Source: Lingula anatina (taxonomy: Eukaryota; Animalia; Brachiopoda). Taken from it: a stretch of DNA of 64,000 nucleotides. Where the stretch lies: positions 10,974,001 to 11,038,000 of the forward strand of contig CM120645.1 in the NCBI GenBank assembly GCA_051362555.1, given 5' to 3'. The notes beneath the pieces are model-generated. The model saw only the letters and a program-made list of their open reading frames with translations. It was not told the origin of the DNA and made no database searches. Both the position numbers and the translations under genes were made by a program. Every line of letters begins with the position of its first letter. Position 1 is the stretch's first letter. Positions 1 to 64,000 of this stretch are shown here, piece after piece.

Positions 1-2473
1 TCTTTTATGGAAATATTTACTTATTGGCTATGGAGTATTCATATACTAGATATCAATTTAAGAAAACATGGCATATGGGAGTGATCTTTAAATTCAAACT
101 GAAAAAACTTTGTGATGGCTTCCATACATAGGTTTTTTTATTGCTTTGACATTCTTAAGTTTGTATTGATTTTATTTTAAAATGCATATAAAAACTTCCT
201 AATCCAAATAAAAAAAAGAAAAAAAAGAAAAAAACACTGAGAAAAATTCAGCTTTGGCACGTGTGGCAGCATGCACATGCAGCCTTCAGCATCATCACCG
301 TCGCCATAACTGCCATCAGCGCTTTCAAAACACGTGTACAGCTGTACGTGCACGTATGCTGCCTCGCTTAATATCCAGAGTTAATGCATCAGCCGGCCCC
401 AGTTTGGCAGGAACTGTTTTGCCTTTGGCTGACATAAGATCAAAACATCAGTGTGGTTGATTACAAATAACAGAGCTGATGGCCGGAAATGGCAGAGCTG
501 GTTGCAATATACCTCAGGTTTTAAAGCCTCCTGACCTTGTTCTGTTTCTTCTCACTGGGACTTTATGTAGTCCCATTGAAAAGAAACTTTGTCGTCATGG
601 CAGCTTAGGATTGCTTTAGAAAACAATGAAAATTTGATTTTATCACTCTTAGCGTAGGAGTTCTTGATAAATGATTTATTTTTACAAACCCATTTGGAAT
701 GAACCCGTCTTGATCTTTAAAAACTCAGAATCAGTTTACAGAGCATAATAAACTTGCTTCTATATTTGGTATACACTATGCAAGGCTTGCACAGTAACGT
801 TTATAGCAATTATGGCAAACCTATCTTCAAATGAGGACATCTACTAGTTATAAGTAAAAATATAATTTGATTGCATTACTCAATGCAGTGTTTAAGTGTC
901 TTGGAATTTTTATCCTCACATATGTACTGAGAGCAAACTCAATCTACCTCTTTCCAGTTTGATGACTGCTCAAAGAAAAGCTTGATACATCATACACTGA
1001 TTCAATGTATAGTTGATTGCATTATTTCAAACAGAAATGATAACTCCCTTACATTCCAACATCATGTCGTTTTTCTAAAAATAAATGGAGTACAAATTCA
1101 TTTCAACAGTTGATTTCATTACTTCAAGCAGAAGAATTTCGCGCTCTTATTATGTGGCATGATGCCCAGTAATGGACATATTTGGTTTAAAGGGGGAAAA
1201 TGAGTCCAGTCACAGATTAGGACTCAGGTAAGTTAAGAATTCCAACAAGTCTACATAAGCACCAAGCTGTAAGCTGGTAGTGTGCACAATAATTGTTCAA
1301 ACATGTATCTATTAGAGAGTGGTTTATGCTGCTGAATTTCTGTACTGGAACAAGAAACAAGAATGGTGCCAAAAGGTTCAAATGTGCACTAGCAAGGACC
1401 CCTTCCCAATGTAACTTTCATTCTATCTAGATCAATCCAGCTCCGAGGGGACTCTTGCTGATTGCAATCAGATTAAAAGATTAACACGCCTCCTCCTGAC
1501 GTTGAGTAGAAAACAGACAAGCTGTAAAATTTACTTACATTCAAACAAAAACACTATCTGCTGTAATTTAACTCTACATTAAGACTTCACTTAGCAAATG
1601 GATCAGGCTTGAGGGAACCATTGAAAATTAAAGACAACTTAAAAGGCATCAGTGACTTTGAACCATTTTACAGAGTAAGTGAACTGCAGAGCTACAAAAA
1701 AATACTTGAAAGCCTACATCAAGGTTTTGAAGTTCTGTCACATTTTTTGGTTTCCCCAGAAAAAATTGCTTATAAAATACTAATTAGCTGACAATTGGTA
1801 CAACACATTTTATTTTGTTTCCCCCCAAAAAAACAGCTACATTACAATCCACACCCAATTACTGTCAATCCCAAGAGAGCATCAAGCCATTTAAAGGCTG
1901 CCACACTTTCTATTTTGTGATATATCTGATAATGATTACATGGAATTTCATTATTTTCTGCAGGTATGAATTGGCATGGCAGCTCTGAATGCTTTTTTTC
2001 CTGGAAGTATTGACAAAAGGTTGTACAGTTTAGAAAAGAGAAGGCAAACAAATGTCAGGAAGTGCTCAATTAAAACAGAATTTAATCCTCCTTTTTTTTT
2101 CTAAATTTATCCTCTAAGGACTGCTGATGGTTTCACATTTCTCACAACGGCACTCGATAAAAAAATGTAGCATGTGCATAAATGCATTTTTTTAAAATTT
2201 ATTCTGAATTACTGTTGATCTTGCTTTCTCAATTTTTTCTTGTTCTTTTGCACTTTTTGTATATTGTAATACATAAGACCTCATTTCTGATACCCACTTC
2301 CAAAACCTTTAAAAAAAAAAACTACCTTCTTAGAATAAAAAAAATTAATTCATGCTGATAAACTGGTGTTAAAAAGATAAAACTGAAGATACCAGAGATG
2401 CACCTATCTACTGGACTGATCACTGTAGCCTGTAAGATGAACTGCTGAGCTTGTAACTATTCATTAACACTAA

Positions 2474-2621
2474 GGCCCCATTCAGAATTGGGGACTAACT
2501 ACTAGTAGCTTGCCATCTAATCTGCTAACAGACACTGAATAGATATCCCGTGGGGAAGTATACAAGTGGCTCGGCCATATTGGACCCTCAGACTAGTTAG
2601 TCCCCCATTCTGAATAATGCC
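2474..2621. mobile_element. Tourist/PIF-Harbinger-like MITE, family 1
   Basis: Inverted ends GGCCCCATTCAGAATTGGGGACTAACTA...TAGTTAGTCCCCCATTCTGAATAATGCC, flanked by TAA on both sides. Related copies at ~8350, ~22495, 26503 and 32978. Confidence 0.75.
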
Positions 2622-3408
2622 TAACTGAACTTCTCTGCCCATTTCACCATGCTTGAACCTTGTGAATTTTTTTTTTTTTTTTTTTTTTCTAATAATAGGA
2701 TATTCTTTCCAGGAAAGATTTCTCCTCTTAAAGAAAGATGAGTTATCACCAGCATTTCAATCTCTGGTACTATCCACTGACACCAACTGAACTTCCATTT
2801 CAATGCTTGAACCTTCAAAACATGTTTTTATTTCTAATAATAGGATATATAATATATATTCTTTCCAAGAAAGATTTCTTCTCCTCTTAAAGAGAGATGA
2901 GATTTCGCCAGCATTTCAGAGTCTCTGGTACTATCCACTGACACCAACTGAACTTCCATTTCAATGCTTGAACCTTCAAAACATGTTTTTATTTCTAATA
3001 ATAGGATATATAATATATATTCTTTCCAAGAAAGATTTCTTCTCCTCTTAAAGAAAGATGAGATTTCACCAGCATTTCAGAGTCTCTGGTACTATCCACT
3101 GACACCAACTGAACTTCCATTTCAATGCTTGAACCTTCAAAACATGTTTTTATTTCTAATAATAGGATATATAATATATATTCTTTCCAAGAAAGATTTC
3201 TTCTCCTCTTAAAGAGAGATGAGATTTCGCCAGCATTTCAGAGTCTCTGGTAGCTATTGTCGACATCCACTGAACTTCTTCACCCACTTTACCATGCTTG
3301 AACCTTCACAACATATGAGTTTTTATTTCTGATAATAGGATATTATTTCCAAGAAAGATTTCTTCTCCTCTTCAAGAGAGATGAGATTTCACCAGCATTT
3401 CAAAGTCC
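2622..3408. repeat. 161-bp tandem repeat array, about 4.5-5 units
   Basis: ATGCTTGAACCTTCAAAACATG recurs at 2804, 2965 and 3126, with diverged copies at ~2649 and ~3294. This explains the near-identical ORFs at 2803 and 2964. Confidence 0.9.
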
Positions 3409-4175
3409 TCTCTAAACATCTATATCTGCAGGGGACTAAACATTAAAAATAATCTACATGCTGTGTCCTGTAATTAAGGCAGATCATGAAAATTGTTTTC
3501 ATAGAAGTATTACATGATGTCAAGCTAATTGTGACCCAGTGGCCATAAACATGTTGCCTAGCTTTAGCGCACAAGAATGAAAATTGGTAGATTTTAAGTT
3601 TGTACGGCTTAGTAAAATATATGCAGTAAGCAAGATCTACATTTTTATAGCTTCCATTGCATTCCTCAATAAAGCAAAATATTTTTCTTCCCTCTCTTTT
3701 TTTTTACAATAACTTTGTCCAAATGTAAAAGAAACGCAAAACAATGTGCCATATCTCAAAATAAATATTTTCTTTTTTTTATTACCCAACTTGTATTACA
3801 TTATAATGACAGGTTTCCTCCCCGTACCCTTTGAATTGTGTAATCTATCATGCACTAAATTCCAGTACACTGAATGCATATTGCCAAGATTAGTCCGATT
3901 GTTAAATAAATCTCTCAGATGAACAATTCCGTAAAACTGTGTTCACACTGGCAAGGACAGAATGGTCCCGTGGCCTTAAAACATGATATCAACATTCACA
4001 TGGAAATTATCTGATGGTTGCCAGCACAGCAGTATATCACCTACTGGTAACTGTGGTATAGGGCCTAATGTACAACATAAGTTACTTATATCATAGATAA
4101 GACTGAAGTAAACTAAATATGTTAAAATTTAAAAAGTAACCAAAACATTTTGCAATTATGGTCTCTATCTATTGA

Positions 4176-4178
4176 AAA

Positions 4179-4225
<47 letters not shown>
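4176..4225. repeat. (AAAT)n microsatellite
   Basis: Direct reading. Confidence 0.9.
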
Positions 4226-6497
4226 AATCTCAGTGTTCAGCTCTTCGGCAGGCCTCAGTCCATTCCCTCGATTCCTCTGACACTATCAAATACCTAAGAA
4301 CCAGTTCTAATTCACCTCTGTGTGAACACACCTCAGGTGGAGCACAGGTAGCAATGCCTGACATTTGGAAAGCATTAAAGTTACAAACTCAATCCAGTTT
4401 TAGAAGCCAGCAAATTAAATGCCACTCTGAGAATGGGGAGGGGAGGAGAGACCGTTAAGAGGAAACCCCTAATCTCCACCCACAGTAAATTATCTAAAGT
4501 TGAATGGATTTCGGCTCAAACTAATACAAATGGCAAATTTTTCTGGCATTTCGATCACTGCTCAGTTGAGCACTGCTCACTCAACAAAATATTTAAAATG
4601 TCTATTTTTTTAAGAAACCTCACCTCCCCCCTCCCCTCCACCACAAGTCCAGAAAGTGGTCACATGCATTTCTCTCCACAAACTCACAATCACTCTCCAG
4701 CTCCTAAATACCATTCCTCCTGAAGGTCAATCTCCCCATTTCAAAATGCATAAGATAGGTTCATGCCGGCAACAATATTCAGAAAAGGCAATTGTTAAAA
4801 CTATATATAATACCAAAGGCAGCCATAATGAAAATAATTGTTGAAGAAGAGATCTTAATAGATCATATTCGGGAACAAATTGCCCTTTCCATCACAGATG
4901 ATTTGCCAATGCTGGCCACAAATGTAATGCTATTTGGATCTGAGGGATGGAAATTTTAGTTCCACTTATTCAATTCAATGGTTAAAGCTTATCATTGATC
5001 ATCCAGGGTAATACAGGCTACACCAGTGCCACCTTTTGACAAGTGTTTCAGTGACTGAAAGATTTGGTCTTCGTGATGTGATGGTGGTGATGCAGAAACA
5101 CATTATCTGTGAGCTTGAAAATTAATTGTACTGCTTAAAAATGTAGGAAATTTGCCATGATGTTAAATTAGAATACAGACTGTTCTTACATATTTAAAGG
5201 AACCACATTGACTCGAAACACCACTTCAACAGTTATCACCATCGTAGCAGAGAAGAAAATATCATTTTCATTTCTTTCATAACACTTTAGGCAATAAAAA
5301 CAACCAAGACAATATCCATAGGAGACATTAATCACTGTGAGTGATTTCTCTCGACATGACGCACTGAAAACCTACCCAAATAACAAACTCATCAATGATG
5401 ATAAACTGGAGTATCCATAAACATTGACTGAATCACCATTTAATCCATAATATTGAAAATGCACCATTATCTGAGCTATCTAGTTACAGCATGTATTCAA
5501 TACTGTATACATACAGTATTATCTCCTCAAATGTGAACAAAATACTTATTTTTCCATTGCAATGTACTGTAAGTGACAACTGAAAAACACTATCCAGAAG
5601 TTTGCCAAATGTTTGAATTTGTGCTAGAAGTTCAAGCGATTTATTTTAAAATAATGAAATAAAAGAATGGTTCTGGCTTCTGACGCGCAATTATTACCAC
5701 ACACCATCTGGCAACAGCTCTCGAATAACACTTTACAAATTAAAAACACAATATCCTGCTATTAGAGGTAATTTCTTATAAAATCCTATTGTTCTACGTT
5801 ACAGAATGCAGGACATCCACTGTATCAAGCAAACAAGGAAACCTGTGCAGTAAATGACATCAAATATCTACCAGACACGTATGGATGCTTTCAAAAGTGT
5901 CAAATACTCCAGACCGAGAAACCTGTTAACTTCCTTTTCTTCACTAACACGTACCTGCCAAGATATTGATTTTTCCAAACCAGGTAACAGATTCTGAGTG
6001 AGAAGTGATTAAAAAGGTTCCTCTGTTATGTCATGATGACTCACATTTTGACACCTCGTTAAACAGAAGCTGCATCTAACGGTCTTCTTTTCAGGTGTTG
6101 ACAAAAGAATTCTTTTTAAAATAAGTGCGTGGGTATTCATGTGTCTACATGCATGTGCATGATAAGATAGCGTTCTGTTATTAGGATGAATAAGCATTTA
6201 CCTGGAATTGGTCTCTACTGGTAAAAGCATCAATATAAATATTCTTTTTTTTTTTTTTTTGTAAAAGATATAATCTTTGATTGCCAGCAGGTCTACCACA
6301 ATCTGATAACCTTGTCCATTCAATTGCTCCAAGTACAGAACATAAAAGATTCAATTAATTTTTCTAAAAAATTATTTTCTGAAGTCTGCTACTCTATAGC
6401 GCATATATATCTGTAATGTAACTGACCGCCACTCATCCACACTATGAAACAGAAACCTCCTCATAAAAACACAAACAAAAACATGTAACCAACTTAC

Positions 6498-6624
6498 TGT
6501 TTCCATTTTCTTTTACTTCTCCATTTTCCTCTATTGTCATGTGCTCCGCCAGCTCTGACAGGCTCTCATCAATGGTACGCTTGCCTCGGAATGTGAGGGA
6601 CAACTTTCGCTTTATCTTCTTCAT
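6498..6624 (-). CDS. CDK17: First coding exon of a PCTAIRE-family cyclin-dependent kinase (CDK16/17/18-like); the rest of the gene lies left of the window
   Basis: MKKIKRKLSLTFRGKRTIDESLSELAEHMTIEENG closely matches the vertebrate CDK17 N-terminus (MKKFKRRLSLTLRGSQTIDESLSELAEQMTIEEN). The exon ends at a phase-1 donor A|GTAAGT at 6497. Confidence 0.85.
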
Positions 6625-8348
6625 GTTTGGAGGTAGGAAACACCCTGGACCAAATGACTCCTCACGCTGAGTTAATGACAGTTTTTCTCTGAGATTTTTT
6701 TCTTCGTTGTGTTATCTTGCTGGTGCCATCTCGTAAGCCTAGGGTTTCTTTAAGCATTAGCAATATTTTTGCCTGCTCTGAGTGTTGGCTTACACCACGC
6801 CCATGAATCGTAGGTGTGAAGCAATCATTCTAGAGCACGGAATACCAATTAAGAAGAATGATATTGCCAGCAGTGGTTTATGACAAATCCTGCTGTAATA
6901 ATAGGATGGAATGTGACAACAGTGCAATAAGGCAATACTCAGTCAACAATGGTGACTTAAGTTCCAAAGCTTGGTTTAAGCATACGGCATTTCTAGCAAA
7001 CTAATTTATATTGCGCACTTCTTGTTTTTCTTCGTGCCCAGTGTCTGAATAAGTTTCCGCTGCCTTCCAGAGCTTTCTGCAAACTAAAGCTCTCTGCTTC
7101 AGTTCCACTGCCCTGCAGTTTATTAAGAAAGCAAATTGCTTCGTCTCTGTTTTTTTTTTTGTTTTTTTTTGCCAATTTGCTATTCAATCAACAGCCAGTG
7201 CATTGAAACACAAGTAGCATCTAATAGCTGTCTCTTAGTGAAGAGGCATCTTGTCTCGGAGATTGTCCATGATACATATCATAAATAAATGTCAATGCCT
7301 ATTAACACTCCTGCCCAGGCAGGTGGTACTGTCATAATGGGCGACAGAGACATTTGTAGGAAACAATTCCCCCGTGGAAATTCAAACATGTTCCATTGTA
7401 CCACATACATAAATATATATATTCCTGGTCATGGATTTCTTCTCCCACTCAAGATATATTTAATTAAAGCTCTGCTTCTTCTTTACCGATGAATACGTCT
7501 TGTTCAGATTCTGTTTCCAGATTGGAACCAACTCATAAAGTGCTTCTTGTCAGAAAATTAATTTGTCAGTTATTGGATTCTCTCCTAGGCTGAATGGTCT
7601 TAATAAATTTTCTCCTGTTCTGCACCGCTACATATGAATGTCATTTTTCTCCCGTATTCTTGCAGGCAGAACAAAAGACCCAAAATGTGTCTATCTGAAG
7701 ATTTCTCCGGTCATGGATTCAAGCCTGTCATGCGACTTTCATTCCTGTCAGTTCCTTGAGTTCAGAAAATGGTCCAAAATCCTGGATTTTTAAAGAATCA
7801 CATCACCATTGTGGAAATTAAAAACTCCCTGTCAATACTGCTTGCTCATATCCTGCAATAAGAAAATAAAAAATGATAAAACTTGTCAATCAAGTGACAA
7901 ATAACTCTTTTAAAGAGTAATGATTTTTTTCTCCTTTGTGTGGAAGCCTTTTTATTGACTGGGTGAGAAGATAAATTGTGCATGAAAAAAGACACAAAAT
8001 CCTGACTTGTCACTCTTACCAAATAGAGATTAAATTGACCTTTAAATGTTGTGGTGTTTCCTAGAAAAAGGGGAGACAAGTCAGAGAACAAGTCACCTTC
8101 TTTGTGCTACATTCTAAAGAAGTAAAATGATAGATTAACTTACTACTAAAAAAATCAATTTCTAAAAGGGGGGGAGACGCGATGCATTTTGGTGTTGAGC
8201 AGACATGTTTTGAAAACTACCTTATTATATTCCAGTTATGAAAGAGTCTACAATAACACAACATAATTCACAAGCTGAAGGCGTCCAAGACTCCTGTAAT
8301 TAAATTGGACCTTATGGTTTGGAAAACATCCATAGAAATGACATATAG

Positions 8349-8639
8349 CGCATTCAGAACAGATGATCCATGGACTAACTGATCCGCTGACTAAATATGG
8401 CCGACCCCACTCAAAAGCAGTGCTGCATATTCTCCTAATGGTCTCCCTGCCTCCACATGCATCACTGAATAGGTCAAATCTTGGCTCTCAAGGTTTAATT
8501 GCAAGGCCCCTGCAGGACGGCGAGTGGAGGTGGGGAGGCACCAGGCAATTGCTCAATGCTGCTTTTACGCGAGTCAGCCATGTTTAGTCCACGTATCAGT
8601 TAGTCCACATGGATCAACCTGTGCTGAATCAGAATGCCC
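8349..8639. mobile_element. Degenerate MITE related to family 1
   Basis: Imperfect inverted arms GCATTCAGAACAG..ATGGACTAACTGAT / ATCAGTTAGTCCACAT..AGAATGC. The internal CACTGAATAG motif is shared with other copies. Confidence 0.5.
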
Positions 8640-9427
8640 TCTTAATCTATCATATTCTATGACAGATGTACTGGGAAATTTTCTGCCTTTTCTCCCCAAC
8701 GCAATTGCAACAGAGCCGCTAACACTTGGGCAGTTCCAGGCCTGATAAACAATAATTGCCGTATGCTACCAGGAACCTTAGTTTTGGGAACAATTTTGAA
8801 TTGAACATGAAGGAGGCATAGAACACTTTTTGTAATCACCTCTAAAAATTACAAATAATGGCAATCTTCATGTGAAGTCTGTAAAAAATGTGGCATTTTC
8901 CAGCCTTGAAGTTCCCTTAATAACAATTTTTCAGGCACCATAAGACCACGCATTTTTTTCAGTCACCATACAACCATTCACGTTAAATTTACTTAATAAG
9001 CCAATTAACAGAGAATTCCCTGTACACAGGAAACGAGGGGAAAATTATCCTTATTATCCATCTTCATGACAGAAACCAATTAGCTTTGTCATTTTCGCTG
9101 CAAGGGGAGAAGACTTCATAATAAGAGTACCGATCACATTTCAGTATCAGCGAAAACTGGGAGGATTCTTTTACAAAAAAACTATATGGTTGTATCGTGA
9201 CACTTCTGCAAATGTCAGAATCATTCTTCTTGTGAGAGTCAAAATAAACAGATGACACAGCACGTGATTTATAGTGCTTCAACAAGATGAAGTGATTTCA
9301 CAGAACTCATACACATATACACACAAACATGCTCCAAATTTATATATTTGTGGAAGTTAATTGTATTCTGTGCCAATATGTGTTTTTTTTTCCTCTTAAT
9401 TTGAGAACATACCATGTTTTACATCAG

Positions 9428-9688
9428 GGCCCAGTTTCATCAACATTGGATAGCGCTATCCACTGGATAACACTATCCATTAAATAAAATTGTTATCCTC
9501 TGGGCAATTATCTTGTGGGTAAAGTAATGTTTACCAAACACTAGATACTTATTTTTGTCTCTAATATTGCTTTCCAGTGGTTAAAAGAGGCTGCTATCCT
9601 CAAGAAAACTGTCCAAAGGATAACAATTTTATCCAAAGGATAGTGTTATCCATAGGATAGCGCTATCCAGTGTTGATGAAACTGGACC
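9428..9688. mobile_element. Harbinger-like MITE, family 2
   Basis: TIRs GGCCCAGTTTCATCAACA / TGTTGATGAAACTGGACC, internal GGATAGCGCTATCC palindromes, and CAG on both flanks (3-bp TSD). Confidence 0.75.
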
Positions 9689-10581
9689 CAGAATTAGATC
9701 CCTGGAGGGGTAAGGGTGTGCACACACATGAGCACATGTACCACAACTGTGAAAACATGTTATCACAGAAGTCATTATGCTCACTCCAAAACAAAATCTT
9801 TATTTTTAAAAAAATATCTAGACCAACTAAGTTCAATCACAGTAAGATCACAATATGGTTGGCATTACTGTTCACTGTTTCATCCTATTTCACTGTTTGT
9901 AACACTGCTCAGATGTGGTAGTTGAGACATACAACAATTGTTTTAAGATGTGGTAGTTGTGACTGACAATAATGTGTTCAAGCAATGCAACGGCAGTCTG
10001 TGCCTGTTCTATGTACCTTTTTTTCTTTTTTTTTTTTTGCAAAATATTCAATTCAATAATTTTTCCGGTACCTGCTGTCCAAGACTAGGTTTATGGAAGT
10101 ACAGTACTAGTATGTGCACAGCATTCTTCAGTTCAGTCATACGGATAGAACATAGTACCAAAACACAGTCAGATTCAAACAACAAGGCAGTAAACTAAGC
10201 TAAAAGAATGTATCAAATACATTTTTTTTTTTTTGGCTATGGTGAAATAAAATCCTGTATCAACCATCCAGTGCAAGCCTCATGGCAAGAGGTTACTAAC
10301 CCATCCCATAAACATCACCACTTATTTTCAAGTATCGAGTTTAACTGTCTTTATTTACGTCACACAGACAGAGATTGCAGTAATTTGGCAATATTTGCTT
10401 CTATTTCCAGCTGCAAGATTCTATTCTTACTGTTCCTTACTATCACGAGGACCATGTTAGTGCAGGAGCCCGTCAATAAGCAACAGATTAGGTTATCTAA
10501 TGATAGAAGGCAAAGTTATTGGGGAAATGAAAAAGGTTCAAATTAGAACTGCTTGTAATCAATAAAGAGCAATTGTCCAAA

Positions 10582-10620
<39 letters not shown>

Positions 10621-13617
10621 TACAGAACTGACAAATTCCGATGCCATTATCTTAAAAACAATAAGGTCCGAAAAAAGAATGAGATAAAATAAAACTAGCA
10701 ATCAGTTCAAGAAAAATGTACTGGAAAAATACAATCAACTATCCTTCTCCCGCAAAATAATTGTTAAGTCTAAAAGACTGTCAGTCACTGAATAAACAGG
10801 ACAGTAATTAATTAGGTGCCCCTGGTTCATCTTTCTTGGCTTAATGATGTATTCCAAAGAGACAATCCAATTAATTGTCTCTGCTGTATTACAATAATCA
10901 ATGGACCTGTCTGTATTCTGGCCACATCTGAAGCCCTTTTTACATTTAGCTGTAAATTTTTCTGTGCTTTAACAGTTTGACTGGTCTTGATATATATATA
11001 TAAGAACAACTGAATGATGATTACAAATATATGAGCCTATATTAATAAGCTCTTATTTTAAAAAGACAGAGATCACTCAAAGACATGAGACATGGGTAGT
11101 GTGGTCCGATCTACTGGTGAATTTGGGATCATTTGGTGCCGAGTCTGGTAGTTGGGTATGCCTAAGAAACTCAGTGATATTATAAGGACAAAAAAAAAAG
11201 AATTCATAAATATATTAAATCATACCACTACCTGTCGGTCTCACTGATAACAGTACAACTGAAGAAAAATGAAGAAAATTCCAAAATATGCCTTTCTGTT
11301 ATAAAAAAAAAAAAAAATCTCTTTTTCTGTAACCGCTGAAATGTTACATGCCAGCATACACCAATCTCCGACCATGTTGTTGCTGCGGTCACACACAACT
11401 AATCATGACATAAAAACCCGCATCAGATGACTGTGACCCATTCCACCGATCACCTCCCTAACCCAGCAGGCCAAGTCAATACATCAGCCTGGAGTGACGG
11501 GTCAAATGAGCTGCCAAGAAACCATAGCTATCATCAGCCCGACAGGCAGAACCAGGCCAGCCTATTTAATTTCCATTAATCTTAGATAATCACTTAAAAG
11601 CGGAAGCTGGGAACTTGACTCTCTGCGGCTCTCCTCTCCGCAAAAATGTCACCTATAGATGGTGTAAATTGTAAGCACGGATCAGCTGAAAGAGAGAGAG
11701 TGATAGAGAGAGAGAAGAGGATAAGACATAAGAGAGAAGATTGAAGGGAAATTTCTTTTTCTTTTCAGCTTCCCTGATGGCAGTCCCCAATGAGTTCTGT
11801 CATAAGAGTGTCACATCTATCACCAAGCAAGATGAGATCTGGCCATTGTTATGTAGATCCAATATATCGCAATAATGTTCAACACAAAAGGGAAGAAGCA
11901 ACACTGGTGTTTAACTGCCTCAGTTGACATCAATCACAAAGATAATAGGATGGAAAAAATAACAAAAAACATTAAGAACATTTTATCTATACATACCAGG
12001 ACCTCTTCCATTTGTTTCCTCCCTCCATCTCTCCCTTTCTCTCATTATTCCACATCTTTTTTCTTTCGTCATTCTATAGATCTCTTCATGAACAGTACCT
12101 TTACACTGCCAAGTTGTAAGCAACAGTTCACATCCCAAGCAATCTCTAAAATTCCACATATTTGTACCATGTTTACAGCATCGGTATTAATTCAACATGT
12201 AACTGGTGTTACCTTGTATACATCTAAATAGAACATCGACATCGCCACAGTATAAGCAACAGCTTACCAGCAAGGCACCTCTGATATAGCTGCATAACTA
12301 CCTTGTTTACAACACTAGCGTTAATTTAACAAATTTCCTCTTCCTCTGTCTGCATAGTATGTACGTAACACATACAAAGACTCGATTTGCAACATGTTTT
12401 CTGTATCAGACTCTTCTTAAATGTGGTGGCCACTGCTGAATGAACAGGCCTGAGATTTGGTTCTTAACAACTTCCCTGGAAATCATGAAATCTCCTAAAA
12501 AACTATATTCCTGAGTTTTTGACTTTTCAAATAGCTTCTTACACATTTTTTTAGTCAGAAATCGTGTGCAAAGATCACTAATGGACCTAACTCTCAACTA
12601 CTAGTAAAGATCAATGTCAAAAAGAATCTGAAAGTCCACTTACCCAATTATTTTAGTCTTTAGACTAAGCCCCTCGAGCAATTACTAATGGACAATGATT
12701 TTTACTCTCTCTCGTCACAATATCTCATTTAGGTACGTCAGGTATATATTTATTTGGGCCACTGAGGGCATAAAACATTCCTAGACCAATATCGCTGGCT
12801 CAAATTTACAGTACGCAGACGTCAACCCACGCCTGGCAGTCCAAATCTAGGACCCATCACTAGAGTCTAAATCAAGTCCAGAAAGGTGAAAAACTCCATG
12901 ACACAGGGCCTCTGTATTATATGTGACATGCATGGAAATGGACATGCTTTAAAAGCATACATACTAGTACATATGATTTCACAGTTTCACAGCCAATTAC
13001 ACACAACTTAATGCATCAGTGTTTCACCGCCAGACGAGAATTAAATGAAGCCAGCGACCTGGTCAATAAATCACGAACATTCTTCCTTTTTCTATATACC
13101 GACATTGTGTTTATTGATATTTTCTATACAGGATCCAGTTAGCTCAGGTACACAGCAGTGACAGGGTGACAGGGTCTATTAACCTTCCACAGCTTGGAAT
13201 TAAACAAACAGCAGTGCTCACAGAGGCAGAGGCATTAAGAACTCCTGTCTCCAAGAAACAACTTGGGGAGTTTGAGCAAACATACAGTAAAATTCTCGTA
13301 TTATGTCATTCATGGATAGTGTGTTTATTCTAGCCATCAATCTAAACCCAATGTGATGTTTTTTTTTATAGAAAAACTTACTTTAAAATTTACTTTACTT
13401 TTGTGACAAGTGGTCAACACTAAATAACCAGTGGTCAGATGTCAGTAAATTTTCCAGGTATACGTCTTCCTGTGCAGACCCTTACTAGTAAATATGCTAT
13501 TTTGCTTGATAACATTAAGATTTTTCTCCCATAAAGGATTAGTATAAATTTGTTTTTTTCCTTGAAGGAGGCATATTTTGATGATTCAAGCAGTAGGAGT
13601 TAATGAGACTTATGTAA

Positions 13618-13662
<45 letters not shown>

Positions 13663-14864
13663 CCTGTGGAGAAGCTGCAATAACTCTATCCCCATCCTAC
13701 AAACAAGAGGATAAAGAAAAAGCTGGTGAGGGCAAACAAATACTCATAAATACCCAGATATGAATGGCATATTAGCCCTACTTTACCACCATTTCACCAA
13801 GGGGTAGATGATAAACCAGTGTTCCCGCTGCTAGTACAAGACATGTGCCCTATAGCCTGTGGATAAAGCAAGCATAGCTGTAAACAGAGCTAATAAAACA
13901 TTCACCTAACTTTATACCTGATGGGGAAAAGGAAATGTTGGCCTTTTATAAAACATGCCTTTATTTGAATGAATCCTGACCATGGGTTTGGTCGATTCCG
14001 AAGCATTAAAAAAAAAAACTCTGAAATATCACCAAGTACTTTCCCCTGCACCATCTCCCTCAAAAAAAATTGTTACATCCAAGAAAAAAAGTGTAATAAA
14101 AAGAAGCATTTTGTACCTCATGTTTATCTAAACAAACACTTACTGAAAGTACCATTTAACTGCTTCATATTGTTTACAATCAAACAGCTAAATATTGAAG
14201 CACATTATGCAAAATCTTTCAATGTTCTGTTTTGACTACGACAGGAAAGAATTGATTGTAGATCATTCAAGGCTCAAAGTCAACAAGAATGTCATAATTG
14301 CAAATGAATGGAATAGATTTCAATCCTTACTAACAGAATTCAAATACAAATCTAGTATAAATGCCTGTTAATAGTTACTCTACAGGATAAAAAGAGATTA
14401 TAAAGTTAACATTCGGTTGATGCTGGTTACTGAGAAAAATACTGAAATTTTAACCTCAAAAATTTCTTCTTAATGCACTTCATGGAACTTATAAAATATA
14501 CTGTAGTTATGACCATTCTGTCTAAGCATACTCAGATTGCTTTTCACCTCCACAAACAAGGAACAATCATGGACAAAGCCAACTAACTACATGAAGTAAA
14601 GGTTTTTATCAAGCTATTTATTGCTATCATTGAAACTCTGAACACTGAATATCAACCAGGTATCAGTCCTACTATGATCAGAGTGTACTTGGATACCATA
14701 TCATTAATTTTTATTGAAGTCATGACTCACGCGGAGAGATGGAGTAAATGGGGAGCCACAAAGATTGATGGTTAATTAGTAATTTAACTGATAGGTGGAC
14801 CAGATGTGTGATAAGGTGTTAGGTAGACTGACAGACAGACAGACATATAAGCATGTAGAAAGAG

Positions 14865-14869
<5 letters not shown>

Positions 14870-14912
<43 letters not shown>

Positions 14913-14928
14913 AGAGAGAGAGAGAGAG
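14870..14928. repeat. (AG)n microsatellite
   Basis: Direct reading. Other simple repeats: (AG)n at ~10585 and ~13632, (TG)n at ~21678. Confidence 0.9.
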
Positions 14929-15124
14929 GTAATAAATCAAGAGAGATGCTTGGAAGAACTTCCATTAAATAAAGCTGTTATGCCTGTTTAAGATCTTGAT
15001 AACTCCACATACTGACAATGTGAACTCCAGTGATGGTTATCAACTGGCGATGTGTGAAGTTGACATTATACCTGCAGCAACTCCTATCAAAATAAAGTAT
15101 TGATACAGCCAAAAGCATTAAGGA

Positions 15125-15990
15125 CCATTCCCAGACCCTATTGTACTAATTTTGGATCTATCTATCTTCTAGGGGATTCTCGCTAAATTGCAATCAACTT
15201 AAGCGGCTCAGATGTCTGTCAAGCCTACTGAAGCTGACAGGGGGTAATTAACTATCATTTAGCAGCTTTGCTAGGCATGTCAGACATCTGAGTCACTTAA
15301 AGCAATAATAACTCTTCCTTTGAGATTCAAAATTCCGCATGAAATACATTGTAAACAACGCATGGAAATATATTCTATTGTATTTTACCACTAAAACGGC
15401 CGTTATTGTAGTAAAACTAAAATCTGTGCTTGTCAATAGGGCTTTCGAAGCTTTCATCAAGGCATTCGTTGCTAATGACGTAATGGTGTCACGCGGATTC
15501 TCGCGTTCATTCGAGACCAAAATAACATATGGCGCCAAACGCATTAATGCGGACGCAGACGTAAGTTGCGAGTTTTTGTACAGTGCGTCGGATAACAAAA
15601 AGCCCAGAACGGCACACATTGTGGATATTAATGTATTTTTAACAAAAAGACGAATATATCTCATGAATCTTATATAGTGTTGTTGTTGTCTGCTTTTCCC
15701 GCGGTTTTAAGTAGGTCAACAGTGACTATGCGATGTCAGAGAGAGCTCCGTCAGTTAAAATCTCTTAAGAGATTTTAACAAAAAACCGTACGTTTAGGAA
15801 AAAAACCCTGGATTAACTTTGAATGCAGGAATGGGGTCGCTGACCATTGGTAAGTACGGGAAAATTGCCGTTTACTCCAGGAAAATCCAATTTTTGGCCA
15901 AAATGAAGAGTTATTATGACTTTAAGTTTAAAGCAATTTAGCAAGAAACCCCTTGGAGATAGATCCATCTGGGTATAGGAACGCAGTCTT
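15125..15990. mobile_element. MITE family 3 copy split by a nested insertion
   Basis: The left half (GGGGATTCTCGCTAAATTGCAA...CAGACATCT) ends at 15296, and the right half (GCAATTTAGCAAGAAACCCCTT..) resumes at 15926. Together they match the intact copy at 17255-17558. Confidence 0.7.
15301..15921. mobile_element. Non-autonomous TTAA-target DNA transposon (Kolobok-like), 621 bp
   Basis: TTAA|AGCAATAATAACTCTTC ... GAAGAGTTATTATGACT|TTAA gives a ~17-bp TIR, a TTAA TSD and AG...CT termini. The interior is CpG-rich, unlike the flanks. Confidence 0.7.
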
Positions 15991-17254
15991 ATACATAAGA
16001 TGGCTATACACACCTTTACTCCCCCCCCCCCTTCCTTCCCAGCACAAGCACCTTTTACTAACCAAGAATTGGCCTAAACATGCATTAAAGTGTTTCATGT
16101 ATTTTTTCTTATATATATATATATATATAATTAAATACTAAATTTGATTTTGTGCGAAAAATTCCTTGAAGTCCTACTCAATCATAAATTTGGGAAAAGA
16201 GTTATTTGGCTTTTTAATTCAGGAAAAGAGAGTTATTTGACATTATACCTACATTATACCTTTAAAAAGGTTATTTGGCAAATGGAAATGATGTTTAAAA
16301 AAAAGAAAACATCTCAATTTAGTCAATAACACCACAAAATTCACAAGTAAAATGACAAAAATTGATACTTAGTTCTTAAGTCAAACAGGCAAAGAAATAA
16401 CCACACAATTGAACATCTACATGATATACTCACATCATGATGTTACTGACACATCAAACCTATAGATAGGTGCAAAATTCCCACTTGTTATGACAAATAT
16501 CACATTACCTTAAGTAACTTATCTGCCAACAAGGGAAGAAAAATCCCCAGTACGAATTCCAAGAAACAGAGCCTTCTCTCTCATTACAGTTTACAATGTC
16601 TTCTACGTAAAAGCCTCCTGGGTGGCTATAAAATCTCCAGGTTTCAATTTGAACAATGTCAGGCAACAACATCTGGAACCATCCACTTAATGTCTATTTT
16701 GCAAGCATGATAAAGCATGTTTTCTCCCCCAGTGTATGTCTAGAGCGCCGCAATGTTGGTAAAACTACCAGAATTCTTGCCCACACTGACTATGTTCAAC
16801 CCCATACTTTCTCCAAGCATGAGACTGTTCTCACTTACTTTCCTTCATCAGATGCATTGCTCTAGGGTAGACATCCTTTATCATGTTCTTATGTCATCAT
16901 TGTGGTAATTATTAACAATTTTCCAACATATCTCTTTTTTCCTATATCATTTCCCCCCAAATATTCAAACAATTTCTTTCGGCATGAATGCCGTTTTTCA
17001 CAAATCATAAATTATTTCCATTTTTTCCTGTATCAATTAGTTCCAAAACATTAGAAATCTACAACTACCCAAATTTTGTTCAAACATTTAGAGAAATTAC
17101 CGTAGAAAGAATTAATCAATGGCCTTGCTGATAGGTCTGACCACCTCCAGTGTTTCCCTTACCAACTGGGCTCAGGTTTACGTCATCCCACTCAACACAC
17201 AGGACTCACAGCACTGAAGATACAAGTGCTTGAGGCTGGACACTTGGAGATCAA

Positions 17255-17558
17255 GGAAGGGCAATACAGACCAAGACTCAGTTCTCATACCTAGATCGAT
17301 CTAACAGGATTGATCTATCCATCTCCTAGGGGATTCTCGCTAAATTGCAATTAACTTTCTAGTAAGCAGCTTAGATGTCTGTCACGCCTACTGAAGCTGA
17401 TAGAAGGTAATTAACTATCGTTTAGCAGCTTTAGTAGGCATGCCAGACATCTAAGCCGTTGAAGCTGAATGCAATTTAGCGAGAAACCCCTTGCAGATCC
17501 TGATCCTGTTGGATCGATCTAGGTATGGGAACCCAGTCTTGGTTTGTATTGCCCTTCC
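17255..17558. mobile_element. MITE family 3, long imperfect foldback
   Basis: GGAAGGGCAATACAGACCAAGACT..CATACCTAGATCGATC mirrored by GATCGATCTAGGTATG..AGTCTTGGTTTGTATTGCCCTTCC. Related copies at ~15130, ~34240 and ~61560. Confidence 0.75.
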
Positions 17559-20500
17559 ATCAATGCTATAAGCAGACCTGTTTACAACCAACTTGGGCTG
17601 ACTTAACCCTGTGTCTGTGTCTAAATGCAGGTGTAGTAAGTAACGCCTATCCATCTCCACTGGAAACGGGCCTCAAAAGCAGGCTTTACAGAGAACGAAC
17701 TATCGTTGGGAATGAGCCTATAGTAAGCAATATACAGAAGTGATAAGTAATATACATGGAATTCTATCTGTTGTGCAAGAGAATGTTACTATGAAGACCT
17801 TTTGAGAAAACAAAAATAAAAATATCCATGGATAAACTGTCTTTTATTCATTTCTGCACTACACTTGAGATCCTGCCATTATTCCCGATTTCCTCCAAAT
17901 CCTGCAAAATCTTGTTTGATTAAATTAAATACTAAGACACATGACTGAAGGCTATCTCGGATGATTAACAAAAACGTATCCATCCACAATAAATCAATCT
18001 ACACGATGACATTTTTCCTTTTCAGGAAAATAAAAATCAAGGAAGTCTGTTTCAGTGCATATAAGAGATTAAAGATGCTACTCCAAGACTGGTTTTTGTT
18101 CTGGCAAAATGATCATCACCATGCCTGCATATTAAGAATGCATGTGAAAAGGCTTTCAGAATCCAAACAAGATCAATACAGGTATCCTGGATGCAGACAT
18201 TTGTCTACAACTGACAGTACACAAGTCTTCTATACTGCAGTGTTTTATAACCTGATATGTGCTCAGCAATAGATCACTCCAACTTTACTGAACACAAACA
18301 CTTGTGCCACGATATTGGAGCTTGCCTTCATTTAACACACCATGCTATCAGATGTGAGAATGATGACACATGGGTAAGAATGATGGCACTGGGGTAAAAT
18401 GTCTCACTAGAAGAGTCAGAATAACAAGGTGGGGTGACACTTGCCCCCCCCCCCCTTATCCCCCGTCCTCGTGTCCTCCAAAAAATACATGCACACGCTT
18501 TCACTCATCTACACATACACTCATTCACATATTTGCACATGCATCTTCTCATGCATACACACACATGCATACTTGTGCGAAGAGAGAGAGAGAGTGAGAG
18601 TAAGAGAGAGACACCCCCCCCCCCACCACCACCAAAATCCATGCCTTTGCCAAACTGCCTGCAGAAAGTGCACATGCTCCATTAGGTGTCCTGAAAGAGA
18701 AGCTCTGATACTGTTATCAACAAACAGTCCTAAGAAGGTCACATCTGTCGGAACACTGGCTGATTTCTAATTTCACTGACTACGAAAAAAGGCTGATGTG
18801 TCTGTACAAACATTCACATAACGTCAGACTCAGCCTCAGGCCAGTGGAAGACAACCCATGTGGAAGCTTGCATAAGCCATGCCTTAAAGTACTAGTATGC
18901 CAGCTCTATACATTGTATTTTCCTAATATATCTTGCTAAACTGATTGCTAAGAGGTGACACTCAATTGCATTACTAACTACTTAACCAAATAAATATTCA
19001 ATATGTAAAAATACAATAATAAGGAGTTTATGTATTAAGTTACACATAACAGCAAATAGAACATGAAGAAAAATATGCATGATGAAAAAGAGAGCAAAGA
19101 AGTATTGAACAAAACAGGTGTGAGCCTAGTGGTGCTCCACCTAATATTGTGTTTGGAAAGTTTGCAAAAAGTGACCTGATCACGAAGATTTACAAATGAA
19201 ATGAATGAAACTATTACAAAATGGGTTATTTTTTTTCTTCTTTTTTAAGTGTGAAATATCTATTGTTACGCCTCAATACAAGGTCTCTTAGCATCTGCTA
19301 GAGCAAAGCAATAAGCAATCTACATGTGAATCCAGTAAAAATACAACTGGCAAACTTCTTGGCTTCTAAACCAGAGTTAAGAAAGTCAAGGCCCTGCAGT
19401 TCAGTGCACAAAGCCCCCCTAGTCCCGGGAACACTTGTTCCACGACCTGAACTTGTTTATCCTACACAAACCCCCATTATCCTCAGTGTATTACCAGAGA
19501 AAACAAGATGGCTGCAGCCTATTGATCTGAGCAGAATGATCAGGTGTTAGTAGGGCTTGGACAAACACTGCACTGGCACACAAATGAACAGTAAATAATC
19601 CAACTATCATCGATTTCTGGTCCAGAATCCAATAAGCAAACTTTTGTCTCGTCTTTGTTTCCTGAAAAACACTCAACTCAACCGATGTCCCCAGAATTCT
19701 CACACCCGGTCATCAATACTTTTTTGTTTCTTTCGAAAAAATCAGGCCCAAGGCCAATACTGCAGTGCTGATCAGAATATATATTAGTTTGAAACACACT
19801 CCTATTGGTAGAAATAAACCCTCAAGTACTAGTAAGCACTGTTGGACTTAAAAACTGCACAATGCAACCTCTTTCAGTCAGTTGCAACCCCCCTCCACCC
19901 CCCAAAAAAAACACCCATGATCTACCCCACCCCTACCTTTACCAACCACCATTCTCATAGCTAAGATTCTATCCTTATTATTACTTTCCTTGTTATATAG
20001 TGCTACACTGTATAGAATACAAAGCAATGCATCTTAACAGATTAATAAATCTATAAAATACTAGAGTTCTGTCTTGGCTGATTACATCTTATTCCATTAA
20101 AAAAATGCCTCATTCCTCCATCCTACTTTATTTACAGCTACAACTGTCTCCTTCCCCCTGTTACATGTATATATATTCTTCCCATCAAATGGATTAGTAA
20201 CACTCTTAACTTGTAGCTTTCCCCAAAAAAGCATGCTGTACAATCATTGCTTAAGTTCTCCACATGCTCTGCTGTGTGACTTATGCTTGCTGTTGAATCT
20301 TTGACGTTTTGATCACGTAATGCATGTTAGTATTTGTTCTTTCACGTAAGGATCAGGTCGAAATTGCATGTTAACACATGTTAGGGAATACTTGCAGTGA
20401 CCCTCTGCAGTATTATTCCCATCTGTAAGATTATTTTTATTTCTAGAGATCTTAGTCATGTCTCTTTATATACCACAAAAGAGAAAAAAAAAATGTTACA

Positions 20501-21676
20501 CCAAATGGTATCTTAAAATTACTGTCATAACTAATATTAAAGTCATACATACATCAATGTAACAATACTTCACATATTCATCATTTCATCATAATTTTCC
20601 CAACAACCCGCCTTATGCGGGCAACAAGAAAACCTGTAGGCCCGTAGCCTGCAATTTCAAAAGGAAGGGGGATGGGTTCTTTTTCTAAAAAAGTGGACTT
20701 TTTGCCATAATACCTTTGCGTACCTGGATCAATATTTTACCAGAGCAAACTTTTTCCCAGCAGAAAAGAATTTATTCAACCCCCCCCCCCCTTCCCCAAG
20801 CCCTGGCCACAGACCTGACCTGACAGGAATATGTCACCCTGTAACTCCCACACTTGTTGCTTACATACTAGTAGGCTGTCATTTAATACAGCATGTGGCA
20901 CAATCAGCGCTGTGAAACTCGGGGCGATTACCGAAGATGACTGTGAATAAGTCAAAGAGGAGTCACGGGTCAGCCACTGTTATACTGGTTTACACAAACT
21001 GTGCACAAATGCATGTCTAGAACTTGTCAACTGACAGAAGAGACCATTTTGTATTAAAATTACATCTTTTAAATGAGGACATTGTCCAAGATAGTCTTAT
21101 TTGAATAATAATTTACAACACAGACACGTGCGCGCGTGCGCATACACACACACACACACACGAAGACAATCGTACACAGACACACACATTCAAACACTTG
21201 TACAAGCAGACTTAAACTATAAAAACATACTCATTAGTACACAAGCACTTACAGTATGCCCCAAAAGAGACAATGACTTTACCTGTGTTAAAGCCCTGGC
21301 TGCTGAAGCTCCACAAAAATTGCTCTGAATAGATTATCTGTAAAATATCCAACCACTAGAAATAAAGAGCAGTGTAGATGGTATCACCTCATACTCAGAC
21401 ATTGTAATTGGTTTGTACACCACAATATAAGATAGCTCCTCCTATCGCATCTAATTTTGACATCATTGACTATACTAGTACATGAATGTGCCAGCTGATC
21501 AGAGGGTCCTCAGCCAAGCACCGGGCCACCTGAGTATTGAGAATGAAGTTAAACTAAGGTGGTCTGCTGCGCAGACAACTATTTAGTTACTGTACACAAA
21601 AACAATTGACTTAGAAGAAAATTATGCATATAAATTAATTATTTGTAAAATGAATTTAAAGTTTGAGTCATGTGGA

Positions 21677-21712
<36 letters not shown>

Positions 21713-22492
21713 ATGTGAACCTAGCCCCACAGTAAAAACTGATCACATCATCTGCAAATCGATGTGTCTGGTTTCTCAGTGAAAAAAAGCTAATATAATC
21801 ACATATCGAAAATTGAATTAAACAAAATGACTCAGCTAAGTGATAACCACATTAAACAATGCAACCTACACATCCTATAATGTCAATTTTGCCTCTGATA
21901 AAACCACGAAATGAGAACATGTCAGAAACTTACAGAGCATCCTCCTTCCTCACTCCATATCTTCTCCAGCATGAGTGATGGAGGGAAAGCACTCAGTACA
22001 TCATGGTCGTGATGAAGATGTCTTGTCTTATCTAAAACACTACTGTTTTCAAACATGAAACAGTGCGGTGATTCAACAGGTACAAGTAATGTTTCCTGTT
22101 AATGAGATCCCAAAGACTTCCTCCCCACCACAACATTCACACACTAACTGATAACATGAAACAATGTTTGTTATGTCAGTACAGGAGGGATTAGTAATTC
22201 ACCAACATCTAAATTGACTGACTATGACAACATCATTGATTTAATCTCTTCAGCAACTCTTTACACACTTTGACTTAATGAAATGTTTGAAAAATCTTTA
22301 TTTCATATACATATTTATTTATTGATTTGCTTATTTATTTATCTATCTACTACTATGTTTCTTTACTTATTTAACTATAATGATTTATTGAATTGTTTAT
22401 TTATTCTGATATTCATCTATTTACTTATCTATTAATCAATCTATTTTGTCAATAATCAACATATGGTGGAAGTGAGCTGCATGCATTGCCTA

Positions 22493-22678
22493 TGAGTGTA
22501 TACAGAACAGTGGACTTACAGATCCGCAGATCAAATATAGCTACCCACTAAAAAGCTTGTCGCTTAATTCCTGGTTGGATACTGAATAAATTCCCTGTGG
22601 GGATTAAGCAACAAGCATTCAAATGGGTTGGCCATATATGATCCCCAGATCTGTTTGTCCACTGTTCTGAATGTGCTC
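22493..22678. mobile_element. Degenerate MITE, family 1
   Basis: CAGAACAGTGGAC..ACAGATC / GATCTGT..GTCCACTGTTCTG inverted arms. Confidence 0.55.
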
Positions 22679-22885
22679 TATAAATAAGAAGTTAAGCTAG
22701 CAATACCCAAGCATCTCCCAGATGATCTAATGTCATTGGTAGTGGTCAGAAGTTTGATAGCACCCCCTCCCCACCCCCCCTTGATATTTACCAAAAAGAG
22801 ATGATCTAATTATGTCACTGAGCGTGATTAGGGAGATAAAGCTAGAACACCCCCCCCCCTACATCTACCAGAAGGAGATGACTTA

Positions 22886-23142
22886 GGCTTCGTTCACATG
22901 CAATGTCTATTTTCTAAATTCTATTTTCTATTTGCGGCATGTCTTATGATCACGGTCTGTGCACTGAATATCCCGCCGCGTAATTACTGGCAGCGCGAGC
23001 CAGTTACTATAAGTTACTATAAGTAACTGGCTCGCGCTGCCAGTAATTACGCGGCGGGATATTCAGTGCACAGACCGTGATCATAAGATAGCGCAAATAG
23101 AAAATAGAATTTAGAAAATAGACATTGCATGTGAACGAAGCC
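22886..23142. mobile_element. Near-perfect 257-bp palindromic (foldback) MITE, Harbinger/Tourist-like
   Basis: ~120-bp arms starting GGCTTCGTTCACATGCAATG and ending CATTGCATGTGAACGAAGCC, with a TTA duplication on both sides and only a few mismatches. Confidence 0.85.
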
Positions 23143-26100
23143 TTAATCATTTCATTGGTAGTGGTAATAAGTTAACTAGCATGGCCACAGTATCTTCTAC
23201 AAGGAATAGATTTTATCATGCCACCGAGAGTGGTTAGAGAAGTCCGTCTAGAGGAGATGTAATCACACAATAGAGAGTGGTTACCCTTAACCCGGTGTTC
23301 ACTGTTGGCCCTGTTAATACTGTAGGTTCCACATATCTTCCTATCTTTCACATCAGCAATCTGAACCCAAGGTCATCATTTATATATATATATATATATA
23401 TATATATGTTTGAAGTGTGTGTCATCCTTACCAACACTGCACTATCTGTTCTCTATACTACACTGTGCTCACTTCAGCTTACAGTAATTATTCACAAATT
23501 TCAAAAAGGAACTCACTTCTTTAAATACTGCATCTTTTCAAGATAATGTCTTTCTGGCATGAACGTTCCAAAATCATTTTTTTAGCTGTTACTAATTAAA
23601 TAAAACGTGGTTTCTCTTACATTGAAAGGATCTGTCCATTTAGTTCAAAATTAGAGAGTAATTACCGTAGGTCCCTCTCCCAAGTGGCTGAGTTGATTGG
23701 ATTACTTGAACTGAGTCGTCTGTCTGCTTGGCTATCTGTCTGTTAGCATGTATATTTTATTCACATCAGCAGATGTAGTTGGAAACAAGGGGCAGTTTCA
23801 CCAAAGAATTTTAGACCAAATATTGGTCTTAGAAACATTTAGATGAACATTTTGGTCTACTTTTGTTTAAGATGTAATAGACCATTAAGTTTAAGTATGT
23901 TTTGGTCTGAAATAATAGCCATGTCTTTCTTGTTATAAAACAGGTGCTGTGAATAATATATTATCAGACTACTGATTGATCTGTGATCAATGCAGACTAA
24001 AAGTTTAGACTGGTTTCTGAACTAAAGTTATTTCAAATGTGAAAATCACCCCAGAACACTATAGAAGGGTCAGGTCTAGATATATATACAGGATACAGGC
24101 CCTGGATTATTTTTTAAACCTTAAAAGTAGAATTGTTCACTCTAGCCTGTCCAGAAAGAGAGCACAGTCACACTCTCAGACCCACACATATCGGCAAATC
24201 TACTCAAACTACATGACATTGAAATATCAAGCTTTAATCTACCTGATTTTAGACTATGACTTCAGTCACATATCCTCCTGGGGTCCTTATACATAATGTA
24301 AAATCCAGGCAGATGAGAAAAAAATACTTAAATTTTCCAGAGGATCTGTATTTGTAAGTAGAAGCAAGCAAACAAATTCTCTGATTTATGAAGTTAATCA
24401 TAAGACAGTGACTCATTTGGAAAAAAAATTACTTGTACTAGCACTTATTTTCCACCATACATAAAGCACACCTGACCATCCACTTATCACAAATAAAATC
24501 AAAACAGTATGGTTTAGGTCATGTGTCCAGAGATGCACTCTTATTTGCCAGTCACCTCAAGAAAGAATGGTTTCTAGCCCAAACTGAACTTCAGACAATT
24601 AGAAGATAATAATAAGAATAATGATGTTATTTTTTGCAGTATCACGCATATGAACTGAAATAGGGTCATTGCAGAGTATTTTTGTCTGATGGAGTATTTT
24701 ATTAGCTTCATTTGTAAGATGTTTGCCACATTCATACTATGTTCTCCTTGAAAAGAGTTTTTATGAACTATAACCATTTTTTTTATCAAGGATAAAGGAT
24801 AGAGAAAAACAGCTGGAGAATGGCTATAGATCAGAAAAAAATTCCAGTTCTCTCTTGTCACAGTACCAAATATAATTCATCATATATTTTATGGCAGCAG
24901 GATGCTGCAAGGTCAATAAGACAACATTTATCATTGCAATAGACCCCCAGATGTTACAACACGTACGCACTTTTAAATTATTTGCTATGGCTGAGTTTTG
25001 ACAACCAATTTGTCTTTACACTTTCATAACATTGAAACTGTGACACTTAAATCCTACTAGTACATGGAAAAACTTCAGAAGACCTTTCAAAAATGTTTTC
25101 AATTTTGTATTTCAAAACAGCATTTTAACCAAGTAATGCTGCTGTATGAAATCATATTATGGTTGTACTGTCAGGGATTTTTTTATTATTTTAGATATAT
25201 ATTCTGCTAGGTGCATGGCGATTTTTATAGAATGAATCACAAAAGAATAAGTCATAATATCATTTTTGGTTTTGTTCTTGTTTAGTAGTTAATGTACATT
25301 TAGCAACTGAGTAATTTCACTATAACATAAATGTCTTTATCTAAGGAGCTCTGAATTTAAGATCATATCACCATAAGGGGGATCTAGTATCCACCAGGCT
25401 GTTTCACTTTCTCACTAATTACCACAAATAACAAGCACTTATCCAAGGCCAGAACACAATACACTTAACTGTCCAGTTTTAAGAGATGTTATCATTCAAT
25501 ACCAGATATATACAGATCGCATGTAAGTGCTTCATTTGGACTATATATCCTGGTTTAGGAACAGACGAGAGACCAAGGCTGCATTCAGAACTATTAAATA
25601 AATATATCTCCAGTAATTAAGTCAGCAAGATAGACACTTGATTGCAATAGTCCGTGCTAGACTCTTCTATTGCATTGCCCCATGCAGATGGTCTAATAAG
25701 GGTAATGATCTGCACAAGCAGCAATTGAGGATACGAATAAGGATCGACTTCTTCAAGTTCATAAACTATAAAAACATCTTTGGTAAAGCGTTCTCGAACG
25801 TGATTTTTGGCAGATAGAGCACACCATGCCATGATAAGCAAACATTCACCCAAACTAAAATAGACCAGCAATTTGATATATACTAGTACCTATGCTGCCA
25901 GAACAATATGACATAAATTTGAAACCTATGCACATTGTAGGCGTATTGTGATTTATATGGGCTAGACCTGCTGCCTGTATTGCTACAATTGATGATTTAT
26001 TCCTGATTAATATTCACAGACTACGAATACACGAGATACAGTATAACAACACCTACATACTTTGACACATTTGTATATGTATGTATAATCATGTGCATGT

Positions 26101-26502
26101 TGTCTGACTCTTAACAAATTGACACTCACATAAAAAAAAAATACACACGCGAATGCACATAACATCAAAGACAAGTGATTCTGCTTAGAAGCCTTTCACA
26201 ACCTACACAACCAAACCTATGTTTTTCAATAAAAAATCTTTGTGAACAGAATTTTACTTTTATACATGTTACTCCCTTGCATCATTATTTCCAGTACTAT
26301 ATTTACATGGGCAAGTAACAGAGTGGGGGAGTAACAATTCAAGATCTCGAGTATCTATGCCATAGAGTATCAATGCAGGCAATATTATTTTTTAATAATG
26401 TGGGAACATGAAGAGATGTCTTTCACCAGTGGCTCCATTGATTACCACTGCAGTCTTCTACAAATAAATAAAAAAAATGATCATTTGACACTCAATATGT
26501 TA

Positions 26503-26676
26503 AGCCACATTCAGGACAGTGGACTAACCACGGGTCAAATATAGGGACATAAAAAACGCTTGACATCTAATCCCCTTACACAATAGACACTGAATAGATT
26601 CCCTACGGGGAAGTATTCAAGTGGGTCAGCCTTATTTGTCCCTCGGACTACTTAGTCCACTGTTCTGAATGTGGCC
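26503..26676. mobile_element. MITE family 1 copy
   Basis: GCCACATTCAG.ACAGTGGACTAA / TTAGTCCACTGTTCTGAATGTGGC, flanked by TTA. Confidence 0.7.
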
Positions 26677-27434
26677 TTAGACCCTTGCAGAGTTGCCATG
26701 ACAGTGCTTAATAAATATACACAGATCTACTGTCTACCGTCTAATTCACAACAGAATAATTATAACACGCGTAAGCAATAGAAGTCTGTTCTCAAAAATA
26801 AATAAAGTGCATGTACATTTGTTGAGTTGGCATCTCTGCACTTGTCAGATTTAGACTATCTATAATGTGTTTGCCTTGGCAAAGTTCTTACTAATGCTAG
26901 TTCTTTAATTTCCGGGAAAATATTTTTAGTGGCCTATAGCAAAATAAAGTTCGTTTTTGTATGGAACTGCTATTCTATTGATTTTTATTGTCGGGCAATG
27001 CATGTGCAAAGTTCTATCATTGCATGTCATGTTACTTTTAGTTTTCCAAAATGTTATCAAAAATAAATAAAAAACCAAACGAGGCTGCAGGAAATTTGTT
27101 AAAAATATGTAACCTTGCACCAATAACATTAATTACAGCGTCATGTAAAATTAACCTCACTAAATCACATACACATGGTATTCAATGGTTAACTCCAAAG
27201 CGCAGCTTTATAATGTAAAAACACCGGTGAGACACACTTCAGATACCAACTTGACTTCGTCGCTGTCGATCCTTTTGCTTTGGCAAGAGAGAGAGTGACG
27301 ATAAACACAACTCACTCGTTATTTCTTGTAGCGTTTCCCCTTTAGACTCGCTAATTGGAAAGAACATAAATATGTCAAATGCAAATTTGCCTTAAAATGT
27401 TTGAGTGAGGAGAAAGTTGACTGTCTTTACTTAC

Positions 27435-27459
27435 CAAACTCAATCTGTGTCGCCACCAT
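27435..27459 (-). CDS. Putative alternative first exon of the CDK17-like gene (MVATQIEF, phase 1)
   Basis: Minus strand AAGATGGTGGCGACACAGATTGAGTTTG|GTAAGT has a good Kozak context and a perfect donor, and sits in a CpG-richer promoter zone. Its phase equals that of the 6498 exon. Assignment to the kinase gene is inferred. Confidence 0.45.
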
Positions 27460-27791
27460 CTTCTCTTGGTTATTGTGTTTACCCAAGATTCCTTGCTTCG
27501 TGCAAATGGTGTAAGCGACTTTTGCTACTGTATTTTTAAAAATCTACGACTTGAATCCCCAGCAAAGTGAACTTACTTATTTTTATGAATACTAGCTTGG
27601 TAATGAAATATGGTTTACTGTATTTTATTTGTTTTTGAAAAAATATTCATCTTTTTATTAACATAAGAGCGACTTCATTACAGTTCCACGCATGCGTTAC
27701 AGGAAATGATACTCGTGGCTTGCTCATTAAGAAAATAATGATGGATAACATTTCTTGACATTTATTATCGTACTGTAAATAAGACTTGAAG
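27460..27791. promoter_or_regulatory. Bidirectional promoter between the CDK17-like gene (-) and SLC35B4 (+)
   Basis: Two divergent ATG-plus-donor exons are 332 bp apart. CpG is locally retained at ~27.1-27.9 kb amid CpG-poor gene bodies. Confidence 0.55.
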
Positions 27792-30700
27792 ATGCACCCA
27801 GGATTCCCAATAGCAGCGGTTTTTCTAGGTTGCTGTAGCAACGTAGTCGTCTTGGAATATCTTGTCAGGTTAGTTTACAAAGGTGTATACTGAAGGATGA
27901 ATCATGAAAAATATTAAGAATAAATTTTGTTTTTATAAATTACAGAGAACTTGTTGTGCAAAACTTAAATTGAAAGACTTTAAATGAAAAGTCTTCAGTA
28001 GACACGATTTCTACTTAAGATAGGATTCATGATTGTCATCTTTTAAAAATTAGTTTTGTATGACTACATAAAACCCAGTATTTAGCATGTAGCCAGTTTA
28101 GGTGAAAATTCGTTTACTAGCACAACTGTGTAAGGTACGTGTATCTGACATGGGTCACACTAATATCTGCAACACTGTGCAGTACACTTGAGAAAACGAC
28201 TCTTGGTGTGAGAAAACATGTGAAATGGTCATTTACAAGAAAATAGGGTGTAAAAGCGAAACATATTATTACAAGGTTATATTTTTATCCAACTTGACAA
28301 AATTCTGTGATTTGTTTATAAACTGTCAGGTCATCCGCCATATTGACCACTCAAGAAGATATAGGAAGTGGCTCTTCTAAGTTCTTTGTAATATAGCAAT
28401 GAGCTGACATGAATCATCCTCATTTGTTGAATTTGATCAACAACAGTTCTTAAAATCAGACTATTATCCTGTGAATGACCATTTTTGTATTTACCTGCAT
28501 CTGGAGTTGATTTCTCTAGTGATATCAACAGAGCCATAAGTAAGGTGAGATCCATCTGCTTGTCTACTAGTCATGGCACAGTGAAAACATACACACACTA
28601 TTGCGAGGGCAATGACCATGACAGACAAACTTCTAAATGTGAGAAGAACCACAGAGATCATTTCCTGCAAGCTGGCCATTTCTTTTTAACTATCCACTTC
28701 AACTTCCATTGTATGTACACTATTCTGCACAGTATGTTGCTTCTTGGCTAGTAAAGATTTGCATCATTATTTGAGTTACCTCACCCATTCAGAAGTCCGC
28801 ATTTGGTTTTCTTTTTATGGGTACTTAATTTTATGGCAGACAATAACTGGAAGACAAGCAAGCAAATCTAACCTTACTCTTGTTCAGGGTGTTAGCCAGC
28901 ACACCAAGTGTCTTTTTCAGGACATGGAATATAAAATATAACATGTTGTATTAGCCCAATTAACATGGCTTCAGTGGAAAATTTTCATCATTTTTGTTGT
29001 GTTCTGTTCCAGGGAGTTTCCAGGCAGTGGGAATATTGTCACATTTTCTCAGTTTCTGTTTATTGCATTGGAAGGGTTTATATTTCATGCTGATTTTGGG
29101 CGAAGAAAGCCTGTTGTCCCTATAAGGCAAGTATTTATATGGAAGAGTTTTAAAGGCTGTTTGAATATTCCTTAAAAGCACTTACAAATATGTTATAAAC
29201 TTAACAGTGAAAAATTGTCTTATGATATACAAGTATTGGATTGTGTAATTATAGATCCTTAACTATAAATTTCACATTGCTATTGTCAAAAGAATCTTAA
29301 TACTGAAAACAGCAAAGAAAACTCCACTCTATAATTTTTAAGTCAAATTGATGACAAATTGCCTAAAAATAATAAAAGTAAAAATATTTGATGCTGATTT
29401 TGTTAAGAGTTTTAATTTTATTTAATTGTTTTAATATCTGCCTCCCATTTTGATTCATCAGTAGCCATAATTAGTCTATTGCAACTGTATTGTACAAGTA
29501 CAATTGTAGAACGGAGATATTTGTAAATGCCTTTCATTTGCTGTTTGTTTATCTAAGTGGAAAAAAAAAAAACGATGAAGTAAACCATATCACAATGCTA
29601 TATTGATTTAATACTTTAAAAGATTAATGTATTTCTATTTTTTCCTAGACATTATGTCTTTTTGACCATGATGTATCTTTGTGCTGTTGCTCTGCAAAAC
29701 GTACTGCTCTTTTTACAAGTGTCCATCCCATTACAAATTCTCATTAGATCGGTGAGTCGAGCAGTGAAAAGAAGGGGTCACTTTCGTCCCTGGATGTTGC
29801 CCATTCTGTTGTTGTTGTTGTGCAGTTTATTTTGCCTGCTGTAGTATTGCAAGCATTACAGAAGTGAATTGGGTACATTGAAATTTATTAACTAGTCCGT
29901 TTATACACCTCCACCCCACCCACCCCCCTTTCCACCCTCACACAAAATCTGGCGATCTCATTTGACACTCCAGTTTCGAAAATATTTTACTGTTCATTTT
30001 TACCACTGAAAATTTATCCTTATCACATTTTGTATCAATTGAAAATTTCACCTTTGTAAAATTGTCCAAGTCACTTCTGTTTGTAGTGACAACTTATACC
30101 AAAATTTGTACTGTTTACAAGACACTAAACGAAATCCAAAGCCATTGCACTTGTATTGAGAAACAGTATGTTTTCCAAAGCAAGAGCAAATTGTTATTCA
30201 CAAGAATTGGGAAAAAAATTTATCCAGATCATTCAAGTATGCCATAACATGGTTTTTATGATTTATTTAAAGCTAGCCAAATTGTGACATTCAAAATATT
30301 TAAATATATCATTTTTGTGAAAAACATTTATTAAAATGATGTTGTAGACAATGTTCTTACTATATTTATATTCTTGGCTTGCAGAAAACTTGAATTATTA
30401 ACCCCACATTTCAGTTTTTATGGTTTAATTTCCGTTGCTTTATAACAAATGCTTTTCTTTCTATTTATTTTCTAATATTTTTTCCATATATGCAGACATT
30501 ATGTTGTCATGGTGACAATTTTCTTTGTGGTACAAGTTGTGAATAACCTAGTCTTAGGCTTCAACATCTCCATGCCATTACACATGATTTTCCGTTCGGT
30601 AAGTTTTGCCACTCAAAGCAGGGGCTGTGTTCACATGGGATGCCAAATGCTGCACACTCAGCTTCAGTTAGCCATCTTCCAGACATAATCCAACACCATT

Positions 30701-33700
30701 ACCAGACATGTTTCACCAAAGTGGCTGAAATGTGCTTTAAAAATGCCTTTATTTTTTATTTTTTATTTTTATTTTTTGTAACTCGGAGCTTTTAACTCTT
30801 CAGAGAAGTGCCATGTCTGTTTTATTCTAAAACTGGTTTTTTTATTTTTTTTATTTTTTTTTTAATCCTCTGGACCACTGTTTATAATTTTATATTTGCT
30901 ATGACAGTAACAGCATGCTGCTAATCGTCTAGCCAGTTAGGTGCAATTGAAATTTTTAGGGCACAATTTTAGTCCATTATTTTGGCTGGTTTGGTGAAAT
31001 GTACTTGACAAATGGTGTGTAATGATCTGGTGAACTTGTTGAACATTGCAATCCAGTCTTGACTATCGCACAGCTTAGGCAGGCATTGTGAGGTGTCCAG
31101 ACAGTGAAAGTTATGTCTTTGGTAGCATTGCTTATAACAAAATAATATCATTATTTGTTTCTTTGCTGGCAGACATTATGTTGTTATGGTGACAATATTC
31201 TTTATGGTCCAAGTTGTGAATAATCTGACCTATGGGTTCCATGTGTCTGTGCCATTGCACATGATATTCAGATCGGTAAGTGGTTGGGGTTGCAGAAGTA
31301 GCAGAAAAAAAACAAGTGTTAATTAACAATGTGTTATCAGTGTGAAATAGCTTTATAAAAAATATTCAGCAATAGCCATTTTCTAGGAATATACTTCCCA
31401 GAAGCCATTTTCTGATCTTTATAGAAAGGAGTCAAATCTTCGTCTCTGTTTGCCCTTTTACAAATATCATTTTTGGCATGTCTCTGCCGTGGGAGTGAAG
31501 TCTGGTTGCACATGTTTGCTAGTTTTTTTTCTTATTTTTTTAAAACTCTGCTTGATACCCGTGAAAAAAAGGGCTTACTTGGGGCTGTGTTTGTTGTTGG
31601 CATTGTTGCATGAACAATATTTGATCCTTAAAAATTTTTTAAGATGATTTTTTTTTAATTTAACATATTTAATAAAAACATTTTACTCACATTTGAAATC
31701 AGTTTATCTTTTCTTTTATATTATATTTAACTTTAAGTATATAAAAATACCTGATATTTAATATAGTTGTATGTAATTGTAGACAGTCAATACTAATTTT
31801 ATTTTTAAAATAGCTGTTATAACAATCTGGGCTTGTTCTAGCATGATAAAATGCCAAAATATTTCATTCTTTTCATTTTATTATTACGTGATGTTTGTTT
31901 TATCATACTTTTTACTATCAATTTGTTGTTCATGGAAAAAGTGATTTGGCAAATATTTTGAACCACACGGATTAAAGTGTAAAAACATGCTAGATTAAGT
32001 CCTGCTTTTTTACACCTTTAGAGTGCTAGAAATTCACATATGGTTTTTTTTTTTTTTACTTCCAGGGAAGTCTTATAGCAAATTTATTTTTAGGGGTTTT
32101 AATTCTCAAAAAAAGGTGGGTATTTCAAGATCAGGATTTCAAAGATCAATCAACTGATATTTTTTTTAATGTGATCAAGCGTTTTTTGCCTTTTGGTATT
32201 TAGCATATTAACAGTTTTCTTAAAAACATGTAGATTTTATTTATTTTACCAAAATTGAATTTCAGCATTCAGCATTCATTAAAAAAACTAATGAATTACA
32301 AAAAAAAAAGTGATTGAATAACTTTGTTATTTGAATGTATGTTTTGTTTATTCCAGCTATAAACTATCCAAATATTTATCAGTGATTATGATCACAATTG
32401 GTATAGCCATATGCACAATAGCTTCAGCCAAGAAAGTGGTAAGAGTTGTTTTCATTTTTGCCTCACTTCACATTGGTTATGCTTTATATATATTTGTTTG
32501 TTCTTGACAAACCACAAACCCAACTGGAATTGATTTAATTTCAGATTTAAACTTAATTTCTATATATAAGACTGAGGCAGGATAGGGATTTCCTAAAGAT
32601 TGTAAAAAAATATGGAAAGTGGCTGGATTTTGATATTTTTGTAGTGTCCAGGGAGTATTTGAGGGTAAATTCACAGAAAAGTGAGGATTTTTCTTTCCTT
32701 TTGCATCCCTCATTTCTGAGATGAGTTTAGTTTCATTTCATCCTGACTTAATAATTTGATGGGTTTTTTCGCCTCCAGAAATCAGAGCACCTTGACGACG
32801 GCAGCGATGGCATGTACGACCTGTTCATCTGGATAATTGGCATCAGTGGGCTGACCTTTGCCCTCCTCATGTCAGCCAGGATGGGCATTTACCAGGAAAC
32901 CATATATGCCAGGTTTGGAAAACACCCCAAGGAAGCTTTATTCTATAATGTACGTATTGCCAGTAGCTTGGAAGTAAGGCCCCATTCAGAATAGGGGACT
33001 AACTAGTCCAAGGGTCAAATATGGAGACCTACTACAAAGCTTGCCGTCTAATCCGCTAATACGCACTGAATAGATACTGTATCCACGTATTCAAGTGGAT
33101 CAACCATATTTGGTCCTCAGACTAGTTAGTCCCCTATTCTGAATGGGGCCTAACACATGCTTGAATATTTGAACATGAGACCCACTTCTGAATGTTTATA
33201 ACCCTTGACAAAAAAAAAGTGAAAAAAAAATCAAAATGATAAAAAGATAATGATCATTTTGATTAGTTTGCATGCAGCGTCATTTTGAAATTGGTTGTCT
33301 TTTCCTTGGAAATAGTTTTAGTTTGATGGCTGTAGACTGAGTGTGTTAAGTTATAGAGTAGCTTTTCATCAACAGTACTATTGCGGATGGTCTAACAATC
33401 TCTGAAAAAATTTTGTGGAAAATATAGCATAAAAAACGTCTAACATTTTTTATACCAAATGGTATTTGGGTCCGTAGATAATTAGATAGACCAACACATT
33501 AACAAAGTTCAGCAAAACGATAAATGAAATTTTATAATAATGTAAATTTTTTGATTGGTAATTTTTGACAGTGTCATTTCCTATTATTTCAGCATGCGCT
33601 TCCTCTACCAGCATTTCTCCTTCTTGGCAAAGATATATATAACCATGCTGTGCTCTTCACAGGTTCTGGTGAGTATAAAGAAAATGTTACAATGTTACTT

Positions 33701-34761
33701 TTTCAAAGGACAAAAATTCTTACAGATTAAGGTATTAGCAAATACTTGTATATATATTCAAGTGTTCTCTAAGGTCTACATACTTCATATTGGTTTTAAA
33801 ACAATTGAATTTGTGTGTAACTTAGGATTTTGGATCAATTTTATTTACTGTATTCATCTCAAAAGCATTTTATTTTTGTAGTATTAAATTACATAAAAAC
33901 TTTTTATCACATTTTATAATGTTTTGTGCAGATTCCATCTTCCCATTTCAGTGTCAGCTACATTTATAATGATCTTTTGAGACACCTAAACATGTCTTGT
34001 TGATGGGTTTTTACATCTTTATTTTCAGAACCCATAGATGTTCCTTACCTGCCAGCTATACCAAGGATGTGGTTCTTCTTGGCTCTAAACGTACTAACAC
34101 AATATCCTTTACATTCAGTCCATGTTTTATATACAACCAGAGACGCCATCTTGGCTAGCAAAGGCCTTTACCATCTGAACCTGATCATGTAGTTGGGTCA
34201 CTCAGACAGCCTTGGTGTTTTAGACTGTGTTCACATAAACCCAGCGTACTAGCTGGATTGATCTAACTCTGCAGGGATTCTCGCTAAATTGCAGTCAGTG
34301 TAAGCGGCTAAATTGTCTGACACACCCCCTTGAGTAATTTAATCACCCCCTAGCAGCTTGAGTAGGCATGCCAGACATAAGCTGCTTACACTGAATGGAA
34401 TTCAGCCAGAATCCCAGCAGAGTTAGATTGATCAAAAAAAGTTAGCAGAAAAGTTGAAAAGCTTTAACTGTATCTTCATGTAGATTTAACCAGTCTTCTT
34501 CATATGAATATCCTTAACGATCTCAAGTATATATGCATCCGTGCGGTGTTCATTCTGACTACGGAGTGCCAGTCCCTGACCGTCACCCTGGTCGTCACTC
34601 TGCGGAAGTTCACCAGTCTCCTCTTCTCTATCATGTACTTCAAAAACCCTTTCACAGTCTACCACTGGGTAGGGACAGTGCTGGTCTTCACTGGGACCAT
34701 GTTATTTGTGGATATTTATAATATTTTGAAGAGTCTGCTTGGAAAGACTAAAGCTGAGTAG
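27792..34761 (+). CDS. SLC35B4: Nucleotide-sugar transporter SLC35B4 (UDP-xylose/UDP-GlcNAc transporter; Drosophila Efr-like), ~326 aa, 9 coding exons
   Basis: Exons: 27792-27868 (MHPGFPIAAVFLGCCSNVVVLEYLV), 29013-29126 (EFPGSGNIVTFSQFLFIALEGF), one of three exon-3 versions, 32066-32115 (GSLIANLFLGVLILKK), 32357-32438, 32779-32949 (ALLMSARMGIYQE..HPKEALFYN), 33593-33668 (HALPLP), 34029-34101, 34527-34761 (YICIRAVFILTTECQSLTVTLVVTLRKF). The total is 981 nt, in frame, and colinear with human SLC35B4 as I recall it. Confidence 0.93.
29649..29751 (+). CDS. SLC35B4: SLC35B4 mutually exclusive exon 3a (divergent)
   Basis: TTTCCTAG|ACATTAT...AGATCG|GTGAGT, 103 nt, encodes HYVFLTMMYLCAVALQNVLLFLQVSIPLQILIRS with no stop or indel. 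Confidence 0.8.
30496..30598 (+). CDS. SLC35B4: SLC35B4 mutually exclusive exon 3b (closest to canonical)
   Basis: TGCAG|ACATTAT...CGTTCG|GTAAGT, 103 nt, encodes HYVVMVTIFFVVQVVNNLVLGFNISMPLHMIFRS. Confidence 0.9.
31173..31275 (+). CDS. SLC35B4: SLC35B4 mutually exclusive exon 3c
   Basis: GGCAG|ACATTAT...AGATCG|GTAAGT, 103 nt, encodes HYVVMVTIFFMVQVVNNLTYGFHVSVPLHMIFRS. Confidence 0.88.
32978..33150. mobile_element. MITE family 1, cleanest copy, in SLC35B4 intron 6
   Basis: TAA|GGCCCCATTCAGAATAGGGGACTAACTAGTC ... GACTAGTTAGTCCCCTATTCTGAATGGGGCC|TAA: a perfect ~31-bp TIR with a TAA TSD. Confidence 0.88.
34102..34526 (+). other. U12-type (minor spliceosome) intron of SLC35B4 with apparent AT-AA termini
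   Basis: Donor ATATCCTTT, branch site TCCTTAAC at 34511-34518. The reading frame (T-Q-Y-I-C) requires CA|..CAA|G. Confidence 0.8.
34240..34434. mobile_element. MITE family 3 variant inside the U12 intron
   Basis: GATTGATCTAACTCTGCAGGGATTCT..CAGTGTAAGCGGC mirrored by GCTGCTTACACTG..AGAATCCCAGCAGAGTTAGATTGATC. Confidence 0.7.
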
Positions 34762-37280
34762 TCGCCTAGTAGAGTAATAGTACAGGCGTGCCCATTGGTT
34801 GAAAAGACACTAAAGTCAGCCTATCAGATGAACTGATACTGACTTGATATCAGGTTTTAGATTTGGCATCATGTTTCGGTACTATAATTCACTTGTTTCA
34901 TAGTACACGTGTTACACACAGGATTTTGGAAGACATATTAGTAAAGTTGGAGGTCTCTACCACATAGAACCACACACCAGTAGAGAAGTTTGATCCCACC
35001 TTGGAGTCTTTGATGTGATAAATGAATAGATTTATAATATTTATATTTTAGTATTATTTATTTTAAGATGAGGTGTCATTATGCTTAGAGTTAATGGGGG
35101 TTACCAATTGTAGGGCCTCAAAGAAATAAGACCAAAGATCACAGATCACAGAAAAATCAGTGGATTGGGTAGCAGTATTATAAACAAGCACGAATCACCT
35201 TTCACAGGACATGGCTTTGGAGTGATACATGGTGTCATGGCAATTAAAATAACATTACGTAGATAAGGAAGAAATAAATTTGGTCAATAACTGGGCATGG
35301 CTTTAACCTCCCCCTTCCCCAGTTAAGTATACTAGGTTGTTCAGCTTTAGGGAATATCTATGCAATAGAAAAATTAATACTGTACCGTAGGCCTCCTTGT
35401 ATTTGTTGGTGAACATTGGTGAAAGAAATCCTTATTATGAATTCTTAGAGAATATCATTCTTATTTATTAAGTTCCTTTGCTGGTGTTATCAATGTCTGT
35501 CAAATCTGCTGTTTAAGTATCACCATAAGGTGGAAATGGTGTCAGTGATTTTTTGTTTAGATCTGACTGATATCAGTGATATGTGTTAAGCTTTAAAGAA
35601 AAGCAAATGTTTGTTTTGTCAGAGATGTTTTTCAAGGAATTAATGATTGTTTATCAAGTCTTTGAGGACATTAGGTAATGTTTGGTACAACTCGAGACTT
35701 TTTTTTTTGGGGGGGGGGGGGTAATTTCCGTCAGTAATGTATTTACTGTCAAACTGCTTGAATTTTTAGTTGAGATTTCTAGATTTTGGAACACAGTGGA
35801 TGGTCTTTATTCAGCAGGATCATACTACACAGAGTAGTAAAGAGGGCAATTGGAGAAAGGGAAAGGTACAAGGTTGATCGCTCTCTGTTTGTAGATTTTT
35901 TTTTAGAAGATTAAGACCTTAGTCTTAGAATGCTTACAAAAAAAAAAAAAAACTTTTGGAAGAAATATGCTTTTGGTTTGAAAGGGAATGGAAAATTCCA
36001 TGATTCCTCAATAATTGATGTGAAATTAAATGATCTGCTTTCCTAAATCCACACTAATGTCGAAACTAGACTATCAATCTTTGCTGACACTTACCTCAAA
36101 TAATCTTATTGTTCATGTATAGAACGAAAATCAGTTATATTTATGAAATTATTTATAGTCTCCTGCAGTATTTTTAACCCTGTATTATTTTAAAAATCAT
36201 TTAAGTGCTGTTTAAGGTCCAATTTGCAAAAGTTGTACTTCAACTTTTTAATAATACATTTATCATACAATACATATTTATTTGCAACTGTTATATGATG
36301 TCATCTTCTTTATAATACGTAAATAGTCCACTTACAAAAGTCATGTACATGCTTTTTCAACAGAAGGCTTGTGGCACAAGTATTTTGTGTGGGTTATCTT
36401 TGATGCATTGGATTTCAGCTGCCCCTTAACTTTGAAAAGTTAAAATTAATGCCTATTAGTGACCATTATGAAATTGCGATGTCATGATTGAAAGAAGGCT
36501 TAGACGACTCTTTATGAAGTTCAGCATATTAAAGGATTTCTGGCTAAGTATTCGATGGCGGTATCTTAGTCACTGAACCAGAAATAAACTTTAGTTTATA
36601 CATTGACATTTGGAATTACACATTGAAGTAGGTTTTTGTATTGATAAATGTTAATAAAATGTCCATAAGAATGAACTTTCGAATTGCCTTTTGTTTGATT
36701 TTGATGATTAAAGTCACTTCCGACCAAAAGCAAACGACCGCCTGATAAAGTTGGAATCTTATTTTGGCCACATAAAGAGATAATGTAATTACAAGGGGGG
36801 GGGGGGGGGGGGGGGGGGCGCGCATAAAAGCACATCAGTCACTCCTGTTATTATTAATAAAATTCATTTATTGATATTTTTTAATTGTCAGCGTTTTAAT
36901 CGAGAAGTGTAAGTCTTTTTCATATGACAAATATATTGCATTACAAAAAAAAAAAAAATGCAAATATATTGTCAGTAAAATGGGGAATTATTGTTATCAT
37001 TGAAGTGAAAATTTCCACGTTATCCCTACTCTTCCAAGAACTATCTGTCACTGCATTTTATTGATTCCCATATTTGATCACGGATTGATAAGGTTGGGAG
37101 AACTGATACCATGATACACCCATAACCTTCAGACTGATAGAACTTGTGTCAATATAGGAGGGACGGCATTTCCTTGTCACACGTATTTAGATAGATAGAT
37201 AGATATAGACCCTATAACTTTCACTGTTGAGCAATGAGCGTTGGACTCATTTGTAAGTGAGGACTCCTTGTAGAAACAAC

Positions 37281-37949
37281 ATGTCTGCCGCGCTGTTCAG
37301 TCTGTGTGTTCTTCTGTTTTGTTTCGAAGAAGGTAAGGGGTGGGGGGCGGAGGGGTGGGGGAGGGGGGCTCTTTATTCCGTGTTTGACACATTCTGTAAC
37401 GTTGAATGACTGGGCGGAGAAGGTTGACGTTTGAAAATATATTTGAAATTTAATGCTATTTATCATTCGTTCACAAAAGTTGTAATTAAGAAATATATAA
37501 TCTATATGATTTAAATGTTGGCGTTTTAATGATTTTTTATTTTTATGTTTATTTCAAAGTAACCGCCATCGCCATTGCTTCTTGCAAAATTTCCACGAAC
37601 CTTAACATGGACTTGAGGAATGCATTGGCTAAGCAATTTGTTCTTCTGTTTTATATATTTAATTACTTTTTTATTCTATCTAACTGTGAACAATGATGGT
37701 GAGTCGGGTCCCTTTTGTTTTAGGCCTAAGCCAGACCCCCCTTGAGACAGGTACCCGGTACGTGACCGGGGCCATACAGACACCGGCGCCCGTAGGGAAA
37801 GGTACCTACGTGGCCAGCCTCTGCAACGCCTTCAAGGGTAAAGATGTTGTTGTAAGCGTAGTGCTCCAGAGAAACCCAGATTGGAACCCGACTTTCGGGG
37901 TGGTCAATTTCACGGTCACTACAGCACCAGTGGCTGGCAACGTGAGTGC

Positions 37950-37988
<39 letters not shown>

Positions 37989-39206
37989 TTGTCAATGGAT
38001 GAAAAGATCATGTGAGAGAAAGCACTGAAATTGATGAGCAAATCCTTTCTTTTTTCGAATTATTATGACCAATTCGTTTAGCAAGTCAATTTAATTAACG
38101 TTTCTCTAATTGAAACGCATGCTCTATGAGAATATCTCTCTCTCTCTCTCTCTCTCTCGCACACAAACGAGCGCATGAGCACTTATAATTTTTTTCTTTA
38201 TGAATGTATTTATACAGCTGGAAGCGAGTGTACTTTGCCAAAACTGGCCTGACGCCAATGCCAAACCAGCTCCGAACTGCACAGTGAAAAACTGGAGCGC
38301 CACAAGCGACCTCTATGTGAACACAGTGGCTTCAAATGTCGGCGATGTATCTTTTACCGTTATTGTGGAGTTTGTAAAAGTTGCATCAGATTCGGATTTA
38401 GAAAAGGCAAGGTCAATTCAACATTCGCCACAGACACTTAAAAAGTTATACATTTCCACTTAAAGTGGTCCAAGTACTTGTAATGGTAAAAAGTTCCTAT
38501 TGAAGACATAGGCTTAGCATGTAGACAATAAACATGAACTTGCGGTGCTGATAACTTTGTGATAAAATTTTAATGTTGTTCGCTATCTTATTTATTTTGA
38601 ACAATATGAATGTAAATTTGAGTTTGTCTCCACAATCCTCTCTTCAAGTGAACTGATAAACTAGAACAATGGACAACTTCTGACTTTTAGATGTCGATGA
38701 CACAGATCTGCCATAGCGTACATATTTATTTTATTTATTAGATAAATCCTCCAAAGTCCATGAACCTGAAGAGCTATATTGGTGCGGGGCTCGTGTATCT
38801 GGACCAGGTTGTGCACATAGACAAACCTTTCCAAGTCGTATACGGCCAGAGTCTCATCCTCGAAATCACCTTCTGCCCAAACCCGCAGACCACCAAAAAC
38901 TACCGCATCGATAGCACAATATTTGGTATGGGGCCTGACGCCGCGTTTGCGCAGTACGTCTGTAAGATTTTGCCATGCAACGATCATCAGGACGCCATAG
39001 CCAGTAACCCTTATCAGCTGCCACTCAATTCTCTTTCCGTGTCCACTACAACGGCCGACTTGACCACTCTCTACATCGCCGTGGTCGGTTGGGGCGGGGA
39101 GTACGACCCCAGCGTCCACGCGTACGTGGGCTCTTTCGTATATGGAGCGTCACTGTCGGTTCAACCAGCACACAAAGAAAAGGAGTTTAGATTCATTCCG
39201 TATTGA
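37281..39206 (+). CDS. Uncharacterised secreted protein, copy 1 (~307 aa, 4 exons)
   Basis: Exons 37281-37332 (signal peptide MSAALFSLCVLLFCFEEG), 37724-37941, 38218-38406 (GC donor AAG|GCAAGG) and 38742-39206. The total is 924 nt, open, and conserved in copy 2. Confidence 0.8.
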
Positions 39207-41021
39207 AACGATTAGATCTACATATCCGAAATGAAAGTGATAAGACAAATTTGTTTGAAAAAGGACTTCATCTTTTTAATCTGCTAATTTTTTGGTTCCT
39301 TATAAAATTGAAGTAGTTCGATTGAAGATATCTTCATCTTGGATTTATATCTGTTTGTAGATGAATCTTTGTTGTGTGTTACTATGATGTGACCGCCAGG
39401 CGTTGTACAAAATCAAAAATATATTTCAACACAGCTTCTGAAGTTTGTGACCTAAACTGCAAATAATTTTTAGCAAAATAACGATGACATAGAAAAGACA
39501 AACCTGTTGTAATTTTCTTCTTTAAAACTCATACTGATAGCTTAAAAGTATCTTAAGTAAGCTGATTTGATGCACATAACCTAAAGAATCTAACTGCCTG
39601 ATTTTCAATTCCTGTAACTCATAATTAAATCACACCAATAAATCGATGTTTGATATGCAATTGTGCAGTTTCATATATTTTTCAAAGGATATCGCGGTAT
39701 CAAAAAATGTTTCCCACAGTCCACGCTTCCAGTCTACCTCTTTCTTCAGGTGCGAGAAAAAAGAGGTTTCGACTCAAAAACTTTCGTATCAATAACATTA
39801 TGAATCATCAAAAAATCATCCTCCAAAAACGAGCAATATCGAAATTGAGCCATAACTGGACGATGGCAATGGCTGATTCACCAAGCGCAATACTAGCTGA
39901 GGACATTTGGAAGATGTCAAAATTCTGTAATAAATGTTTTCCTCAATATATGGCAGGTTCCCAACTTTGTGACACTGGGCTTTTACAAAAATAAATAAAT
40001 AAATAAATAAAGAGAGGGTAAACAATGACCAGTTTATGTGCAGGTGTTACTATCATGTAGTCAGGCCATCAATTTCCAAACAATATTTATATTTGTTTGT
40101 GCTGATGAAGCTGGAGACTTTCCAATTATATAAAATGACTTATCAGATGTACATCACGATTTTGATGTTGTGATAATGTGCACTGTGCCCTGCCCTCAGT
40201 TGTAATTGTGACTAGAGGTGTTCATTCTTCTTCATATTGATGACACATATATGCCATAGCCTTTATATTATCTTCATTAGATAAATCCTCCTAAGTCCAA
40301 ACTTCATAAGTTACACAGGTGCATGTTCGTTCAGTGGCGCTGCAGAAGCGGCGAAACGAAGATTGTGTTTTTTTATCGGAGATTGTGATAGAACAGCTGT
40401 CGCAACATTGTAAGCTTTGTACTAATATCTCTATTTGAGTCTTACTTTTGGACATAATGTTTTAATTGTTATCTCGTAATTGGCTTTACCAAGACCAGTG
40501 TTTCATCCTTGCCTTGTTTTCTATTTTTTTGATTGGTGAACACGAAAAAAATATGCTCACACTTGTCGATAAAACAGCAGTTTTAAGACGTGTATTTTTC
40601 TCAAAGGACAAGACAGAAGACGAAGTTTGTATTATGAAAAAGTATATTTGAACTTAAATAAATTAATACTGAAAAAAATACCACTTTATACACAAGTATC
40701 CTGAAAGTAAGAAGACCTTTATAAACGACTTATTTCGAAGTATTTAGGTCAAATACAATCAGACACGAAACTTCTTATCATTTCCTAGACATGGCAAAGA
40801 GCGACTGACAAAATATTTGAATCACATTAAATGAAACTAGTGCTTTGATTGATAAGGTTGGGAGAACTGATACCATGATACATCCGTAACCTTCAGACTG
40901 ATCGAACTTGTGTCAATATAGGAGTGACGGCATGTCCTTGTCTCACGTATTAATATATATATATTCAGTCCCTGCAACTTTCATTGTACTAAATGTTGTA
41001 AGGGGTCCTTGAAAAGACAAC

Positions 41022-41102
41022 ATGTCTGCCGCGCTGTTTAGTCTGTGTGTTCTGTTTTGTTTCGGAGAAGGTAAGGGGTTGGTGGGTGAATGGGGAACGG
41101 GA

Positions 41103-41179
<77 letters not shown>

Positions 41180-43186
41180 TAACTTGATGATTTAAATGTT
41201 GGTATTTTAATCAGGGTCTGTTCCAGGACTATTTGAAGGGGGATGGGTCAACGGATGCGAAAAGTTTTGGTATTTAAGCGGGCGAACAGTGCCATTTGGC
41301 ACGGTTTAGAACTTTTTTTCAACCATTCAAAATTCTAATTTCGAGAGGGAACCATTGGTGTGAATTTTTTTTTAGAAATCGAAGGGGGGTCTGGACCCTC
41401 CTGACACCCCCTCTAAATCCACCACTGTAAATGATTGTTTTATTATGTTTATTTGAAATTAACCGTCACGCCGTCACGTTAACCGTTATTGTTTAATGCA
41501 AAATTATCACGGACCTTAACATGGACTTTAGGCATGTATTGGCTAAGCAATTTGTTCGTCTGTTTTATATATTTAATTACCATTTTTATTCTTTATAACT
41601 CTGAACGATGATAGTGAGTTGGGTCCCTTTTGTTTAAGGCTTAAGCCAGACCCCCATTGAGACAGGTACCCGGTACGTGACCGGGGCCATACAGACAACA
41701 AAACCCGTAGGGAAAGGTACCTACGTGGCCAGCCTCTGCGACGCCTTCAAAGGTAAAGATGTCGTTGTCAGCGTAGTGCTCCAGAGAAACCCAGAATGGA
41801 ACCCGACTTTCGGGGTGGTCAATTTCACGGTCACTACAGCACCAGTGGCTGGCAACGTGAGTGCTTTTCCATTTACTTATTTATTTATTTATTTATTTAT
41901 TTTCAATGGATTCAGTTCCTCAGCTTTATAAAAAGATAATGTGCCAGAAAGCACTGAAATTGATGAGCAAATCCCTGTTTTTTCGGATTGTCTTTCTTGA
42001 CCACGTGGTTCACATTATCTCTCTGTTAAGCAAGTTAAATTAATGAAAGTTTGTCTAATTTAAACGCATACTTTTTGAGAATCACTCTCTCTTTCTCTCT
42101 TTCTCTCTCTCTCGCTCTTTCTCTCTCATGCACTCACGCGCGCACGAGCACCTATTATCTTCTTTTGAATGCATTTATACATATGTGGATGTCCAGCTGG
42201 AAGCGAGTGTACTTTGCCAAAACTGGCCTGACGCCAATGCCAATCCAGCTCCAAACTGCACGGTGAGAAACTGGGTCGCCACAAGCGACCTTTATGTGAA
42301 CACAGTGGCTTCAGATGTCGGGGATATATCTTTTACCGTTATTGTGGAGTTTGTAAAAGCTGCATCAGATTCGGATTTAGAAAAGGCAAGGTCAATTCAA
42401 CATTCGTCACAGACACTTAAAAAGTTATATATTTCCACTTAAAGTGGTCCAAGTTCTTGTTATGATGAAAAGTTCCTATTGAAGACATAGGCTTAGCATG
42501 TAGACAATAAAAATGCACTTGCAATGCCGATAACTTTGTGATAAAATTATAATGTTGTTCGCTATCTTATTTATTTTGAACAATCTTAATGACATTTTGA
42601 ATTCTTCTCCAACATCTTCTCTTTCAAGTACACTGATAAACTAGAACAATGGATGACTGCTGACTTTTAGATGTCGATGACACAGATCTGCCATAGCGTA
42701 CATATTTATTTTATTTATTAGATAAATCCTCCAAAGTCCATGAACCTGAAAAGCTATATAGATGCGGGGCTCGTGTATCTGGACCAGGTGGTGCATATAG
42801 ACAAACCTTTCCATGTCGTATATGGCCAAACTGTCATTCTCGCAATCACCTTCTGCCCAAACCCGCAGACCACCAAGAACTACCGCATCGACAGCACCAT
42901 ATTTGGTATCGGGCCTAACGCCGCGTTTGCGCAGTACGTCTGTAAGATTATGCCATGCAACGATCATCAGGACGCCATCGCCAGTAACCCTTTTCAGTTG
43001 CCACTCAATTCTCTTTCCGTGTCCACTACAACGGCCGACTTGACCACTCTCTACATCGCCGTGGTCGGTTGGGGCGGGGAGTACGACCCCAGCGTCGGCA
43101 CATACGTGGGCTCTTTCGTATATGGAGCGTCACTGGCGGTTCAATCACCACACAAAGAAAAGGAGTTTAGATTCATTCCGTATTAA
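41022..43186 (+). CDS. Uncharacterised secreted protein, copy 2 (~306 aa, 4 exons)
   Basis: Exons 41022-41070, 41639-41856, 42197-42385 and 42722-43186. Same phases as copy 1, a 3-nt indel in the signal peptide, and no stops. Confidence 0.78.
41107..41178. repeat. (TA)n microsatellite
   Basis: Direct reading. It replaces part of the copy-1 intron 1 sequence. Another long (TA)n lies at 61262-61342. Confidence 0.9.
41212..41427. mobile_element. ~216-bp insertion with CAG...CTG ends (non-autonomous DNA element)
   Basis: Present in intron 1 of copy 2 but absent at the equivalent site in copy 1 (TTTTAAT|GATT at ~37530). A similar CAG/TAG..CCTG element lies at ~20637-20817. Confidence 0.6.
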
Positions 43187-45496
43187 AACGATTAGACCTA
43201 CATACCTGAAATGAAAGTGATAAGACCAATTATTTGAATAAGAACTTTATCTTTTTAATCCGCTAATTATTTGGTTGTTTAAAAATATTGAAGTAGTTCG
43301 ATTGAAGTTGTCTTGGACATGGATTTCTATTTGTTTTTAGATGATTCTCGGTAACTATGATGTGGCAGCAAGGCGTAGTACAAAATTACACATATTTCAG
43401 CACAGCTTCTGAAGTTTGGGGCCCGATTGGGAAATGATTTTATCATAATAATGATGACATAGAAAAGAGAAACCTGTTGTAATTTTCTTCTTTAAAACTG
43501 ATAGCTTATGAGTACGTAAAGTAAGCTGGTTTGATGCATAAAACCTAAAAATTTTACTGCTTGTTTTTCAAGAACTTTGACGCATAAATAAATCACACTA
43601 ATACTTTAAATATCCATGTTTTATGTGCAATTGTGCAGTTTCATATATTTTTCAAAGGATATCACGGTATCAAAAAAAGGCTTCCCATAGCCCACTCCTC
43701 CGATCTACCTCTTTTCTTCCGGTGCAAAAAATAGTATGAGGATTCGACTCGAAAACTTCCGTGTCAATATCATTACGCTAAGGTGTTTGACGAAAAAAAA
43801 CAAAACAAAACGATCATCTCCCAAAAACACGCAATATTAGCGAAATTAAGCAATGACCGGACAATCGAAATGGCTGCGCAGTACTACCTGAGGAGATTTG
43901 GAAGCTGTCAGAATTTTGTAATAAATGTTTTTTCTCAATATACGTAAACTATGGCAGGTTCCCAACTTTGTGACACGAGGCTTTTACAAAAATAAATAAA
44001 TAAATTAGCAAACAAATAAATAAATAATGTACATGTTTTGCTATCATGTTATCATGCTTTCAATTTTCAAACAATATTTATATTCATTTGTGCTGATCCA
44101 CCTGGAGGCTTTCCAATTATATAAAATGACTTATCAGCTGTACATCATGATTTCGATGTTGATAATGTGCACTGTGCCCTGCCCTCAATTGTAATTGTGA
44201 GAAGAGGTTTTCATTCTTCTACATATTGATGGCACGCATATGTCATAGCCTATATATTGTCTTCATTAGATAAATCCTCTAAAGTCCAAACTTCAAAAGT
44301 TACATAGATCTATGCGTGTTCGGTCAGTGGCGCTGCAGTAGCAGAGACACGAAGATTGCGTTTTGTTTTTATCGGAGATTGTGATAGAACAGCTGTCGCA
44401 ACATTTTGATTTTGTACAAATATCTATATGTTTTACTTTTGGACATTATTTTTAAATTCTTATCTCTTAATTGGCTTTACCAAGACCAGTGTACCATCCT
44501 TGACTTGTTTTCTATTTTCATGATTGGGGAAATGAAAAAAAATATGCTCACACTTGTCGATAAAACAGCAGTTTTAAGACGTGTATTTTTCTTAAAGGAC
44601 AAGACAGAAGACGAAGTTTGTATTATGAAAAAGTATATTTGAACTTAAATAAATTAATATTGAAAAAAATACCACTTTATACACTAGTATCCTGAAAGTA
44701 TGGAGACCTTTATAAACGACTTATTTCGAACCTTTAAGACGTGTATTTTTCTCAAAGGATAAGACAGAAGACGAAGTTTGTATTATGAAAAAGTATACTA
44801 AAACTTAAATAAATTAATACTGAAAAAAATACCACTTGATACACAAGTATCCTGAAAGTATGAAGACCTTTATAAACGACTTATTTCGAAGTATTTAGGT
44901 CAAATATAATCAGTCACGAAACATTTTATCACTTCCGAGACATAGAAAAGAGACACTGACATGACATAGATTTGAATCACATTAAATGAAACTAGTGCTT
45001 ATTGGCCAGGCTAGTAAAAATTCTCTTTGATGAAAGGTTTTCTATAATTCTCAACGTCTTTGAACCTATCATAGAACAGAGCCAATACCTCCTTTTTGAG
45101 GCATGCAACGTCTACTCGGTATGTCAATTTACACAGATTTGACACCTTGCTACTGGCACACCCTACAGTGGCAGTGGTGTTGATATATAATTGTGTCACT
45201 TTAAAGGATTGCAACTGCCCCATCACGCAAACAGCAATTTGACAAGAAACCATTCATCTCGTTACCTTAAACGTTTTTGCGTACCGCTTATTTTCTTGAT
45301 GCTTGACCTCACAAGGATAATTTTTGAAATAAAATGCCAAAGCTACGAACTGCAGATTTCTTACGATTGCTGCTTAGGAGTTTATCTTTGATTTTTGACT
45401 TCGTCAACAATAGATATATGCAATTTGCAGCAGTTAAGGCAACCCTGGTGTATAAATACGACAAGAATGACATGAATGAAAACCTCATTAGACAAA

Positions 45497-48400
45497 TTAG
45501 CTTCTATCACTACTATCACTATCACAAAGGGTAACATCCATGGCGTCATAATAGTCCTGTGCCGAGGACTCAAAGTTAGAACAGGTTGTGAATCCTCTGG
45601 GTTTATGAAGCTTTCCTTGCTCTCTGGCAGCCTCGTTCATCATGAACGCCATCCCTCCTGTTGCGTGCATTTCTATGTGACAATGGACCAACCACCAACC
45701 TAAAATGTACAGAGAATATTTCAGGCTTAATAATGCTATACAAATGTGATTAATGATTTGTACCTTGTGGTTATTCGTTTGGACAATTTGTATCATATTT
45801 ATAATTGTTTGTTTACTGAAAAAAAAACAATATATACTGGGAACAAGAATGCTGTTAGGGCAAAAGAAAAATAATTCTATTATTGCTCTCTGGTCTTTTA
45901 ACAGATAGATGTTATTCCTTATTCCAAAATATGAAAATAAAACAGAAGTATGAACCTGTTCAAGACAACACAAATAATAATAGTTAAGACATTTTGCTGT
46001 CGGGCAGGTTTTAGAGTTAGATAAGCTCATGTTTACTGGTCATTTCAAGTGGAAAACAACAAAAAGCAATTTGATATAAACAAACTACCCACCTGGATTA
46101 TTGGCCATTATCCTAACCACTGTGTACCCCCCTGCCGGCACGATGATGGTGTCTTTCTGCAGAGGATGATTCAGTTCCAGTCCCTGAATTCTGTTCGGGT
46201 CACGGTTCCAACGTCTTCTCACAAAACGCGGGTTGTTACACAGAACCACGCCCCCCGTGGAGTTAGTCAGGTGCCTATTGCTGCAGAGCAAAAATAGAAA
46301 AGGCTGAATTAAATTAAGATATTCCCTTTTTGTCATGCTACTTGAAGAGGGTACGCCAAAGTGAAATTTTAATATTCTTAATATAATATTATTCCCTGAC
46401 ATAGCCTAGCATCCTATAAAATTAGATTCATAATTAGATCAGGCTGTTTGAAATGAGTAAGTAAAGGGCACTGTTATCAACAGATGATATTAAAACAATT
46501 CCATGCTAAATACACCACCAGTGCACATAAATGCAAATATACATGATTATATAAAATCCAACTTAAATCGGTGGCAACAGCGTTCTGGCTTGGCTTGAAT
46601 TAATTGGAAAATCATCTACATGTCCACTCTTGAACATACCTGTCGTCAATAGTGGTACAGCACTGCGTCTCATCATCCGGGCAAGGACAGCAGATGTCCG
46701 GATGTATCTTATTAAAGAGACCGTCCGGGGACTGCTCTGGATAGGCCACCTTCAGCACGTAGAAACTGTGGCCATGCATGTGAACGGGGTGCGGGGCGCC
46801 AGCTGGAATGAGGGGTTATATGTTTGATCAAATATTAATACATGTCTTATACTATAACTTAACAAAACTTCACGTGCGTCGATATTTTGTAACGTATAAA
46901 ATAAACTCACTTAGCTATGTTAATAAGGGCGCTATGCGTAAATGCCTTTGAAAATCGTTCTGAATTTTTTTAATAAGATGCAACACAACACGTAACTCGT
47001 ACACAGAACATTGGGAACATTGGACACAGGCAGTGTTTTCACAAAAGAGCATACATGTGTACATGTGAATGAGAAATTAAATTTTTCACATAAAAATGAA
47101 ACCTGCTTTACTTCTACTTACTGTTGGCACCACCTGCCCCAACGTTGGTAAAGACAAACTGGTAAGGCCTGTTGTAGTTCAGATTGACAGTGCCGGTACA
47201 TTTACATCCTCCTAGGTTATCTGAGTCTCGGCAGGTGCCCGGACACTGTGTAATGGACCCGGGAAGGAGGTCCGGCTGAGAGAGAGGAGGGGAGGTCGGT
47301 TCCCGGAATGATATCCCGTTCACACCTGGTCCTCCTGTCTGGAAGGCAAAGTTCATCCAGAGGTTTTCGGATCTTTCAATACCTGGTTCCCCTACACCAG
47401 GTACCTGGACAGCACCCATTCTGTTCTTGAACTCCCCCGGGTTGATACACCTGGCATTGTAACTGGGAGGGAGGATGTTGTAATTGCAGTTGACGATTAC
47501 ACACTTTTTGTTGGGGTTCCTAACGCAAGGGCGAGGAACATCGCGGACGTCTTCGGGATAGATGTAAGGGCTTGTCTCGTCTCCGTAGATCAGCAGCGCC
47601 TTGCCTTCCTGGAGGGAGTAGTTGCCGATGTCATAGCCTGGATCACTGATGTGAGGAGCAGCCCTGATCCAGTATGCTTGTCGGTTTCGTGGATTGTGAG
47701 CACGGATGACGACATCGTATCTCTCACCGGGGTTAACGATCAGACTTTCCACGCCTCGTATCGGTACCATGTCGAACCCGTCGGATGCGATAACGGTCAT
47801 TAGATGAGCATCGACGGAGAACCTTAGAGCAAACTGTAGCTGAGCACCAATGATACGGAACCTGTATTTCTGAGGCTTCATGTCGTCATGCGGTTGGTCA
47901 ACGTAGAATCGTTCATAAGGAACCTTGTTGTTCTCCTCTGGAGCGTCTTGGTGCCACAGTGGATTTTCAAAGCGCCCTCTACCATTGATTAAAGCCGACA
48001 CGTAAGGTATCCCAGCAACGGCGACGCCATCGGGTCCAAAACTGAGGCTGAAACGATCCTCTGTTGTTGGAAACACAGGATTATTGGGCCAGAACCAACC
48101 TCCGCCATTTTGTTGAAGCCAAACGTCCGACGTCTGCTCGTGTTGCCAGTCCAGGAGAGTGACCACGTGCTTGTCATGTGGTGATGGGCCATTGAGAGTG
48201 GCTGCGAAACCGAGGTCTGGTCGGTGGTCGTATTCTACGGCATTAGGTTCGTTATCTTCGTGAATAATGAGAGCTCCTAGTCCGCCATCTGAGCGTTTTC
48301 CAGCTGTATGGGCGTGATACCAGAAGGTTCCTTGACATGGGCAATCAAAATGGTTAGTTGACGATAAAAGTAAATTATAGGATAACTTAGATGCCTATGA

Positions 48401-50202
48401 TAATGCAAGTGGTTAAGGTTCTTTTGAGAAAAGTTTTGATTGACCCTAATACCATTCATCTGCTATGGCTATGCTTATGTTTTGTTACATATAACAAACA
48501 AAACCAGTGATGGAATTGAAAAAAGTAATTATTATTGAAAAAATTTATCATACATTAAAAACTGTAATTAGCAGTTGGCGAATATAAGATGTCTTTAACT
48601 TAGAGAAGTGTTACTTACCAGCAGGATCCGCCTTAAATCTGTAGGTAAAGGTTTGTCCTTTCTCAATGGGACACTGTGTGATCATAGGGACGCCGTCCAT
48701 GAACGGGGTCAGGTACTGGAACTGACCATGCCAGTGAATGGCCAGTGGACTGTCGTACAGGTGGTTGGTCACGTGGATGACCATTTGGGCTCCAACTTTA
48801 CCCTATGGAAATGATGGAGAATGAGTTATAAATAAATAAATAAATAAATAAATGATACTAACTAATACATGCAGGATTTATAACATCATTTTCCTGTTTT
48901 AAGCCTTCAGTGATACCCTAACAGTAAATATATCTTTTTTTCAACTCACTGGTAATTACCTTGTTTGTGATAAAGTTGAAATAGTTAACTTACTCTCAAA
49001 ATTGGACCAACTAATGAACCATTCACTGTGACGATTCTGCGGAATATACCATCGCCAGTGTTGATGCTTTCTGAAATAGAAATGGGGTATCTTTATAGAA
49101 ACAATACCAAAATAATCGGATTGTATCCGATTTTTGGATTGGCTAGAAAATGGGACCTTTACTAAGAGATTATAACAGAGTATAGCCATCAATGGAGGTC
49201 ATGTGATCTAAAGACAAGCTCAGATATCAGAACAATAGCTATAACTGCCGCTTTTGTGGTAAAACAGAATATATCATATTTCTATGTGTTGTTCACAATG
49301 TTTTTATTGTGAAATATAGATCTCATACGAAGAGTTATTATCACTTTATTAGTATCTTTTACGAGGGGATCGTTTGATGTACCCTAAAAGTACCTTTAGG
49401 GTACATAGTTTTGTAAACAACTTCATTAACAATTAAAATGAAAACTCACCAAAAGGGATGGAGGCAACCGAGTCATTCCCCCCGCAGTTTCCGCCCTCCG
49501 TCAGTTTGCAGGCCACGCAGCCATTTTCCAACCGGGAGCCATCGGGTTTGGTGCAGTCGGCTACCACCCGGTCGTTTTCATATGTCATCGTGTAGGCATC
49601 AGCGAATTCCAAGTGGTACTCGCATACTGAAAGTAATCAAATAAGGAAAAAATTAAGCAATGAAACGATAATAATTTTCCAAGGCGAACGGGTATATTTT
49701 ACCATATATTTCACCAATGCCATACTGCCACCACTGCCAGTTTCTACAAAATCTGTATTCATAAGTAATAGTGAGATAAGAGTGTAAAAAATAAACGGCA
49801 GTTATTATTTAATGTTGGTATCAAAAGTCAGATATATATAAGCAACATTAATCTAATGAAGTATGTCCAAAGAGTATTGCACTGTTTCAGAAAAATACCT
49901 AAACGTCCGCTTTTATGCATACAACCGTCAAAATTTCCAGAACATTGCTTGGGAACCTGAAATATGAAATATATATAAATGTAAATTATAAAAGTTAAAT
50001 CCATATTATATGAAAATTAGGTGTACATATAAAATGCGTATATGAATTTGATCGCTTGCTTTGAATGGTCAATGCCTAACATCTTAAAAAAGCTACAATT
50101 AAAAGACACAATCATTAAAACTAATATCGAATTAAGAGCACTGCTTACCAAAATTACAAATAGCAATGTGGACACAAACCCACAATATTTCAGCATTCCC
50201 AT
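45497..50202 (-). CDS. Laccase-like multicopper oxidase A (~770 aa, 9 exons, secreted)
   Basis: Exons (minus): 50149-50202, 49899-49956, 49450-49626, 48994-49070, 48619-48802 (IHWHG..MDGVP.ITQCPI), 47122-48330 (WYHAH), 46640-46802 (HPVHMHG), 46093-46280, 45497-45699 (HCHIEMHATGGM). The total is 2313 nt in frame, with all four copper motifs intact. Confidence 0.92.
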
Positions 50203-50298
50203 TATCGCATGTACAAGTACAAAAATAGTCAAGAAGATTTTAAAAGTGTTCCGATATTCGTCAGTTGAAATTCTGTTGAGACCTCTTACCTACTCTAC

Positions 50299-50305
50299 TT
50301 TTATA
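50299..50305 (-). promoter_or_regulatory. TATA box of laccase A
   Basis: TATAAAA about 100 bp upstream of the ATG. The same position is TATAAAA in paralogue C (63786) and GATAAAA in paralogue B (59425-59431). Confidence 0.6.
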
Positions 50306-50972
50306 CGCTCCCGAATTTTATCAAAATATCTCACAGTGACAAAGGGACGGCAATTAAGACGTCATCTCAAATGTTTTTCGAAATAATCTTCAGGTGCATC
50401 AGTGTCCAGACATCAGTTTATCGATGTAATACACAGTTAGTAACACGCGGGTTTAAGACTTTCAAGTTCAAATGCCCGTGTTCCCTTAACTGACCATGAA
50501 GTGAATTCTAGACCAAGGTTGCCATTTAGATGCAGTAGCTGCACCGGTAAACCGCACTTGAACCTTTCCCGAGGGTTCCCCTGGGTATTTTCGTTTCTCC
50601 AGAGAGCCACTTTTTATTTCCCCCGAGATGCGTGAAACGCTCATATTATTTAGCGTGTTTTGACAATAACTGCATTCCTGTTATTCGTGAACGCGTCTTT
50701 TTACTCTTCGCCCTTCGTGAAACGAAATCTCTATGCCTGGTGATTCCTGATTTTCAGGACTTTCGATTTGTATTATAAGTGAGATATGGACAAAGTTTAA
50801 TTTACTGTGATTTGTGAATTTATCATTCCCGGGAACTGCGATGACTACCCCCCGTTGGGATCCTCTTGCTTATCGCTTATTTTCGTATTAATGTGTACCA
50901 CTGCACACAGTATCCGTACCGTGACTTGACGACGGACCTTATCTTTTGAACGTCCATTTGCCCCAATACGTA

Positions 50973-51212
50973 CACACACTGGACAATAGAAGTGTCACCC
51001 CTACTGAACCAAAACTTTGGGGGAGATAAATGACTGTGGAATGATATGCTCTTGGTATCATTTTTATTAACATCAAATTTAAAAAAAGAAACGGTTCTAA
51101 CTGAACAATTCAACTGTATCGATATTCTGACATTGCTTGTATTCTGCCTCTTCAGGTTAATAACTTTGATTATTCTGATTCAGGGGGTGACACTTCTATT
51201 GTCCAGTGTGTG
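50973..51212. mobile_element. Tc1/mariner-type MITE, 240 bp, in the laccase A upstream region
   Basis: TA|CACACACTGGACAATAGAAGTGTCACCCC ... GGGGTGACACTTCTATTGTCCAGTGTGTG|TA. Absent from the homologous upstream regions of laccases B and C. Confidence 0.85.
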
Positions 51213-52483
51213 TAAATAAATACTTGCGTAAACCACCAACCTATGAGAAGGTATGATAAAAATTACTCGTAAACACACAAAGGTACTGGATTCGCTTGGA
51301 TTACGTCGTATACGCTACTAATGCCTACTTTCTAATTCAAAGGGTTGATTTCATGCGCCAGAAGTTTCATATACGAGATTCATACTTTTCAGACCTTTCT
51401 TCATACGCTGCGCTATGCGTCAGAAGCTGGATCTACAAATAAATATATAAATAAATAAAGAAATGCATGTAAATAATTTAGGACCGAAAGGTTAAACATT
51501 CAAGACAGATCTTTTCTGTTCAGTTTAAATTCGTGGTAGCGCACCAAAGGAATTAGTACTTTGATTAAAAAAGGCCATTTCTTTCTTTCCAAAAAATAGC
51601 AGACTCAATATTTTATTTCAGTGGACTACTAGCCTACTGAAAAAAATCATTTATCTAAGGTCAAAGTAGACTAAAAAGCCCCTTCAGTTATAGTTTATAT
51701 ATTCATAAAAATCCTTACGTCATGTATAATTTACCATGACCGAATCACTACAAAATATATCGTAACGCGGTATAAAAATTAAAATTAAATGACGTGGAAC
51801 ATACGTTACCATACGTTTCCGGAAAATGCGTACTATTTAGGGCTCTTTACGTAATATAAAGACATGGTAAAAATTAGAATTTGAATTAAAATTGAGACAG
51901 TCGTGGATTTTTTTTTTCCATACACATATTTTTTTTTAAAAATTGAATCCAACTTTGAATTCATTCAATTTTATTTTTAGACACTTCAGCATGTGAATTA
52001 CACCTCTACATTGGTTTTGGATTATCGAAATTGAGCAATAACTGGACGATCGCAATGGCTGTGGGCAAGATTCACCAAGCGCAATACTACATGTAGTTGA
52101 GGACATTTGGAAAATTCTGTAATAAATGTTTTCCTCAGTATAAACTATGGCAAGTTCCCAACTTTGTGACACTAGCCTTTTACAAAAATAATTAAATAAA
52201 TAAAGAAAGAAAGAAAGAAAGAAAGAAAGGCAGTAGGATAAACAATAATCTCCCTTGCTATCTTGTAGTCAGGCCATCAATTTTCAAATAATATTTATAT
52301 AAAATGATTTATTAGCTGTACATCATGATTTCGGTGTTGATAATGTGCACTGTGGCCTGCCCTCAGTTGTAATTATAGGTAGAGGTTCTCATTCTTCTAC
52401 ATATTGATGACACATATATGCCTTAGCCTATATATTGTCTTCATTAGATAAATCCTCTAAGTCCAAACTTCAAAAGTTACATA

Positions 52484-53800
52484 CACTGATGCTCGTAAGT
52501 TAAGAAACACTTTCTTATTTCTCGAATTTCTCAGCAACCAAAATTTTTATTGAGGCAAAATTTGTACAATAGCTAGATATTTCTCTTGTTTTTACTTTGA
52601 CTTACTGGACCGTGACATTAGAGTACTATTTACTGTTGGACACGATAGAATATGCAATGGGGGTGCCACTTGCGAAAAACACAGTTTGGCCATGCCATGA
52701 GGAGCTTCCAGTTTGGCTAGTTTCATGGGCACAATTTGTTATTTTGGACCAACCAATGGTTAGAAGAGGACTCAACGAGGTAATCAGATGGCAAATAATG
52801 GGAAGCCATCGTGCTGGGGTGCCAAAGAGACAGATTGCAAGGCAACAAAAAAGCAGCACGAAGTCAAGTGTCCAAGCTGGTAGCAAAATGGCGCCAAACT
52901 CATCATGCATTGGACAAGCCTCTTTCTGGTAGACCAATATTAACCGACGCAAGAGATGAAGATATCTGGTTCGATTATGCCACCAGGACCAGTTTATTTC
53001 AGCCAAACAATGAAAAATTGCCACCGTACGTCATTCAAGGGAGGAGCCCTGGTCAACAATACGGAGACGAAATACCATTGGGGTGCATACAATCACACAT
53101 TCAAGCAAATCCAGAAAGAAAAATCATTTTGGTGCAGGACAATGCGCCCATCCAGAAAGGATGGTCCGTGCAAGACGCGCTGCAATCGCGCGGTATCCCA
53201 CATTTGGATTGGCCTGCATATTTACCAATTCTCAATGTAATCGAGCATGCTTAGGATATGATTGACAGGACGATGAATGAGAGACAACCTCCAGTTAGAA
53301 ACATTAGAGAGGTCCAACAGGCAGTAAATAAAGAATGGAACCGGCTCTCAAAGGAAGATTGGCAGAATTTGATGGCAAGTTGCAGGAGACAATGTGAAGC
53401 TGTTGTTCAAACCCAGGGAAAGCACACCCGATATTTATTGCATAATAGACGATTAATCATCTATTATCTACAGTCTTCTTTTATTAAAACTAATTCTTAG
53501 ATGATCGAACTTTATTTTTTTTATAATAAGCTGTTTTAATCAGCACGTACCTTTTGCTGTGTGAGCATACTTTTTTGACACATGGTTTGGCATATTTTAG
53601 TACCGTTTGGTTAATAAAGTCATTTTGATTATTACAATAAGCTGTGTGGTGTATTTCTTTAACCGAAATATTCAACTTGAATAAGTTATTTATAAAATAT
53701 GAAAGAAATATGCATAATTCCACCAACAAATGAAATAATTTTCATGATAGAAGAAACTTTTGAAAACATCGGGGTGTTGCTTAACTTATGAGCATCAGTG
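52484..53800 (+). mobile_element. Decayed Tc1 transposon, 1317 bp
   Basis: 27-bp TIRs CACTGATGCTC(G/A)TAAGTTAAG(A/C)AACAC with a TA TSD. Frameshifted transposase fragments: QDNAP..LDWPAYLPILNVIEH, MASCRRQCEAVVQTQGKHTRY. The empty site GTTACA-TA-GATCTATG is seen at ~44300. Confidence 0.92.
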
Positions 53801-54769
53801 TAGATCTATGCGTGTTCGTTCAGTGGCGCTGCAGTAGCGGCGACACGAAGATTGCGTTTTGTTTTTATCGGAGGTTATGATTGAATAATAGCTGTCTCTA
53901 CAATTGTTATTTTGAACAAATATCTCTATGTAACTGTTACTCTTTGACATTATTTTCAAATTGTTATCTCTACATTCCCTTCACCAAGTCCTGAGCATCA
54001 TCTACGATTGTTTTGTATTTTCCTGGTTGGGAAAATGAAAGAATGTGCTCGCGCTTGTCGATAAAACAGTTCTGAACATTTAAAGACAAGACAGAAGACG
54101 CAATTTGTTTTATGAAAAAGTATATTTGACCTTGAATAAATTAACATTGAAAAAATGTATACCAATTTATACAAAAATATTACTGAAAGTATGGAAACCT
54201 TTATAAACGACTTATTTTAAAGTACTTACGCCAAATGCAATCAGACACGAAACACCTTTACATTTCTGAGATATGGAAAAGAGCGACTAACAATGAAACG
54301 TGCTTATTAGCGAGGCTAGTACAAAAATTCTCCTTGGTGAAAATTTTTCTATAATTCTCAACGTACACGTAAGTATACCTTTGAACCTATCGTAGAACAG
54401 ACTCGATACTACCTTTCTGAGGCATGCAATATATAAGTCAATTTACACAGATATGGCACATTGCTGCAGGCACACCTTACAATGGCAGTGGTGTTGAGAT
54501 AAAATCGTATTACTTCAAAGTTCACAATCACGCAAACAGTAATTGACAAAAACCATTCATCTTGTTACATTTTACGTTTTACGCACTGCTATCACAATTT
54601 CTTTTCTTGTTGGTTTATCTCAAAGGGATAGATTCCCTACAATTGCTGCCCTACAATTGCTGTTTTTTGACTTCGTCAACAATAGATAAATTTAGTTATC
54701 TGCAGCCTAGGCAAGCCTAATGTTTAAAAACGACAAGAATGATAGGAGTGAAAAAACTCATTAGACAAA

Positions 54770-57700
54770 TCAACTTCTGTCACGTCCATCGCTAACACGA
54801 AAGGTAACATCCATGGCGTCGTAATAGTCTTGTGCTGAGGACTCAAAGTTGGAACACGTGGTGAATCCTCTGGGTTTATGAAGCTGCCTCTGCTCTCTGG
54901 CAGCCTCGTTCATCACGAACGCCATCCCTCCTGTTGCGTGCATTTCTATGTGACAATGGACCAACCACCAACCTAGAATGTACAGAGAATATTGAAAGCT
55001 TACTAATGCTATACAAATGTTCTAACATTAACCTGGTGATTAATGTTTTTTCTGTTTAGATATTGGCCAATTCGCATCATATTTATGAATGTTTGTTTAC
55101 CAAAACTAAAACAATATATATACTGTGAATAAGGATGCTGGTAAGGTAACAGGGAAATTATTCTCTTCTTTTTTTCTAAATTCTCTTAACAGATTGATGT
55201 TATTCCATATTCCAAAACATGAAAATATAACAGGAGGTTGGCCTGGTTCAGGACGACATCGTACAGAAACAATTAAGTTAGGACCCATGGTTGTCGGCTA
55301 GGTCCTAGAGTTATCTAACGTTTTATGTGCATTTGAAGTGAAAAACAACAAAAGAATTTGATATAAAGAAATTACCCACCTGGATTATTGGCCATTATCC
55401 TAACCACTGTGTACCCCCCTGCAGGCACGATGATGGTGTCTTTCTGCAGAGGATGATTCAGTTCCAGTCCCTGAATTCTGTTCGGATCTCGGTTCCAACG
55501 TCTATTCACGAAACGTGGGTTGTTACACAGAACCACGCCCCCCGTTGAGGTGGTCAGGTGCCTATTGCTGGAGAGCAAAAAAAGAACATTCTGAATTAAA
55601 TACAGATATTCAATATTCTAGCCTCTAAAATTCTTAATAAAATATTATGCCCTGAAATAGCCTAGCATCCTATAAAATTATATTCACAATGTGATCAGGC
55701 TGTTTGAAATCCCAATCCCATGCTAAATACACGATCAGGGCATGTGAATGCAAATACTGGTACATGTAGCAACAGTACGCTAACTTAAATTAATGGCAAC
55801 AGCGGTCTGACTTGGCTTGAATTAATTGGAAATCATCAACATGTCCACTCTTGAACGTACCTGTCGTCAATAGTGGTACAGCACTGCGACTCATCATCCG
55901 GGCAAGGACAGCAGATGTCCGGGTGTATCTTGTTAAAGAGACCGTCCCGGGACTGTTCTGGATAGGCCACCTTCAACACGTAGAAACTGTGGCCATGCAT
56001 GTGAACGGGGTGCGGGGCGCCAGCTGGAATGAGGGGTTTTATTTTCCATCAAAATTTCAGTAGGTGCTATATATTATAACGTTAGAAAAGTTCACGTATG
56101 TCGATACCCTATCCTTTATGTAAACAAATGCACAATGCGTTAATGCCCTTGAGAAACGTTCTGAATGTTTTTAAATAAGAAGAGGCACAACATGTAACTC
56201 TTTCACAGAACATTGGACACTGGTACTGTTTAACAATAGAGGATACATTTAAACATGTACACGAGAGATTAAGATGTTACAAAAAAAAAAAAAAAAAAAA
56301 AAAAAATGAAACCTGCTCTACTTCTACTTACTGTTGGCTCCACCTGCCCCAACGTTGGTAAAGACAAACTGGTAAGGCCTGTTGTAGTTCAGATTGACAG
56401 TGCCGGTACATTTACATCCTCCTAGATTATCTGAGTCTCGGCAGGTGCCAGGACACTCTGTAATGGAGCCGGGGAGGAGGTCCGGCTGAGAGAGAGGAGG
56501 GGAGGTCGGTTCCCGGAATGATATCCCGTTCACACCTGGTCCTCCTGTCTGGAAGGCAAAGTTCATCCAGAGGTTTTCGGATCTTTCAATACGTGGTTCC
56601 CGTACACCAGGTACCTGCACAGCACCCATTCTGTTCCTGAACTCTCCTGGGTTGATACACCTGGCATTGTAACTGGGAGGGAGGATGTTGTAATTGCAGT
56701 TAACGATAACACACTTTATGTTGGGGTTCTGAACGCAAGGGCGAGGGACTTCGGGGACGTCTTCGGGATACATGTAAGGGCTTGTCTCGTCTCCGTAGAT
56801 CAGCAGCGCCTTGCCTTCCTGGAGGGAATAGTTGCCTGTGTCATAGCCAGGATCACTGATGTGAGGAGCAGCCCTGATCCAGTATGCTTGTCGGTCTAGT
56901 GGGTTGTCAGCATGGATGACGACATCGTATCTCTCACCGGGGTTAACGATCAGACTTTCCACATCGCGTATCGGTACCATGTCGAACCCGTCGGAGGCGA
57001 TAATGGTCATTAGATGAGCATCGACGGAGAACCTTAGAGCAAACTGTAGCTGAGCACCAATGATACGGAACCTATATTTCTGAGGCATGATGTTTTTATG
57101 CGTTTGGTCAACGTAGAACCGTTCATAAGGAACCTTGTTGTTCTCCTCTGGAGCGTCTTGGTACCATAGTGGATTTTCAAAGCGCCCTCTACCATTAATT
57201 AAAGCCGACACGTAAGGTATCCCAGCAACGGCGAGGCCATCGGGTCCAAAACTGAGGCTGAAACGATCATCTGTCGTCGGAAACGCAGGATTATTGGGCC
57301 AGAACCAACTGCCGCCATTTTGTTGAAGCCAAACGTTCGACATGTGCTCGTGCTGCCAGTCCAGGAGAGTGACCACGTGCTTGTCATGTGGTGGTGGGCC
57401 TCTGAGCGTGGCTGCGAATCCGAGGTCTGGTCGGTGGTTGTATTCTACGGCATTAGGCTCGTTATCTTCGTGAATAATGAGTGCCCCTAGTCCTCCATCT
57501 GAGCGTTTTCCAGCTGTATGGGCGTGATACCAGAAGGTTCCTTAACAAATACAAAGAAAATGGTTAGTAAATAATGGGATACTTTGAATACCTGAGACAA
57601 TGCATAGATCTTGCTCAAGGTTTTTTTGAGAAAACTCTTGATTCGACAATAACCTTTATACCGTGCATTTGCAATGACTATGTTTATGTCTAGTTCCACA

Positions 57701-59328
57701 TAACAAACAAAATCAGTGATAGAATGGCAAAAATAATTATTATTGTAGAAATTTATCATACACTAAACACTGTTTTAGCAGTTGCCGAATATTAGATGTC
57801 TTTAACCTACAGAAGTTTTACCTACCAGCAGGATCCGCCTTGAATCTGTAGGTGAAGGTTTGTCCTTTCTCAATAGGACACTGTGTGATCATAGGGACGC
57901 CGTCCATGAACGGGGTCAGGTACTGGAACTGACCATGCCAGTGGATGGTCAGTGGACTGTCGTACAGGTGGTTGGTCACGTGAATGACCATTTGGGCTCC
58001 AACTTTACCCTATGGAAAAGGTGGAGAGATGGTTATAAATAAATAAATAAATAAATAAATTATACTAACTAATACATGCAGGATTTACATCATTTTCCTG
58101 TCTTAAGCCTCTAGTGATTCCGTAACAGTAAACATATTTTTATTTTTCAACTCACTGGTAATTACTTTGTTTGTGATAAAGTTGAAATAGTTAACTTACT
58201 CTCAAAATTGGACCAACTAGCGAACCATTTACTGTGACGATTCTGCGGAATATACCATCGCCAGTGTTGATGCTTTCTGAAATAGAAATGGGGTATCTTT
58301 ATAGAAACAAAACCAAATAATCGGATTGTATCCGTTTTTTTGGATTGGCTAGAAAATGGGACCTTTACTTCACAGTGTCTAATATAACTTAACTTGTCTT
58401 ACTACTAAAGCACCATTAGGGTATATAGTTTTATAAACTACTCCATTAACAATTAAAATAAAAACTCACCAAAAGGGATGGAGGCAACCGAGTCATTTCC
58501 CCCGCAGTTTCCACCCTCCGTCAGTTTACAGGCCACGCAGCCATTTTCCAACCGGGAGCCATCGGGTTTGGTGCAGTCGGCTACCACCCGGTCGTTTTCA
58601 TAAGTCATCGTGTAGGCATCAGCGAATTCCAAGTGGTACTCGCATACTGAAAATAATCAAATTTAGACAAAATTAAGAATTGAAGTGTTTTGAACTATTC
58701 TTGAAATGAAATGATAATGATTTTCCAAGGCGGTAATAATTATGTATTTTATTAACCATATATTTCTATAATGTCATACTGCCACCACTGCCAGTTTCTA
58801 CAAAATCTGTCTTTATAAGTAATAGTGAAATAAGAGTGTAAAAGATAAACGCCAGTTATATTTAATGCTGGTATCAAAAGCCAGACATATATAGGCAACG
58901 TTAATCTAATAAGGTATGTCTAAAGAGTAGTGCAATGTTTTGAGTTTCAAGAAAATACCATGTTTCTAAAATGTTGATTTTCAAAATTTCAACATACCCA
59001 AACGTCCGCTTATATGCATACAACCGTCAAAATTTCCAACACATTGCCTGGGAACCTGAAATATGCAATATATATTATTATATATTACACGAGTTAAATC
59101 CTCGTTTTAAATAAGTGAAATATTCAATGAAAATTGTGTGTACATAAAATGTTCATGTGAATTTGATTGCTTGCTTTGAATGGTCAATACCTAAGCGACA
59201 ATTAAAATACATTCATATTTATAACTAAAATCGAATTATGGACACTGCGATTGGCAACAAAATAATCTACTTACCAAAATTACAAATAGCAACGTGGAAA
59301 CAAACCCACAATATTCCAGCATTCCCAT
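54770..59328 (-). CDS. Laccase-like multicopper oxidase B (~770 aa, 9 exons)
   Basis: Exons (minus): 59275-59328, 58998-59055, 58470-58646, 58200-58276, 57826-58009, 56332-57540, 55861-56023, 55380-55567, 54770-54972. Exon sizes are identical to copy A and all copper motifs are intact. Confidence 0.92.
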
Positions 59329-60099
59329 TATAGCATGAACAAGTACAAAAATAGTCAATAATATATTAAAAGCTTTCTGATATCCGTCAGTTAAAATTCT
59401 GTCGAGACCTCTTACCTGCTCAGCTTTTATCCACTCTCGAATTTTATCAAAATATCTCACCGTGTCAAAGGAACGTCTTTCTACGGCAAGTGTGACGTCA
59501 TTTCAAACGTTTTTGGAAATAATCTACTGGGGAATCAGTCTCCAGACGTCAGTTTATCGATGTAATGCACAGTTGGTAAAGCAGCGGCATGAGACTTAAT
59601 GCCCGTCCTCCCTTAATTGACCGTGAAGTGAATTCTAGACCAAGAGTGCTATTTAGATGCAGTAGCCGCACCAGTAAACCGCGCTTGTACCTTTCCTGAG
59701 GGTCCCGTTGGGTATTTTCGTTTCCCGAGAAACGCTCATATTATTTAGCGTGATCCGGATATTACCCCATTCCAATGACTCGTCAAGGCGGCTTTTTACT
59801 CTTCCCCCTTCGTGCAAAGGAAATCATTATACCCGGTAATTCGTGATTTTCAGGAGTTTTTATTCGTATTATCAGTGAGATATGAATAATGTTTGATTTA
59901 CTGATATTTGTGAATTTATCATTTCCGAGAACTGCGATGACTACCCCCCATGGGACCCTCTTTCTTATCACTTATTTTCGTATTAATGTGTGCCACGTCA
60001 CAATTTCCGTACCGTGACTTGACCATGGGCCTTATCTTTGTGCGTTCACCAACCTATGAGAACGTAAAATAAAAATTACTCATAGACCCACAAACGTAA

Positions 60100-60914
60100 T
60101 GGATTCGCTTGGTTTAGGTCATAAACGCTGCTCATGCGTTCATTCTAATTCAATGAAAAAAGGGGTGATTTCATGCACGAAAAGTTTCACACACGACATT
60201 CATACCTTTCAGACCTCCATACGCTACGCTATGCCTCAGAAGCCGGATCCACAAATAATAATAATAATGAAAAAATAAATAAATAAATAAATAACTTAGT
60301 ACCGAAAGGTGAAATATTCAAGACAGATCTTTTCTGTTCAGTTTAAATCCGTGGTAGTGCACCAAAAGAATAAGTATTCTGAAAAAAAAAACATTTTTTT
60401 CTTTACATAAAATAGCAGACTCAATATTTCTTTTCAGACTACTAGCCTACTGATAAAGTCATTTATCTATGGTCAAAATTGACTAAAAATTACTGTTTGA
60501 TTCGTATTATTAGTGAGATATGAATAAATTTTAGTTTACTGTGATTTGTAAATTGATTGATAACAGACTCAATATTTCTTTTCAGTGGAATACTAGCCTA
60601 CTGATAAAGTCATTTATCTATGGTCAAAATTGACTAAAAATTAGTTTTTGATTCGTATTATTTGTGAGATATGAATGAATTTTAGTTTACTGTGATTTGT
60701 AAATTGATCACTCACGGGAACTGCCTTGACTTTCCCCCAATGGGACCCTATTTTTTATCACCCATCCTTTGAATAAACGCTACTAAAGCCTTCATTTGCA
60801 TTCGCCGAAAAAAGGGTGATTTCATGCGCCAAAAGTTTCACATACGACATCCATGTCTTTCAGACCTTTCTCCATACGCTACGCTGCGCTATGCCTCAGA
60901 ATCGGACCTATAAG

Positions 60915-60957
<43 letters not shown>

Positions 60958-61150
60958 CTTATGGCCGAAAGCTGTAACATTCAAGACAGGTCTTTTCTGT
61001 TACGTTTAAATCCATTGTAGTGCACCAAAAGAAATAGTATAAAAAAAGCCATTTCTTTCTTTCCATAAAATAGCAGACTCAATATTTTAGTTCAGTGGAC
61101 TACTAGCCTACTGATAAAGGCATTTATCTAAGGTCAAAGCTGACTAAAAA
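60100..61150. repeat. Local direct duplications in the laccase B upstream region
   Basis: Block ~60120-60490 recurs at ~60775-61150, and a ~150-bp unit (CAGACTCAATATTTC..GACTAAAAATTA) recurs at 60416 and 60564. Confidence 0.75.
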
Positions 61151-61258
61151 TGTAGACTTAAATTGTAAATTCTGTCATGGAACCAGTATCAGGAACCCCC
61201 CAGTCAGATAGTAGTAGTGAATAATAAAAAAAATCCGAAAATTGGGGTCCTACTGTCC

Positions 61259-61344
<86 letters not shown>

Positions 61345-61414
61345 TTGTACATATAGTAGCTGAAGCTGTTGAACACGAGGTTAAATTGTCGATGTAATGG
61401 TTGAAAGCGACTTG

Positions 61415-61485
61415 GTGATGTTATGTAATGGACAGCGAAGACTGTAGAGTTCAAGAGTTTGGGTTCGATTCCAACTAACCTCCTT
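61415..61485 (+). mobile_element. tRNA-derived SINE-like head or tRNA relic
   Basis: TGTAATGG..AGCG..GACTGTAGA..GGGTTCGATTCC shows A-box- and B-box-like motifs, but no convincing acceptor stem. Confidence 0.3.
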
Positions 61486-62384
61486 AGTCCTATGACTTTG
61501 TTTTTATAACAGGCTTTACGTGGAAAATATTGGACTTATTGGTCTCAGACATAGGGAGCATTCCCATAAACCCATCGTACTAGCTAGATCGATCTAACTC
61601 TGCTGGAATTTTCGCTAAATTGTATTCAGTGTAAGCAGCTAAAATGTCTGGCAACTCAAGCTATACTAGAGGATAAATAACGATATTACCCCCTAGTTAC
61701 TCAAGTTAACGCAGCATTTTCTGGGGTTTTCCAGAAAAAATGTAAAATTCGAGTCACGTCAATAAGATACATATTGCGTAATATTTGCACAACTGTTCTA
61801 TACCACTTTTAATTACTGATGACTTACTAATTTGATTTATTTGACGGCAACTCTTGTATTAAGCAGAGGGAAAAAGTAAGAATTATGCAGAAATTACACA
61901 AAATGTTTGCGTCGCTGACGCGACTCGAATGCTTTAATATATATATATATATTTTTTTTTTTTTGGGGGGGGGAGGGGGTGACCTTGACTCTATACAAAT
62001 ATTACTTTGAATTGTGATCGTTTCGACTATCCATGCGCTCGTCCTATGAAGACCACTGCTCATATGTGTAGTAGTGTCATGCAAGTCATCAATGCTATAC
62101 TGTACAAAATGTCTTTGAAGGAATACATACTGTATTTTATTCTAAATACATGGAGGTGCATTGAAGACAAGTCGATACCTTATTTCTAAATGGAGTCAAC
62201 CCAAAGAAAATATATTTCATTTGTTTATAAATGGCATGAATGAAATCTCTACTGTCATCACGCACAGGGCGAGTATGGGCGAATTATGGAATCGAAACGC
62301 TTGCTCTCGGTCGCAATGCGCGATGCTTTCGAGTTACGGGGCCCAGGCTCTCCTTGAGGACACTGGCTTGGACCACATAAATGA

Positions 62385-62541
62385 GTAGGCCAAGGAACAG
62401 ATGATTTTTGGTGGTGATCTGGATCAATAATCAATCAATAATCAATTATCAAAAATATCACGAATTTAGGGGTAAAACGGCATTGGATGGAGACTTTGCT
62501 GCCTTGACGGAGGTCCGCGCTCTCTGAGTGCTTTTTTAGTT
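62385..62541 (+). mobile_element. 3-prime end of a widespread non-autonomous interspersed repeat
   Basis: TTTGGTGGTGATCTGGATC ... GCCTTGACGGAGGTCCGCGCTCTCTGAGTGCTTTTTTAGTT resembles the end of a repeat I recognise from aquatic animal genomes. Superfamily uncertain. Confidence 0.45.
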
Positions 62542-62587
62542 ACTGATGTTGACGGTCGGCTGCGGTCTAAATGATTGATGGAATAGT

Positions 62588-62622
<35 letters not shown>

Positions 62623-63002
62623 TTGACTGACTGATTGATTGAAGGTGGTGATGATAGTGAGGAACGCAATGTAAAATGGTGAGTTTATATGACAAGGATG
62701 ACACCAATTGTACTCATTAGTAGATAGTAGTTTGTTAAGCAAAACATGCAAGATAAGCAGTTCTGATAACTAAATAAATAACTCCTTTTTTAAATTTCTA
62801 CTCTTGTGTGAAAGATTGTAATTAAAATCGTAATAAAAATTTACAATAAAACTCATATTGTACGTTTCACACTTTTGTAGAATTTTTGTCATTTATTGTA
62901 TTTTTAACCTATTGCCCTAATTATTCTTTGCTCGATTTCAGTTTTGATCATGTTCAACTTTATTTTTAAAATGTATAAGTTTGACACATGTCTAATAATA
63001 TG

Positions 63003-63240
63003 TGTGTAAACCGCTTCCTGCACTTATCTCCGGTAGGCGACGTGGTAGGCCTTCAACAAAATTAATGGGGACGCGATGGGGGTGTGGTTCTCCTCTGTCT
63101 TTCACACACCAATTCCTGACACAGATGCTCAGTAGAGTTAATATCAGGGCCCAAAGGTGGTTGCTCCATCCTCAGGACATTGAGTTTCTGAAACAAATCG
63201 CTCACCAGACGAGGACTGTGAGGAATCGCGCTTCCTTTAC
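63003..63240 (-). pseudogene. Highly decayed Tc1 transposase C-terminal fragment
   Basis: The minus strand reads GSAIPHSPRLVSDLFQKLNVLRMEQPPLGPDINSTEHLCQEL ... INFVEGLPRRLPEISAGSGLHT, matching the Tc1 consensus DNARPH..MDWP..SPDLNPIEHLWDEL...SMPRR..AVI...GGHT. Confidence 0.7.
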
Positions 63241-63785
63241 GAAGCCTGGCGTAACCCCAAAGTCACCTCTTGCAGATGGAGTGCATATATATGTATTACA
63301 TAAGTCTATAATTGATTAATTTATCTATGTGTTGTTTGTTGTATTATATATTTATTTATTTCTGTATCCGGTTTCTGAGGCCTACGGGAACTCCACATGT
63401 GGTGTATGTTATTAAAACTATTACCAAGACGTTTTAATTAACCTACGAGTTAGGACAAATGCACGCACAAAAGATAAGGCCCATTGTTAAGTCATCGTGC
63501 GGAAATTGTGCGGCGGTATACATAGATAAATGATAACAAGAGTAGATAAGCGGTTTATCAGTGCGAATATCGCATCTTAAAGGCACACTTGGTCTAAAAA
63601 TGACCACTCGCTTTAAGGTCAGTTTGAGGACAGACATTAAGTCTCAAGTCTCAGTATTACTAACAATACATCACATCGACGAACAAAAGGCTGGAGACAG
63701 ATATGCCGGAAGATTATTTCGCAAAATTGCCGTAGAAAGCCGTCCCTTTGACACATTGAGATATTTTGATAAAATGCAGGGGGTG

Positions 63786-63792
63786 TATAAAA
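63786..63792 (+). promoter_or_regulatory. TATA box of laccase C
   Basis: TATAAAAGCTGAGCAGGTAAGAGG is an inverted homologue of the promoters of laccases A and B. Confidence 0.6.
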
Positions 63793-63904
63793 GCTGAGCA
63801 GGTAAGAGGCCTTGACAGACTTTCAACCAACATATATTACAATACTTTTAAGATTTGATTGAACTTTTTTTCTTTTTTTTAGTTTTGTACTTTTAAGTGC
63901 GACA

Positions 63905-63952
63905 ATGCTGAAATATTGTGGGTTTGTTCCAGCGTTGCTCTTAGTTATCTCG
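63905..63952 (+). CDS. First (signal-peptide) exon of a third laccase paralogue C; continues beyond the window
   Basis: MLKYCGFVPALLLVIS|GTGAGT versus A: MGMLKYCGFVSTLLFVIL|GTAAGC. Both are phase 0, and ~63440-63900 is inverted-homologous to the A and B upstream regions. Confidence 0.75.
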
Positions 63953-64000
63953 GTGAGTAGTTTAAGTAGCCTTTGTTGGCCGTCGTAAAACCCTTTTAAT

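Follow-up and report, generated by a model that had tools for sequence, protein, structure and literature searches.

How many transporters does the SLC35B4 gene of the brachiopod Lingula anatina encode? In the window, which is the whole 64,000-nucleotide stretch of DNA analysed here, the gene contains three homologous exons in the place of exon 3. The original prediction was that these exclude one another in use and yield three transporters with different nucleotide-sugar specificities. We found all three on the forward strand, with the predicted coordinates and the predicted length of 103 nt: exon 3a (29649..29751), which is open, has intact splice sites and is strongly diverged; exon 3b (30496..30598), which is the major form and the most ortholog-like; and exon 3c (31173..31275). 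As had been described, each starts as AG followed by ACATTATGT, ends in TCG before a GTRAGT donor and is open in one common frame. The constitutive part of the gene, on the same strand, starts with coding exon 1 (27792..27868, ATG at 27792), whose joint to exon 2 is present in 8/8 RNA runs. Exon 2 (29013..29126) feeds the cassette, gives two bases of the split codon 64 and is directly followed by a GC donor instead of GT (29127-29128). The gene model and RNA junctions further place exon 4 at 32066..32115, exon 5 at 32357..32438, exon 6 at 32779..32949, exon 7 at 33593..33668, exon 8 at 34029..34101 and exon 9, up to the stop codon, at 34527..34761.

In the gene model, a full-length protein of 326 aa results from the inclusion of any one exon 3, as anticipated, whereas omission of all copies leads to a stop at 67 aa and inclusion of two or three copies to a stop at 114 aa. 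The three are adjacent homologous exons with like length and phase, the pattern by which tandem-duplicated mutually exclusive exons are recognized. Steric exclusion is an unlikely basis for the exclusivity because the introns between the copies are 744 nt and 574 nt long.

To determine exon choice, junction reads were counted in 8 of the 9 listed RNA runs, where 6-30% of each run was read and joints with fewer than three reads are not reported. Exon 3b is supported by 171 reads (79 from exon 2 to 3b and 92 from 3b to exon 4) and exon 3c by 35 reads (19 from exon 2 to 3c and 16 from 3c to exon 4), all of the latter in runs X7-X9; each exon is joined to both flanking constitutive exons. Neither double inclusion (3b to 3c) nor skipping (exon 2 to exon 4) occurs among the joints listed for the 8 runs, although the absence of double inclusion may come from the decay of frameshifted products alone. 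RefSeq already models the two forms as isoform X1 (XP_013385439.1, with 3b) and isoform X2 (XP_013385440.1, with 3c), which is an annotation and not a study; they differ at exactly six residues, all in exon 3. Junction reads and RefSeq together support the prediction that 3b and 3c are mutually exclusive. Exon 3a is found in 0/206 alternative-exon junction reads among the joints listed for these coded runs, to which the same threshold applies, and the RefSeq cluster includes no 3a form. A search of 1.84 billion representatives with the 34-aa segment, which is a weak query, found no 3a-bearing protein; its sole match was an unrelated repetitive protein of 2589 aa. As neither listed junction reads nor a protein were found for 3a, the prediction of three isoforms is not supported so far.

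We then asked what the exchange of exon 3 changes in the protein. The protein has a UAA domain (Pfam PF08449, E 1e-112), its best similarity is to SLC35B4, and it is 61-67% identical to named SLC35B4 proteins. Like the SLC35B4, Efr and Yea4 transporters, it combines the UAA domain with a DMT fold and C-terminal lysines. The lysines are located at -5 and -3 (KxKxx, resembling an ER-retrieval signal) and are common to all isoforms; a dilysine has a role in human SLC35B4, according to the accessible part of PMC9368800. The structure model of the 3b isoform (pLDDT 79.6) contains helices at residues 63-84 and 90-97, and its best fold match is SLC35B1, a DMT fold (E 2e-10, TM-score 0.70). Structure searches found no solved SLC35B4 structure and, for the 3c segment alone, no PDB match. 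By the model and the SLC35B1 alignment the exon encodes TM3 and TM4a, in agreement with the original prediction of TM3-TM4, and the vertebrate exon peptide given there is identical to the segment of the platypus ortholog.

Five of the six residue differences between 3b and 3c fall at positions 83-90, that is, at the end of TM3, in the luminal loop and at the start of TM4a. Both exons contain the conserved TM3-TM4a motif (V78, N80, N81, P91-L92-H93-M94-I95-F96-R97), and they are identical at N80, N81, H93 and R97. In the alignment to SLC35B1, a mapping that rests on about 21% identity, position 84 corresponds to L105, 90 to Y110, 93 to Q113 and 97 to K117. TM3-TM4a are the luminal gating helices of SLC35B1, and L105, Y110 and residue 113 are cavity-closing contacts (PMC12267056, in part). 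As positions 84 and 90 map to such contacts, the swap would be expected to affect turnover, stability or counter-exchange, and the four shared residues would keep the ligand chemistry of the two isoforms alike. A parallel signature of an aromatic residue 84 in 3c and in the second Owenia form (Owenia2, see below) was dismissed, as F84 occurs in 42/251 homologs.

The predicted substrate switch is not supported for 3b and 3c, since the two exons share the conserved polar and basic residues and their differences are concentrated around the luminal gate; tuned luminal gating is the likely alternative, judged from the sequences. A switch might still operate chiefly through 3a, if that exon served a different nucleotide sugar in an unsampled tissue or stage, but we consider this unlikely. 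The exon does include H93 and R97, and TM3 and TM4 of Vrg4 line the binding site and pivot about the ligand (PMC13342644, in part). Furthermore, 3a does not keep the motif (V78A, N80Q, H93Q, M94I, I95L, F96I), yet it retains P91, R97, length, frame, splice sites and hydrophobicity, and Q93 is also found in four scallop-type orthologs. Against this stand the missing 3a junction reads and the location of the sugar and base contacts, which in the accessible parts of the work on Vrg4 (PMC13342644) and SLC35B1 (PMC12267056) lie mostly in TM1, TM6-TM10 and TM4b, outside the exon.

The apparent silence of 3a might be explained by RNA pairing. Intron element Ea (30146..30193, forward strand) and the core of 3a (29680-29722) are complementary, with 35 predicted pairs and -43.9 kcal/mol. 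None of 100 shuffles (mean -22.5, sd 2.6) and none of 85 window tiles were as strong, and the stem is present in both the MFE and the centroid structures. With the letters of 3b or 3c, only 19-21 of the 35 pairs survive. By this modelling, Ea likely masks 3a. A second element, Eb (30022..30053, forward strand), has a predicted pairing of -29.3 kcal/mol with 3b (30510-30543) and, in an identical register, one of -20.1 with 3c; 24/26 pairs are kept with 3c and 12/26 with 3a. The 3b:Eb pairing, picked among 12 exon-intron pairs, is weakly significant (equalled by 2/100 shuffles and 0/87 tiles). When 29600-30700 is folded, the mean pairing probability of 3a:Ea falls to 0.17 and that of Eb:3b reaches 0.60; the two crossing stems compete because the folding algorithm is nested. 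A predicted value of 0.60 for Eb:3b sits badly with 3b as the major exon, and over its full 661 nt the region is no more stably folded than shuffled sequence (z -1.6). Among the exon-intron pairs, 3c has no element of its own that pairs beyond chance, and none of the intron windows exceeds shuffles in its pairing with all the acceptor or all the donor flanks, as a docking site common to all exons would. An inverted repeat (30562-30590/31010-31038) was likewise no better than shuffles.

The divergence of the copies shows how they have been maintained. Exons 3b and 3c are identical at 82/103 nt and differ in 6 amino-acid-changing and 10 synonymous codons, the latter in line with the many synonymous differences noted before. 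With 2 differences at codon position 2 versus 13 at position 3 (p=0.003), dS of 0.88 and dN/dS of 0.15, the duplication is old and selected, as had been proposed. Exon 3a is homologous to both, but with identities of 56/103 nt to 3b and 55/103 nt to 3c it is much more diverged than the original prediction implied. The four introns have no blastn similarity to one another, as stated earlier; where they align best locally, A/T-rich stretches face each other, and 1-14 of 60 shuffles do equally well. A short acceptor-side motif (30435..30449, forward strand) at a putative branch-point position of 3b is shared with 3c (31128-31141), as claimed, but is absent from 3a; the intron pairing scan does not support a common docking site for it.

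Purifying selection on the copies is evident for 3b and 3c and only in part for 3a. An alternative view is that of decaying duplicates: only 3b would be functional, 3c tolerated and drifting, 3a dead or dying, and Ea the remnant of an inverted duplication. In favour of decay, 3a agrees with the ortholog majority at only 9/34 residues, breaks 8 columns that are invariant in 119/119 homologs and has a dN/dS of 0.54-0.63 (0.63 to 3b). Nonetheless, its codon positions 2 and 3 differ (p=0.001-0.003) and, judged from its sequence, 3a shows past coding selection despite breaking near-invariant residues. In 3000 neutral simulations, an open frame, splice sites and position-2 conservation survived together in 0.03% at 47 changes, 1% at 35 changes and 11% with 25 changes on 3a's own branch. 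A wholly neutral history of 3a appears unlikely, which also speaks for the substrate switch, whereas the 11% is compatible with decay. For 3c, the share of alternative-exon junction reads by study is 0/136, 0/5 and 35/65, and study is confounded with lineage, so that these coded runs do not separate the tissue-dependent choice proposed originally from lineage: the 3c reads all belong to study P3, whose lineage is diverged, and the two studies near the window's sequence, P1 and P2, have 0/141. In P3, the differences listed for 3c comprise 3 replacement and 2 silent changes compared to 3 and 18 in the constitutive exons (p=0.062), and they include P91T at a site where 250/251 homologs have P. 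This suggests that 3c may be under relaxed selection. However, 3c accounts for more than half of the reads in P3, its dN/dS against 3b is low, all three exons kept their exact length while the introns lost all similarity, and Owenia likely exchanges this block as well. We thus regard decay as improbable.

The exon swap likely recurs in the annelid Owenia fusiformis, as two of its proteins (CAH1784512.1 and CAH1784513.1) have 10 differences within residues 64-90, all inside the span of this exon, and none elsewhere. The block includes the split codon 64, and the chance of all 10 differences falling there is 5e-11. Among 16 clusters compared, an exon-confined block of at least 6 differences was found only in Lingula and Owenia; the Octopus, scallop, nemertean and Macrostomum entries have one version only. 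A 3c-like exon in Mya was rejected (18/34 to 3c versus 17/34 to 3b, in a protein that is divergent as a whole). Both duplications could go back to a single ancient lophotrochozoan event, followed by gene conversion or by loss elsewhere. This is a question of origin and is compatible with the functional reading that we prefer. The same exon with the same first boundary is affected in both species, and AU tests do not reject a grouping of 3c with Owenia2 (p=0.092) or of 3b with Owenia1 (p=0.2). However, 3b and 3c group together in two trees (support 90/90 and 92/89; 34 columns, node not starred), their dS is unsaturated and the other clusters lack the block, which makes a common origin doubtful; the Owenia duplication was probably independent.

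We conclude, with a probability of roughly 0.55, that exon 3 of Lingula SLC35B4 is a tandem mutually exclusive cassette in which 3b and 3c yield two full-length transporters with probable differences in luminal gating rather than in substrate, and in which 3a is likely silent or rare owing to a predicted RNA stem. Exclusivity would follow from frameshift and decay of wrong products, assisted by pairing between intron elements and exon bodies, where Ea would mask 3a and Eb possibly acts on 3b and 3c. A far more speculative reading, which we think has little chance of being right, is that the luminal-gate exon is a recurrent lophotrochozoan splicing cassette ruled by exon-pairing introns, and that 3a, normally masked, is released in a particular tissue or stage and then gives a transporter with an altered ligand range, owing to Q80 and to Q93, the latter also present in SLC35B1 and in scallop orthologs.

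Similar exon substitutions are known from other animal transporters (SLC25A3, SLC39A14 and SLC12A1, the last with three copies), where likewise one homologous exon per mRNA swaps a membrane segment; in Lingula, one of the three copies is apparently silent. Convergent tandem exon duplication across phyla is common (PMC9741552 and the supplement of PMC8373072, both in part), but SLC35 genes are absent from the human table in one supplement file of PMC8373072 and from 10 files of PMC5740500. The two splice variants described for human SLC35B4, of 331 and 231 aa (PMC9368800, in part), differ in length, in contrast to the homologous exon swap of Lingula. Long-range complementary elements that could compete within a cluster, as in Lingula, are known from ATE1 (R1R3/R3R4) and Dscam (docking/selector) (PMC7797038, in part). 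In ATE1, intronic elements conceal 3' splice sites, whereas the predicted partners in Lingula are exon bodies and each strong element prefers one exon. No description of the cassette turned up in the literature on SLC35B4, nucleotide sugar transporters, Lingula and Owenia, searched without subscription journals, the supplements of bioRxiv preprints or exon tables for Drosophila. New here are the likely swap in Owenia, the predicted 3a-specific Ea stem and the 3b/3c differences at the luminal gate.

The substrate and role of SLC35B4 are still disputed, according to the accessible part of PMC9368800, and the isoforms are natural chimeras that differ only in its TM3-TM4a gate. The predicted 3a:Ea stem is small and open to testing as an example of a coding exon hidden by an intron. 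Exchange of one and the same exon in two phyla would indicate an adaptive hot spot, and if the cassette were indeed recurrent and ruled by its introns, the input to glycosylation would be switchable by RNA folding.

The SLC35B4 gene comprises nine coding exons spanning 27792 to 34761, and its exon 3 is present in three homologous copies, 3a (29649-29751), 3b (30496-30598) and 3c (31173-31275). As originally noted, each copy has 103 nt, follows an AG, starts with ACATTATGT and ends with TCG before GTRAGT, and all are in one common frame. Including any one copy results in a product of 326 aa, whereas including none, two or three leads to a stop at 67 or 114 aa, which confirms that only single use yields the full-length protein. 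The introns of the cluster show no mutual similarity by blastn, again as noted; the short acceptor-side motif assigned to all of them is, however, common to 3b and 3c only. Immediately 5' of the alternative cassette lies a non-canonical GC donor (29127-29128), used in eight of eight RNA runs. The last intron (34102-34526) has rare AT..AA ends, the donor ATATCCTT and a branch-like TCCTTAAC near its 3' end; by the U12 consensus it looks like a U12-type intron, and its joint is covered by reads in all four runs of one run set.

Of nine raw-read runs chosen by species label, eight were mapped, reading 6-30% of each, and joints were listed from at least three reads. Across the eight runs, junction reads amount to 171 for 3b, 35 for 3c and zero for 3a. 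For 3b, reads from exon 2 and into exon 4 number 17/32, 24/18, 16/29, 2/1 and 2/0 in runs X1 to X5, and 4/6, 7/3 and 7/3 in runs X7, X8 and X9 of study P3. The corresponding 3c reads number 6/6, 9/5 and 4/5 in X7, X8 and X9 and zero in X1-X5, so that the share of 3c by study is 0/136, 0/5 and 35/65. Among the joints listed in the eight runs, none enters or leaves 3a, connects two copies or skips all of them. We conclude that 3b and 3c form a real, expressed two-way exon swap and that 3a is a silent or rare third copy; of the three transporters predicted from one gene, the reads thus support two.

Runs X7-X9 bear the same species label, yet over 27750-34900 they carry many fixed site and indel differences from the window. 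Among the differences listed, 21 constitutive codons are affected, and this suggests a diverged or cryptic lineage. As P3 appears to be a diverged lineage, 3c use by tissue and by lineage are inseparable. RefSeq-type models generally rest on transcripts, and RefSeq isoform X2 has the same 3c letters as the window, which suggests that 3c is used in the reference lineage too. A minor joint at 28507-28864 within intron 1 (three reads), seen in X9 only, perhaps marks DNA that the P3 lineage has lost.

Other features surround the cassette. Reads on the opposite strand just upstream of SLC35B4 (27400-27656) suggest that a head-to-head neighbour gene shares its promoter region. Introns 6 (at 32970-33135) and 8 (at 34130-34480) contain small palindromic repeat elements where many reads from other loci stack; copies lie near 2470-2630, 26504-26661, 15170-17500 and 61560-61660. 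Tandem multicopper oxidase genes with large exons (minus strand, Pfam Cu-oxidase) lie at 45500-48394 and 56327-57541, with a DDE transposase fragment between the genes (52799-53251).

Searching with the 3c stretch retrieved the Lingula anatina protein XP_013385439.1, a UAA-family member (E 1e-112) whose cluster consists of two proteins, the isoforms X1 and X2. These carry exactly 3b and 3c, respectively, and differ at residues 75, 83, 84, 87, 88 and 90. Among the best 120 of 1508 matches, the 119 others are 61-67% identical and most are named SLC35B4. Exon 3a occurs in no protein of the database search or homolog set examined. The 3b/3c swap is thus already present in automated annotation; our literature search found no description of the cassette. 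That transporters can carry mutually exclusive homologous exons is already known, as is convergence among such cases (PMC9741552). The term SLC35 is absent from one supplement file of that study and from the human tables searched in the supplements of PMC8373072 and PMC5740500.

The predicted preservation of the copies holds for 3b and 3c (dS 0.88, dN 0.13, ratio 0.15) but less so for 3a, whose dN/dS is 0.63 against 3b and 0.54 against 3c. Of 34 residues, 3a matches the ortholog majority at 9, 3b at 24 and 3c at 20, and 3a breaks eight columns invariant in 119/119 homologs. Most of these stay at 249-250/251 in a wider set, in which 251 of 257 proteins have the segment and many are near-duplicates, mostly from vertebrates and Lepidoptera; there, F74 is frequently W and H93 is Q in 4/251. 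The near-invariant H93 is replaced by Q in scallop-type SLC35B4 (P0186, P0188, P0194 and P0248), a residue common to these, SLC35B1 (Q113) and 3a. Codon position 2 of 3a is still conserved relative to position 3 (p=0.001 against 3b, 0.003 against 3c). In substitution-only simulations, 0.03% of neutral histories with 47 changes match 3a, and a wholly neutral history is rejected; recent relaxation, with 11% at 25 changes, is compatible with 3a. Among the P3 differences listed, 3c has three replacement (including P91T) and two silent codons, constitutive exons have three and 18 (p=0.062), and 3a and 3b have none; selection on 3c may therefore be relaxed.

How the copies are chosen may involve RNA pairing. 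Scanning 36 region-intron pairs gave one outlier, 3a (29680-29722) with the intron element Ea (30146-30193; single-copy in the window), at -43.9 kcal/mol, with 0/100 shuffles and 0/85 tiles as strong. The predicted stem of 35 pairs, three of them G-U, is found in both the MFE and centroid folds of 29600-30260, and the letters of 3b or 3c keep just 19-21 pairs. Ea could instead be a neutral inverted duplication. For the element Eb (30022-30053), pairing is predicted with 3b at -29.3 (2/100 shuffles, 0/87 tiles) and, at -20.1 in the same register, with 3c; after selection among 12 pairs this signal is weak. The 3a:Ea and 3b:Eb stems cross, and in a longer fold their mean probabilities are 0.17 and 0.60, a difference that is partly due to nested folding. 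If 3a:Ea is the masking stem that we predict, 3a would be masked first, since Ea is transcribed ahead of 3b. Among the published cases examined, the nearest precedent for exon choice by RNA pairing is ATE1 (PMC7797038).

A likely annelid parallel is found in Owenia fusiformis, where CAH1784512.1 and CAH1784513.1 (330 aa each) differ at 10 residues, all within 64-90 and none elsewhere (chance of such confinement 5e-11). Residue 64 (N/K), whose codon is split by the Lingula intron, is among them, which is what two alternative exons with unlike first bases would produce; the pair probably reflects splicing at the same locus. Among 16 clusters compared, only the Lingula and Owenia pairs show an exon-confined block. 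A tree on 34 columns, without 3a, places 3b and 3c together (90/90); a second tree, which included 3a, does so as well (92/89). Independent duplication in the two species is favoured, and cross-species pairings are also compatible with the 34-column data (p 0.092 and 0.2).

Lastly, we placed the exon in the transporter fold. In a model of the 3b isoform (pLDDT 79.6), whose best fold match is SLC35B1, the exon lies on helices 63-84 and 90-97, and residues 84, 90, 93 and 97 align with SLC35B1 L105, Y110, Q113 and K117. In SLC35B1, TM3-TM4a close the luminal side, K117 contacts phosphate, and Q113F packs against L105 and Y110, increasing stability and reducing transport to about 25% (PMC12267056). 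In Vrg4, TM3 and TM4 are gating helices, and the sugar contacts of the cytosol-facing pose are on TM6 and TM10 (PMC13342644). Both substrate and location of SLC35B4 are disputed (PMC9368800, PMC6709370). Since five of the six 3b/3c differences are within 83-90 and N80, N81, H93 and R97 are common to both, an effect of the swap on gating or stability is favoured; an effect on substrate would be more plausible for 3a, given its Q80 and Q93.

Follow-up and report, generated by a model that had tools for sequence, protein, structure and literature searches.

A candidate competing-pairing switch between tandem copies of exon 3 in the SLC35B4 gene of the brachiopod Lingula anatina

The stretch of DNA analysed here (64 kb, called the window) carries on its forward strand the Lingula anatina gene for SLC35B4, a sugar-nucleotide transporter, in which exon 3 is present as three homologous tandem copies, 3a, 3b and 3c, of equal length and phase (Table 1). 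Our exon model is identical to the RefSeq models X1, which carries 3b, and X2, which carries 3c, and with its joints confirmed by reads the exon and intron limits proposed by a first-pass annotation of this DNA stand exactly as given. Exons 3b and 3c differ at 21 of 102 nt, and 3a differs from either at 47-48. The open frame of 3a is weak proof of function, because 40-48% of neutral simulations stay stop-free, and a protein search with that frame, itself a weak search, returned no match. Two copies of exon 3 occur in 0 of 240 proteins examined, 19 metagenome loci have one copy apiece, and no second brachiopod appears by name among the best 120 of 182 matches to the exon 3 region. A search of titles and abstract openings yielded no paper treating SLC35B4 either/or exons or the Lingula cluster; the 3b and 3c isoforms are already in RefSeq.

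Table 1. Exons, pairing elements and candidate splicing signals of the exon 3 cluster (positions in the window)
Feature	Coordinates	Strand	Basis or remark
Exon 2, constitutive, followed by a GC donor	29013..29126	+	Read joints; RefSeq X1/X2 model
Exon 3a, most diverged copy, 103 nt, open frame	29649..29751	+	Absent from RefSeq X1/X2
Stretch complementary to exon 3a (29682-29722), possible 3a mask	30147..30188	+	-42.6 kcal/mol
Exon 3b, default exon, 103 nt	30496..30598	+	RefSeq X1; 39 and 68 joint reads
3b donor region, predicted partner 31032-31044 before the downstream intron is made	30594..30606	+	Four energy sets
Outer 5' blocks of the first-pass annotation; pairing with 31082-31127 unsupported	30607..30644	+	Forced folds, shuffles, energy sets
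5' flank, predicted partner H6 (31572-31616) downstream of 3c	30628..30673	+	p 0.57-0.93
Core stem, 5' arm	about 30679..30749	+	Duplex shuffles; fold under four energy sets
Core loop, with several AG sites and two tracts rich in U (about 30746-30780 and 30834-30865)	30746..30944	+	Sequence
Core stem, 3' arm	about 30948..31030	+	Duplex shuffles; fold under four energy sets
3' flank, switch candidate: 3b donor early, or 31446-31525 downstream of 3c (H3)	31032..31104	+	Folds, four energy sets
Branch-like motif, candidate A31137	31130..31142	+	Sequence
Exon 3c, 103 nt	31173..31275	+	RefSeq X2; 6 and 6 joint reads, all from run X18
Predicted partner of the 3c donor (31270-31284)	31402..31420	+	p 0.72-0.98, four energy sets
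H3 (31446-31525) and H6 (31572-31616), predicted partners of the two flanks; their pairing would loop out 3c	31446..31616	+	
Exon 4, constitutive	32066..32115	+	Read joints; RefSeq model

Reads from four runs (X12, X15, X18 and X14, in that order below) join both 3b and 3c to the two flanking exons: 17, 2, 4 and 16 reads for 2→3b (39 summed), 32, 1, 6 and 29 for 3b→4 (68), and 0, 0, 6 and 0 for each of 2→3c and 3c→4 (6 apiece), the evidence for 3c being that of one run of the four, with six reads per joint at a listing threshold of 3 reads. Neither a 3b→3c joint nor any joint of exon 3a is among those listed for the four runs at this threshold, and the either/or use of 3b and 3c that had been proposed is borne out. 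Every product without exactly one exon 3 copy frameshifts to an early stop, which lies before the last junction by 504 nt for any exon pair, 607 nt for all three and 439 nt for none. Since double inclusion frameshifts, decay alone could explain both the exclusivity and the missing 3b→3c reads. Decay-enforced either/or exons are described elsewhere (PMC5740500, PMC6071210); the likeness here lies in the 103-nt exons and in the early stops of double, triple and zero inclusions, and decay accounts for the absent products but not for the choice between 3b and 3c.

The first-pass annotation described the 3b-3c intron as folding into one long stem from the 3b donor to the 3c branch point, on the strength of seven complementary blocks, all of which lie where it placed them and can pair on paper; its 14-bp block does contain two G-U pairs. 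The block 30721-30/30967-77 can pair as well, but it needs one bulge and forms the minor register (p about 0.25), the major one being 30722-32/30978-88 (p about 0.7). When one half of the intron is paired against the other, the duplex reaches -116.9, compared with -93.9±6.5 in shuffles (0/150 as good) and -95.9±6.5 in local shuffles (1/150). The intron flanks outside the core pair with each other at chance level (74/500 shuffles as good), and the two halves of the loop show no excess pairing (80/400). Because only the inner part beats shuffles, what exists is an inner stem of about 50 pairs (30679-745/30952-31030) and not a donor-to-branch stem: of the earlier description the inner pairs stand beyond chance, whereas the continuity falls away, the outer blocks being at chance. 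An RNAfold-type check on the whole intron, which the annotation had suggested, gave no signal (MFE -131.5, z 0.22, 56/100 shuffles as good). The complementarity of the core is real, and the core is predicted to fold as a stable stem, its main helices having p 0.80-0.96 under four energy sets; the outer part of its 3' arm has an alternative partner in the 3' half of exon 3b (30560-30611, -39.3). The core alignment score was matched in 12/100 local shuffles when the whole 2.9-kb cluster was searched, and an equally strong deviation was seen in 16 of the window's 635 tiles, or at about 12 loci. Rfam 15 gave no match at gathering score, and its two weak ones (E 1.5 and 4.3) lie outside the intron.

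Steric either/or exons with a close branch point are known from alpha-tropomyosin and reportedly also from Dscam exon 17. It was on this pattern that the first-pass annotation proposed a stem closed by 30607-30620/31114-31127, which would shrink the 574-nt intron to about 20 nt, so that U1 and U2 could not bind together, a model that we now regard as quite improbable. In its favor, the best duplex of the two intron halves does span donor to branch, the rod conformation carries a penalty of only 7 kcal/mol when the intron is folded by itself, and in modelling the yeast A complex has no room for linkers shorter than 42 nt (PMC12350175). The outermost block amounts to 12 pairs with bulges (-10.2 kcal/mol), and the pairing of the first 32 nt with the 33 nt before the branch is matched by 12/1000 shuffles raw, by 100/2000 with donor and branch fixed, and by 245/2000 with both omitted. 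The penalty for forcing all blocks is 10.7 kcal/mol when only the intron is folded and 17 when the exons are present, the conformation lying 13-17 kcal/mol above the optimum in the latter setting. For a transcript ending at 31200, the outer pairs have p 0.00, 0.01, 0.26 and 0.02 across the four energy sets, the 0.26 coming from the Andronescu 2007 energies, which also give donor-branch pairing 0.20; extending the transcript to 31650, and with it into the next intron, takes them to p 0.00 in every set and leaves the contraction to about 20 nt unsupported. The ATGCC and TCACA blocks have p 0.00 throughout, and in the X18 allele, from the only run with listed 3c joints, the TCACA block is missing 3 of its 5 letters (5/5 reads).

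The predicted distances mostly speak against a steric block. With only the core folded, 187-213 nt remain from the 3b donor to the branch, comparable to the well-spliced 242-nt intron 4, and in full context the path between the two takes 149-154 steps, a path of 42 steps or less being reached in 1-2 of 300 samples. In the transcript ending at 31200, 298 of 300 samples do fall within 42 steps, via other pairs that cover the donor itself. As a test, however, the donor-branch path was rejected as unspecific, being short in over half of the samples in 3 of 8 further introns of SLC35B4 and at 75% or more in 8 of 14 flank-shuffled controls; RNA ends are generally close together in any fold (PMC6193969). 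A clamp that never opened would get in the way of the main joint, 3b→4, as well. The tandem duplicated exons 4a and 4b of OGDH (PMC7969005) are not joined to each other, as here, but exons of that steric type have a linear donor-branch distance under about 50 nt, whereas here it is 538 nt (to A31137) and in full context the fold does not bring it below about 150. Yeast zipper stems such as that of RPS17B (Rangan et al., PMC12350175) resemble the proposed stem in shortening the intron between donor and branch; they leave 42-85 nt and promote splicing, in contrast to the 187-213 nt left by the core. No report of a fold-made steric block between either/or exons was found among titles and abstract openings, and one would be new, but the evidence here lends it no support.

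The branch-like motif itself is a fair candidate, with A31137 lying 35 nt before the AG and inside a 45-nt AG-free zone, and a similar motif occurs upstream of 3b (30438-30450). The 3b-3c intron contains 29 AG dinucleotides, and it is conceivable, though very unlikely, that the core serves splicing fidelity only, either hiding U-rich tracts and cryptic AGs or bridging a distant branch point, as in OGDH. The loop does have U tracts followed by AG, and 35 nt into the intron, at 30633, there is a YTNAY match; the distant branch points of OGDH are placed 25-41 nt from the donor (PMC7969005). Loop sequence is single-stranded, however, and is therefore displayed rather than hidden. A distant branch point at 30633 is rejected on account of the 29 AGs, set against an AG-free zone of just 45 nt, and of the X18 allele, which lacks A30633 and still splices 2→3c.

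Downstream of 3c, both flanks of the core find predicted partners. The 3' flank pairs with H3 at p 0.62-0.98 under the four energy sets, and against the next intron it reaches -63.4, compared with -50.5±4.0 in shuffles (1/80 as good, one of six tests); the 5' flank against the whole next intron is at chance level (36/80). Pairwise shuffles of the helices H1-H6 (0-1/300) are not counted as evidence, the helices having been chosen after the scan. Folds of the growing transcript change partners between 31540 and 31650. The earlier covering of the 3b donor depends on the energy set (p 0.83, 0.59, 0.13 and 0.22), recurs in 1 of 22 shuffles and persists after core scrambling in 6 of 13 trials. In the complete fold the 3b donor is 80 steps from the exon 4 branch (linear 1437) and the 3c donor 186 (linear 760). 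The X18 deletion allele retains the core, H3 and H6. The stretch complementary to exon 3a is matched by 0/60 pairwise and 7/100 cluster-wide shuffles, with p not above 0.3 in the fold, and no docking site common to 3a, 3b and 3c was found.

Taken together with the either/or use of 3b and 3c, these predictions tentatively suggest, at somewhat less than an even chance, that the inner stem is the hinge of a competing-pairing switch and not a steric clamp. The core stem would form first, and the stretch just outside it (31032-31104) would initially cover the 3b donor and exon end as the 3c acceptor emerges. After about 400 nt beyond 3c have been transcribed, both flanks would move to their downstream partners, looping out 3c and pairing its donor; this would leave some 80 steps between the 3b donor and the branch of exon 4 and so make 3b the default. 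Exon 3c may be selected if the early state persists or if a protein keeps the downstream pairs from forming, and double-inclusion errors would be cleared by nonsense-mediated decay. A central element with two partners is the layout of human ATE1 exons 7a and 7b (Kalinina et al., PMC7797038), likewise two tandem either/or exons, in which R1R3 and R3R4 compete for one element, each state hides splice signals, and the timing of transcription matters, as it would for the candidate here. The ATE1 pairings are conserved, proven by compensatory mutants and hide two acceptors (PMC7797038), whereas those described here are predicted only, would cover donors and loop out 3c, and adjoin a fixed inner stem. 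Skipping of a looped-out exon is also known from Drosophila serpent exon 4 and Dscam exons 4 and 9, where an upstream selector pairs with a downstream docking site and, as predicted here, the distal exon is looped out and the proximal donor brought near the next exon (Yue et al. 2016, PMC4691838); their elements are short, conserved and tested, in contrast to the two longer, imperfect helices that here flank a third, intronic stem. Against the switch it must be said that all of the pairing is prediction, that 3b would be favored anyway as the nearer exon, that duplexes of core strength are common and the 5' flank is at chance, and that the 3c joints come from a single run, with decay alone accounting for the missing 3b→3c reads.

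The stem may instead be incidental, such as the eroded remains of an old inverted repeat, with the choice made by splice-site strength and RNA-binding proteins and decay removing double inclusions; to this we assign a substantial chance, somewhat above one in three. Comparable duplexes are common in this DNA: among 20 other 2.9-kb tiles, one of core strength is the top match in 16 at -46.5 and in 13 at -55. Nor does the stem prefer the transcribed strand (the G-U share is 0.67 both in it and in shuffles) or show strand asymmetry (antisense z -5.4 vs sense -6.4), and the z of the whole intron and the early stops in every combination except the single exon point the same way. Human either/or clusters contain exons whose length is no multiple of three in 60% of cases, but joining reads occur in only 22% of the frameshifting clusters, for which the authors argued for tighter control (PMC5740500); Drosophila Rdl exon 3 is under neither steric nor pairing control (PMC13762713). 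The U-rich tracts of the core loop would, on an incidental stem, be candidate sites for RNA-binding proteins. On the other side, the arms have no copy elsewhere in the window, foreign reads do not pile up over 30732-30995 as they do over the inverted-repeat element at 32974-33154, and the cluster has an excess of mid-strength duplexes (ranks 3-6 matched by 9, 9, 2 and 3 of 351 shuffles), although the summed top five, a point against the switch, are matched by 29/351. The arms match at 54 of 88 columns and a target-site duplication is absent at both boundaries; nothing suggests a young MITE, in agreement with the first-pass annotation. No paralogue of the 3' arm was detected in the other three introns (75, 179 and 159 of 200). 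The introns that follow 3b and 3c begin with paralogous sequence (0/200; 10/200 without U tracts), and since the 3' arm does not pair significantly with the 5'-arm paralogue beyond 3c (27/300), a duplicated-arm model (PMC6071210) is not shown.

A more far-reaching version of the switch, which we consider unlikely, would combine a timed brachiopod RNA switch, an exon 3a silenced by its inverted copy, and a fold that chooses between variants of the transporter pore. The hinge would keep the 3b donor paired and about 37 steps from the 3c branch, blocking 3b-3c joining, until the flanks flip downstream about 400 nt later, freeing the 3b donor and looping out 3c; exon 3a would place a Gln at the cavity-closing position, equivalent to Q113 in SLC35B1. 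Returning to the simpler competing-pairing switch, control of either/or exons by RNA pairing is documented mainly in arthropods and in a few vertebrate genes, and the 3b/3c cluster may be a further case of this already known form of splicing control. If so, it would be a compact brachiopod case, with exons 2 to 4 spanning 3.1 kb and fitting whole in a minigene, and since exon 3 covers part of the nucleotide-sugar transport cavity, the choice between its copies may change substrate handling.

The SLC35B4 gene of the brachiopod Lingula anatina, encoding a UDP-xylose/UDP-GlcNAc transporter (Pfam PF08449), lies within the window; its last exon matches XP_013385439.1 at 100%, and the protein cluster of that accession has two members, the RefSeq isoforms X1 and X2. 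The exon model assembled from read joints reproduces both letter for letter, X1 with exon 3b and X2 with exon 3c; the third copy, exon 3a, is absent from both and shares only 29% amino-acid identity. Each of the 19 metagenome loci carries one exon 3. Exon 3a codes Gln where His stands in 193 of 194 matched relatives (46 of 240 gave no pattern match), at a column aligning with SLC35B1 Q113, a cavity-closing residue according to PMC12267056.

Exon copies and predicted pairings of the exon 3 cluster
Feature	Position	Strand	Basis
Exon 3a	29649-29751	+	third copy, 103 nt, open frame, intact AG/GT; unannotated
Exon 3b	30496-30598	+	RefSeq X1, read joints
Exon 3c	31173-31275	+	RefSeq X2, read joints
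Helix set H3	31032-31104 with 31446-31525	+	predicted; p 0.62-0.98, four energy sets
Helix set H6	30628-30673 with 31572-31616	+	predicted; p 0.57-0.93, four energy sets
3c donor pairing	with 31402-31420	+	predicted; p 0.72-0.98, four energy sets

Joint counts come from four RNA runs out of nine listed; 6-25% of each run was read, and rows of at least three reads are given, all but one of them. Across runs X12, X15, X18 and X14, exon 2 is joined to 3b by 17/2/4/16 reads and 3b to exon 4 by 32/1/6/29, and the joints of 3c, to exon 2 and to exon 4, each count 0/0/6/0; from these counts, 3b is the default exon and 3c makes up about half in X18. No joint from 3b to 3c, from exon 2 to exon 4 or involving 3a appears among the rows listed for these four runs, which bears out the either/or use of 3b and 3c assumed by the first-pass annotation. 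Since each copy is 103 nt long, any pair shifts the frame and ends translation early: the premature stop lies 504 nt before the last junction with any two copies, 607 nt with all three and 439 nt with none. The lack of 3b-3c reads is therefore explained equally by decay and by a block on splicing. The cluster is fed by the donor of exon 2 (29127-29132), which is GC rather than GT. The last SLC35B4 intron (34102-34526; 31/1/14/29 joint reads) ends AT...AA, with a donor and branch motif that we take, by consensus, to be of the U12 (minor-spliceosome) type.

All seven complementary blocks described earlier for the 574-nt intron between 3b and 3c are present, although they do not add up to the single donor-to-branch stem proposed. 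Folding of the whole intron is no better than that of shuffled sequence (z 0.22, 56 of 100 as good), an outcome that the original proposal itself named as refuting it, although the unpaired U tracts dilute the test. The duplex of one intron half against the other, which we judge fairer, reaches -116.9 kcal/mol against -93.9±6.5 (0/150 shuffles as good) or, in a second shuffle set, -95.9±6.5 (1/150). This signal originates in the core, 30679-30749 with 30948-31030, whose two best helices (30693-700/31011-18 and 30708-20/30990-31002) form with p 0.80-0.96 under four energy sets; the 14-bp block reaches p 0.28-0.66, lowered by a competing register.

The core is nevertheless not unusual for this DNA. 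After composition correction, 16 of 635 tiles, at about 12 loci, deviate as far; the best duplex of other 2.9-kb stretches is at least as strong as -46.5 in 16/20 and -55 in 13/20; and over the whole cluster the core's alignment score is matched by 12 of 100 local shuffles. Sense-antisense and G-U comparison reveals no transcribed-strand preference. The cluster does carry an excess of mid-strength duplexes, if a modest one: ranks 3-6 are reached in 9, 9, 2 and 3 of 351 shuffles, the summed top five in 29. A 41-nt inverted match of exon 3a (29682-29722), fitting 3a-specific sequence, lies 430 nt downstream at 30147-30188; no other pair in the cluster scores higher (7/100 shuffles), yet this one does not exceed p 0.3 in one fold, and a weaker match of exon 3b at 30020-30052 is present in the fold (p 0.74-0.78).

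As to origin, the early part of the intron downstream of 3b (30662-30872) is a paralogue of the corresponding part downstream of 3c (31364-31550; 0/200 shuffles), so the 5' arm predates the exon duplication; for the 3' arm, the other three introns yielded no paralogue. The stem boundaries bear no target-site duplication, the 64-kb window holds no further arm copies, and no foreign reads pile up over the stem, unlike the MITE-like element of intron 6 (32974-33154; 51-bp arms, 90% match, many reads from other copies). That the stem is no young MITE, as first proposed, is likely; it may instead be an inverted repeat that is old and decayed. Besides the element of intron 6, a second repeat occupies ~34230-34430, and further strong inverted repeats (~8200-8770, 9200-9870, 17100-17770, 22300-23370, 26300-26870, 28100-28670) are probably mobile elements. 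Elsewhere, the window holds a three-copy tandem duplication of ~160 nt (~2520-3240), what is probably an exon of a gene on the minus strand (6445-6711), a multi-exon gene in two tandem copies with near-identical open frames (~37690-43190, +), two tandem gene copies on the minus strand (~45500-48400 and 54770-57540), presumably multicopper oxidases by their motifs, and broken frames (~52600-53500, +) that we take to resemble Tc1/mariner transposase.

The original proposal, that outer pairing shrinks the intron to ~20 nt between donor and branch and so sterically prevents 3b-3c joining, is improbable. The core alone leaves 187-213 nt, far over the ~50-nt steric limit (PMC5740500, PMC7969005). 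It also exceeds the linkers of yeast zipper stems (42-85 nt), which promote splicing (PMC12350175). Pairing between the flanks outside the core is no stronger than chance (74/500 shuffles). The outermost duplex is equalled by only 12 of 1000 shuffles when scored raw, a figure partly inflated because the donor pairs with the branch motif, but by 100/2000 with donor and branch fixed and 245/2000 without them. A fold forced to contain every block lies 10.7 kcal/mol above the optimum for the intron by itself and 17 above it once the exons are added. With default energies, the probability of the outer blocks is 0.00 throughout transcript growth; the best case for the outer block is 0.26 (Andronescu 2007 energies, transcript ending 31200). 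Most of the TCACA block is missing from the X18 allele (5/5 reads). Short predicted paths are also generic in these models, arising in constitutive introns 4, 5 and 7 (89, 52 and 84% of samples) and, in at least 75% of samples, in 8 of 14 flank-shuffled controls; of the five introns longer than 500 nt, however, this is the only one to have such a path (84% vs 0-7%). The cluster falls outside the linear steric class of either/or exons. Alpha-tropomyosin is a steric case of this kind.

When 30440-32115, including the next intron, is folded, the core is kept and both flanks are predicted to pair beyond exon 3c; the core, H3 and H6 are likewise predicted with the X18 deletion. The predicted path from the 3b donor is then ~150 steps to the 3c branch and 80 to the exon 4 branch (linear 1437), and from the 3c donor to the exon 4 branch 186. 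Before the downstream partners exist, the predicted fold covers the 3b donor with 31032-31044 and the end of exon 3b with 31106-31116, leaving 3b donor and 3c branch 37 steps apart; growing-transcript folds place the partner change at 31540-31650. The statistics are modest: over six tests, the H3 flank is matched by 1/80 shuffles and the H6 flank by 36/80, and covering of the 3b donor, matched by 1/22 shuffles, persists in 6/13 core-scrambled trials and is weak under two energy sets. A close rival to the switch favored below, quite possible in its own right, is that the stem is incidental and that proteins plus decay do the work. Much less probable than either, and the least probable of all, is a role of the core in splicing fidelity or at a distant branch.

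We tentatively favor a competing-pairing switch, in which the core would act as a hinge, the flanks' predicted pairings and their timing would select between 3b and 3c, and decay would serve as a safety net; a trigger, we infer, would tip the choice to 3c. Of this scheme, the read joints, the complementarity and the frameshift are shown. The cluster would then work like the competing R1R3/R3R4 pairings of ATE1 (PMC7797038) and the loop-out pairings of serpent and Dscam (PMC4691838), with pairings that here are predicted; further related papers are PMC6071210, PMC11802352, PMC13762713, PMC8791459, PMC12962786 and PMC6193969. In the divergent X18 allele, exon 3c carries five changes within 31221-31255, three altering amino acids (Tyr to Phe, Val to Met, and Pro to Thr, the Pro being kept in 194/194 matched relatives); exon 3c may be undergoing drift or specialisation.
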